Origin: Sphyrna mokarran
Taxonomy: Eukaryota
Direction: 5' to 3'
DNA: 64,000 nt
Assembly: GCA_024679065.1 (NCBI GenBank)
Contig: JAGIQG010000013.1
Location: 35,092,001-35,156,000, forward strand
Under the pieces are notes generated by a model, which saw only the letters and a program-made list of their open reading frames with translations, had not been told where the DNA came from and did no database searches. The position numbers and the translations under genes are program-made. Every line of letters begins with the position of its first letter. Within the stretch, counting starts at the first letter, position 1. Positions 1 through 64,000 of the stretch are shown here, piece after piece.

Positions 1-7
1 ATCTTAC

Positions 8-465
8 CTGTGCGCTTTTGAGCAAAAGTCGCAGAGATTTGTTGAGCAGATGTGACACCTTCTTTCAGCATTTCCATCGTTACAAAGATCACAGACTATC
101 CTGCAGTCGGGTCTCTTCAGATTCTCTAGCAGAACTTCATTGAGAATCAGGTGATTACTGGTCAGGCCTCGCAGACCAGCAGCGGGGACTTGCACCTCAT
201 AATCACAGACTGGACACAGGACGCAGGCCCCAGGTTCAGTGCAGTCTAGAGATCCCCCGGATCCAGACTCACCTTCCCCCCGTATCCTGGGCACGGAGAA
301 CTGCTCCAAGCCTCTCACACAGTCCAGGCAGAATGTATGAAGGCAAGGTAAGATCTTGGGATCAGAGTAAACGTTTTTACACATCAAGCATTTCGTTCTG
401 CAGCTCCTTGGAGGTTCTGAACTTGTCGAGCACGGTGCAAAAATCTTTCCCAGACTCTCCGACAT
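8..465 (-). CDS. TRIM45: Tripartite motif protein 45, first coding exon (C3HC4 RING + B-box 1); gene continues off the left edge
   Basis: ATG at 465. CLMC...PCLHTFCLDC...CPVC RING; CDLC...RRCHICSTNLCDFCSKAHR B-box ending at a GTAAGA donor (7-2). Neighbour of TTF2, as in other vertebrates. Confidence 0.85.
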
Positions 466-1509
466 TTTTGGACAGCACACGCTAAATTAATTCAGTTTCT
501 AAATCCCAAATATATTAAAGTTCTTAGCATCCAAAAAAAAAACCAAGCATCCTAATTGGTTGATATCAATATTTAAATAAGATTTTAAATCTGAATTTTA
601 AATACTTTTGATTGATTCTACAGCTGTCTATTGATCTACAGAGTCGAAAATATGTATTTCATATTTTAAACCTTTCCACCCTTTTCCCTACACATCAAGG
701 CAAATTCCTAATAAAGACAATTAAAAATTCAGAGTGTTAATTCATTACCAGTACTTATAATTCTTAATTCGTATGAATTGTCGTCAAACGATCAAAGCTG
801 TTAAGTTTCCAACTACTTTGTAATTAATCGTTTAATTTACAGGCATTTTTCAACATTATAATGTAGACCACCAACTACATAGTATCAAACTGCACCGTTC
901 GAATGTCTTCCTACTAAATATAAAGTCAAACTTTTTCTAGTCTCAAGCCCCAACACATTCCCCGTTCTTTACTCAACCAGAACAACCAACTCCGGCAACT
1001 TTTGTTTCCCTATACTTTCCCTGTTGTTTGTGCAAAGTCAAGTTCTGCTGCAATCAAGTAAGAACGAGTTGTTAAATTAGACCACATTAAAATTTCCAAA
1101 GGGAAGAGAGTTCCAACGAAAACCTGAAAACTTTTCTCCCAAGTTCGTCACTTTCAAACATTCCCTAACTCTTCTTGTGATTGACGGACAGGCAAGTCAA
1201 TCAACAGCGTCTCACACCCACCCATCCACCAATCGAAAACAGGGAGGCTGGATTACCCAAAGCTCGGAACTTTTTCCCTGAGACGAGAGGTTCCTCCAAG
1301 CTTCAAGCAGTGGTGATTGGGCGCTGATGCCAATGCTGGTTGGAGGACTAGTGGCAAGGCATCGAGCCCATCCAAGTAGTTCCATGTGTGTTTACAAAAG
1401 TCAATTATACCTGTCATATTTGCACCAAAGTAAACCATTAAACATTTTGAAAATATAAAACAACATTTGTGAACAAATAAGTCAACATTTCATTGACGAA
1501 AGGCTTATC

Positions 1510-1680
1510 TCAATTGGTAGCATGCTCATCTCGGAATCAGAAGGTGGTGGGGTGAAGTCCCACTCTACCAAGTAATCTAAGGCTGTCATATCAGTGTAGG
1601 AATGAGTGAGGTTCCTTTGGTAGAAGAATCCACCTTTCAGATCAGACGGAAACCAAGGCTTTATATTCTCTGTAGAATGG
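1510..1680 (+). mobile_element. Degenerate tRNA-derived SINE (Deu/SacSINE-like)
   Basis: tggtagca...tcagaagg...agtcccactc head and cctttcagat...aaaccaagg central block; recognised by eye. Confidence 0.45.
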
Positions 1681-1899
1681 ACTCAAAATGTTGGGTGGAA
1701 TACTCAAAAAAATTCTAAGTGCTGAATTCGCTTAAAAACTGTAGTAAATCACACTGTCTTTTTTCCCCAGCAGGATTTTGAAAATGAATCTCCCCCACTC
1801 TGTGCATCACAGAGAGCCCTACTGTGTATCTAATTAAAAAGCTCTGGGTAAGGCCTATTCCCACTGCAGAGGCTGCATCATAGCATTGAACGAGCCACT

Positions 1900-2793
1900 G
1901 TGCATTCTCTGATCTGATGTGGAAATGCCGGCGTTGGATTGGGGTCAACACACTAAGAATTCCAACAACACTAGATTTAAGTCCAACCGATTAATTTGAT
2001 AATAAACTCACAAGTTTTCAAGGTTCCCCTCTTCGTCAGGTGAATGAAGCGTTCTGACCTCAGACAGCACATATAAAGCACAGACAGTTTACAGATCGTC
2101 AACATGGATGACATCATCACACATAAGAATACCATGCACCAGGTACACAGTACATACTCTTGCAACTCGGCCAACGTTGTCTACCTAATACGTTGCAAAA
2201 AAGGATGTCCCGAAATATGGTACATTAGGGAGACCATGCAGACACTACGACAGCAGATAAATGAACATTGCTTGACAATCACCAGGCAAGACTATTCCCT
2301 TCCTGTTGGCGAACACTTCAGTGGTCACGGGCATTCGGCCTCCGACCTTCACATAAGCATTCTCCAAGGTGGTCTTCACGATACATGACAGCGCAGAGTC
2401 GCTGAGCAGAGACTGATAGTCAAGTTCCACACACGAGGACGGTCTCAACAGGGATCTTGGCTTCATGTCACTATCTGTAATCCCCATGACTTGCCTAGGT
2501 TTGCAAAACCTCATTTGCTGTACTGTCTGGAGACAATACACATCTCTTTAACCTGTGCTCAGTGCTCCGTCCACTCACATTGTTAGCCACTTTAAGACTT
2601 GAATAGGTGTAAAGATTAGCATTCTAATCAGTAATCTGTAAACTGTCTGTGCTGTTGTATGTATGTCTGAGGCCAGAACTCTTCGTTCACCTCATAAAGA
2701 GGGGAACCTCGAAAGCTTGTCAATTTACTCTCAAATAAATTGATTGGACTTAAACCTGGTGTTGTCAGACTTCTTATTGCATTCTCTGATCTG
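1900..2793. mobile_element. 5'-truncated Penelope-like insertion: inverted terminal (pLTR) segment ~1915-2095, then GIY-YIG 3' end and pLTR on +
   Basis: ORF 2104-2388 ([21 protein letters not shown]) matches the endonuclease of the 53-55 kb element. 16-bp direct repeat TGCATTCTCTGATCTG at 1901-1916 and 2778-2793 (TSD). Confidence 0.9.
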
Positions 2794-3059
2794 TCATTGA
2801 GGCCTGTGGGATAGCACTGCTGGCCTCCCAATCTCTGGCCAGCACAGCATCCTGCCATCACTGATCGTACACGCCCCTCTACTGCCCACCACCACCACCC
2901 AATCACTTCCTCCTGAACATGTGCGGGCCAGCCCTGAACATCCCCGCCACCTCCCCTACCTCCCCTCTGGCCAGCCTCCCCTTCAGCTCGCCTCAATCCT
3001 CCACCACCTCTCCCTCTCCCCACTCTCCGGCAGTCCATTTTGGCAAGTAAGGTTTTGTG

Positions 3060-3500
3060 AAAAGCATGTTATCTAAATGATCAGAGATTGCAGAACTCTG
3101 AGATTTAGAGGGATTTAGGAGCCCTACTGCAAAATCACAAAAAGCCAGTATACAGGTAAAGCTAATAGAATGTTAGTAATTACAAAGAGAATTGAATGCA
3201 AAATAGAGAGGTCATGCTTCAATTATACAAAGCATTAATGAGACCACATTTGGAATATTGTGTACAATATTGGTCTCATTTAAGGAAGGATATAAATACA
3301 TCAGACGCAGTTCAGGAAAGGTTCATTAAATTAATATCTCTATTGGAGCGGGGGGGTGTTGTCTTGTGAGAAAAGGTTTGACAGGATAGGCTTGTATCTG
3401 CAGGAGTTTAGAAGAGGAAGAGGTGACTTGATTGAAACAAATAAAGTTCTGAAGGGCCTTGAGAGGATGGATTTGGAAAGAATGTTTCCTATTGTGGGAG
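3060..3500 (+). mobile_element. Old CR1 LINE ORF2 3' fragment
   Basis: Degenerate [12 protein letters not shown] / RRGDLIE-coding sequence similar to the CR1 at 13800-14100. Confidence 0.75.
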
Positions 3501-4479
3501 CAATAATATAGATTCCAATAATTTTATCAATTTAGCTTCCACCTAGGAGAAAATGATGCTAATGTTTTATATTTTTATATTCTTCAATAAGTTGCTGTAC
3601 TTTTCAAAAACATTTTTACCAAAGAACATGATCATCATACCGTGATGGTTTTGAGGAGTGCTTCCAAGAATAGTATGTTTTGAAGAAAGTTTATTATATT
3701 GCCATCTGGTGACCAATGGTTTTGGCACTTTATCCTTCCACTTTAATTTGAATGTTAATTTGTAATAACACTGTAGTCATTGATATGGTGGCATTGTCGA
3801 GAAAACAATGTGGTTCACCCCTCCTGATTTTCTGTTAAGAATTCAGCCAAAGATAATTCTATTTTTAAAAGAACTAGAACTCAGTAAGACGCAGAATAAT
3901 GTTGTTTATGTGAACACCTATTGTCTCATTCCTTTGAACAGTGCATTACATATTTCAGATAGATGGCAATTTTAAAACCACTGTGTATACTGTGGCACTC
4001 AGTTTGGTCACACGCTATAGTCACCAGCCTTCACTAAACATCACAAGTTTCAAATTGCTACTATATTTTTGTCAGCCTCTTGGTTTTATGTGGTTAGGCC
4101 TACATGTTAACTACAAAACTGAAAGATTTTATTCAGACTGAGTTCTTAAATACAGTATAAGAGAAAAAAAAACATCTGCAGTCCACAAACTAATCACCTC
4201 CAGTTATTTTACATTTCTTTTCTTTTAACTTTTTTTTTGCTATGGGCATTGCATGCTGGCATAGAGTAACATCTCTAACCAAAGTGCAGAGTTCCTCCAG
4301 AGAAACAGGCAGCCAATGGGCGTCGAACAGATTTATACAATAGAAAAGGAATACATTCATTGTAGAAGCAAAATATAATCTAACCAATATGATGTTCTAG
4401 TAAATGTTATCACCCAGTCACTATGCCCCCAACTCCCTCTGGCATTGCTGCAAAGTCACTAAAAAAACTAACACAAAGT

Positions 4480-4830
4480 GGGCAACATGGTAGCACAATG
4501 GTTAGCACTGTTAGCAATTCACAGCTCCAGGATCCTGGGTTCGATTCGCAGCTCGGGTCACTGTCTGTGTGGAGTTTGCACTTTCTCTTCATGTCTGCAT
4601 GGGTTTCCTCTGGGTATGCGGTTTCCTCCCACATCCAAAAATGTGTGTGTTATGTTGATTGGCCGTGCTAAGAAATTGCCCCTTAGTGTCCAGGGATGCG
4701 TAGGTTAGACGGGATTAGTGGGTAAAATATGTAGGGATATGGGGATTGGGCCTGGTTGGGATTGTGTTTGATACAGACTCGATGGCTGAAGGGCCTCTTT
4801 CTGCATCGTATGGTTCTATGATTCTATGAA
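4480..4830 (+). mobile_element. HE1-like V-SINE
   Basis: tRNA-like head (tggttagcactg...gggttcgattc), V core (ggagtttgca...gggtttcctc...ggtttcctcccaca), CR1-type tail ending ttctatgattctatg. Confidence 0.85.
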
Positions 4831-5109
4831 AGTAAAGCTCCACACCAAGATGTACTCATTTCTAGATGTGGAAATGTGATAGAAAGTGAAGGTAATTTGT
4901 TGGAAAAGTAATTGGGTGACCATCTTATTGAGAAAAGAGTGGAGATTATTTTATTGGTGTATACTGAAATCACTCCACCATGGGGATATAGGACATGGTT
5001 TAGCCAGTTATGTTTATTTAATGGTGTCACAAATAGGCTCACATCAGCACTGCAATGAAGTTACTGTCAAAATCTCCGAGTCATCACCCTCTGGCACCTA
5101 TTTGGGTAC

Positions 5110-5300
5110 AATGAGAGAAAAATTAGCATGGTCAATGCACCTTGGTCTTTTGGACCAAGGTAGGAAGCCAGAGCACCTGAAGGAAACCTATACAGGCATA
5201 GGGAGAATATGCAGGCTCCACATAGCCTGTGACCCAAGCCGCAAATCGAATCCAGGTCGCTGGCACTGTGAGCAGCAGTGCTGACTACTGTGCCACCCAC
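5110..5300 (-). mobile_element. HE1-like V-SINE fragment
   Basis: Reverse complement of the same head and V core. Confidence 0.7.
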
Positions 5301-6634
5301 ATGTGAAGGTTGGCAGCTGAAGCAGGTTCTATTCTTTGGCTAGCTGAACAGATTAAGTGTGTTAATATATTCTTAAATTGACTATTTAATTTCCTGCTGA
5401 TTCATGGAACTTTTTTGAGATGTTTCAACTTTTTTGGTTTTAGTGCGATGAGAACTCTGACCAAGAATCTGATTCATAAGTTACACAGGTACCTTTGAAT
5501 TAATGCAAGTGCAAAGAATTTTGTCAAAACTCAATCTCCCCAAATAGTTAAAATGAAAGTCTGGAAGTTGCTGTCCATAGTTTGCTACTCCACTGAAAAA
5601 TATGTAATAACGGCATATGGAAGTATATTGAATGAGATGAAATTCCTGTACTTGGTACTTGTGTGTTAGATATGGGCTAAGCTCAGTAAAAAAAAGAGAG
5701 CTTGTGTACACCAATCTAAGTAACCATTGACACAGTAACTTTTAGTTGCATTTAAAAAAAAACTCCCAGCATTGAAAATTCACGTTTGCGAGTTTGGAGA
5801 GCTTTTTTTAAAAATCTTTTAATTATTATTGGAGATTTAAAAGACATTTAAATGCTTCAACATATATTCTTCCCATTTCATTTTATTTTCTGTACATCAT
5901 TTTGAAGATAAATTTTCTAAGTTGCATTTCCAGATGTAGGGCAGATTTTTCCCATCCCACCCGCCACAGGAATTGTAGCATGCAGGACATAGTCCATGCA
6001 AAGGTCCATTGCTGGGGGTGGGATTTTCTGGCATTGGGGTGAGCACAGCTGGAACTTCCTGCCCTTAGACTCTAATTATCTCAGTGAGATTTTTGGTTCA
6101 TTAATGACTTTTAGTGGAGAGAATCTGCCGTCTTTACCTGATCTGGCCCACATGTGACTCTAGACCAACTACACTGTGGTTCAGTATTAACTGCCCTCTG
6201 AAATGGCCTAACAAATCATTCCATTCAAAGGCTATTGGGGATGGGCAATAAATACTGGTCCAGCCAGTAACACCCACATCTCCTGAAGGAATTTTTTTTA
6301 AAAATTCAGTTATAATCTCCCTTCACTTGTCATATAGTCATAGAGGTTTACAGCATGGAAACAGGACCTTCCATCCAGTTTTTAACATTTGGTTACTTCC
6401 AGTTGCTTGTGCTTAGCATATATCCCTCTCCCAATCGTACCCATGTAACTGTTTTCAATGTTCTGAACATGTGCTGGTCGGTCCTGAACATCCCCGCCAC
6501 CTCCCCTACCTCCCCTCTGGCCAGCCTCCCCTCCAGCTCGCCTCAATCCTCCACCACCTTGCTGTTTATTAGTTTATTGTGGATGATGGTACAAGAGAAG
6601 CAAAGAGATCGACACTGGTGACACATCCCAACTA

Positions 6635-6890
6635 CATAGTAGCACAGTGGTTAGCACTACTATTTTACAACATCAGGTTTGATTCCCAGCTTAGGTCACT
6701 GTCTGTATGTAGTTTGCATATTCTCTCCGTGTCTGTGTGTGTTTCCTCTGGGTGCTCTGGTTTTTCTCCCACGTTCTGAAAGATGTGCTGGTTACGTGCA
6801 TTGACTCGAACAATCAATTCGGGGATTTTCACAGTAACTTCATTGCAGTGTTAATGTAAGCCTTCCTTGTGACTAATAAATAAACTTTAT
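6635..6890 (+). mobile_element. V-SINE variant with an alternative tail (second copy at ~16955-17215)
   Basis: V core followed by cacagtaacttcattgcagtgttaatgtaagcc...aataaataaac, shared with 17160-17210. Confidence 0.8.
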
Positions 6891-7249
6891 TTTATCCTAT
6901 TCCTCCCTCACCCAGTTTGATGAAGGGTCCCTGCCGAAAATGTTGATCTGCTTCCACTCTTGACACACACAAAGGCCCACTCCACATCAACAGTGTTCTC
7001 TCCTATAAAAATATGTAGGATCTAGTAAAGTCAACATAGACTTCAAAATTGCATAGAAGAAAGAGATATGTCATTGAGGTTCACTGTGGGAGTATTATGA
7101 AAGTCATGGGAATTGGTTACATGTACAAATAAAACACAAGTCTTTGGCAAAGTGGCCAGCTATCCTGTGTTAGAAGAGAGTTCTGAACTCTGAACTAGCT
7201 TAGGTGAGGGATTTTCAGTCACAGATTAACCATATATACAAGTTTAACG

Positions 7250-7630
7250 GTTGTGATTGTAGCCCAGTCCATCACTCAAACCAACCTCCCATCCATTGAC
7301 ATTGCTTCAGAAAAGCAGCAAGCATAATCAAGGATGCCACACAACACAGACACGCTCTCATCACTTTCTTCTGTCTAAAAGAATACAAAAGTCTGAGGCC
7401 ACATACCAACTAATTCAAGAATAGCTTCTTCCCTGTTGCCATCAGGCTTTTGAATGGACGACCTTATATTAAATTGATCTTTTTCCACACCTTAGCTATG
7501 ACTGTAATATTACATTCTGCACCCTCTCCTTTCTTTCTCCACTATGTACTCTATGAACTCCACACAGCACACAAAAAACACTTTTCACTGCGCAATATCT
7601 GTGACAATCAAACCAAATTAAATCTATACT
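7250..7630 (+). mobile_element. Rex1/Babar-like LINE 3' fragment
   Basis: Similar to the reverse complement of 21330-21800 (agcccagtccatca...aacctc...ccattgac; agcttcttccct). Confidence 0.6.
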
Positions 7631-7829
7631 GTGCCTGAAGCTTTTCCTCACTAACCCGATGCCATGTCCAGTCTCCATTCCCAGTGTCTGAAATCTCCAA
7701 TCAGGTTTTAAGCACTTTCATTGTGCACTGTTTTAGAAAGATTCCTTGTCCCATTCATTGAACGATTTCAGTTTGAGTTAATCTAATTATCTTGGTGTCA
7801 GTTCTGTTCCTTGTCCTGAGCGCAGGCCC

Positions 7830-7980
7830 CTTGCTCTCTGAGTCAGGCAGTGGTAAATTGTCCACACGCACCTCCTGAGTGACAACTGATGTGACGTACC
7901 GGGCGCTACAACCTCAAGAACCTTCCAGTGATTTTTCTTTTTTTCAGAATACCAGCAGCTCTGTAACACCGGTGAGAGAG
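7830..7980 (+). promoter_or_regulatory. Putative promoter of the VJ-C1 receptor gene
   Basis: AP-1 TGAGTCA 7839-7845, E-box CAACTG 7883-7888, CRE-like TGACGTA 7892-7898, all within 150 nt of the ATG; motif matches only. Confidence 0.4.
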
Positions 7981-8026
7981 ATGGGTGCAGTTGGATACAT
8001 TCTCAAACTCTGCCTCTGTGTCGTAG
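7981..8026 (+). CDS. VJ-C1 receptor exon 1: signal peptide [15 protein letters not shown](G)
   Basis: ATG, hydrophobic core, phase-1 donor G|GTAAGG, 91-nt intron as in Ig/TCR split leaders. Confidence 0.85.
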
Positions 8027-11000
8027 GTAAGGATTTACTTGGACTCCAGTTAACAGTAATTCTGGTTGTACTCAGATTATTTGGGTTTAATTATTATGCT
8101 ATAATTTTATGTTTCAGGACCTGTTGTCGGCCTGAACGTGACTCAGTTTCCTTCAGTTCTGTCCCTCCTGACAGGACAGACAGCTCGAATAAGTTGCACC
8201 CTGATACCCGGAGAGGAGCGGGTGGGTGAGATGAGATATTATTGGTATAGGGCAAGAGACAACCCGAACATCAGAGGCAACGCATCCAAGAATAACCTCC
8301 AGAAAAGCTCTCGCCTGTCCCCATCTGAGGGTTCACTTGTCATTCGGCAGGTGACTCTGGACGATTCCGACACTTACCACTGCGTGGTTCTTAGAGTGGC
8401 CCCTAAGCCCTGGAAAAACTTTGTAGGAGAAGGAACAAAACTGAACATTCAAGGTAATTAGAAAATAAAAACAGAAAATACTCTTCAGCTCCGACAGTCT
8501 CTGTGGAGACAGAACTGATTTAACATTTCAGATAAATGACCCGGCTAATAAATTTTTAAATGATGACATCTCTACCTTCTTCCAGTTCTGGCATCCGCAG
8601 TGAAAAGTTTTTGGAGGGGGGAGATAGAGAGAAACTATTCCCACTGGAGGCAGTGTCCAGTACCATAGAATACTGATTTAAGACCAATGTCAAAAGTAGC
8701 AGAGGTCACAAAGGAATTTATATTTTCTTACTGTGGAATACACTGTCGGAGAGGCGTTAAGAGAGTACATATTCGTGACTATTGTAAAAATCTGGAGCGG
8801 GACTCGCTGAGTTATGCCACATGGCCAAATAGCCTCCTCCTGTGCTCTAACCATTCTGATTCACCAATTAGATTAAGGCTCACTGAAATAGTACGATATG
8901 TGGATAAAAAAAACACAAGTCTAACCTGAAGTGGCATGCTCTGTGTACTGGGGCTAGAGTGAACATACCCGCCTTTAGCTTTATTGTCACAATAACCACG
9001 GGGGCTTTCAGATCATCTTCAAAACTTAGTTTGAAGAAAAACGGCCAAAAGACAAAGTTGTGTAATATTGACATCAGTCCTAACAGCGGAATATAATTTA
9101 TCTAACAAGCGGATTGCAAAGAGAGAAACCGGTCTATGTGAAATAATTATCTTTTTTTTACATTTCATTAACAATGCGGCTCCAAAAAACACAAACTGAA
9201 TTTGTGCCCGAATTACACTTATTACAAGGTCACTGCGTTGCATTTTCCTTCCTTGTTTTGTAATTAATCAAACAAATTCTGCAGTTTTTATCAAAGTTGT
9301 ACAGAGTTAAATCTTTCTTGCAGTCGTTCTGTGTATTTTACAACGAAGATTGATAGATTTTTTTAATATTTTGTTCATTTAGCCAAACCTGAAATCTCTC
9401 TTTCTGCGGATCCCGAGAAAGAAACAGTTGGATTTCCATCTCTGATTTGTTTGGCTGCGGGGTTTTTTCCCAGTAATCTGAGCATTTCCTGGATTGTTGA
9501 GGGAGATGTCTCCTATCAAACTGAACAGGGCTTGCTGATAGTAAACAGTGACGGCAGCTACAACCTGAGCTCCCGGCTGCACATTATAGACACTCACTGG
9601 GACCAGGGAACCACCGTCATTTGTGAGGTTCAACACATCACACTCCCTGAGCCAGAGAGGATACGTTTCAGCCATAGCAGAGGTAAGTGATTCAAATAAA
9701 TTAGAAAGATCGAAATTAAGATTAGGAACAGAAAGCATGCTAATAGCAGGTGTCAGGTAGAAAACCCATTAGTGAATCATGAGGCATACAGAAGGTTCAG
9801 AGGGGAGGTGGAAAAACACGAGAGAAACGGGAGGGATTATGAGAAAAAATTGAGATTAAGTTGTGTAGGGCCCCTTCGGGATGAGCGGCCATAATATGAT
9901 AGAATTATTCATCAAGAGTTGATTTTGAGGTCCTGAATCTAAAAGAAAGTACGATGGCAGGAGGTGTGAGTTGGCAATGATGGTTTGGGAAACGTTATTT
10001 AAAAGGGATGATGGTAGATAGACATTGGCAAAGATTCAAAGAGCACATTGGTGACCCCCAACATTTGTTCATTCCAATCTGATGCAAAATTAAAATGGAA
10101 AAGTTGGCCAAACCATTGGCTTAGGAAAGAAATTAGAGATACTATTAGATCCAAAGAAGAGGCATACAATCTGACCAGGAAAAAAACAACAGCCCTGAGG
10201 ATTGGGAGCTGTTTAAAATTCAACAATCGAGGACAAAATGATTGATTAAGAAGGGATAAATGGAGTATGAAAGTTAGCTTGTAGAGAACAGAGAGAGGGA
10301 TTGTTTGAACTCATGGCTGCGGGGATGGTGCAGGAGGGAGGGGTTCAGGTTCCTGAACAATTGGGACTCATTCTGGGATAGGTGGGACCTCTACAAGAGA
10401 GATGGTCTACACCTGAACCAGAGGGGAACCAATATCTTGGGGGGAAAATTTGCAAAGGCTATGCAGGGGGCTTTAAACTGATTCAGAGGGGGGGTGGGAT
10501 CCTGAGTAGTTGGGGTGCTAAGAGGGACGAGAATAGGGGGGTCATAGAGGAGAACTGTAAAACACAGCAGCGTACGGGTGGAGTAGGGCATGGTTTGAAA
10601 TGCGTATACTTTAATGCAAGAAGTATTCGCAGTAAGGTGGAGGAACTTGCAGCTTGGACCAGTACCTGGAACTTCGATGTTGTGGCCATTTCAGAGACTT
10701 GGGTAGAGCAGGGACAGGAATGGTTGTTGCAGGTTCCGGGGTTCAAATGCTTCAGTCGGAGTAGAGAAGGAGGTAGAAGGGGGGGAGGAGTGGCATTATT
10801 AGTCAAAGACTGTATCACAGTGACAGAAAAGAAGTTTGATGAGGACTTGTCTGTTGAGGTAGTATGGGCTGAGATTAGAAACAGGAGAGGAGAGGTCACC
10901 CTGTTGGGAGTCTTTTATAGACCTCCTAAAAGCTCTAGAGAGGTAGAGGAAAGGATTGCAAAGTCGATCCTGGACAGGAGTGAAAGTAATAGGGTAATTG

Positions 11001-14000
11001 TTATGGGGGACTTTAACTTTACTAATATTGATTGGAATAGCTATAGCTCTAGTACGTTAGAGGGGTCAGTTTTTGTACAAAGTGTGCAGGAAGGTTTTTT
11101 GACTCAGTATGTAGATAGGCCAACTAGAACATAGAACATAGAACATAGAACATTACAGCACAGAACAGGCCCTTCGGCCTTCGATGTTGCGCCGACCAAT
11201 ATAAAAAGCAATGCCCCTCCAAACTAAACCATTCCCTTCTCTTCCATATACTTATCAACTAACCTCTTAAACGCCACCAAACTTGGCGCATCTACAACTG
11301 CTGCAGGCAGGGCATTCCACTCCCGAACCACCCTTTGGGTAAAGAACCTACCTCTGATATCCGTCCTATAACTATCACCCATTAATTTAAAGCTGTGTCC
11401 CCTCGTGCTAGCTTTTTCCATCCTAGGAAAAAGGCTATCACTGTCCACCCTATCTAAACCTCTAATCATCTTATGTTTCGATCAGGTCCCCTCTTAGCCT
11501 CCTCCTTTCTAACGAAAACAACCTCAAATCCCTCAGCCTCTCCTCATAAGACCTGCCTCCATACCAGGCAACATCCTGGTAAACCTCCTCTGTACCCTCT
11601 CCAATTCCTCCACATCTTTCTTATAATGCAGGGACCAGAACTGTACACAATACTCCAAGTGCGGCCGCACTAGAGTTTTGTACAGTTGCAACATGACGTT
11701 GCGGCTCCGAAATTCAATCCCTCTACCAATAAAGCCAAGACTCCATATGCCTTCCTAACAACCTTCTCGACCTGACTGCCTACTTTCAGGGATCTATGCA
11801 CATACACACCAAGATCCCTCTGTTCATCTAAACTACTAAGAATCCTACCATTTGCCCTATACTATACACATTTATTATTTCTGCCATAGTGCATTACCTC
11901 ACACTTTTCCACATTAAACTCCATTTGCCACCTCTCAGCCCAGCTCTGCAACTTGTCCAAGTTCCTCTGCAAACTATAACACCCCTCTTCACTATCTACC
12001 ACTCCACCGACTTTAGTGTCATCTGCAAATTTACTAATCCTAAGGTGAGGTGAACTAGAGGTGAGGCTACATTGGATTTGGTGCTGGGCAATGAGCCAGA
12101 CCAGGTGTTAGGCTTGGAAGTTGGTGAACATTTTGGTGATAGTGACCACAATTCGGTTATGTTCACCTTAGTGATGGATAGGGATAGGCATGAATCTGGG
12201 GGCAGTAGTTATAGCTGGGGGAATGGTAATTATGAGGCCATAAGGAGAGAATTAGGGTGCATAGGTTGGAGTAGTAAATTACAGGGACTGGGAACATCTG
12301 AAATGTGGAGCTTATTCAAGGAGCAGCTGCTGCGAGTCCTTGATAAGTATGTCCCTGTCAGGCAAGGAGGAAACGGTCGAGTAAGGGAGCCATGGTGTAT
12401 GAAAAAAGTTAATTCACTGGTTAAAAGGAAAAAAGAGGCTTATGTCAGGATGAGGCTTGAAGGCTCAGTTAGTGCAATAGATAGCTATAGATTAGCCAGG
12501 AGGGAGCTAAAGAGTGAATTGAGGAGAGCTAAGAGAGGACACGAGAAGACTTTGGCTGATAGGATTAAGGAGAATCCTAAAGCTTTCTTTAGATATGTTA
12601 AGAATAGAAGATTGGTTAGGACAAGATTATGGCCAGTCATAGACAGCAGTGGGAAGTTGTGCGTGGAGCCTGAAGAGATTGGAGAGGTACTGAATAAATA
12701 TTTCTCTTCGGTATTCACGCAGGGTGATGTAAATGTAGTTATGGAGAACACTGAGGTACAGGGTAGCAAACTGGAAGGTATCGAAGTAGATAGGGAGTAT
12801 GTGCTAGATATTCTCGAGGGTTTGAAGTTGGATAAGTCCCCTGGTCCGGACGGGATTTACCCTAGGCTTCTCTGGGAGGCAAGAGAGGAGATTGCAGAGC
12901 CTCTGGCTCTGATCTTCAGGTCGTCGTTGGTTACGGGTGTGGTTCCGGAGGACTGGAGGATAGCGAATGTGGTCCCATTTTTCAAGAAGGGGAAGAGAGA
13001 CCTTCCAGGGAATTATAGGCCAGTGAGTCTTACTTCTGTTGTGGGCAAAGTATTGGAGAGAATTATTAGGGATAGGATTTATAGTTATTTAGAGAGAAAT
13101 GAATTGATTGGGGATAGTCAGCATGTTTTTGTGAAGGGTAGGTCGTGCCTTACTAACCTTATTGAGTTTTTTGAAAAAGTGACCAAAGAGGTGGATGGGG
13201 GTAAGGCAGTTGATGTGGTATCTATGGACTTTAGTAAGGCGTTCGATAAGGTGGCCCATGGAAGGCTTCTGCAGAAAATGCAGATGTATGGGATAAAGGG
13301 TGATTTAGCTAATTGGATTAGGAATTGGCTAGCAGATAGAAGACAGAGGGTGGTGGTTGATGGGAGATATTCATCGTGGAGTTCGGTGACGAGTGGTGTG
13401 CCTCAGGGGTCTGTTTTTGGGCCCCTGCTGTTTGTAATTTTTATAAATGATCTGGATGAGGGTATTGAATGATGGATTAGTAAATTTGCAGATGACACTA
13501 AAGTCGGTGGAGTGGTAGATAGTGAAGAGGGGTGTTATAGTTTGCAGGGAGACTTGGACAAGTTGCAGAGCTGGGCCGAGAGGTGGCAAATGGAGTTTAA
13601 TGTAGAAAAGTGTGAGGTAATTCACTTTGGCAGGAATAACAAATGTGTAGAGTATAGGGCTAATGGTAGGACTCTTAATAGTATTGAAGAACAGAGGGAT
13701 CTTGGTGTATGTGTGCATAGATCCCTGAAAGTTAGCAATCAAGTCGATAAGGTTGTTAAGAAGGCATAAGGAGTCTTAGCTTTTATTGGTAGGGGGATTG
13801 AATTTCGGAGCCGCAACGTCATGTTGCAACTGTACAACACTCTAGTGCGGCCGCACTTGGAGTATTGTGTGCAGTTCTGGTCCCCACATTATAAGAAAGA
13901 TGTGGAGGCATTGGAGAGGGTACAGAGGAGGTTTACCAGGATGTTGCCTGGTATGGAGGGCATGTCTTATGAGGAGAGGCTGAGGGATTTGAGGTTGTTT

Positions 14001-17000
14001 TCGTTAGAAAGGAGGCGGCTAAGAGGATACCTTATCGAAACATATAAGATGATTAGAGGTTTAGATAGGGTGGACAGTGATAGCCTTTTTCCTAGATGGA
14101 GAAAGCTAGCACGAGGGGACACAGCTTTAAATTAAGGGGTGATAGTTATAGGACGGATATCAGAGGTAGGTTCTTTACCCAGAGGGTGGTAAGGGTATGG
14201 AATGCCCTGTCTGCGGCAGTTGTAGATGCGCCAAGTTTGGTGGCGTTTAAGAGGTTAGTTGATAAGTTTATGGAAGAGAAGGGAATGGTTTAGTTTGGAG
14301 GGTCATTGCTTTTGTTTTCATAATTGGTCGGCGCAACATCGAAGGCCGAAGGGCCTGTTCTGCGCTGTAATGTTCTATGTTGTATAAAAAAGGCTAGTTT
14401 TTTGTATTTATATTTTAAAAACATAAAAAAAGTTTCTATAGTTATGTGAAGATAAATTACACTCAGAAACAAGAGAATTTAGAATAGGGAACAAATAAAT
14501 TACTGATCCCAACTAAATACATACTTTGTTTCTGACTTCACAAAAGACGACACAAATAACATAGCAGAAATTTTGGGGAGCACAATGTTTAGCGAGAGGG
14601 AAGAATGGAAGGAAACCAGTATTATTAGGGAAGTTATATTGGGAAAATTGATGGGACTGAAGCCTGACAAATCCCCAGGGCCTGATAATCAACTTCCCAG
14701 AGAAGAGGCCCTAGAAATAATGGATGCATTTAAGGTCACCTTCCAAGATTGTATACTCTGGATCTGTTCCTACAGATGGAGGTTAGCTAATGTAACTCCA
14801 CTATATTAAAAGGAAGACAGAGAAAAATGGAGAATTATAGAGCAGGCAGCTTGATGTTGGTAGTGAGGAAAATTCTAGAGTTAATAATAAAAGATTTAAT
14901 AGCAGAGCACTTAAAAACAGTGACAGAATTGGACAGAGTTAGCTTGGATTTAAGATGAGGAAAAATGTGTTTGATAAATTTTTGATAAATCTACTGGAAT
15001 TCTTCAAGGATGTAACTAGTAGGTTTAGTGAGAGGAAGCCCATGGATGTTGTTTAATTGGACCACTAGAAGGCTTTCAGCAAAGTCCCACATAAAAAATT
15101 AGCTTGTAAAATTAAAGACTGTGGGATTAGTATATTGAGATGGACAGAAAACTGGTTGGCAAACAGAAAACAAAGAATAGGAATAAACACATCTGTTTCC
15201 AAATGACAGGCAGTGACTAGTGGTGAACCACAGGGATCACTGCTGGGTGGCATGCTGCCTCATAGCGCCAGCGGCCCGAGTTCAATTCCAGCCTTGGGTA
15301 ACTGTGTGGAGTTTGCATATTCTTCCTGTGTATGAATGAATTATCTTTGAGTGCTCTGATTTCCTCCTGCAATCAAAGATATGCAGGTTCAGTGGATTGG
15401 CCATGCTTAATTGCCCCTTAGTATCCCAAAATATATTGGTTAGATGGATTAGCCATGGTAAATGCACAAGGTTATGGGGATAGGATAGGAGATTGGGCCT
15501 AGGTAAGATGCTTTTTCAGACTCAATGGGCTGAATGGCCTCCTTCACCATTATAGGAAATTTGTGGATCCCAACTATTCACCATATACACAAGATTTAGA
15601 GGATGAACTAAATGTAATATCTCCATGTTTGCAGATGACACAAAGCTGGGTGGGAGAGTGGGCTGTGAGGAGGATACAGAGGTGCTTCAGTGTGATTTAT
15701 ACAAGCTGAATGGGCAAATGCATGGCAGACATAGTATAATATGGATAAATGTGAGGTTATCCACTTTGGTAGCAAAAATAAGAGGGCAGATTATTATCTG
15801 AATGACTTTAGATTGAGACAGGGGAATGCACAATAAGACATAGGTGTTCTTGTTTACCAATTGCCGAAGGTAAGCGTGCAGATGCAGCAGGCAGTAAAGA
15901 AGGCAAATGATATATTGGCTTTCATAGTGAGAAGATTTGAATAGAGGAGCAAGAATGTCTTGCTGCTATTATACAGGGCCTTAGTGTGACCACACTCGGA
16001 ATATTGCGTGCAGTTTTGGCTTCCTTTTCTGAGGAAGGATGCTCTTGCTGTAAAGGGAGTGCAGCAAAGGTTTACCAGACTGATTCCTGAAATAATGGGA
16101 GTGATGTACAAGGAGAGATCGAGTTGGTTAGGGTTACATCCATTGGAGTTTAGAAGAATGGGAAGGGGGTGAGGGTGAGATGGGATGGGGTAGGGTGTGG
16201 GATCTCATAGAAACCTATAAAATTCTAACTGGACTAGACAAGATAGATGCAGGAAGGATGTCCCCAATAGCCAGGGAGTCTAAAACCAGGAATCACTCTC
16301 TGAGGATATTTGGGATTGAGATGAGGAGAAACTGCACAGCAAAATGGACTATTATTTAAATGGTAAAAAATGGCAGCATGCTGCTGTGCAGAGAGACCTG
16401 GGTATCCTTGTGCATGAATGGCAAAAGGTTGATTTACAAGTGCAGTAAGTAATTAAGAAGGCAAATGAAATTTTGCTAGAGGGATGGAGTTTAAAACCAG
16501 CGAGGTTATGTTAGAGCTGTATAAGATCCTGGTGAGGCCATACCCAAAGTACTGTGTACAATTTTGGTCTCCTTACTTAAGAGAGGGTATACTGGCACTG
16601 GAGGGGGTGCAGAAGAGATTTATTAGGTTGATTTCAGAGTGAGAGAATTGGCTTATGAGGAGAGACTGAATGTACAGACTATACTCATTGGAATTTAGAA
16701 GAATGAGTTGGGATCTTATAGAAGTATATAAAATTATGAAGGGAATAAATTAGAGGCAGGGAGATAGTTTCCATCTGCAGTTGAAACTAGAATGAGGGAG
16801 CATAGTCTCAAAATAAGGAGGAGCAGATTGAGGAAGAAGTTCTTCACCTAAAGAATTGTGAAGCAGTTGAGGCTACCGCTTAGAATGCTTTTAAGGCAAA
16901 GATAGATAGATTTTTGAACAGTAAAGGGTTATAGTGAGTGGGCAGGTGAGTAGAGAGACATGGTGGTGCAGTGATTGGCACTGCTGCCTCACAGTGCCAT

Positions 17001-18210
17001 GGTCCCAGGTTGGATTCTTGTCTTGGTCACTGTATGGAGTATGCACATTCTCCCTGTGTCCGTGTGGGTTTCCTCAGGTGCTCCAATTTCCTCCCATGTT
17101 CTGAAAGACGTGCTGGTTAGGTGCATTGACTCGAACAGGTGCCAGACTTGGGGAATTTCACAGTAACTTCATCGCAGTGCTAATGTAAGCCTGTGACAAA
17201 TAAATAAACCAACTTTACCTGAGTCCATGACAAGATCAGCTATGATTTTATTGAATGGCGGGGCAGGTTCAGGGGACCAGATGGCCTACTCCTGCTCCTA
17301 GTTCTTATGTTCTTATTAAATTTCTTCACCAAGATAGTGGCGAGCTTGTGGAATTCTCTACCACAAAGTAGTTGAGATCAAAATATTGTATGTTCTCAAG
17401 AAGGAGGTCGATATAACTTTTGGACCTGAAGAAGTTTCCTGTTGTGGGGTTACAGGTGGGAAGAAAAGGAGGGGACAGGCTATTGAGCTGAATAATCAAT
17501 CATGATCATAATTAATGGCAGGCTCTCAAAGCTAAATGGGCTACTCCTTTTGCTATGTTTCTCTGGAATTCCAAAGTCTTTGATAGGCCTGTAAGTAATA
17601 AAATGACAGTAAAAGGAGGAGTAGGGCTCATTAGGGATCAAAAAGCAAATTTACATGCGGACTCTGGGGGCATGGCTGAAGTATTAAATTAATACCTTAC
17701 ATCGTTTTTACTGAGGTAGTTGCTATCCAAGCCATGGAGACAGACAAGGAAACTTTGTTGAGGGGTTCAAAATTGATAAGTAGAATGTGTTGAAATGGCT
17801 GTCAGTGCTGGCCTAGTTGGTACACCTCAGTTCAATTCAGGGAGGTGGTAGTGCGGTGAATTTTGTTTACATCAGGAATATTGCAGGATAGTAATCTTTT
17901 ACTGGCAGATTCATGTTTGCGAGCAGATACTCAGATATTTATTGAAAAGATACACAGATCAGTACAGACTGTAATCTTATTTCAAAATAAACCAAATTTT
18001 TTGAATCATAAATGAACCATGGTGCTTTAAAAATGCATTTCTATCCCATATTCATCAAGCATATATTTAGACTACTCCTGAAGTAGTATGAAGTATATGA
18101 ACTCAGTGAAGTATTTTACTAGAGCTACAACAGGACGAGGTCAGTGGTTAAATACTGCCTATTTGTGAGCAACCCCAATGTTTACTGTGTGAATTCTAAG
18201 ATATATGTTA

Positions 18211-18249
<39 letters not shown>

Positions 18250-21200
18250 AGGGGGGAGTGGAGAGGTTTGTTCCATACTTCACTCTATATCATTACAAAT
18301 ACACAGATTAATTGTAGGTGAGAAGGCAAACATTTTAAGCAATTCCTTAGGAAATAAACAATGTCATTTGGGCATTTTCTCTTGTTGCAATCTAATCATA
18401 ACAATATGGCTGAAAATCACGGCCTGGTTTCTTCACTTAGAAAATAACAACTAATTCCTTTCTTTCTGCACCATTTTCTACTAAATCAAATCGTTTCCAA
18501 TATTATTATGTTGCTGCCCTTTACATACTGTGTAGAATTTCTCGCAGAATCAGCTCAAAGATCTAATTACTCATATGATAACAATCCTCCCAGATAATAA
18601 CCAACATTTAACTTGGTCCCCTCAAACCACCAAAGTACTACTTGTGAGTCAATTGAAGAGTAGAATTTAATTTTAAAATTAATTAAAATGTGATTAATTA
18701 TAGTTTTAAAATGACTAACTAAATTATACTGCAGCATATCACATCTCAAAAATGGTGTGGAGATTCAGCATTGGACTGGGGTGGGCATAATAAGAAGTTT
18801 CACAACACCAGGTTAAAGTCCAACAGGTTTATTTGGTATTATGAGCTTTTGGAGCATTGCTCCTTCATCATTCATCTGATGATGAAGGAACAGTGCTCCG
18901 AAAGCTCATGATACTAAATTAAACCCATTGGACTTTAACCTGGCATTGTGAGACTTCTTACTGTGCTCAAAAAGGGACAACCTCTAATTAAAAGCAATTT
19001 AATTTACACATAATTATACTGAATATTTTAATAATGAAATACAAATTGCGTAACTGATGAATAGTAAATCTATTATTGTTTATTTATAGTTAATAAGGAA
19101 AGGACAATGGTATATAGTGGCACAGTGGTTTGCACTGCTGCCTGACAGTGCCAGGGATTCGGGTTCAATTCTGGCCTTGGGTGACTTGCGGAGTTTGCAT
19201 ATTCCCCCCATTTGTATGAACTTTCTTTGGATGCGTCCCACAGTCACAAAGTGTGCAGATCGGGTTGATTGGCCATATTAAACTGTCCCTTAGTGTCAGG
19301 GGTACTGGCAAGATAAATACGTGAGGCTACGGGGATAGGGATTGAGTTGGATTGCCGTCAGTGCAGGCTTGATGGGTCAAATAGCCTCCTTTTGCACTGT
19401 GGCGATTCTATGATTGATTGAAAGACGCTGCAGTAGAAGTGGTCCAGTTCTCTCCAACAGTGGATCCCCCAAAGATGAGAATGAGAATGGTCCCACATTA
19501 TTCTGGAATACACCTCTAATTGAAATAAACAAGCTGCTCACAGTTTTGGCAATTTGTCAGGAAAAATATCCAGAATAATCCAAGCCTTCAATTTTTAAAA
19601 TATAAATTTCCCATTTGTTGTCAATGCAGTACAGTGGACATTTGATATTTGATAACGAGTGAACTTGATACGTGTGCAGAAAGGGGGACAAAACATGCAT
19701 TTCGAGGAAATCAAGTAACTGAGACAGAGATGGTCAGGAACCTGGACAAAAAAAACTGAGCAGATGGAAAGTAGGATAGACAAATAGTAAAAGAACCTGA
19801 TTCTTGAATAACGTGTAGATAAACAGATTCCATATGCTGCTAGTGTGCGAGTCAGTCAACCTTAACCTTTAAAAAGTAGCCGTACAGAACCTTTGAAACT
19901 TTACCTGAGATCCAGAAAACAATTTTTTTCTCCGTTTGTAGGTCTGCTTGTACCTATACAGTCACCCACGAGATTGACAGATGCTGTTCATCTATATTCA
20001 AAAATTAAAACTACATTTATAAGTATTGCTCATGGTGTGATCCACAGAGTTTTGGCTAGTATACACAATTGGCAGATTCATGTGATTTGGAATATTACTC
20101 CATGAATCAGTTTACCATATTGATCCAAAAATAGTTTTTTTCTCTTCCTATTCCCAATTCTTAGCAAAATCGGGTAGCCACATTGATTGGTTAGCGATTC
20201 CAACGTTAAAACTAGTGTCCTGTTAGATGCCTGTCTTTGCTGGAGTATGTCACATTAAAAAATTTAAAAGTTTTACTGTGTCTGAACAGAGGGAGACTGA
20301 AACCGAGACGCGCACTTTAGAAACCAGTTACCAAAAGGAAAATGCTGGAAAATCTGAGCTGGTTTTTTCGAGTCCAGGTGACCTTAAAGGATCATCTGGA
20401 CTCGAAATGTCAGCATTTTGTTCTCCTCAGCGATGCTGCCAGACTTGCTCAGATTTTCCAGCATTTTCCCTTTTAGTTTCAGATTGCACATCCGCAGTAA
20501 TTTACTTTTATCCTGGAAGCCAGTTAGGTGTTTAACCAGTGCTTTCACTAAAACTGAAAGTTTACAAATATTAGAGGGCAATGAGGCGTCCTGTTTAAAT
20601 CGGCGAGACAATTAATGTGGGGAAAATGTGGTGCGTTATTTTAATTAAACATGGGAGAACAAATTGATCGGGTTGAAATAGATGAATCAAAGCACAACTG
20701 CGTACTGCGTTCTGGAGTAGCAAAGTATCTTTTCTTGTCTGACAATCTGCTGCTTAATCAACTTCACAGATTAAAGACGGACGCGTAAAATAAATATCAA
20801 GTTCAAGTCACAAGAGACACTCAGTTACGCTAATTGATCTACGGTAGCACGAGTCGCCACCATTAAAATATGCTCAGACCATTTAGCTATGAAGCCGAAG
20901 ACAGTGAAACTTGGGAAATATCTATGATAGACCTGAATTAGTTATTTTGACGAAGGGATTAATTAAGTTAAAGTAAAAATCTGCGTTTAAAGAAAATCAG
21001 AAGAATTTCTTATGGGCGAACAAGTTGTTACAACCAAATGATTTCACCCTATGTACTCCAATTGTAGCTAACTGGTCCATCCCAGAAATTGTTCGCTACT
21101 TCATAATCTTTGTGGGAATAAGTTTGATGCTGGCGGCAATGATCTGCGTTCAGAATTTCAAAAAAAAATGGTAAGTAGTTAAATTTAACATTTTTGTGAT

Positions 21201-21262
21201 AAGCGTGTGCATGATTCTAATGTACTGTGTTTTGTTCTTTAATATCCGGCAGTGACAAATGA
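7981..21262 (+). CDS. Non-rearranging antigen-receptor-like IgSF gene, L-VJ-C1-TM(Arg)-short tail, 264 aa; join(7981..8026,8118..8453,9383..9682,21068..21170,21253..21262)
   Basis: All four introns GT-AG with matching phases 1,1,1,2. The 795-nt spliced frame is open from ATG to TGA, with canonical V and C1 residues and a hydrophobic TM followed by KKK. Confidence 0.8.
8118..8453 (+). CDS. VJ-C1 receptor exon 2: leader end + germline-joined VJ Ig domain
   Basis: tttcag acceptor; LNVTQFP...GQTARISC...YYWYR...[17 protein letters not shown]...[11 protein letters not shown]; phase-1 donor GTAATT. Confidence 0.92.
9383..9682 (+). CDS. VJ-C1 receptor exon 3: C1-set Ig domain
   Basis: AKPEISL...[17 protein letters not shown]...[12 protein letters not shown]...[16 protein letters not shown]; 300 nt, phase 1 at both ends, donor G|GTAAGT. 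Confidence 0.92.
9695..9700 (+). terminator. Candidate intronic polyadenylation signal for a secreted isoform
   Basis: AATAAA 4 nt after the in-frame TGA (9688-9690) reached by reading through the C1 donor. Confidence 0.35.
10290..14380 (+). mobile_element. Young CR1 LINE: end of ORF1, APE endonuclease, RT, 3' tail
   Basis: ORFs 10382-11134 (NARSI, ISETW, GDFN), 12072-13472 ([23 protein letters not shown]), FADD, RPHLEYC; few stops. Confidence 0.95.
11128..12040 (-). mobile_element. 5'-truncated CR1 of the same subfamily, inserted antisense into the host CR1
   Basis: (CATAGAA)n tail at 11128-11152; reverse complement of ~13474-14380; AACTAGA repeated at 11122-11128 and 12053-12059. Confidence 0.92.
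18213..18248. repeat. (TG)n microsatellite
   Basis: About 18 TG units. Confidence 0.95.
18745..18973. mobile_element. Palindromic mini-element made of two back-to-back Penelope pLTR ends
   Basis: Left arm is the reverse complement of the right arm around ~18872; CTCAAAAA repeated at 18745-18752 and 18966-18973. Confidence 0.85.
18872..18911 (+). ncRNA. Minimal type I hammerhead ribozyme motif (Penelope pLTR)
   Basis: TCAT-CTGATGA-(helix II)-GAAA-GC-TC-ATGA: core boxes, helix I TCAT/ATGA, palindromic AGCT. Confidence 0.6.
19115..19415 (+). mobile_element. HE1-like V-SINE
   Basis: tRNA head, V core, CR1-type tail ending gattctatgatt. Confidence 0.8.
21068..21170 (+). CDS. VJ-C1 receptor exon 4: short stalk + transmembrane segment with Arg
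   Basis: ttgtag acceptor; (A)[33 protein letters not shown]; perfect donor TG|GTAAGT; phase matches exon 3. Confidence 0.8.
21253..21262 (+). CDS. VJ-C1 receptor exon 5: tail end (C)DK-stop
   Basis: 82-nt intron with ttctaat branch-like motif, pyrimidine tract and CAG; T GAC AAA TGA. Confidence 0.6.
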
Positions 21263-21329
21263 GATTGCGAGAACGCTGTGGATAACAATATGAAGTGAAT
21301 TTTTATTACTAGTCCCAGATTTGGTGTTA

Positions 21330-23985
21330 ATTATTGATTTGATTTATTGTCACATGTATTTGTATAATGTGAAAAGTATTGTTTCTTGCACGCTGTAAAG
21401 GCAAAACATACTGTACACATAGAAGGAAAAGAGTGCAGAATGTAGTGTTATAGTCATAGTTAGCATATAAAGAAAGATCAACTACATGCGAGGTTGATCC
21501 ATTCAAAAGTATGATGGGCAGGGAAGAAGCTGTTCTCGAAGCCGTTTTTTCATGTCCTCAGACTTTTGTAACTTTTTCCCGACAGAAGGTGGTGGAAGAG
21601 AGTACGTCCAGGGTTTAAAAAAAGGGACTTAGATTCTAGGATGCCTTGTTATAGAACAGTTTGAATAAATGACAAACACTATAACGCTGGGGGGACAAAG
21701 GGAAGAAAATTTATGGTTATGCTGGCTACTTTTCCCAGGCAGCAGGAAATATCGATATTGTCAATGGTTGAGAGGTTGTTTTGAATGATGGACTGGGTTT
21801 CATATCCCTTTGTAATTTCTTGCGTCTTGGACAAAGCAAGAGCCATACCAAACTGTGATATATCCAGAGAGAATATTTTCTATGGTGCATTTGTAAAAGC
21901 TGGAGAGTCGTAGCAGATGTGCCAAATTTATTTAATCTCACAAAGTAGAGGCGTTGGTTACCTCTCTTAACTATAGTGTCCATTTGGGGGGCAGGGGGTG
22001 GTCTACATACCTAAAAACTTGAAGCTCTCTACCATTTCTATTTCGTCCCCATTGATGTAGACAGGGGTATGTCCTCCACTACACTTCTTAAAGCCCATCA
22101 TTTTATCTGCTTCATTTTGTTGAAATTGAGGGAGAGTGTTGTTGCTGTATCAGTCCACTCAATTCTCTAACTCTTTCCTGTACTCAGTCTCTATAGTGGT
22201 GTCATCAGCAAACTTGAAAAATTGAGTTGGAAAGGAATTTGGCCACACAGTCATAGGTGTATGAGTATAGTAAGGGGCTGAGGACATAGGCTTGTAGGGC
22301 CCTGGCGTTGAGGATGATCATTGAGGTGTTGTTGCCTATACTTATTGATTGCAGGATCCAATTGCAGAGGGAGGAGCCAAGTCCCAGATGACAGGTTTGG
22401 AGATGAGTTTCATAGGAATAATGGTGTTGAAGGCTGGGCTGCTGTCAATAAATAGATAACAGACACCTACGTCAGATGCCTAAGTGTTCCAGGGTTGAGT
22501 GCAGTGCCAGGGAGATGGCATCTGCTGCAAACCTCTTCCAGCAATAGCTGAACTTACTGGATCCAGACATCTGAGACACTAGAATTGATTTGAGCCATGA
22601 CTAATCTTTCAAAGCATTTCATAATGATGGATGTTAGAGCACCGGATGATTGTCATTAAGGCACTCTGCTTGGTTTTTCTTTGGTGCAGGGATGATTGTT
22701 GTGTTCTTAAACAGATCAGGACCTCAGATTGTTATAAAGAGAGGTTGAAAGATGTTTGTGAATATGCCCGACAGCACGATATAAGCACTCATCGGGGTAC
22801 CCCATCCAGGCCAGTTGCCTTCCGTAAGTTGATCTTCGAGAAGGCTGCTCTATCATTTGCAATGGTGACCTCGAATAAAGTTCGTCCGAGGATTCTGGGA
22901 GGGGGGGGGGAGCGTATGCTCTTGCTCAAAACTGGTGTTGAATGCACTGAGTTCACCAGGGAGGGGTGCACTAGTGTCAGTGATTTTACTTGCCTTCATC
23001 TTGTAGTCTATTATGTCTTGCAGACCATGCCATAGTCAGCTGGGGTCCATGTGGCTAGTCTGGAGCAGTACCGTCTTTTGGTATCGTTGACAAATCTCCT
23101 TCAATTATATGTGGCTTTCTTCTATAGGTCAGGGTTGCCTGACTTGAATGCCTCAGACCTAGGCTTCAGCAAGCAGTGGATATCGCAGTTCCTCCATGGT
23201 TTCTGGTTGAGAAACACGTGGATCTGCTTTTTTGACAGTCTTCTACACATGAAGTCAGTTATCTTGTGGCATACTTGTTCAGGCTGGTCAGTGTTTTTAA
23301 ATACTGACCAGTCCACTGACTAAGCAATCCTATAGCAGATCATCCAATGCTTCAGACCAACAACGCATGACTTCTTTTGATGGGTTCTCCTGTTAGTTTT
23401 TGCTTGTAAGCTGGGAGCAGGAGCACAGTCTTGTGGTCTGATTTGCCAAGGCAGTAGACATGTTTGATATTTAGGTAGGATGTTTGGGGCTCTAGTGGAA
23501 CAGATGTGTTGGTGGGGGCTTGGCCTGATTGAAATCTCCACTCACAATGAACAAGGTATTGGAATGTTTTGCCTTAAGGCTATTTGTAGTGATGTATATT
23601 TCATACAGCGCGGTCTTCATGTCTGCATTGGGTAGGATATAAACTGCTGCCAGGATAGCAGAAGTGAACTTCCGCAGAAGGTGGTAAGGGCAGTATTTTA
23701 GTATCAGGTATTCTCGGTTCGGATAGCAGAAACTAACCAGTGTTAATATGTCTGGACACCATGATGTGTTAACTAGGAACCAAATCCCATTTCTCTTAGC
23801 CTTGCCTGAGGTTGCTATACAATCCACTTGGGGGATGGAGAAGCTCTCTAGTTGTAGGGTGCTGTCCAGAAAAGCAGGAGTGAGCCACAACTCCGTGAAA
23901 CAGTGCACACAGCATTCCTTCAGTTCTCTTTGAAAAGCGAGTCTAAGTTTGTCTAGCTTGTTTTCCAGGGTCAGCTTCAGACAAA
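21330..23985 (-). mobile_element. Degenerate Rex1/Babar-type LINE (APE + RT, internally deleted)
   Basis: Minus-strand ORFs: CVHCFTELWL, AVYILPNAD, SGDFNQA, RKATGLDGVP, QRLYFVRLNKFG; tail at ~21330. Confidence 0.8.
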
Positions 23986-24389
23986 AAAATATGAAGTAAA
24001 CCATTAAATAATGGAGATGTTCCAATGAGTTGTGTAGGATCTGTATATAAACAGGTTAAATAATAAGCTGCTTGCAGGAAATGTTAAGTATTGTAAGTTA
24101 CACACTTCCCACAATTAAAGCAAATCTTTTCAGGAGAAAAAAATCTGTACTTCAGTGAATTCAACGTCTTGTATAATGCTCACATCCTGTTTTTATTGCT
24201 GGGATCATACCAGCTCATAGCTTGGTTTATTACATTGTATATTATTAGAAATGTTTTCAATTGGAATAGCATGTTTCCTGAGGAAAATGTGATCCACTAC
24301 TCAAACACAAGATTGATGATCCTGTGGACAGTATTAGATTTGGAAAGGGGCCTCCACACAAGTTGAACATGTGAAATCTCCCTATTTTA

Positions 24390-24720
24390 GAATCCCTGCA
24401 GTGCGAGAGGCCATTCAGCCTGTTGAGTCTGCACCAATTCTAACACAGTATCTTACCCCAGTCCTCTCTCCTTGCTCTATATCTGCAATCCCACACACTT
24501 ACCATGGCTAACCTACACATCCTGGGACACTAAGGGGCAATTTAGCATGGTCAGTCCATCTCACCTGCACATTTTTGGACTGTGGGAGGAAACTGGATCA
24601 TCCAGAGAAAACCCATGCAGAGACAGGCAGAACATGCAAACTCCACACAGTCATCCAGGGCCAGAATTGAACGCGGGTCCCTGGAGCTGAGAGGCAGCAA
24701 TGCTAACCACTGTGCCACTG
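24390..24720 (-). mobile_element. HE1-like V-SINE
   Basis: Full head-core-tail on the minus strand. Confidence 0.85.
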
Positions 24721-26277
24721 TAAAATTTTAATTCTCCTTGCCATTTGTTCTGTATGTTCAACCTGTCTGACCACATTATAAATGCATCTTCCTTGGTCAT
24801 CAAGTGCTGGAATGGGACTCAAACCCAGAACTTCTGGCTCAGAGGGAGGGACACTGTCCACTGTTCCAGATTTAGTTATAAGCTGGAGTAATTGATCACT
24901 TCAGTTCTTATAACTAAATGCAAGGAAGCACATTTTTTAAAATTAGAATATAAATCAAGCTCCCATTTCCCAGATGGAGGTCCAAACAATGCAGATTACA
25001 TTAAGTTAAATTGTTTTGATTTAAGCTACATTTTGGTGATGTTTGACTCTATGAAAACTTTAAAACTCATTCAGTTAGCAAACAAGACTGAAAATTTAGT
25101 GTAAATTTGTGCTGAACTGTTGGCAGTTTGTGGGTTCATTTTCCACTTATAAAGCTTACCTAAATTTCATAAAGAGGCCTTTTATCAGCAATGGAAAATT
25201 CTTTGAAATCTGAGCAAACATCAAAGCTGCACATCTCAGATACTACATTTAATTCCTTAATTTTGAAGTCACATTTGATTTGTTTTTGACCTCACTTATG
25301 CCATCTTGGAGACAGCTTTTTACTGCCTCCGTTAACATAATCCAGACTCAGCTCATGTGCTGCTGAAATCTTGACCCCATACTTATCTTTAGATTTGACT
25401 ACTCCTGACTGGTCTCCCATCTCCTACCATTCTTGGTCATCTAAAACTCTGCTGCCAGTGTCTTAAGGTGCAGAGGATCCTGTTCCCCTATCCCCCTCAG
25501 CTCAGAGTTGAGCAATATCTTGATTTAAAAATTCTTATTTTCAATTCCTTCCATTAGTCTTGCTCCTCCATCTCAGTGATCTTTCCAGCAACACAACTCT
25601 GATTTCTGCACTTTTCTGATACCAGTCTTTTGTGCATTCACAACACTGATGTCTTCAGTTACCTAAGCTCAAACACTAGAATTCAGTTTCTATTCCTCTA
25701 AACCTCACTTTCCTCCTTTTAAGGCACTTAAAATCTACCCCTTTGACAGTAAGCTTTTAATCATCTGACTCAACATTTCCTTTTGTGGTTGGTATTTGTT
25801 TTATAATGCTTACACATCTTAAATGATGTTGCAAGTGTAAAATGGATCAATTACTGAAAAACTGATCACAATCTTTTCCAAAATATTTTGCAGAAGAAAC
25901 TGTTTACTTTAATGATGAAATGTTGACTTACATTCAGTCTTTAAAAGAATAAGTGACAAGTTAAGAAACCAACATTCTGACCAAACCAAAATCACATACT
26001 TTGATTAAAAACACAAATATTTGGCTTCAGACTGAGGATGATGCAGCTTTGTATTTTGTTCCTGTAGTAGAAAATCTCACACCAACTATATAAATGACCC
26101 AACAACTTAAGGTCGTGTAACTTGCAGCATAATTACATGAAAACATCCATATTATGTTTGGCATATATATTTCTACAACACTAATTCAAATTTCTCAAAT
26201 GTGCAGATGCATTGCGCTTTGACTGTGATTTGTTAAAATGTTTGACAATTAAATTGCAGGATCATTTCTTTTGAAAC

Positions 26278-26422
26278 TCAGACACCAAACAGAATCCGAA
26301 GATCAGCCAGCGTAAGCTTGGTAAAGGATCTGCCGGTTCCTGACAGCACCTTCTTTGCTAGCTCCTTTTTCTTCTCCTGAAGATCAAAGATTTTGTCCTC
26401 AATAGTACCCTCGCATACAAAC
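26278..26422 (-). CDS. TTF2: TTF2 last coding exon
   Basis: [11 protein letters not shown]...[12 protein letters not shown]. Confidence 0.93.
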
Positions 26423-29400
26423 CTGGAGGAAAACATAATTTTCCTTAGCAAAAAAACCATTTAAAAACAAAAACGACTGTTTGATTTACTCTTGTGTAAT
26501 GAAATCTAATTTAGTACAAAATCACATCGCATTAGACATTTTACAGCAATGTATCACTCATGATTTATTGAGATGGAGAAAACAATAAGTTCTAACATTA
26601 ATTGCAAGATGCATCTGAAACTGGTGTAAATAGACATTGACTTCAGGACAGAGCCAGAAAAGGCAGATTACCAAACAGACATGGAACAAATAGTCTGTTC
26701 TTTTTAAACAAGGCACAAGAAGCTGGTGTAGACATTTTTTTTTTCCTATATGAATGCAGAAATATCAAAAATGCTGGTATTAATGTAATTTCTGACTGTG
26801 GCACAAACTAAACCAAGTGATGTAATGTTCTCATTTTCAGAGACTGGCTAAGGAACAGCAGCAAGTTATTCAGCTTTTTGAGCATATTCTACTAATGAAT
26901 CTTAGCAAGTCTCCATCCTACTCTATTACTTGCTTTGGCCTGCAAAAATCTATTGATCTCAGAAGCGCTAGCACTGATTGCTTTGCGAGAGAGAATTCAG
27001 TGATTCTATCATCCTTTGTGTAATGATGCATTTCTTAAATTGTCTCACAGAAACTCCAGTTTTGATTTTAAAATTATTTCCCCATATCCTAGATTCTCCA
27101 ACCAGCTGAATATATTTCTTTTCATTACCCTTTCCAAACATTTTCAAAATTCTAAAAGCATCAACTCAAATTGTCTCATTCATTTTCCAGGAATGCAAGT
27201 CTAATCAAACAATCATTCCTCAATTTAACACCACTTTGATCCCTAGCAACACTCCAGTAAACAGTACTCTTTCCAAGGCCTAAACTGTACATCATATTCT
27301 TGAGCTGGTCCAGCTAAGGCTTTTTAAACAGATGTGGCAAAACTTACTGCCCCTGTATTCTAGCCCTTTAAATACAAGGGCTTTTAAAAATTATTTTGTA
27401 CTTTACTGTAACATTTTAGCCAGATACATGAACCCCCTTGGACCTCCAATATTCCTAGATTTTCACTATTTTAAAAAACACAGATCCATCCAATTTTTGT
27501 CTGAAATGGCCAACCATGTATTTGTCTGATTTGAATCCATATGCCACAATTTAATACACACACGGTTGCTTGTAGATTATGTTTTTGTCTACATTACTGA
27601 TATCACTGACAAACTTAGATAACACAAATAGAACACCATATATCTAAATTATTAACAAATATAATAAATGTTTGTGGCCCCAGAACATTTACTAGTAGGA
27701 TAGCAGTGCTTATTCCCTCCAATTTGAGATCACATCCATTTTTCACTGCCTAACTAGCCAATTTCCAGCTAAGCCAATAATCTCAATTCCACATGCTTCT
27801 CATAAATGGAGTATTATAGAATATCTTCTGAATTTAAGCTAGATCCCTCCTCCCCAAAGTTACTGCTATAGTTACTTCATCCTTCTTAAATATTGGAGTT
27901 ACATTTGCAATTTTTCAATCTAAAAGCTCCAGAATTGAAAGATCTTTTGAAAAATTATGGCTAAAGCATCAGCAATTTTCTCAGTTCCTTTATTAAGAAA
28001 AAGGATGGAAATCATTAGGAACTCATCATTGGCGACTTGTCAGTTTTTAATCACATTACTCCTGCTGGTAGAGTTTCCTTACTTATGGTAACTTAGTAAG
28101 TTCCAGCTCTTGATTCACTGAGTTTCTATGGAATATCAGGCATATTAATCATTTCCTTGATTGCCATCTCCTTACTTTCGTTTGCAATAGCACCCACACC
28201 AGTTTTTGAATACTGTAGCCAGTTCTTCAACAAATATGCATTCAACTTAAAAGCATAAAAAAGGTATTGCAACAAGACTGTGATGGACATTTTCCAAAAT
28301 TAGCCAAATTCTGCTTCTTAGCACTCCACTGGACATTGAAAGCATGGATGAAATCACAGAACGCCTTCTCAAGACATGGCTAATGAAGACATCAGACCAT
28401 ACAAGTATGTGTCTACAAACTGTAACTGCAGGTGGGTGGGGAGCCTATCGATTTGGAGCCATTGTGACTGAATATGTCTTGCAAATGTGAATTCCAGAGA
28501 ATTTTATCATTGGAGCAGAATCTACTGGAACTCAATCAGGATCTTTCCTCTTGCTACCATCTTCAAATTGTAAATGACTCCTGAACCAGAGAACTTTTGA
28601 CTAAAATGAAATCAACCTGATATAATCAGGACCTTCTCCATTGAAATCACTGTTATATGTTAATAACCTATTCATGAAGTTTTGTGACATGCAAGCAGAC
28701 AGATTTGGAAGGATTTTGTGACAATCTTTGACACAGCTGTGATTTTTGGTTTAATGCCTTTGCACTTACCTGTGCACAGTTACATTCTTGTGTTGCCCCA
28801 CACGATAAATTCGATCTGATGCCTGTTCCTCCAATGCTGGATTCCTGAAAACAGATTAGGTATTTATACAAATTTGAACTATCCTGAGTACAAAAGGTCA
28901 TTTAATTGAGGAATTCAATAACCAATATATTTTGTTGACTCCATTAATTTCAATGCTATATCAATTTTAGATTTAAAGATATTTTTGATAAAATAACTGA
29001 TTTGTGAAGACCTCATGCCAAAGACATCAAGTAGGTGCATAAGACAGATAAAATGAAACAAAGTTTGATTTAAAAAAATGCATAAAATACTTTAGAACAT
29101 TCCATTAGCATTTTCATAAATAATGCACAAAATCAACACAAATATTGAAATTGGTGTCTGAAGGTGATTATCTGAAATTGGTTAAGGTTTCCTGGTAAGA
29201 AGTACTAGGTCATTGATTGAGAACTCCCCATTTTTAGCTGAGCAATAGGAGGAGGAGTTGGAGGGGGAAACTGGGCTGAGAACTTGAGATGCTTTCACTA
29301 TCAAGTGAGGGAAAAACATTAAAAGCCTAAAAGTGCCAATGAAGGATTATTTTGTGATTAGAGCAGCCTTGATTGAAGCTTCAAGGTTGCACCTTCAAAT

Positions 29401-32400
29401 TTAAAGAGGCAGTGATTGAAAATTCCAAAGATGTGCTGGTTAGGTGGATTGGTCATGCTAAATTACCCTTTAGTGTCAGTGGGATTAGTTAGGGTAAATG
29501 TATAGGGTTACGAGGATATGGCCTTGATGGAATTGTGGTCGATTTAGAATCAATGGGCCAAAGCCCCTTTCTGTATTATAGGATTCTATAAAGTGGAATG
29601 TGAAAAAAGAAATTTGAAGAAAAAAGAAAAACAACCAAGTTGCACAAATAAAATTAAAAATCATTCTTAATAATTCAAGAACAAAACAAGGCAAAAAAAA
29701 ATCACTTCTTAAATCTCATCTCTAAAAAGCATATGGCAAAGAAAAGCATTGATGATAATGGGATTGAAGTGAACACACCCAAATATTCTGGGTCATTTAG
29801 ATCTGATGATTATTTATATCTAATGCCATTATTGCTAATTATAAATTTGCCGTGTGCTTATGTACATAAAAATTAATAAATTGGTAACTAAAATTTTGAA
29901 ATCAGTTTTTTTTTAAAAGTCACAGTGTAAAACTATCTTTTTGCATAAAGTAGCAAGCATATATGCTCTTTCATGGCTACATTTTAATATTGTCTGTAAT
30001 TATTTACAGTACAGATAATTATCTTACCAGTGCATATCCAATAGGAAGAGATGGTTGCCACCAATGAGGTTCAAACCCACGCCCCCAGCACACAAAGAAA
30101 CCAATATGACCTGCGGTAAGAGAGAGAAAGAGAGACAGTGAATTTAGAACGGAAATATTCCCAAGATAATCAAGTCTTAGAAATGACATTTATTGATAAC
30201 GCAGGTTTGAATGAAGGATATTGTATTTAAACAGTGAATGAATCAGATATATTTGACTATAGGAGCAGAATTCCCAATGTTATCAGACTGAACTGTTATC
30301 GTATTTTTAATAAAAATGTGCCTCGTTGTTGAAGTTCCTAATGAATAAACCATTGCTTGCAAACCACTGTGTAAAATGTAGTTACATTTTGTCACGTTTT
30401 CTTTCCATCTCTCAAGCTGGGGATAGTGCGATGGGTTCCAGCAGTATTGTCATATTTCAGTCATGCATCTATTCTTAATATACAGGGTAATATGTGAGCA
30501 TTTACAGAGTTATTTGCCAGGTGATAAAAGAACAAAGTCAAACCAAGCCTAACTCTCATTCTTCTGAACTTAAATTGACCAATCTTAAGTATTAGAGGGA
30601 TGTCAACAACCAAGTTATTACCAATGTCTTCAGGAAAGAGAATTGCAAGGAAAATAAATTAATATTCTGGATCTGTGATTCTTTCTTCAAGCAAATTCCA
30701 AACAGCAGCCAACTCGTACCTGAGGTCCTTTAGGGTTTGTGTTAAATTCCTCCACCAAGTCCATACGATGTTTAGGAGTTACAGAGCCATCCAGAATAAC
30801 GTAGTTCAGGCTCATTCGATCCAAGTGGCCTGCCACAACATGCAGCATGCTGGTCCACTGAGATATTATTACACTGAGAGAAATAAACAGTAATAGTTAT
30901 GCAGGACAAAATGGTTTATATGGCTTCATCAAACTGGGAATGTTAAAAAAAGTGCAAGGCTATAGTTACGTACACAGCACTCTAATTCAGATCCCACTAT
31001 AGTCAGAATGGCTAACATGGAAAACACCGCTGACTTAAGTTGAGTGAGGAAAAAGCAATTTATATGATATTATTCATATGATCAAGATGTCTCAAAGTAC
31101 TTTACAGCCAATGAATTAACTTTGAATTATAGTCACACATATAATGCCAGCAAAAAACATAAGTCAATTTGCTGTGATGTATAATGTACCTCTTAACTTG
31201 CCCTTCACAAAGCTCATGTCAAAATTTGATAAAATACTCACTTTTGTATTAATGTAGCAACAACTGCAAGGTACTCAAGATGATCCAAACTAAAGCAGTT
31301 AATTTTATCATTGTCCCAACTGTTGTATTTAATATCAAACCCTTTCACTACCAACACAATACAATAAACATAACCTATAGGATGTGTGCTGCATTAACTC
31401 AAAAGTTACTTCAACAATATTTTCTCCTACCGAGGAAAGAGCCAAAATACTACAGAAACACCACTCCCAGGTAATAGATATGCCATGTTGACTTGGATTT
31501 ACAGTAAACTTCCATCATTTATGAATCCCTCTATCACAAAGTTCTAGATATAATCATGATTTGTAGCCCCAAGACTTCACTCATCCACGATGAACTCTCA
31601 CCATTCCCATATCGTTCTCATGGAGAAAGCGTGCACTGCCTTGTGTAAATTCACCCTCATTGTCACTCTGTCAACATCCTAGAATTCCCCCTAACACTGT
31701 GGAAACAGTTCTGCCATAAGGATTGTACACCAGTGTTCCAAAAAGACCGCCACCACTTTCTCTGACACAAGTAATAAAGTGGCCTCATTAGCACCAAACA
31801 AATCTCAAAAACAGATTAGAAAAGGTACAGATGTTGCTAGAATCAGGAAGTATTAGTGAAAATGACCAGCTCTTCAGCCTGAGAGCAGTTAATATTTATT
31901 CATGACTAACAATTACTGCAGTTTTTAAAATTACTTAGGAGTGATTTATTTTCTGCAGAGCTTTATTGTTCCCCTCAGCATAGTTCATAAGGTGAGTTCC
32001 CTTCTTTTTGTTCTTCACCATCAATTCCTATTGCTGCACTGGACCCACAGGAAACAAGGGTACGAGCTAAGAATAGGTTAGCAATAAGAACTATGGGTTT
32101 AAAGAGGTAGAACATGTAGAAAGTTGCACCTAAAAACTGTGCCCAAACAAGAAATAAAAGAGCAGGCAGTAGGATATCATGCCAGTCCTCATCAGACTAG
32201 TGAATTTCTTGAAATACTGTTCTGCGTTTCTGGCTGGGGGCAAGAGAATTGGCGCATCACCATTTAACAAGCCAAATGATTTCCCCCTCTCATTGAGACT
32301 TAGCAGTTACATATCCTTTACTGAAGAGGATGGCCTCAAGGTCCATTTTTTTGTTCCTTTCTGGATGCCTTTAGCATGTTCTCTTGCAGAGATATTACTG

Positions 32401-35400
32401 ATGATTGGGGCAGTACGGTCACTGGCTTTGCATAGGAATCACCAGCAGTTGTTCAAATGGTTCACCTCGCCTGGGCACCGGCAAGCAATATTAGTCTGCA
32501 CTTTCAGCACAGTAATATTTCCACAGCCATGGTGCTTTACAGGAAAATATAAAGATGTACAGTTTTTAGTTAACTCTGAGAAAACATCTTCCCATCATCT
32601 AAATGATTTCCTAAAACATGAATCCCTCTTAGAAACGTACCACTTTTGAGGTTCTGGGCGACTTCTTATTTCTTTTAATTCCTGTAAGAGCGCAGAAATC
32701 TGGTGACAAAATGAACAGCATATAAAAGGAGAGAACTGATACAAACCATTATTATTTGATCGTTACATTTGTGGTCCAGAATTAGCAACTTCACATTCCA
32801 AACCTATGCCCTATACCTATTAGATCATGATGATTCACTACTTCTACTTTTGGATGACCCAAAATTTCTTATACCAGCCATGAACTTCACATCATTGCCA
32901 CCAACTTCCTCCCCTTGCCACAATGTTAGACAGAAGCAAACAACAATCTCCACAACACTTGTCTGACTCCTAGCTGAATTTCTCCCCCTTTTCCCCAAAG
33001 CAAAGATAATTTACTCTCATCTCCAACAACACCCATTCCAGCTCAATCTCAGCTCATCCTTTGCCTGACTCCTCATACAAGTCTCTGCCACCTCAACACT
33101 CAATTACGCTGATGCTTTCTTGTCCACCCTCCAGGAAATTCAGCTCATTCTAAACATGAATGACTACATCCTGTTCCATATGATATCCAGTTAGCCTACA
33201 TGAATCCTCACTGACCTACATAAGCACCCAGTCAATCAATATCTTGCATTTAAAATTCTTATCCACCTCTGAGTTTAAATCCCTCTAAATCTGCTCCTCA
33301 GCCATATAATTCCACATTCCTTGGATTCCAAACTCTTATGTATTCTACCTCCCTTCATCTATTGTTCCTTCAGCTGCCTCATGCCATGTTCTAGAACTAT
33401 CTCTGCCTCTTCACTTAATAACTCACTTTTTTAATCAAGATATTGATCACACCAAAGCTCTTTTTGGCTTAGGGCTGATCTTTGCTTAACTTTGGAATGT
33501 TTTCTACATTAAGTTACTACAGGTGTGGAATTCCCTGCCCAGTGATGCAGTTGAAGTTACCTCACTGAGTATTTTTAAGGCAAGGATAGATAAATATTTT
33601 GAACAGTGACGGAATTAAGGGTTATAGTCGTGACGTGTAGGTGGAGCTGGGTCCATGAAAAGGTCAACTATGATCTTACTGAATGGCAGGGCAGGCCAGA
33701 TGGCCTACTCCTGATCCTAGTTCTAATATTCTTACAGAAATACCAAATTGTTGCACAGTTATGCTTTTGTGAAGTTAGTCCAAATTTAACTCAATATTTA
33801 AATCTTAATTTAGATTGATTGATCGTTCAATGTAATTGGTACTTAATATTAAAATGCGCTACACAAGTTCTTATGCAATATTGAGTGGTTTTGAGGCTTC
33901 ACATTATTCAAAGAGCAGCGAGAACCCTCAGTTATCTGATCCAATATCTCCTCTACGAGCGTAATAAAAAAAAATTATTTGGTCAGTCATTTCATTCGAA
34001 GGGGGGCTGCAGTAGACATGTTAGACTGCTTTGGGACATTGAGAATTTGATAACATAGCAACTGGCAATTAATGTGGAAAACATTCCAAAGTGTTTTGTA
34101 GAAATGTAAAGTTTTAAATATCTTTATGTGAAAACACTTGAGGCTCACAAACACAGCACAATGTTCTTAAAAATTGTACATTAAATTAAAATTCCATTTG
34201 GGAATAAAATAAATTCACAGTTTTATATTCTACTATTGGAACATACCTTAGTGCTTTTTCTGGTGCTGTCAAACAGGTGTGCTTTGAAGCTGGTGCCATT
34301 CAGGACTACAGTTGGCTTAGTGTCAGAGGTTATGACCTCTGACAATGACAATGCATTCAGCTGCTCCTCCAGTGAGAGGGTAATGCCCTCAGATTCCATC
34401 TCAGTTTGACTCAAAGCCTGTAATTCAAGATAAAAGTCACTTAAAAAATAGAAACATAACCAAAATAAATTGGTCAGTGCAGCTGCAGATTTCTTTTACA
34501 GGTACTTCGGTCTGCCTTGTTATCCAACAAGGAGCATACACACAATGGGTCGTGAGAGGGCTGCTCTTGGATTTTTCAAGAGCAGCCTAGTGCTTCACGT
34601 CGTTCATGTATGCTTCAACTGGACCAGTTGACGGGCAATACGACAGCTCAGTGACCATCACACTGTGCTGATACATGGATTTGGGCTTGTGTCTGTTTGC
34701 GCATTCTCCCCGTGCTTGTGTGGGTTTTCGCTGGGTGCTCTGGTTTCCTCCCACACCCTAAAGATGTGCTCTTCGGCTGATTGGCAAAACAAATTCTCCC
34801 TAAATTGTCTCACTAATTTGGTTCCAATGCAGATTTCTATACCAATGCAGATTTCTATAAACAGACAGGGACCATGGGTGGAAGTGGGAACGTTGAGGTG
34901 GTGGCGTGGGCTTGCTGGGCCGAAGGGCCTGTTTCCCATGCTGTTTTGTTCTTTGTACAACAAGCTAGATGAATAAAATTATCTTTATCCCCTGCTTTGG
35001 CTTTTTTCTTTTTCTTCCCCAACATGCTAGGTAAACCTGAGTGTTGGCCAAAGACAGGTCGATTTTAATTTCCTGTTCTCAACTACAAAGGAGAGCATTG
35101 TTGCCTCACAGCTCCAGGAACCCGGGTTCAATTATAGCCTTGGATGACTATGTGGAGGTTTGCTTCTTCCTTTGTTTGTGTTACTTTCCCTGCCACAGTC
35201 CAAAGCTTATACGTTAAGTCGATTGGCCACGTATGACATTACAAGGATCAGGAAGGGATAACAGCCTGGGTAAGGATACTCTGTCAAGAGTTGGTGCAGA
35301 CCTGATGGACTGAATGGCCTCTTCTGCACTGTTGGGATTCTATGGTTCAACCATCCTGTTGTCACCATAAAAAGAATGCTCATTGCATCAAGGTGGCGTA

Positions 35401-38400
35401 GAATGTGGTCTTCAGCAGTATGTCACATAAAAGGTGACACAATGACAGTGTGGAACAATATTCACATCTTCCACTAGAGTTCTTCAAGTACCATGAAATA
35501 AATGCAAAATTTTTCTTAGGATTTTTCAGCTTGCAACACATTCACAAAATTTGCAGTCTAATCTCGGGAACATTTGCATTGTGCATATCTGTAATTTTAA
35601 AGTAAAGATGGCTTTTGTTCACTTGAACATATTTTTGTATTGTACGTGGTTTTTACAGCATGTAGGGACAATTATTTCTTACCGTCTTTAGCAGAGAGAG
35701 GTGACAGCAACACTGTCGAAGCCTGAGCAGCATGGATAAGATGTGGACTGTGCTCGATGCTTGAGAAATCTTCTGGGAAGAGGAAGGTCCACCATTTACA
35801 GACTCAACACCAAACTCTCGAGCTATTAATGAAAACAGAAAACAAAATGCAAATAGATCTTGATTTTTTTTTAAAATAGATTTTTACACTGGCCAGTGTA
35901 ACTTTTTAATCATGAATTAAAATAAATTACAGAGTAAATCTGGAGTTTAAATACCTAAAAAGTCATTGTTTGTGGCATACATCAGAACATGAATGTTCAG
36001 CAAAACAAATAAAGGTAACAACAAAGATTAAAAAGCTTCAAGCATCAAAATCAACATTTATATTTTAATTTTATGTGCAGAGGGCAGGCCCATGTTGATG
36101 CATTCTTCCTTGTCTGATCTGCTTTAGCAGCACCTAGTGGTCACATGACTATTTCCACATCAGTGGCAACCTTCTGTCTCAAAAAACAATGATATGAGGC
36201 TGTGGTCAAAGCAACACCTGGTGCAGCTGTGTAGCCCCACTCTGGTATGACAGTCTTTACTGCACTTGCTGCAATGAGAGACTTTGGGTTGAAAATTGCA
36301 CAATTTGCTGGCTAGTGTTCTCTCTGGGCCTTTTGCTTCAGACAGCTTTGCATTTCTACTCACCTCTTCCAACATCCTTCCAAACTGTCAGCCTCCAGAG
36401 GTCACAGTCATCAGTAATGATCTTTCAGTTGTCAAAGAAACTGTCTACCATCTTCAAATCTCACTTACCGGTGTCCTAGTAGCAGGGGTATGGGGACTAG
36501 GTCATGGCCCAGTAGCAATTCAGTATACAAAGGATCTGAGTGTATAGTCATCATCCATCAATAAACATGGCAGAGTCATTGCAGATCTCATAAAATGAGT
36601 ATACGCTGACGGAATTAGCATGCTCCTGGACTGAGTTGATGATGTTGTCCAACCGAAAGTTGTTGAAGATGTGTTTCAGACAGTGAAGGATAAAACTATT
36701 CAGCCTTTTCTCCAACCTTACATATGTTGTCCAGGTCTCACCATTGCACTGAGGATACAAACCTAGTAGACCCAGTTTCATGTTCTCAGTAAGATTGCTA
36801 CTTTTCACAACTGCTCATCTTGTACATAAAACTGAAGATTTTGCAATGAGTTTATTGAATCTAGTATCAAGTGACAGATTGCTGATAACTGTGATTCTAT
36901 CAACAATATCCAATGTCACATTGAGAGTGCTGATAAATGGTAGTATGACAACATCCCAGACGGCATTTATTTTCCTGATGTTGATGGCCAAACCAAACTC
37001 TTTCACAAGCATTAAAGAATCTGTGTATTTGTTGCTGAAGCTGTTTTTCTGTATGGAATGTTAGTGCGACGTTACCAACAATCCTCTGATGAGGATTTGG
37101 CACACCTTTATCTTTGAATATCAGGCAACCAAGATAGAACAGCTTTCCATCAGTTTTGATATGTAAACAGTTACCCTCTGTAGAGTAACTGAAAACATAT
37201 AATGGCAGCAAAGAGAAGTAAAAGCCAGGCTGTAATCTCAAAAAGTGTTCTCAAGTTGTCCTATCAGAGTTGACCTTAACATCACGTTGTTATGAAATGA
37301 GGAGCACATTGCTGATAAACAGAGGTATGTGGCCAAATACTTTCATTTAGCAGTCATCAGGACAGATGCAAGAATACCAAATTTCAATGAAACAACAATT
37401 TTTACTGCATGAGTGCTGAGTGTTTGGCAGTTAGCTCTGGTTGGTCATGATGTTGCCATGATGAACATATCAGAAAGCTATTGTGCTTTTGCTTATTAAA
37501 AACGTGTTCAATGACTGTACGTATTCCCTTTGGAAAGAGGAAACCACACTGGAAAATTGAGTCCCATTTCTCCTTGTAAAAGTCAAATCTTTCAGTGTCA
37601 TGTGATAATTGTTTCACTTAGATAGAGTTGTTCCATATATTGATTACTACAAGTTACATCGACTCTCGTTCCTTTAACCTTCAAGAGTGCCATCCGTTCC
37701 CTTTCTTCCGAATAGATTTGGAACTCTCAACAGTACCTTGCTAGGTTGGTAGCAGAAAACAGTCCATCGGTTTTCCCTCGGCTTCTTCACCTCCATGCAT
37801 CTCAAATAGCAGATGTCCTTTTTTCTGAGAGATGCTATGAAAGGAGGTTAGAACTGGTACTCAGAACTTCAATGGGTTCTATTTGAGTTTCTCTCCTAAT
37901 AACAACCAGATCACATGAGCATGTCTCCAAGCTGAGGTGCTTAATTGAAATTCTCTGCCTCACTGTGAGCTCAAGTTACATTTCAAAATATAACTATTGT
38001 GAAATTCAGTATCCATGACAAAAAGGAAAATTATGCTGATTTTCAAGGACAGGTCCTGTGACTCCAGCCTATCTGGAATACATCTCTCACATTCTCTATT
38101 CTCACTGCAAATGAATAACATATGCAGAATTTATCTAAGAGAGGAATTTCTTACCTCTGTTAAAGGGATTATCAGTATCCTGTAGTGAATTGGCTTTGGA
38201 ATCATGGCCTTCGTGTCTCTTCAGATATGACTGCAAGGTTGACCTATGGAAAGGAAAGGTGGTGAAACAGTTCTGCAAATGCTGGATGAATAAGCATAGC
38301 ATATTCAGAAAATAGAGAGCTGTTAGCTCATTTCTTGGCTGGTGCAGAAAGATGGGCCAAATGTTTACTTTCTATGCCATAAGCTATGATGCCAGAGATA

Positions 38401-41400
38401 GTCAGTAGAGAATGTTAACAATCACTTGGGACAGATAAAACATCCCATCAACAGATTCTAGTTCAGTGAGCAAAATAGACAAATGGAATGTTCAACGATG
38501 AGGATAATTGAGGTTAAAAGGAAAATCTTTCTCACCAGACTACAATTACACCATTGGAATTAATAAACCATGGCAACTGAAAATGTATCATAGCTGATGG
38601 TTTTAACCTAGTATATTTGAAATACATGCTCACATTTTTGTATGAAATAATTTAAAAGCAAAATAAATAATTAACAGTGCTATATATATATGTCCATAAA
38701 TTACATCCAATTCAAAAAAACTAATGTTGGAATGCAGGTAAACTGGTCTGAAGAACTAATATTAGATGTAATAGCTCCAGATTTATCCAAAGGTATAGCA
38801 GTGATTTGTTAACTGTTTCACTTGAAGAACATTTAAATACCTACCATAATTTATTTATAGAAAAAGTCATCTGTTTCTCGATCACATTGTGGGTTCCTGG
38901 TTTAAAGACACTGCCTCTGAGGGATCAGTTGAATTGAACAATTAAACAATTCTACTGCTCCTTCTGGTGTTGTTAAATTTGCTTTCACAGTGGCATGAGA
39001 AACCATTTTCCAACAGTACAGGGATGATTTGTATGTGTACATACATAATACTGATTTGTCAGAAAAGTTGCATGTTAACTCTTCCGCATGTCTGCGCATA
39101 TGCCAGAACCAATCAGTACAACAGGAAGTTGCGTAGGAGTCTGCAATAGTACTTTGGATTCCACCTGCCCAAGATCTGAGCTATGAATAATCCGAAGCAG
39201 CTTTAATGATGCAGCTAATATACCATGAACTCCTGGAACTGAAGTACCACAGAAATAAGTGTACATTTAGATGTGTTTCACATCACTATCACTAAGATGA
39301 AGCAGTAATGGAGCAAACAGTGGGTTCTCACACAATAAGATTATGAAAAAGCAGTTTGCACTTGAACAGGGGTGTTCTCAATGTTTCACTGTTTCAGAAG
39401 CTGTCATGATGGGAACTTCAGCAGACGAGTACAACATTTTAGGAATTATAGGTGAAAGCATATTGTTGGAGGATATGGGGAAGACATACGAAAAACTACT
39501 AACACAATTGGCTGATTTCCATACCAAGTTTTCTCCTTAGCTCACAAATGAAAATGGCAACGTGATTCTTGATGATCAAGGCTATTGTGGACCTAGTTTA
39601 TAACACTTCCACATGAACCAGAGATCATGCCAAGTTCAATTTTCTCACTGCTTTGTTCATTCACTGACAGCTGAAGTAAAAATCATGCAAAACTAGGATC
39701 AGAACAAAAATAATACTTGACTGGAGTTTATGAACTGGCTGCAAGTGATAGGCTCAAATCAGCCTAATCCTTATGCAAGGGATCGCCATCTTTGTTTGGC
39801 AATGCTTTTAATTTATTTTGAATATATCACACAATGGAACAATTAAAGTTGTGTTTAAATAATCTGGCCACTTACGCGCCATTTTATCATGACAAAGATG
39901 GCAACTGTCTTTTTGGCAACTATTCCCAACATTGAGAAATTTGTTCATGTAGCATTGTTTCATCAATAGGGAATGCTAATGGCACAGTCTATTCTCAGGG
40001 AATTGGTGTAAGCCAGTGTTGTGCTGCTACTGAACAAATTTCTTCCCTTATAACCTTTTCAAGAAGCGAATTACACAAAATCTATCCTCAAAGTGGACAG
40101 AATTATCCAAAGTACATTCTATAGTTGGCAGCAATTTATATTTCAGGAGCTCTTAATTTTTCAGACAGACCTGGAATGAGCAAACAGGACATTGTAAACA
40201 CCTTCCTCATCCTCTGATAATTTTAGTCGATGAAGGCGGTTAAATTTCTGCGGTAGGGAAACCTGGACAAAGAAAACACATGTGTAAGGGAAATTCTGTC
40301 ACAAAAACTAACCATAAAGTTTACAATTATATTTTCATTAATATTTGTTTCATTTCACAAATTTTGAAACCTAATCAGAATTAAGGGTATAAGTGTTTTA
40401 GGTGTGACAGAGTTGGTGTGAGGAGAGGTGGGGGAGTGGCTTTATTAGTTAAGGACAACGTCATAGCAGTGCAGAGGGAGGGAGGTATGGATGATTTAGG
40501 AATTGAGTCTCTATGGGTGGAGTTGAGGAATAGGAAGGGAGTGGTTACTCTGTTGGGTGTTTACTACAGACTGCCCAACAGCCCGCGAGCCATGGAAGAA
40601 GGGATATGCAGGGACATTTTAGATAAGTGTAGGAAAAATAGGGTAGTAGTAGTGGGAGATTTCAATTTTCTGGAGTAGATTGGAGAGGGCCCAGAGCTGT
40701 AGGAGTGGATGGGGAGGAATTTGTACAGTGTGTTTTGGAAGGGTCCTTGGAGCAGCATGTGGATGGCCCGACTAGAGATGGGGCTATACTGGATTTGGTT
40801 CTGGGGAATGAGCCAGGCCAGGTGGTTGACGTCGAGGTAGGAGAGCAGGTGTCAAATAGTGATCACAACTCTGTCTGCCTTAGGATATTAATGGAAAAGG
40901 ATGAGACTGGCCCAAAAGGGAGGGTATTTAACTGGGGGAGGGCTAGATACGGCCAGATTAGGCAAGAGCTTAAAGATACGGATTGGGATAAGCTTTTTGA
41001 GGGCAGGTCGACGAGGTACATGTGGGAGTCTTTCAAGGGAAAACTAAACTCTCTGCAGGAAAGATATGTGCCGGCAAGGAGGAAGGATGGGAAAGGTAGG
41101 ATTAGAGAACCTTCGCTTACCAGGGAGATTGAGGACTTGATCAAGAAAAAGCGAGAGGCTTACATTAGATCTAGGCAACTAGGGACTGAGACAGCGCTGG
41201 AAGCTTATAGAGAGTGTAGACGGGATCTTAAAAGGGGGATTAGAAAGGCAAAAAGGGGCCACGAGGTGGCTCTGGCAGGTAGGATAAAGGAAAATCCAAA
41301 GGCATTTTACACCTATGTAAGGAGCAAAAGGATGGGTAGAGGCAAGATTGGACCTCTTAGGGACAGAGGAGGGGATCTATGCTTAGAGCCTGAGGGAATG

Positions 41401-44400
41401 GGGGAGATCCTGAATGAATACCTTGCGTCGGTATTCACGCAGGAGACTGGACAGATGTCTGTGCCTGATGTTGACAAAGTTGAGGATCGGTTGAGGGAAA
41501 TAAGGATTACAAGGAAAGAGGTGTTGGGGCTGTTAGGCAGCTTAAAGACATATAAAGCTCCGGGGCCTGATGGCATTTACCCCAGCTGCTAAGGGAGTTG
41601 AGGGAAGACCTAGCTGGGCCTCTGACGCAAAGCTTTGTCTCTTCCTTGGACACAGGTGAGGTCCCAGAGGACTGGAGGATAGCAAACATAGTACCGTTGT
41701 TTAAAAAAGGTCAGAGGGATCACCCAGGGAAATATAGGCCGGTGAGCTTGACTTCAGTTATAGGTAAGCTAATGGAGAGGATCCTTAGGGACAGGATGTA
41801 TGAGCATCTGGAGCGCTGCGATATGATCAGGGATACGCAGCATGGCTTCGTCAAGGGGAAGTCTTGTCTTACGAATCTGGTGGAATTTTTTGAAGAAGTG
41901 ACAAAAATAGTTGATGAAGGACAGGCTGTTGATGTCGTCTACATGGATTTCAGTAAGGCGTTTGACAAGGTTCCTCATGGTAGACTGATAGAGAAGTTGA
42001 AGGCGCATGGGATACAGGGTCGGGTATGTAGATGGGTCGAAAACTGGCTCGGAAGGAGGAGACAGAGGGTAGTAGTGGAAGGCTCTTTTTCCAGCTGGAA
42101 GCCTGTCACGAGTGGAGTGCCACAAGGCTCAGTACTAGGTCCTCTTCTATTTGTGGTCTACATAAACGACTTGGAAGTAGGGGTAGGTGGTGAGATCAGC
42201 AAATTTGCTGATGACACCAAGATGCTTGGATTGGCGGGTACAGAAGAGCAGTGGCAGGCAATACAACAGGACATAGACAGGTTGGTAGACTGGGCAGATA
42301 GATGGCAAATGGAATTTAATCCGGATAAATGCGAGGTGATGCATTTTGGCCGGAAAAATGTAGAAGAGAGTGATAGGATAAAAGGTAAAACGATACGGAG
42401 CATAGAGACGCAGAGAGACTTGGGGGTGCAGGTTCACAAGTCTCTGAAGGTGTCCTCACAGGTGGAGAAGGTGAAAAAGAAGGCGTATAGTATGTTAGCT
42501 TTCATAGAAAAGGGTATAGAATATAAGAGTAGGAGTTTGATGTTGCAGTTGTATACAACTTTGGTTAGGCCTCACTTGGAATACTGCGCCCAGTTCTGGT
42601 CTCCGTACTCTCGGAAGGATGTGGAGTCCTTGGAGAGAGTGCAGAGGAGGTTTACCAGGATGCTGCCTGGTATGGAAGGACTGTCCTATGAGGAACGATT
42701 AGATAGAATGGGGTTGTTTTCCCTTGAAAGACGTCGGCTTAGAGGGGATCTCATAGAGGTGTATAAGATTATAAGGGGTATAGATAGAGTAAATTGAGGT
42801 AAACTTTTTCCACCTTCAGAAATGGATAGGACGAGGGGTCATGGCCATAGGGTGAGGGGGGCTATGTATAAGACGAATATTAGAGGGCAGTTTTTCACAC
42901 AAAGGGGAGTGGGGGTGTGGAATGCACTGCCGAGTAAGGTGGTGGGAGCAGGCACGCTGGGGCTGTTTAAGGGTCTCTTGGACAGCCACATGAGCGGTAT
43001 GCAGATAGAGGGATATAGTAGGACTGTTTAACTACGGCTTTTTTTTCCACAGGTAATTCGGTCCCTACTTGACCAACAATGAGCATGCATTCGGCAGGTG
43101 GTGCGAGGACAGCTCTTGGATGTTGATTCATGGGTTGCCTGGTACTTCATGTCGTAAATGAGTGCTTTATGTGGACCATATGAAGGGCACCATGACAGCT
43201 CAGAGACTATCGATGTGGCTGTGCAGACACTTGGAATTGGGCCGGGGTCTGCGGGAGTTTGCGTGTTCTCCCCGTGGTTGCGTGGGTTTTCTCCGGGCAC
43301 TCCGGTTTCCTCCCACAACCCAAAAATTCGCTCTTAGGATGATTGGGAAACAAATTGTCCCTATGGTGAAAATTTTCCATATTAGAAATAATATATATAT
43401 TATTATATAGGAATATTAAAATAGGATAATGTATTTGCTACTATATAGTATGACGGCGGCGCGGGCTCGTTGGGCCGAAGGGCCTGTTTCCCGTGCTGTG
43501 TTGCTTAAAAAAAAAGATTTGGTGAAACAATCAGGTGTTCCCTCTATAATGAGAGTGAATATTATATTGTAGTAAATAATGACGTATCATTTTCACTATA
43601 AAATAAACTAGAGGCAATTGCACTTAGAATCTTGCATTGTTTTCTGCGTGATGAGTATCAAAAAGTGAAGCTTTTTATTCCATTTAAAATACAAAATCAT
43701 AACACATACAACTCTCATATACCTGGTCACTCAAGAAGAAACTACCAAATGACTAAGATCAAAATGTTAAATGATTATAATTGTTTTGCTGCATAAATCA
43801 CTACAGTAGTCTTAAGATAAGCTATAAATTAAATGCATTAATCCTGCTTTTCCAGTGAGCAACCTTTGAACAGAACTTACCTTGTCCATAAGCTCTCTAT
43901 AGGACTTTTTGCATGGTAAACTGTTGACAACATGACATCCAAAACAACACGGTATGTTCCACAGAATATTTGAGACACCTGAGAACAGGACAAGAAATTT
44001 TGCCTCTCCTTAACCTGATTTAAGAATTGCTAATAAGCAGCTGAGGGACTGAACCAGGAAATGTCAGTCAGAGGATCAAATGCAATGCCAGATCAGGTAC
44101 AATGAGTGAAATTGGGAGGGGGGGGGTGGGGGGGAGAATAAAAGAAAACAATTTTTAAAAAAAAAACAAAAATCTGAAGAATAAAGTCTCCACACTTGAA
44201 AAGCTAATTTTCAGTGAAGAGGTGTCTTGGCAGTAATTAACCATGCTGTTAGAAATTCAGCTTAGATGGGAAAAGAGAAATCCTAACTTTCTGTCATGAG
44301 TTCAGTTGGGTATCTATGATGTCAGGAATATATAGGAATGTCACACCGTTCAAAACATTTAAGGGTGGGGCGGGGGTTGCTGGCAACAGCAACCTCATAT

Positions 44401-47400
44401 TTAACTGCACACACATTGCTGTCCATTTGCGCGTAAACAACAGTCAACACTGTTAGCCTCACTATTATTTTCACAGAAGAATGTGAGCTCAATTCTGAGG
44501 TGAAGATCTTGACCTGAAAACTCCAATATTTTATTGCTATTCCTGATTTCAAATGCACTGTGACTGCCTGAATCAAAGATTACCAGAGCCTTTGTCCAAA
44601 TTATACAGTTCAGTTGGTAATAGGAATACATCAACATTGTATTCTAACCCTTAATCTAGAATAGAGCCAACATATCGAGTCTAGCTTTCTCAGAGCTTAA
44701 AAACTTTGGCTCTGTTCTCTCTCCACAAATGCTGTCAGACCTGCTGAGATTTTCCAGCATTTTCCATTTTTGTTTCAAATTCCAGCATCCACAGTATTTT
44801 GCTTTTAGGATATAGCTTCACTTGGTACCAAAAGCCTCTCCTCCAGGAAACTGTATTTAGTTTGATAGTATTCTGCAAACTAGTCTTGGTGTTTCCATTA
44901 GCTCCTCTTATTCCAAGTTCAGCAGAGTTACGGTGTTGGACTTTTAGGACCAACAATATCTCAGCGATAATGATCCTAGCTGTTCATCCTCCAAATACAT
45001 TGAATAAAGTGCCAACTTTTATTCTGCACAGGGGTTTCAATTCCAACCAACCAAGCATTTGTTTACATTTGCCGGCACTCATTCACTTTCTCAGGATTGA
45101 GTTGCAGCCACATCTGGATACAGGCAAAAACAGAACTCTCTTGCAATGGTTAAAAATCTCAGGATCTGAAAGTGAGAATTCATACAACCCAAATACTTAA
45201 ATTGAGATTAACCGAGTTTATACCAGAATCGTTTATAAAACTTTTGACATGGAGCTGATTTGGATAAAAAGTTTTACATTGCAGTTTAGCATTGGTGATC
45301 TGGTGACAGACTAGTGATTGTTCCAGGAATAATTAGATATGGAAAAAGACTAGGTGCAGGGATAGAATTGGAATTAGCATTGACAAAGCCCAAATCACTT
45401 TTGATATAAAAGCTTAGATCGGATAATGCACCGCAAAATAATGTGATGAATGGCATTTTGTCAAAGTGGAAATATGGATTTCTATACCAGAGGTTTTCCA
45501 CTAGTGTCAAGCTGGTCCTTCATTCTTCGCAACAAAAGGCTTTTGGTAATAATATTAAGGCGTTCTCCACCCTTCTTTGTACCAGTATCCACTTGATTCT
45601 TCCAAAGCTTGAACTCATCAAATGGAGAACAGTGAAGGAACCTGAGCAAACAGGAAGTTAGAAAACAGAGCTGAAATTTTAGAAATCAGCTAAGTTCCAC
45701 AGTTAACAACAAAAATTAATTAGTCTCAGCTAGATAACTTGGGAACAATATCACAAACAATTTAGGAGGGTACCTTTTATATAAAAGGACACACAGCATC
45801 AAAAACAAAGAAATGTTAGGATATTCTTAAGTGCTCCAGACATTATTAGAAATAATACTGCAAAAATATAAGTGTCTGAAGAATACAATTTAAGAATTAA
45901 CCGAGCATACTCTAGTTTGTTTCCTTACTTGAGCAAAGAGTACATATCCAGCAGGTTGTTCTGAATGGGTGTTCCTGTAACTGCCCAGCGTGCTCTAGCT
46001 TGGAGTTCACACACTGCCATTGATGTTTGCACTTGGGGGTTTTTAATGTTGTGAGCTTCATCCAGGATGATCCGAGCCCATGCTATCTTTAGTAGAGGAG
46101 AATGTGGAGACTTTGCCTCAGTCAATGCCTGAAAACAGTATATAAATTATAAAGTTTGTATGCAGTATCATATCATCACAATGTGGTTGGGTCGACAAAA
46201 TTAATTATCTATCCTACTTACTCTCACTTTAATCATATTAATGGATTTTTGACCAGGAAAGAATTTCACTGACTCTTACGGTCATATAGGGAGTACAACT
46301 GCCACATCAGAAAGCACATTGAATATTGGGGCTGGTGCATCTGGACTACAAAAATTGTCAAGAGCATTAACCCACTAAAAGTACCACAGGCACTGAGAAT
46401 TATTCTGAAATGGTGAGCTGGTGTTCTTTAGTTTCCAACAGCAGCAATCGTTAAATTCTTAGCAGCAACATATCCAAGACAGGGCAGTGGCATTTCTCAT
46501 TCACATCTACAAGGCCATAAATGGTTCAACTTACATTTGCCTCTTCATCTTTGATTGCACAACGTCCTTTCTCCTTTTTTACAGGGATCTCCTTTGCAAC
46601 AAGGCTATATGTTGTAAGAACAACATCAAATTCTGACAGTCTACAAGAAAATATTTTAACGTTTCAGATTAGGAGTCAATAAAAATGGCACCTCATAGTA
46701 TTACTAGTTTCAGGTTAAATTCTTCTTCTTGGGAGCAGCTACTTGTCTATGTCAACTTTTACTTCCAGAAAGACATTCCTTCCCAGTCATTAGGTCCTCC
46801 TGCCACGTTGTGTTCTCTGATTGATGAGCCAACAATGTGCTGATGCCAATCTACTTCTAAAGCTGCTATTAAATTGACTTATTGCAACTGCATACTGACT
46901 TGTTTACTATTTTTCTTTATCTATGCGGGAAATGTGGCAAAAACTTGTTTTTGCTTAATGCCTTCTTCATGTAGTTTCAAGAGCAAAAACTCCATGGAAG
47001 TTGCTGAAATACAACCTACATAATACTTTTGCACGCGACAAATTAGATTAAATATCAGCTGTCTGGTCAGCTCAAAGTTTACAAAGTTAATTTTAGTTCA
47101 TGTCAGACTCTAAGTCCAGTGATCCACTTGATGTTAATACTTACATACCAATCAAGAAAGATCAATCAGCAAGTAATACTTACTGTCACTCTAATGAAAT
47201 AGACAAACAAATTTCTTATTATAGCAGTGTCTTCTTTAGACTGCATTAAATGTTAAGTTGCATATCAGAACATATAATATTACATATTCAGAGCTATTAA
47301 TGCTACTGTATTTTCAGAGTAAGAACTCCATAATGCTCCAGGTACTCACACCTTTGCTGACTGTTCTCTCTTTGGTCCATGATACATATATATACTTATT

Positions 47401-50400
47401 TTCCTTGTACAAACATGCCGTTCGATTTCCTTTTTCCAATGGTGAATTATAGATGCTGGACAAATGATGAGTGTCCCACTGGAGATCACAGAAGTACTAT
47501 CTGTTGGAAAAAGACCATTGGAATATAATATTATCTTATGATCAGATAACAGTGAGAGAGAAACAATTTCAATTTTGCTGGATATTATAGCATCATACAG
47601 AGCAGGAGGCAGCCATTCAACCCATCAAGTCTGCACTGACCACGATCCCACCCAGACTGTATCTTCATAGCCCTAGCTAGTCCCCCTTCCATTAGCATGC
47701 CCAATCAATCTAACCTGTACATCTTTGGACTGTGGAAGGAAACTACAGCACCCGGAAGAAATCCAGGCAGACATGGGAGAATGTACAAACTCCACATAGA
47801 CGGTGAACCAAGTTAAGAATCAAACCCGAGTCCCTCACAGAGAGGCAGCAGTGCTAACCGATACCACAAAGAAATGGGCAAAAAACTTTGCTCTGCGTTT
47901 CTACTATTACTTGTCATGGAATTCTGAATAATTCAAAGGCAAACAAAACAATTTTCTCGAGGCTGAGCAATGCAGTAAAGAGCAGTGAGAAAACTTGAGC
48001 TAAAATACAATATGGAATGCAACTAAGTACAAATTACTTCGTGGTACATTATTGAGGCCAAACTTTTACACAAAATATGCATGCAATTTGAAAAACATAT
48101 CCTTTAAGATTAAACTTTGTTTCCAAACAGGAATTACTTCAAATTGCAAACACAGGAAAAATGAATTCTCTTTCAACTTCCCAGCTTTAGGATTTAGGAA
48201 TTCCAAAAGAGAATATACAGCTAAATTGTTTCAATAAAGCCACATTATGGTTGGTGATTTAAGCAAACCATAATCCTCAAGCCTTTTTTTTTGTTCTTAA
48301 GCATTAGAAGTTCAAAATAAATGTGGTTACAAAATATAATGATATATACTGCTTAAAGAAATGGAATGGTTTAACCAGACAGACCAACTTAACTCCTAAA
48401 TATTGTAATTAAAAACTGTAGTTTCCGTGATAAAAATATTGTTCAGCTCTAATCAAAGAGCTACAGCATTCCATCTGTTTTTAAATACCTAAATATAATA
48501 TAGAAAATAATTTCAACTCATTTCACTAAACAGAATTATTCACATAGAAGACTAACAATCTCTTGTTTGCTTGACCTTTGATATCCATACCTTTGATCCC
48601 TTTAGCCCAGAGAGCTATATCTAATTCTTTTTTGATAACATATAATGATTTGGCCTCAATTGCTTTCTGCAGCAGTAAACTCCACAAGTGCAAGTGAAAA
48701 CATTTCTCCTAATCTCCGTCCCAAATGGTTTAACCTCTATCCTTAGACCATGACCCCTGGTTCTGGACTCTTGCACACACACACACACCACATATTCCCA
48801 CCCACCAACATCAGGAATATGCTTGTCTTGTCCTGTTAGGATTTTTTAGATTCCTACAAGATACCACCCTCGTCCTGCCCCCTCCTCATTCTTCTAAACT
48901 CCAGCAAATATAAACCTAACTGACTCTTTTTTCTCCTCATATTAGTCCTGGCAACCTAGGTATCAGTCTGGTGGACATTTTCTGCATATTTTCCATTGCT
49001 AGAACATTCTTCCTCAGATGAAGGCAAAACTGCATTCAATGTTCTAGGTGTGGTCTCACCAAGGCCCTGTATAACTGCAACAAGACATCTCTGCTTCTGT
49101 TCTTAAGTCTACTTGCTTTAGAGGCTAACATATCATTTGCCTTCTTCTCACCTGCTTCACCTGCATGCTTACTTTCAGTGACTCCTCTGGAAGGAAACCC
49201 ATATGTCTTATTACACACTCCTCCCACTCAATCTATAGCCATTTAAATAATAATAGTGTTAAAGTCTTTGAGTCTTACAGCACGGAAACAGGCTCTTCAG
49301 CCCAACTTGTCCGTACTGCCCTTTTTAAAATAATTATTATTTTTAATAATTTTAACAATAATACTTCAATAACATGCCTTGCTGTTTTTGCTACCAAAGT
49401 GGATAACTTCCATTTATCCACATTGTACTGCATCTGCCCACTCATTCAATAGACTCTACTCTACAATTGTGATTCTAAGTGCTGGGTGGATTGGAATTTG
49501 GGAGTTTTAGATCTGACTTTTAGACCCATCCTGAGGCACCTTCATACGCACTTTGCCTACAAAAATACCAGCGATTCTAAATCACTCGGCACAAGCTTGC
49601 AGGCGGGGCTTAATGCACCCAAAATCCTGCAGCTCTGATTGGCACCTCCAACTGCACACGCGCAGAAAAAAAAAATAAAATGCTGCTTCCTTGCCACATG
49701 CCTCCCAGGCCAGAAAATGCATCCTCCTCTTGGCCCCCACAGTCATTGCCCCATCCCCACAATATTACTTATTCTCCAACCCAGTTCAATCACAGCCTTT
49801 CTCTCTCCTCCCACCCGTCTCAGACAGTGGGCTAGCAAACCCTTCCCATCCGCACCGATCTTAGACAAGGTGATTCACCAACCCCCTTCCCTCCACCAAA
49901 CTCAGGCAGTAGAGGACCCCTTTCACCCCCACTAATCACAGGCAGAGTGGCACTGGACCCACCCCCGCTCCTCCAACCCCTGCCCCCATTGATCTCAAGC
50001 AGAGTAGGCAGCAAACCAACCTTCCCCACCACCCTCCCCCAAACAATTTCAAGCAGAGTGGCAGTGGAAACCACACTCACCCACTTCTCCCAATTCCATT
50101 TGGAGCATATCTATTTTGTGCTAATTCCAGATGGATGAACGTGATGGTAAAGGGGGAAGTGCCAATAAAGTTGGGCATACAGCCCACTAAAACAATTTAA
50201 ATGCATGCAAACACATTTAAATGGCCCTTGTGCCAATTTCCGGTACGGTCCCAATCGCAGCTATTTTTGGGCCTTGGAAACCAGCAAGGAGGCAGACATG
50301 GATCACGCTACTCACCTCACGCCCAATTTTACCAAGATTTTGCGCCTGAAAATGGGCACAACATGATGATAAAATTGAGCCAATGTGTTCAAATCACACT

Positions 50401-53400
50401 GAGGCATTTCTGCATCCTCCTCACAACTTACCCTCCCATCCAGTTTTGATTCATCTGCAAATTTGGACTTATTACATTTAGTTCTCTGATCTAAATCATT
50501 AAATCACTGAGCGTAGCTCGGGTCCTAGCACCTACAATATCCATCATACACTGCCTATCACTCACAAAAAGACCAATGTATGCCTTCCAACTGTCTGCCA
50601 ACCAGTTTGCTATCAATACTCTACCCCAATTAATTTTACACACTAGGGACTAATGTAGGACCTTGTCGCAAGCCTTCTGAAAGTCCAAATAAACATATCC
50701 AATGGTGCCTCCTCATCAACTCTACTAGTTACATCCTCAAACAATTCCAGTAAATTTGTGAAGTACGGTTTCCCTTTCACAAAACCATACTGTCTGATCT
50801 TTTCCGTTTCCCAAGTGTTCTGCTGTTAAATCTTTTAGAATGGACCATAGCATTTTCCCCACTGCCAATGTCAGGTTGATTAGCCTGTTACTGAAATTGC
50901 TGCAACTGGCATCACCTCTTACCAGTTTTTGAGATCCAGTCTTCTGGCTTTTTCTGTTCTTCTTTCTCCCTCTTGCACTGCTGTGCTAAGATGAGTGCAA
51001 TCATCGTTAGAGTTTTCCCCAAACCCATGTCATCCGCTAAAAAAAAGGGCATATAGTGTCAATATTTTAAATTTATTATTCTTCCTAGTTATTATTGCGT
51101 TATTAAAGACAGACAAGCATTCAACTCAGCGATGGTACAAACAGTTTCATTTGGTGCAAGAATGACTATCACTTTGCCTCCTTCCTGATTAACAGGTCAC
51201 ATAACAATTACCAGCTACTTTTCTCTTATTTGTTGTGGGCTCTGTAGTATAATGGTGAGCACTCTAGCCTCTGAATCCAGCAATCGAGTTCAAATCTTGG
51301 CAGAGCCTTGACTTTCTTTGGGATTGTGGTCAGTGCAGACTCGATGGGCTGAATGGCCTCCTTTAGCACTGTAGGAATTCTACAAATTTCTTCTATTTCA
51401 ATTCCAATTAAATGCTCTGCTTAGCAATACATTGCTATGTGATTTTTCTCATCCAAAGTAATTATGGGATTTGACATTCCATCCCACGTAGTTCTGCAGA
51501 TATTAAGCTTGTACCATGTACCGTTGCTGATGTAAATTAAACATTTTGATCTTATTGTTTTCCTATGACAGGTCAACTTTAGAACCCTCCTAAAGATTAT
51601 CTTTCTCACCTAGTATGCCGCCTGATGGTTTTTGCTTCTCCCGCCATAGTAACCAGGCCAATGCTTGTTTCTGATGAACCAGCAGTGGGACCTATAAAAA
51701 TTAATGTTTTTTCCTTAAAAATTTTCAATATTTTATGCATCAGGTATCTTTTTCAGCTTTGTCAAACAAATAAGGAAATGAAACAAAGCACAATCCACAG
51801 TAACCAGACTAAACTATCACAACCATGGGAACTTATTTTGTCTCCTTTTCACAAACAGTACAAGGAATAAAATATGATATGACTGTAACAATTTAACAAT
51901 CATTGATGAAATTAATTTAAATCAATTTGCTAAGCAGCTTTAGTCACAAAAGCTTCACAATTTAGTTTGCTTAGGCAGGCATGATACGTTTACTACAGAG
52001 TCTGGAGATAGCTGACAACCAACAGGTTGGTGTGATAAATATATCTGGGAATTCCAAACATTTGTCAAAGATGGGAGTTTAATTTTATTTATATTATGGT
52101 ACAAGTATAATTTAGGTTGCAACAAGGTATCTAGAATGTTGATGATGGTGGTTAGCTATAATAGCTAGCATACTGAGGTATTTATAAAGTGAATCAGGTT
52201 TGAAATAAAAGTAATTTAGTCCATCTCATCAGGAGGTTACAAGGCTACATTCTCAGGTTTGAGTTCAGAGGGAAGGGAGGGTGCTTAGAAGGACATGCAA
52301 TACAGATGTCAGGAGCAATCACATTTATAGGAAATGGGATGGGGCAGTGGGATGGGAAATGAAAACATTCTGGATGGTTATTTTAATTTTACATCTAGCA
52401 TTGTTTTGCCGATCTACCACAAGTTGTCTAAAAGAGACCAAATCAATTTTGCCTTTCTAAAGTTGAGGGGAAAAAAAAAAAATCAGTCTTAGGCAGTAAG
52501 TCAGAGATCTGCCCGTCCAGGCAGTCATCGAGGCAAAAAGATTCCAGACTGAGGTACAAAATGTACAGCATGAAAAAATATTAAGCAATTGCTACCATGT
52601 GTCATAACTTGGAATTTTCCAGCCACAAATTTGCTTGGTTATAGATAAACAACACTAAATGTATTTAGAACAGAAAGTTGCTTGAGGTTTCCCTGCCGAG
52701 GCCAGTACTCAGCTGGCCATTCACAGGCCGACTATAGGTGATTTGAATGTGGAATTGTACGTGTATTTGCAGATTCTAAACAATGATGAATTTGTTAGCA
52801 ATATCTGGCCAGTCAAAATGACATTTAGCATCTTCCCGCAGACACAGAAACAAATGCTTTAAATCAAAAGAAATACACCACAAGAAGTCTCAGGTAGCAA
52901 GTATGCACTGTCTCCTGGTCAGGGTAGTTTTTACATTAGAGAGTTATTATAGTGTGCTAGTGTATGTGTTCTTGATTTATGCAGTATTATTGGAATACTA
53001 GTTGCATTAACAGTCACAAGGCAAAATGAAGGCTTAATTTAACATGCAAAACATTAACTTATCAAAACTAATAATGAGCCCAAGCTGAACATACAGTAAT
53101 CTAATGCAACTAACAAAGAAATCTGCCTATTACACTTGCTGGCAGATTGAAGTGGCAATCCACTACCAGAAAGAGCAATAAGCAACCTGACCACTTAACA
53201 TAATCGAACATGAGCTTAGAGATGTGACTTTATTGGACTCCTCCGGAAGGCCGCTGCCCCTGACTGGACATGTATGCCCAAGCCATCAGGAGGTGCGTGA
53301 ACACCAGATTTATCAACCACACTTACAAGACAGTCCCGAACATCACCCAAGTACAACGCAAGGCCATCCGTGCTCTCAAGACCAGCCGCAACATTGTCAT

Positions 53401-56400
53401 CAAACCAGCAGACAAAGGAGGCGCCACCGTCATACTGAACAGAACGGACTACTGTGAAGAAGTGTACCGACAACTAAACAATGAGAAACACTACAGACAG
53501 TTACCAGCAGATCCGACCAAAGAACACACTCGTCAACTCAACACTCTGATCGAAACCCTTGATCCGGACCTTCAGAACACCCTCCGGGCTCTCATTCCAC
53601 GTACTCCCCGCATTGGAGATCTCTACTGCCTCCCAAAAATACACAAGGCAAACATACCCGGCCGTCCCATCGTATCGGGCAATGGGACCCTGTGTGAGAA
53701 CCTCTCCGGCTATATTGAGGGCATCCTGAAACCCATTGTACAAAGAACCCCCAGCTTTTGTCTTGACACTACGGACTTCCTGCAGAAACTCAGCACACAT
53801 GGAGCAGTAGAAACAGGGACACTCCTTGTCACAATGGATGTCTCGGCGCTCTACACCAACATCCCCCACGACGATGGTATTGCTGCAACTGCCTCAGTAC
53901 TCAGTGCCAACAACTGCCAGTTTCCAGATGCAATTTTACAACTCGTCCGCTTCATCTTGGACCACAATGTCTTCACCTTCAACAATCAGCTTTTCATCCA
54001 GACACACGGAACAGCCATGGGGACCAAATTCGCACCTCAGTATGCCAACATCTTCATGCACAGGTTCGAACAAGACTTCTTCACCACACAAGATCTCCAA
54101 CCAAGGTTATATACTAGATACATTGATGACATCTTTTTCCTTTGGACTCATGGTGAACAATCATTGAAAAAACTGTATGATGATATCAACAAGTTCCATC
54201 CCACCATCAGACTCACCATGGACTATTCTCCAGAATCAGTTGCATTCTTGGACACACGCATCTCCATCAAGGACGGTCACCTCAGCACCTCACTGTACCG
54301 CAAAACGACAGACAACCTCACAATGCTCCACTTCTCCAGCTTCCACCCTAGACACGTTAAAGAAGCCATTCCCTATGGACAAGCCCTCCGTATACACAGA
54401 ATTTGCTCAGATGAGGAGGATCGTGACAGACACCTCCAGACACTGAAGGATGCACTCGTGAGAACAGGATATGGCGCTCGACTCATCGATCGACAGTTCC
54501 AACGTGCCACAACGATAAACCGCACTGATCTCCTCAGAAGACGAACACGGGACACGGTGGACAGAGTACCCTTTGTTGTCCAGTACTTCCCCGGAGCGGA
54601 GAAGCTACGACATCTTCTCCGGAGTCTTCAACATATCATTGATGACGATGAACATCTCGCTAGGGCCATCCCCACCCCCCCACTTCTTGCTTTCAGACAA
54701 CCGCACAACCTCAAACAGATCATTGTTCGCAGCAAACTACCCAACCTTCAGGAGAACAGTGACCACAATACCACACAACCCTGCCACAGCAACCTCTGCA
54801 AGACATGCCGGATCATAGACATGGACGACATCATCAAACGTGAGGATACCATTCACCAGGTACACGGTACATACTCTTGCAACTCGGCCAACGTTGTCTA
54901 CCTAATACGTTGCAAGAAAGGATGTCCCGAAGCATGGTACATTGGGGAGACCATGCAGACACTACGACAGCGGATGAATGAGCATCGCTCAACAATCACC
55001 AGGCAAAACAGTTCCCTTCCTGTGGGCGAACACTTCAGCAGTCATGGGCATTCGGCCTCCGACCTGCGGGTAAATGTTCTTCAAGGGGGCTTTCGTGATA
55101 CACGACAGCGCAGAGTCGCTGAACAGAGACTGATAGCCAAGCTCCGCACACATGAGGACGGTCTTAACAGGGATCTTGGCTTCATGACACACTATCTGTA
55201 ACCCCCGTAACTTGCCTGGGTTAGCAAAAAACCTCACTTACTGTGCTGTCTGGAGAAAATACACAATTCTCTAACCAATGCTCAGGATTCCCTTCACACA
55301 CATTGTTAGCCACTTAAACACTTGAATAGCAGGTTAGATGTAAGGATTCGCATTCTAATCAGCAATCTCTGACTGTCTGTGCTGATGTGTGCTATTGCAG
55401 ACCAGAACACTGCACTTGCCTGAGGAAGACACGGGAGTGTTGAAAGCTCGCTTTTTTACTATCAAATAAATCGGTTGGATTAATAATTGGTGTTGCTAAA
55501 TTCTTACTGAGTTCTTACCACCCCAATCCAACGCCGGCATCTTTACATCATGACTTTATTTTACACCAGAGGCAAGTTACATAATTGTTATTTGAGGGGT
55601 TAAGGCCGTAAGGAAATTAATGCATCTCCCTGCAAAATTATATTCTGTTCATTTATATAGGCCACAAAGAATAAAATAGTTTGCTAGTTTACTTACAGGC
55701 AGAGGGGGGCTTGGCTTACTGTTAGTAATAAAGATGATCTCTAGATTGCAGAGGACAGAATGCCAATTTATGGATATGACTAGTGATGTGAAGACTAGGA
55801 GAAAATCTGCTGCAGGTCTATGAATTTGTAAAACTGTCACTTTATAATCAATACTTCAAAATATTCCTTTTCTGAAATTTCTGTTCAATCAAAAACAATG
55901 GATTAAATTTAAATTCAATTTGACTGCGATGGGGACTGACAGCATCATGCTCTGAGAAACTTTACTTGACTTCCTAATGTCCTTTACAAAAATTGCAAGA
56001 TTAAACAGTTTGGCCTTATATGTACTGGAGTTTAGAAAGACAAAAGAGGATCTGATTGAGGCATATAAAATTTTTGAAAAGGATTCATAGAATCCAAATA
56101 ATTCATAAAATCTCTACAGATGGGCCCATCGAATCTGTACCAACAACAATCACACACAGGCTCCTATCCCTGAAAACCTACATATTTGCCCTGCTAAAAC
56201 CTTTAACACACTCATCCCAGGACACTAAGGGGCAATTTGGATAATCATGCTAACCTTTACATCTTTGGACTGTGGGAGGAAACCGGAGCACCCGGAGGAA
56301 ATCCATGCATACATGGGGAGAATGTGTAAACTCCACACAGGCAATGACCCAAGCCAGGAATTGAACCCAGGTCCCTGGAGCTGTGAGGCAGCAGTGCTAA

Positions 56401-59400
56401 CCACTGTGCCAACATACCACCTCTAGTAAAATGTAGGTCAAATATTTCTTCTTATGGACAATCTCAAAAAGAGGTCACAGGTATAGGTTAAGACGTTGTA
56501 GATTTAAAACTGTGATGAGCAAGAACTACTTCTCGCAAACGGTAGTGAATTTGAGGAATTTACTGCCCCTCATGGATGGAGCCTGAATTGTTGAATGATT
56601 TCAGGAAGGAGACAGATATATTTCTGATTAAAGAGGATTAAGAGGATTTGGGGAGCAGGTGGGGAGGTGGATTTGAGGCCTAGGATACATTAGACAGGAT
56701 CTGATTGAATGGTGGAGCAAGCTGGAAAGCTGAATTTGTCTATTTCTGCTCCTAATTCCTATGATGTTTGGTTAAATTAAGTCAATATTACACTGTAATT
56801 ACTCAAAACAGGCTTAATAAAGAAAGAACAACTACAGCTCTTGGTTTATTACCACACAAAAAAAACTTTGCATAATGAGTATTGTAATTCTTGGATCAAA
56901 TGAATGCATGTCATTGGTTGAGAATTTCTCATTAAAGAGTTCTACTGTGCCTCAAAATAGAATCATGAGTTGAAATAGTTACAATCGCTTTTGTTAAATT
57001 CATTCTACAGGAAATTAAGTACAAAAGAGATGCCAATTTACTTCAATCAATACATTAATGGTGGATTTTTTTCAATAGGATCCCCCATTCCAGATTTTCT
57101 ATCTCACCTTAAATTCCAAATGCAAACAGATGGAATTTACTGAGCCTCCGAATTAAGTACAGAAAATCACCTGCGGCACAGATTGAGGTTTTATAATAGT
57201 ATGGGGTTGATAAATAGTAATTATTTTTCAGTGACATCTTGTTGTTGAATACAATAGACAGCACCAGTCTTACAAAGAAAATTATTAAAACTATTTCCTT
57301 TGGAAGACTTCTACCAAGTGAATCATTTCAGACATCTGAAAATATTTTATAGCTCAATCTACGATATTTAATATTTCAAAGCCTACAGAAGAATTCTACA
57401 GGAATTGGAGGTGACATACTCTATGTAACCAGAATTTGTCACTTCATTTATTACCTTACTGTTGGTACAACAAACAAAATATTTTAGAAACAAAGCCTTG
57501 TTGTGTATGACTGGAACCAGTTGTAACATAATTATTTAACATAACCCTCTTTATCTACAAGGTGGGCTTATGCAGACAAGTATTAATTGGGGATGCTGGA
57601 ATATCTACACAAGATACAGAAAAAATATGAATTCCTGCTAAGCAATAACTAACCTCATACCGACCGTGTCAAACAGCTGTAACAGGATGGCAACCAATAA
57701 AATACAAAAAACAGTACCCTGCTCTTGTTCACCTCTGCTGAAGAGCACAAACGTGGAAAATTATATAGAACAATATCATCTCATTTACAATTACCTTGAG
57801 ATATGGTGGGTCTTTAGCCTCATCAGATATGCTTGGGCAAGACTCCAGTGATTTGTGGAGTTGCTCAATAGCCTCACTGGTGATGTTCTTGACAGCGAGG
57901 AGTCGGTCTTCTGTCATCCGTCCTCCATACAGGCCCTGCCGATGATAGCTTGCTGAAATTGTGGGAAATAATTAATTCGCAATGTGGAAAAAAGAGATTT
58001 GCATTCCTACTAGATTAAAGGAATCAAGAATGGGCAAAAACATTACACATCCTGTACTTGCAAACAAAAATCACATTTGAAATTTTGAAATTCCAAAATT
58101 CCTATGTTGTTACCTATTCACCTCTCCAAAATGTATTCCTCTTATATTTCTAATAGACAGCCAATTTATCTGCATCACATCTAACCTCATTTTATACTGT
58201 AATAGCAAAATGCAAAAAAGCTTGACCACCTTTCCAAGCAAATACAACTCTTGCAGAGGACAAGATAGAGCCGTGCAATAAACTGGTCAAACTTATCCCA
58301 ACTATAGCAGGTAGAACAAAGGAAAGTACATCTAACTAGCATACAAACGTTTCTGAATTTCAGTAGTAGTGCAATGCCTACATATAAAATACATATCCTG
58401 ACTAGCAGATTGCATTAAATAGCATGCCTCTTTGGTTGTTTACAATAGGCAAAGTACAGACCATGCTTAAGCAACCCCCCACTTACAAAACTCAGAAAAT
58501 AATTTCTAATATGAGATGTGATTCCACAATTGAACAGCACTTGCTAAACAATTCCGAATATGTTAAGGATTACGCTATCAATTTAAGATCATCACTTGGG
58601 CTCTCAATGTGTCAATATATTGCTAGAAACAATATACATGAAAGGCATATCCCCTGCAAGTAAAAGTAACATGCCCCAGGCACTGCACTTTTTTTCAATT
58701 AAACAAAAGCATTGTGGAATAGTAGTTCCCCCCGTGCATTTTAATGGCAATGCCCAGACCACAACCACTTTAAAACCGATCAGCTTCCTATTCTCAATCA
58801 GTAAAAATTGTTGCTCTCTAAAATTTGGCATTCTTCTGGCCTGATAAGTTCAAAATGAAAAGCTTCAATAACATCTCTTTTCAGCAATGCTCAAAACTGA
58901 AATTAGAAAACTGAAACCGATTTTCAACATGAACACGCAAGATGGGTCCTAGGGGAAAATCCGATGGGCCAAATGAACAGTTTCTGTGCTCTAACATTAT
59001 GTACTTGTATTTATTTCTTAGAAGAATACTTTCTTTATATTTTACCTTGGTACATCTGGTTACAAAACTGGCTTGACCCCATGGAAGAAACATCATTGAA
59101 ATGTGAACTTGTTGCATCAGATCTGAGATCCTGATGGAGCACAGGATTATTTAATAAGATGGTGCCACTTTTATCAAAGGGATTGATTTGACTGTTCCTT
59201 GTTTCCTCCCCTAGAGAGAAGGACATTATTAATTTAGGATTGTCCTCATAGGTCAATTGTAAATACAGATTAATACCCATCATCAACCCCAATGAACAAG
59301 AACCCATCTTCCACAAAGCAACCAACCTTTAAGATTAGATATACAAATTATACAATTCCATAGCAGAGCATCCTAATGCACCATCACTGTTTGGGAGTAT

Positions 59401-62400
59401 CTAACTTATTGCTACTCAAGGAGTATAAATTTTTAAGTTTGCATAGTCAATGCAAATTGAGGCTGGTTGAAAAAGCATGATAAGAAGTCTCACAACACCA
59501 GGTTAAAGTCCAACAGGTTTATTTGGTAGCAAAAGCAACTAGCTTTCGGAGCACTTGCTGCTCCTTTGTCAGGTGAGTGGAGTTCTGTTCACAACAGGCA
59601 TATAAAGGCAAATTCAATTTACAAAATAATGGTTAGAATGCGAGTCTTCATAGGTAATGAAGTCTTAAAGGTACAGACAATGTGAGTGGACAGAGCATTA
59701 AGCAAGGTTAAAGAGACATGTGTTGTCTCCAGACAGGACAGTTAGTGAGATTTTGCAAGCCCAGGCAAGTTTTGGGGGTTACAGATAGTGTGACATGAAC
59801 CCAAAATCCTGGTTGAGGCCATCCTCATGTGTGCGGAATGCAGTCACGGGCATGCAGCGTCTGATCTTCGGGTAAGCACTCTCCAAAGCAGCCTTCACAA
59901 CACACGACAGTGCAGAGTTGCTAAGCAGAGACTGATACCCAAGCTCCACACACGAGGGTGGCTGTACCCGATATCCTGGGTTCATGTCATACTATCTGTA
60001 ACTCCCATAACTTGCCTGGGCTTGCAAAATTTCACTAACCGTCCTTCTAGAGCCAATACACATCTCTTCAATCTGAGTTTGATGTGCTCTCCACTCACAT
60101 TGTCTGTACCTTTAAGATTTGATTACCTGTAAAGACTCACATTCTAACCATTATTTTGTAAATTAAGTGTGCATCTTTATATGCTCTGTTTGTGAGCAGA
60201 ACTCCCACTCACCTGACAAAGAAGCAGCAAGTGCTCCAAAAGCTAGTGGCTTTTGCTACCAAATAAACCTGTTGGGCTTTAACTTGGTGTTGTGAGACTT
60301 CTTACTATATTTACCCCAGTCCAATGCCAGCATCTCCACATCATGGGAAAGCATGGATAGAGTATACCTAAATTTCCAATTTTCACTGGAGGGAAACACT
60401 TCTTCTGGAGATAGTAGAAATCTAGAACACTAATCTTCAAAAAGCTGTTGAGTCTAGGTCAGCTATAAATTTCAAACTGAGATAGATAGGTTTTCATGAT
60501 GCATGATTTTAAGGGTTATAAAAGCAAAGTGGGAAAATGGAGATTCAGATCAACTATAATCAAACAGATTGGCAGGCCACACTCAATGGACTGAATGGCC
60601 TGTTCTTGTTCTGAAGATTCAACGAGTAAGGTTCCTTCTGGCAGCATAGGCTCATGCAATCAGATTTAAATCAACACAGCATCAAACACTCCTATAACTT
60701 TAACAATATTCTGCTCATCCATGCAAGAGAATGCTTCATTAATTTTAATAAGCTCAGTACAGTACCTTTCTCAGCGTCATCTGTAGTAGATAGACATAAT
60801 GCATTGAGAGCATCCTCCAGGTTTCTGACTTCATTTATTAACCTCTGACCTTTGTCAGGAAGGACAGCAACATTTATTGTTCTCAGAGTATTCTGTAAAA
60901 TGAAACATTTACACTTCTCATTTTTCTTCTAGAAATTAAAGATTGTTTTTTCCCTGTTGACCCATCATGGATGTAGGAAATTATTATTAAATAAACAGCC
61001 GTGTTACGATATTCACAGTGTAATAGATTGATATCTAAACAGCGTAAAGAATGATTCTTATTTAAAGCACAGATAGAAATTAATAGCAGTTTACCAATTG
61101 GTTTTGTCATTCTGAAGACACTATTTACTTGTTACAACTTTAATAATTCTGTGAATCATTGTTGATAATTCCCAGTACAGCCATTCTACAAATACATGCA
61201 AATAGAATTAACAGAAACGTAACTTCTCCAAATTGGTTCAAATGATTTAAGATTCACATAATTATCCAGAGAAACTATCTGCAAAATCCATTCCATTGAC
61301 TAGATCCGTTTATAGAAAACAAGTACGGATTCAGAACAACTTAGTTTGAAAACACTCAGTTTTTAAACAACTTACATTAACCAGTTCCTGTTTCATCACA
61401 ATTACATGCTAGCTTTCTTTAGGGTTAGTAGCATCTTTCTACACTTGTGGGTTCCTACACTAACTGATCAACGTTACAGATATAACTTAAATGGGACCCC
61501 TCTTAGTATTTTCCCAAAATATCTCTCACCAAGGTTTCAGCTTCACCTTGGAAACCCACCATCTCCACTATCTAGAAAAACAAGGACATTAGATGTCTTA
61601 AATCACTGCCACTTTCAAGTCCCACTTCATCTAGACTTGGAGATAAATTGCTGTTCCTTCGTGGTCTCTGACTCCAAATGTTGCAATTCCCTACCTGACA
61701 ATTTCTTCACATAGACTGAGGCTATTCATAAAGGCCCACCATCACTTTTTCAAAGGCAACTAGGTAAGGCAATAGATGTTAACTTTGCCAATAGTACCCA
61801 TCATCCCAAAGGATAGAAATAGAATGCCACCGCCTTTTTTTTTACCTTTGTCCGTTTAAGTTGAGCCGTCAGCTGGTTGTGCAGTGCCACAGTTTTCTTG
61901 GTTTCAGTGGGTGCTGATGTGTATTCAAATCCAGGAAACATTGTGATTGTTCTCTGACCATTACTTATGTTTGTTTTTTTGGCAACATCTGTCTGCTTGG
62001 TATCTGCTGACTGACTACCAATGGTACTTTGCTCTAATTTGCTACAGTTATTTTTTGCTTCAATGCAAACAGGTGCCTTTCCATGTGTTTGTCCATATGC
62101 TTTAATCTCTTTATTTGCTTTCCTTTTTGAATCAGGGTTCTGTGTTGAAATAACTGGACAATCTTCAGTTGCAGTATATTGAGTGGTTTGTTGTGTCTGA
62201 CCTGAGCAGCTTTCCTGAGCATCTTTTAGTTCAGTTTGATGGCGGATCTTGGTTATGCAGCACTTCTGAGTGCTACTTGACTTTTTATTTTCACGATTAC
62301 ATTCACTTTTAGTGCTTGCTGATTGTCTGTCCCTCCATTGTTCACTTTTCGAATGCACGCTGCTGGTTGTTATAATGTTCCCATGATGTGATGAATGCTT

Positions 62401-62928
62401 AGATAAGTCTTCCTGAACATGCTTCTTCTCAGATTCTAACTGAACTGTATCCCTCTCTGTATGTGAGCATGGCTTTGACAGTGTTTCTTTGTCAGTTGCC
62501 AAGAGGCTAAGTGGTTTGAAATTGTGACCCTTCTTTTTGTTCAAGTCAGTTCTTTCTGTTCCAGCATCGCACGACAGCTGATGAATTACTTCTCTGCGAG
62601 TTCCTTCAGAATCCATAGCAACTAGCTTTTCAACCTCACCAGATGACTTTTCCTCGACTTTGAACCCATCAGGAACCTTTATCACCATCTGTTTATCTGT
62701 TACTGGTAAACCATTCGACTTTAAGCTTTCTTCTTCATTCTCATTATGCTTTTTGTTTCTTTCAGACTCAGCCTCTTGGCTGTTATTGGTGTCAACTTTC
62801 CAGGTGAATAGCTTCCGATTCTCGCTTGGAGCTCGGAAAGGGTTTCGTTCTTGCTTCTTAGTATGGTGGAGCTGTCCTTCAGCATCGTAGGTATCTCTGT
62901 CTTTTGATGACAACTTTGAACTTGATCC
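26278..62928 (-). CDS. TTF2: Transcription termination factor 2 (SNF2-family ATPase), 19 coding exons through the stop; N-terminal exons beyond the right edge
   Basis: Phase-consistent GT-AG exon chain with motifs [75 protein letters not shown] and C-terminus [13 protein letters not shown]. Confidence 0.95.
28770..28844 (-). CDS. TTF2: TTF2 exon (motif VI)
   Basis: [25 protein letters not shown]. Confidence 0.93.
30028..30110 (-). CDS. TTF2: TTF2 exon (motif V)
   Basis: [28 protein letters not shown]. Confidence 0.93.
30720..30873 (-). CDS. TTF2: TTF2 exon (motif IV)
   Basis: [17 protein letters not shown]...[18 protein letters not shown]. Confidence 0.93.
32641..32699 (-). CDS. TTF2: TTF2 exon
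   Basis: [20 protein letters not shown]; phases fit neighbours. Confidence 0.88.
34247..34417 (-). CDS. TTF2: TTF2 exon
   Basis: [25 protein letters not shown]...STK. Confidence 0.9.
34490..34960 (+). mobile_element. Short retroposon: structured module + V core + CR1-type tail, homologous to 43040-43506
   Basis: Colinear similarity with the 3' UTR of the CR1 at 40385-43510; ends gggccgaagggcctgtttcc. Confidence 0.75.
35683..35822 (-). CDS. TTF2: TTF2 exon
   Basis: [25 protein letters not shown]. Confidence 0.9.
36150..37330 (-). mobile_element. Degenerate RTE (BovB-like) LINE 3' part
   Basis: [39 protein letters not shown] remnants. Confidence 0.7.
38155..38243 (-). CDS. TTF2: TTF2 exon
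   Basis: [12 protein letters not shown]...DNPFNR. Confidence 0.88.
40171..40262 (-). CDS. TTF2: TTF2 exon
   Basis: [31 protein letters not shown]. Confidence 0.9.
40385..43510 (+). mobile_element. Young 5'-truncated CR1 LINE, antisense in a TTF2 intron, with a ~480-nt 3' UTR
   Basis: ORF2 pieces 40418-43031 ([41 protein letters not shown]); A-rich end at ~43507. Confidence 0.95.
45488..45641 (-). CDS. TTF2: TTF2 exon
   Basis: [18 protein letters not shown]...[17 protein letters not shown]. Confidence 0.92.
45929..46128 (-). CDS. TTF2: TTF2 exon (DEAH box, motif III)
   Basis: [14 protein letters not shown]...[20 protein letters not shown]. Confidence 0.95.
46535..46640 (-). CDS. TTF2: TTF2 exon
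   Basis: [19 protein letters not shown]. Confidence 0.92.
47350..47500 (-). CDS. TTF2: TTF2 exon (motif Ia)
   Basis: [22 protein letters not shown]...YHGPKRE. Confidence 0.93.
47585..47865 (-). mobile_element. HE1-like V-SINE
   Basis: Head-core-tail on the minus strand. Confidence 0.8.
48555..50890 (-). mobile_element. Old CR1 fragments interrupted by an unrelated insert at ~49460-50390
   Basis: [15 protein letters not shown] (ORF 49036-49227); FADE / DFQKACDKV remnants at 50440-50700. Confidence 0.65.
50923..51036 (-). CDS. TTF2: TTF2 exon (Walker A)
   Basis: [17 protein letters not shown]. Confidence 0.94.
51238..51308 (+). pseudogene. tRNA-Gln(CTG) pseudogene
   Basis: Acceptor stem GGCTCTG/CAGAGCC, D-loop TAATGGT, anticodon loop CTCTGAA, GTTCAAATC; anticodon stem has two mismatches and the T stem lacks a base. 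Confidence 0.8.
51610..51691 (-). CDS. TTF2: TTF2 exon (Q motif)
   Basis: [27 protein letters not shown]. Confidence 0.93.
53225..55560 (+). mobile_element. Penelope-like retroelement, Neptune type (RT + Cys linker + GIY-YIG), 5'-truncated, with pLTR
   Basis: 643-aa ORF 53270-55201: [48 protein letters not shown]...YIGET. TGACTTTATT repeated at 53225-53234 and 55551-55560. Confidence 0.95.
55418..55451 (+). ncRNA. Minimal hammerhead ribozyme motif in Penelope pLTR
   Basis: GC-CTGAGGA-A-GACAC/GGGA/GTGTT-GAAA-GC-TC-GC. Confidence 0.55.
56000..56765. mobile_element. CR1 3' fragment (+) interrupted by an HE1-like SINE (-, ~56110-56410)
   Basis: [13 protein letters not shown] remnant before the SINE; CR1 3' end resumes after it. 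Confidence 0.75.
57795..57952 (-). CDS. TTF2: TTF2 exon
   Basis: [12 protein letters not shown]...[13 protein letters not shown]...DPPYLK. Confidence 0.88.
59046..59210 (-). CDS. TTF2: TTF2 exon (low conservation)
   Basis: ttctctctag acceptor, [13 protein letters not shown]...NQMYQ, GTAAA donor; phase 1 at both ends. Confidence 0.7.
59472..60355. mobile_element. Penelope 3' end with inverted duplication (minus copy ~59480-59836, plus copy ~59840-60345)
   Basis: Both arms encode the EN C-terminus ([17 protein letters not shown]) and pLTR; AAAGCATG repeated at 59472-59479 and 60348-60355. Confidence 0.88.
60766..60892 (-). CDS. TTF2: TTF2 exon
   Basis: [29 protein letters not shown]. Confidence 0.9.
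61846..62928 (-). CDS. TTF2: TTF2 large low-complexity exon (361 codons)
   Basis: ORF 61801-62913 with RNPF near its start and [13 protein letters not shown] before a GTAAAA donor; tttttcag acceptor at 62930-62929. Confidence 0.85.
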
Positions 62929-64000
62929 CTGAAAAACATGAATATTAATTTTTTAATATTTCCTCTGCACATCCAAAAAGGAAGGCATATTGTGGAGTCT
63001 AGACAAATTGAATCTTACATGGAAAATCAGCAGAATAAATCCATGTGGAATACACTATATGTGCCTTTTTGTTATTAAAGTGAGGGCGTCAGTGTTGAGG
63101 GATTATTTGCCTATTCCTAAATCTCATGTGAGCATCAAATACTAAAGATAGCAAAAACAGAAGAAACTATCCAAAGCATATCACTCATTTTGCACCTGAA
63201 ATCAAACCTCAGAAATACAGATCTTTTACACATTGTTTCACTTTCCAAAATTAACTGCCCAAGAATATGCTGATGGAAAGTTCAATTAAAGTCTTCTGAA
63301 GAAAATTAGATAACAATCAAAAAAGCAAAAATTTGCAAGACAATGGGGTGAAAAGTAATGGACTGACACTAAAGGAGTTACTTGCAGTGAGCTAGCATGG
63401 ACACAATTAGCTAAATGGCCTCCTTCTGTACTGTAACCATCCTTTGATTCTATTGTTTGGCCTCTTTGAATAAAAATAAAGAGTGGTATTAGCAGACATG
63501 AGTTATACTCACTTCAATCTGCACATGTTTACTTATCAAAGCAGAAAGTTTTCATACCAATAACTAAAATTGGAATCTCAGGTCTGAAATGCAAAAACAT
63601 ACTGCTTTAATCCATGGAAAACTAGTTGCAAAAGATGGATAAGGAAACCATTTATTTAATTGGATTTAATTCTAGTGGTTTTGTCAAAGTCATAACATGT
63701 GTTTTTAATACCATTAAGATCTTTCTTGTTACTATCACCCAGTCTCATAATAAAAATTAAATTTGCACACAAATTGGTGTTTTTTAATAAAAGGAAGATA
63801 TTACCATATAAAAAGTTCAGAATCAATAGAAAATTTAGAAAATATAAAGATCTGAATGATCTGTTGGATTTCAGAGACTCCCTACAATTCTATCATTTTG
63901 GACAACAATCCTGGAGAGGATTTCAACATTCATCTGTCCTATTGATTTTTCTGGAAAAGAAAACTGGAAGCTCAAGAACATACAAAGAGCAACTTCCATC

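Follow-up and report, generated by a model that had tools for sequence, protein, structure and literature searches.

A germline-joined VJ-C1 gene of Sphyrna mokarran as a probable activating-type member of a shark and ray paired receptor family

Exon structure of the gene

We analyzed a 64,000-nucleotide stretch of the Sphyrna mokarran genome (assembly GCA_024679065.1, contig JAGIQG010000013.1, positions 35,092,001 to 35,156,000 of the forward strand; hereafter the window, with position 1 as its first letter), which contained a single gene of immunoglobulin-superfamily type, with no second V or C1 domain found in the 64 kb. Its exons and the features discussed below were as follows.

7981–8026, plus strand: exon 1, 46 nt, with ATG and donor gtaagg; first part of a split leader plus 1 nt, phase 1
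8118–8453, plus strand: exon 2, 336 nt, bounded by ag and gtaatt; end of the leader and germline-joined VJ-type V domain
9383–9682, plus strand: exon 3, 300 nt, bounded by ag and gtaagt; C1-set domain, ending in ...FSHSR plus G, phase 1
9683–9700, plus strand: read-through of the exon 3 donor, Gly-Lys-stop, with TGA at 9688–9690 and AATAAA at 9695–9700
10382–14293, strand not applicable: LINE-type retroelement debris making up much of the 11.4-kb intron 3, from the open reading frame list and Pfam
21068–21170, plus strand: exon 4, 103 nt, bounded by ag and gtaagt; transmembrane (TM) exon, ending in phase 2
21253–21262, plus strand: exon 5 of a preliminary description of this DNA, 10 nt, ag followed by T GAC AAA TGA (Cys-Asp-Lys-stop)
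26260–26315, plus strand: candidate ray-like terminal exon after an AG at 26258–26259, coding for 17 residues and a stop, located by tblastn with the C-terminus of the ray protein P0108

As read from the sequence, the leader, V, C1 and TM exons had canonical splice sites and compatible phases, and the five exon lengths (46+336+300+103+10) add up to 795 nt, or 264 codons and a stop. The preliminary description had proposed five in-phase exons encoding this 264-residue protein; exons 1–4 of that model were upheld by their sites and phases, whereas exon 5 found no support among homologues. The leader encoded by exon 1 was similar to that of a protein from Mustelus (P0116, MGAVRKILKLCLFVLG). Splicing of 9682 to 21068 across intron 3 is predicted from homology and phase. 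Within that intron the LINE reading frames gave Pfam matches to an endonuclease (Exo_endo_phos, 7.3e-16) and a reverse transcriptase (RVT_1, 1.4e-26), and a partial inverted copy lay on the minus strand at about 11224–12002.

V and C1 domains

In Pfam, exon 2 matched the V-set model at 6.8e-11, scoring 42.8 bits where the cut-off is 26, and it carried Cys26, Trp42, DDSDTYHC and GEGTKLNI within the one exon. When the region 7901–9800 was searched for recombination signal sequences (RSS), neither a CACAGTG/CACTGTG heptamer nor a consensus nonamer was found, and the combination of V motifs, GEGTKLNI and absent RSS in that region agreed with the earlier view of a germline-joined, non-rearranging VJ exon. 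Among solved structures, the V exon came closest to antibody light-chain V domains (kappa/lambda, 1.1e-6) and shark VNAR, with no NKp30 chain among the best 60, so that the label of an NKp30-like V domain lacks support. The V exon was 84% identical to Mustelus P0116 and 61% identical to the sawfish protein P0100. Its 18 differences from P0116 fell at residues 24–25, 36–39, 43, 49–63, 79 and 93–100, with residues 1–23 unchanged; by our own reading they would lie mostly in or near CDR-like stretches.

Exon 3 matched the Pfam C1-set (2.4e-15; 57.1 bits, cut-off 21) and displayed the hallmarks FFP and CEVQH together with a spacing of 13 residues from the B-strand Cys to the C-strand Trp, judged by the C1-set criteria given in PMC2785349; the assignment as a C1-set domain made earlier was thereby confirmed. 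Its best matches in the PDB included IgG CH3 and UrIg2, and it was 81% identical to Mustelus P0116 and 52.5% to sawfish P0100. As predictions, both the V and the C1 calls are clearly beyond chance.

Transmembrane exon

Exon 4 encodes a short stalk, an NWS glycosylation site, an Arg at the outer boundary of the helix and the sequence QNFKKK, with a run of nine A at 21160–21168 near its 3' end. Ten hydrophobic 19-mers were found on the plus strand between 9684 and 64000, and only that of exon 4 matched the TM segments of ray homologues, which when run against the window by tblastn gave E-values of 2.3e-8, 0.005 and 0.014. Aligned with the C-termini of the ray proteins P0100, P0108 and P0109, exon 4 had 12 invariant columns of 33, the Arg included, and pairwise BLASTP against a ray protein gave 18 identical residues of 28 (E 2e-11). 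At 64–67% identity to sawfish P0100, this exon was at least as conserved as the V (61%) and C1 (52.5%) domains. In three ray RefSeq proteins C1 is joined directly to a homologous Arg-containing TM segment, and the residue at the C1–TM junction (G|CT, Ala) corresponds to the position of the ray Asp following ...SR/NR. The TM exon 11.4 kb downstream, as initially proposed, is thus supported as real by homology, since ray homologues carry the same segment with its invariant Arg. AlphaFold modelled the ray homologue poorly, with a mean pLDDT of 57.9, and the model added only a predicted TM helix.

As for the meaning of the Arg, inhibitory forms of the family, described below, also have a basic residue, Lys, at this outer boundary of the helix (...SKYYYF...), and the Arg by itself is therefore weaker evidence of an activating function than had been assumed; a boundary Arg may perhaps merely snorkel.

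C-terminus

The 10-nt exon at 21253–21262 is compatible in phase with the TM exon, and the Cys-Asp-Lys-stop ending was absent from all family homologues compared. An AG with a stop nearby is, besides, easily met by chance. Exon 5 is unsupported, the proposed 9-residue tail uncertain, and a better candidate lies at 26260–26315, where the C-terminus of P0108 matched by tblastn with an E-value of 0.027. The 17-residue tail of P0108 scored 40 at 26260, a score reached anywhere in the window by 1 of 500 shuffles; the tail of P0109 also had its best match there, at a score reached by 122 of 500 shuffles. This exon requires a phase-1 donor. The C1 donor has that phase, whereas the TM exon as assembled is off by 1 nt, and the mismatch, if a real frameshift, could mean early decay. 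Upstream, the read-through stop and AATAAA at 9688–9700 possibly provide for a candidate secreted form, with an ...SRGK ending that occurred in none of the 21 family proteins introduced below. Every candidate tail of the membrane form was short and free of Tyr, so that function should be independent of which of them is used.

An elasmobranch family with two types of membrane segment

Comparison of the V exon with 1.84 billion representatives yielded 98 matches at E≤1e-3, the top four being elasmobranch V-C1-TM proteins (65, 63, 56 and 47% identity). Further members, all from elasmobranchs, numbered 17 at E≤1e-10 among 1984 candidates and 18 at E≤1e-8 among 8000 scored. The family set used here comprised 21 proteins retrieved, from RefSeq and at least 13 elasmobranch species, which bear the automated names SIRP-alpha-like, SIRP-beta-1-like, Ig-kappa-like, TCR-beta-like and Ig heavy chain Mem5-like. 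As previously stated, the window gene has no curated name; it is, however, no orphan, being by homology a member of an elasmobranch family that goes under inconsistent automated names.

An uncharged TM segment with a long tail holding at least one ITIM or ITSM was found in 13 of the 21 proteins. Among these inhibitory forms, which may be paralogues or orthologues of the window gene, are Mustelus asterias 'tyrosine-protein phosphatase non-receptor type substrate 1-like' (P0116; V and C1 identities as above) and Scyliorhinus canicula XP_038658211.1 (P0001), 63% identical in V and 73% in C1. They share the leader type and, as far as protein alignment shows, the exon boundaries of the window gene, but differ in an uncharged TM segment (...SKYYYFSLLGLILIVPVCLWII...) and a tail of about 120 residues with ITIM/ITSM motifs such as LHYAPV, TEYAVL, VQYSAV and TxYASL. 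An Arg-containing TM segment was found in three of the 21, all of them ray proteins with no ITIM or ITSM and no more than a single Tyr beyond C1, and in none of the 11 retrieved shark proteins. The three were Pristis pectinata XP_051869794.1 (P0100), Mobula hypostoma 'T cell receptor beta chain MC.7.G5-like' (P0108) and Hemitrygon akajei 'Ig heavy chain Mem5-like' (P0109), which are computer predictions under arbitrary names and on which our literature search found no paper. They have in common with the window gene the leader-VJ-C1-TM layout, the C1–TM junction residue, short Tyr-poor ends and the TM residues I-P, R, II, VG, SL, L and I, while differing in V (51–61% identical), in C1 (51–53%) and in their tails (...HTSR or SFVDRLRHQTGCGDQQE).

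In a tree of C1 domains the window gene grouped with the Mustelus inhibitory protein (support 97/93) and the activating protein of Hemitrygon with an inhibitory one of Hypanus (99/97); the activating and inhibitory C1 domains of Pristis were identical. It was shown that the predicted ectodomains cluster by taxon, whereas each of the two TM types has been kept in sharks as well as in rays. The window itself yielded no TM or tail exon of the inhibitory type.

Comparison with other VJ-C1 receptors

The rearranging Ig light and TCR chains have the same V-J-C1 order and split leader. The window gene differs from them in having V and J fused in the germline, no RSS, no TM Lys and no interchain Cys, and in that its family partners bear ITIM tails. 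NKp30 (NCR3) resembles it in a non-rearranging VJ-type V domain, a TM Arg and a short tail, the latter two being used by NKp30 with CD3-zeta/FcR-gamma; NKp30 is not known to have a C1 domain. UrIg and UrIg2 (PDB 9dmx) share the split leader, single-exon VJ, C1-type domains and restriction to elasmobranchs, UrIg being described as a nonrearranging Ig-like gene of VJ-C1 type with linkage to the MHC (PMC10751288) and UrIg2 ranking second among the PDB matches of the family profile (9e-34). They differ in their expression in liver and gill, in the nine C domains described for UrIg2 of nurse shark (PMC12227049) and in that no paired ITIM and Arg-TM forms have been described; neither the word SIRP nor the family treated here appears in the main text of the UrIg/UrIg2 paper.

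Mammalian SIRPs (SIRP-alpha, -beta-1 and -gamma; 2wng, 4i2x) likewise place a C1-set domain after a V-set domain whose G strand is J-like, come as paired members with either ITIMs or a charged TM and short tail, and have been proposed as relatives of antigen-receptor precursors (PMC2785349). This raises the question of whether the gene is a bona fide SIRP orthologue, a shark SIRP-beta sharing descent with tetrapod SIRPs and probably recognizing CD47. The automated names SIRP-alpha-like or SIRP-beta-1-like are carried by 11 of the 21 family proteins, and with the family profile human SIRP-alpha (2wng) ranked third and SIRP-gamma ninth of 10,090 PDB matches. Of the three alignments listed, that of SIRP-alpha, a single stretch over V+C1, scored highest at 71.9 bits (UrIg2, 61.3), with matching ...GTxLxVxAKP linker and ...CEVxHVT motifs. 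When used alone, however, P0116 matched 7fjs_L (3.1e-21), UrIg2 (1.5e-20) and SIRP-alpha (1.8e-18), with ordinary light chains at about 1e-15 to 5e-17, and with single sequences, including the caecilian 'SIRP-like' P0043, light chains, UrIg2 and SIRP-alpha scored alike; by sequence SIRP-alpha, UrIg2 and Ig light chains all lie at about the same distance from the family. Most family members furthermore have one C1 domain where SIRPs have two, and the family's charged residue is a boundary Arg, whereas SIRP-beta-1, with DAP12 as partner, has a mid-membrane Lys. An association of SIRP-beta-1 with DAP12 is reported in PMC12975943. When 61 candidates were searched with the inhibitory tail, at limited sensitivity, only 7 proteins matched, all from elasmobranchs and none of them a tetrapod SIRP, and the neighbours in the window, a TRIM-like exon and an unidentifiable reading frame, gave no synteny signal. 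We consider SIRP orthology unlikely.

Discussion

Other readings of the locus concern its 3' part and its partners. A soluble V-C1 decoy or opsonin could be the main product, made by C1 read-through or by splicing of C1 to 26260 with the TM exon rarely or never used; the stop and AATAAA after C1, the phase of the 26260 exon, and the family's annotated TM-skipping isoforms (Heterodontus and Heptranchias; P0110, P0111) and TM-less models (Hemiscyllium and Cetorhinus; P0115, P0117) would all accord with this. It is nonetheless rather improbable, as the TM exon is intact, correctly phased with C1 and conserved against the sawfish protein to a degree hard to explain if it were unused, while AATAAA is frequent in AT-rich introns and the ...SRGK ending is not shared within the family. 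The retroelement ORFs in intron 3, the ray-like tail exon lying out of phase and the lack of Arg-TM segments in the retrieved shark proteins may instead suggest a decaying duplicate, an activating copy losing its 3' end. We find that improbable to a greater degree, for the four homology-supported exons are open with all canonical Ig residues and consensus splice sites, retroelement-filled introns are normal for shark genomes, and the A9 run at the phase mismatch is a typical site of assembly length error or polymorphism. That the product might be one chain of a TCR-like innate heterodimer, with a second VJ-C1 chain encoded nearby, appears very improbable: although the exon layout resembles that of a TCR chain and pairing in cis is the norm for C1 domains (PMC2785349), the gene has neither a stalk cysteine nor a TM Lys, is the only one of its kind in the window, and has ITIM-bearing single-chain-type receptors as nearest relatives, UrIg2 and SIRP moreover illustrating that heterodimer formation is no requirement for a VJ-C1 protein (PMC12227049; PMC2785349).

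We therefore regard the window gene as probably the activating-type member of a shark and ray family of paired receptors. It has an ectodomain nearly matching the one found in an inhibitory receptor (84% in V, 81% in C1), joined to an Arg-containing TM segment, which argues for a paired-receptor arrangement. An activating-type receptor of split leader, VJ, C1 and TM, bearing an Arg in its TM segment and a short tail, had been proposed from the outset and is supported here, the Arg being conserved and the tail free of tyrosine; its main context, a set of activating and inhibitory forms, had been missed because the inhibitory partner lies outside the window.

Such a receptor would be displayed on leukocytes and would bind the same ligand as its inhibitory partner, or a related one. 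With no signalling motif in its own tail, it would signal through an ITAM adaptor with an acidic TM residue docked on the Arg, for which a CD3-zeta/FcR-gamma-family or DAP12-like chain may be considered; of the two adaptors named in the preliminary description, CD3zeta and FcRgamma, the latter was reported to be missing in cartilaginous fish by a survey of 2014 (PMC4016189). The divergence from the inhibitory form in CDR-like stretches would fit ligand- or pathogen-driven change of the activating counterpart, and in architecture and logic the two forms may be likened to SIRP-beta and SIRP-alpha.

Exon structure and domain composition

The putative VJ-C1 receptor gene of the window was analyzed exon by exon, with all full-length work being performed on natural homologues from the databases. 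The candidate exons are as follows.

Exons of the putative VJ-C1 receptor gene
7981-8026, + strand: exon 1, split leader plus one nucleotide; 46 nt, phase 1; donor gtaagg
8118-8453, + strand: exon 2, end of the leader and V domain; acceptor tttcag, donor gtaatt
9383-9682, + strand: exon 3, C1 domain; acceptor atttag, donor gtaagt
21068-21170, + strand: exon 4, transmembrane (TM) segment; acceptor ttgtag, donor gtaagt
21253-21262, + strand: exon 5 as proposed in the preliminary description; acceptor ggcag, then C-D-K-stop

On reading of the sequence, canonical splice sites were found at all five candidate exons, and by length arithmetic their 46 + 336 + 300 + 103 + 10 = 795 nt make up 264 codons and a stop. 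The leader is split, as in antigen-receptor genes, and finishes at the start of exon 2. Exon 2 scores as a V-set domain in Pfam, at 6.8e-11 and 42.8 bits (cut-off 26), with the match extending over profile positions 2-108 of 109; the canonical Cys and Trp and the motif DDSDTYHC are present. We regarded a V-set domain as VJ-type when one exon encodes all of it, including a G strand with the J motif GxGTxLx(V/I); here the J-like G strand GEGTKLNI comes last in the single exon 8118-8453, which also encodes the remainder of the domain. Searching 7901-9800 for exact consensus strings of recombination signal sequences (RSS) gave no CACAGTG or CACTGTG heptamer and no consensus nonamer. The possibility of a rearranging Ig or TCR chain was thus rejected, with V and J being contiguous in one exon and having no RSS. 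Another J-like stretch, FEGTKLNV at 18603-18623 on the minus strand within intron 3, was a 7-aa match with an E-value of 7.2 and no adjacent heptamer, and was judged to be due to chance.

For exon 3, Pfam PF07654 identified a C1-set domain at E 2.4e-15, with 57.1 bits (cut-off 21). Criteria for such domains put forward by Hatherley et al. (PMC2785349) include (F/Y)(F/Y/H)P where the BC loop begins, a spacing of exactly 13 residues from the B-strand Cys to the C-strand Trp, and xVxH after the F-strand Cys; all three features were present in exon 3, as FFP, a 13-residue Cys-Trp spacing and C-E-V-Q-H, respectively. Exons 2 and 3 are the sole V and C1 exons within the 64-kb window.

Homology support for a distant transmembrane exon

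The preliminary description had placed the TM exon far downstream of the C1 exon. As ten hydrophobic 19-mers occur on the plus strand downstream of exon 3, the TM exon is weak by itself, and it was homology that backed this placement. In three ray RefSeq proteins having an Arg in the TM segment, P0100 (XP_051869794.1, Pristis pectinata), P0108 (Mobula hypostoma) and P0109 (Hemitrygon akajei), the C1 domain runs directly into a TM segment homologous to exon 4. Aligned with these three proteins, 12 of 33 columns of the TM region were invariant, including that of the Arg, which is conserved in all four Arg-TM sequences; exon 4 and P0100 shared 18 of 28 residues (pairwise E 2e-11). Searching the window with the ray C-termini using tblastn gave a match at 21070-21150, with E-values of 2.3e-8, 0.005 and 0.014. 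The junction 9682/21068 also matches the homologues in both position and phase, because the Ala codon that it splits (G/CT) coincides with the exact site of the Asp that follows …SR or …NR in the rays. Compared with sawfish P0100, the TM exon was 64-67% identical, V 61% and C1 52.5%; the TM exon is thus at least as conserved as either Ig domain, which argues for a role beyond that of a passive anchor. Within a hydrophobic span of 21 residues the Arg comes third, which places it at the outer boundary.

The 11.4-kb intron 3 that separates the C1 and TM exons is largely LINE debris, with matches to endonuclease (7.3e-16) and reverse transcriptase (1.4e-26). Part of this LINE is also present as an inverted copy, the ORFs at 11862-12002 (minus strand) and 13512-13769 (plus strand) being near-identical.

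Alternative C-terminal ends

No homologue support was found for the 10-nt exon 5 (C-D-K-stop) of the preliminary description, and two further regions of the plus strand came into consideration.

26260-26315, + strand: ray-like terminal exon candidate, directly after AG, with a stop at the homologous place, 5.1 kb downstream
9683-9700, + strand: read-through of the C1 donor, encoding Gly-Lys-stop, with AATAAA 5 nt further (read-through stop plus AATAAA at 9688-9700)

Of all positions in the six frames of the window, 26262-26312 gave the best match to the 17-residue tail of P0108, with a score that was equalled by one of 500 shuffles. The tail of P0109 also matched best there, at a score reached by 122 of 500 shuffles and hence not significant alone. 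Use of this candidate requires a phase-1 donor. The TM exon has a phase-2 end and is therefore off by one nucleotide; that end directly follows a run of nine A, 21160-21168. The mismatch could reflect an error in the length of the homopolymer or a polymorphism, or alternatively a real frameshift in the tail. The phase of the C1 donor, by comparison, fits the candidate. Other possible ends are the mini-exon, a read-through of the TM exon (…KKKW-stop) or a TM-less isoform joining C1 to 26260, while read-through after exon 3 could give rise to a secreted form. Every candidate tail is short and Tyr-free, and the activating-type reading is therefore independent of which end is used.

Other features of the window

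Additional features of the window
4-480, - strand: TRIM-like first coding exon, RING (zf-RING_UBOX 1.4e-07) and then the beginning of a B-box
10382-14293 (intron 3) and 40705-42797: LINE-type elements having ORFs for endonuclease and reverse transcriptase
53270-55201, + strand: 643-aa ORF with reverse transcriptase (6.4e-10) and GIY-YIG endonuclease (2.6e-04)
61801-62913, - strand: 370-aa ORF rich in Ser, Lys and Glu

The TRIM-like gene, with TRIM2/3-like and PML-like clusters as its Atlas neighbours, extends past the left end of the window. The pair of reverse transcriptase and GIY-YIG domains at 53270-55201 is typical of Penelope-like retroelements. Neither a Pfam family nor a usable Atlas match was obtained for the 370-aa ORF, which may have arisen by chance or may belong to a neighbouring gene as a large exon. 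Neither the TRIM-like exon nor this ORF was informative with regard to synteny with a SIRP locus.

An elasmobranch family with two types of signalling module

When the V exon was searched against 1.84 billion representative proteins, 98 matches were obtained at E ≤ 1e-3, the best four being elasmobranch V-C1-TM proteins with 65, 63, 56 and 47% identity; ten further matches were named only 'hypothetical', 'Ig-like domain-containing' or arbitrarily. By combining the V search with a cluster look-up and two further searches, we assembled a family that comprises 11 shark and 10 ray proteins (21 in all), with the following C-terminal types.

C-terminal types among the 21 family proteins
Long tail with at least one ITIM/ITSM motif (e.g. 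LHYAPV, TEYAVL, VQYSAV, TxYASL): 13 of 21
Uncharged TM segment with truncated tail: 2 of 21
No TM segment in the model: 3 of 21
Arg-TM without ITIM/ITSM and with no more than one Tyr beyond C1: 3 of 21

In most of the 13 proteins with ITIM/ITSM tails the TM segment was uncharged (…SKYYYFSLLGLILIVPVCLWII…). The ectodomain of the window gene was closest to that of one such inhibitory protein, P0116 of Mustelus asterias, with identities of 84% for V and 81% for C1. The 18 differences in V were found at 24-25, 36-39, 43, 49-63, 79 and 93-100, with the first 23 residues unchanged; in our own reading, they lie mostly in or near CDR-like stretches. Separate trees of V and C1 showed ectodomains clustering by taxon and not by TM type: the C1 domain of the window gene grouped with the inhibitory Mustelus protein (97/93), the activating and inhibitory C1 domains of Pristis were identical, and the activating Hemitrygon protein grouped with an inhibitory one of Hypanus (99/97). 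Both TM types are common to sharks and rays.

Such a pattern fits two old signalling modules on ectodomains kept alike within lineages. In paired receptors, ectodomains are kept alike within lineages while being attached to opposite signalling modules, and near-alike ectodomains on opposite modules were also what we found for the window gene and its family. The trait of an activating member was likewise present, as a basic TM residue with a short and motif-free tail, with the caveat that the Arg is located at the outer boundary, a position occupied by Lys in the inhibitory forms. We regard the gene as real and intact, and as a probable activating-type member of a VJ-C1 paired-receptor family of elasmobranchs. 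Inhibitory-type TM or tail exons were not found within the 64-kb window, so the inhibitory partner should be a separate gene outside it.

None of the 11 shark proteins retrieved carried an Arg-TM, as compared with three of the 10 ray proteins, making the window gene the first shark example in this analysis. We speculate that the truncated shark models P0115 and P0117 represent similar genes in which a distant TM exon was missed. P0110 (Heterodontus francisci) and P0111 (Heptranchias perlo), which are counted among the 13 proteins with ITIM/ITSM tails, are annotated X2 isoforms of inhibitory genes in which C1 is followed straight by the ITIM tail (…SHSG to DSSIH…), with the TM exon left out; their products are predicted to be soluble or intracellular. 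In the ray proteins P0101, P0004 and P0121 (Hypanus sabinus, Mobula birostris), C1 is present as two near-identical domains in tandem, which shows that an exon was duplicated recently within the family. AlphaFold2 modelling of P0100 on an alignment of 11 rows yielded a poor model (mean pLDDT 57.9, pTM 0.39).

Comparison with known receptors

The RefSeq names of the family members conflict, with 'tyrosine-protein phosphatase non-receptor type substrate 1-like' (SIRP-alpha-like) and 'signal-regulatory protein beta-1-like' appearing together with 'immunoglobulin kappa light chain-like', 'T cell receptor beta chain-like' and 'Ig heavy chain Mem5-like'. Being contradictory, they should not be taken at face value. 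A family profile searched against all PDB sequences gave 10,090 matches at E ≤ 1e-3, headed by an IgA1 entry with four matched stretches, followed by UrIg2 (9e-34; best stretch 61.3 bits) and, in third place, by human SIRP-alpha (1.9e-32), which matched in one 71.9-bit stretch across V and the first C1 domain. This SIRP-alpha stretch was the best contiguous one of the three alignments compared, and SIRP-gamma was ninth in the ranking; in single-sequence searches, light chains, UrIg2 and SIRP-alpha were tied. A search with the tail of P0116 (residues 245-369) gave only 7 elasmobranch proteins, of 61 candidates, and no sign of SIRP orthology.

We conclude that the window gene would work like a SIRP-beta-type receptor. 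Membership in the SIRP family itself is not established: profile and single-sequence searches differ in the affinity that they indicate, SIRP proteins have a V-C1-C1 layout whereas the window gene, like most proteins of its family, has one C1 domain, and SIRP-beta-1 has a mid-membrane Lys that pairs with DAP12, whereas exon 4 encodes no TM Lys and has its Arg at the outer boundary. The V domain and TM segment had initially been likened to those of NKp30 (NCR3), and this likeness held for the TM Arg but not for the layout, as NKp30 has a single V domain leading directly into stalk and TM while a C1-set exon here lies between V and TM. UrIg and UrIg2 are described in PMC12227049 as non-rearranging antigen-receptor genes retained in elasmobranchs, having many C domains and being expressed in liver and gill; in that description nurse shark UrIg2 consists of VJ and nine C domains, with no ITIM pairing, and the words SIRP and ITIM are absent from the main text. 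We rejected identity with UrIg or UrIg2 because the window gene has a single C1 domain and its family partners carry ITIM tails. A literature search, covering main texts of mostly non-subscription journals, found no paper describing the VJ-C1 family, which is thus only provisionally undescribed.

Proposed working and significance

As a paired receptor of activating type, the product of the window gene would be located on the leukocyte surface and would recognize the same ligand as its inhibitory partner, or a related one, with signalling via an ITAM adaptor having an acidic TM residue and docked on the Arg. The proposed docking is to be viewed with caution, given the outer position of the Arg and the Lys at the equivalent boundary of the inhibitory forms. 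In a 2014 survey, FcR-gamma was not found in cartilaginous fish (PMC4016189). A CD3-zeta-family or DAP12-like protein may be proposed as the candidate adaptor.

To our knowledge, no C1-set domain occurs outside the antigen receptors, the MHC-related proteins and a small number of relatives. Non-rearranging VJ-C1 genes have been put forward as candidates for the target of the RAG transposon (PMC12227049; PMC2785349). A far-reaching possibility, which we consider rather unlikely, is that the VJ-C1 family is not a derived SIRP and instead represents a surviving membrane-bound branch of pre-RAG VJ-C1 genes, sister to UrIg/UrIg2, SIRP and the Ig/TCR chains, in which TCR-like signalling, with a basic TM residue, a CD3-zeta-family adaptor and an ITIM twin, was already present. 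If this were true, the signalling architecture of the TCR would be older than V(D)J rearrangement and would be open to study in a living non-rearranging receptor of sharks and rays, and the easily missed TM exon at a distance of 11 kb would explain why only inhibitory or truncated forms are seen in the 11 shark models.

With the TM exon situated so far downstream, the annotation of shark genomes may under-represent the activating forms. The elasmobranch-wide pairing of a VJ-C1 ectodomain with either ITIM tails or a charged TM segment would place SIRP-like innate receptors at the root of the jawed vertebrates, and it would provide a tractable gene pair for studies of the ligands of these receptors, of the activating adaptor in sharks and of how paired ectodomains are kept alike.
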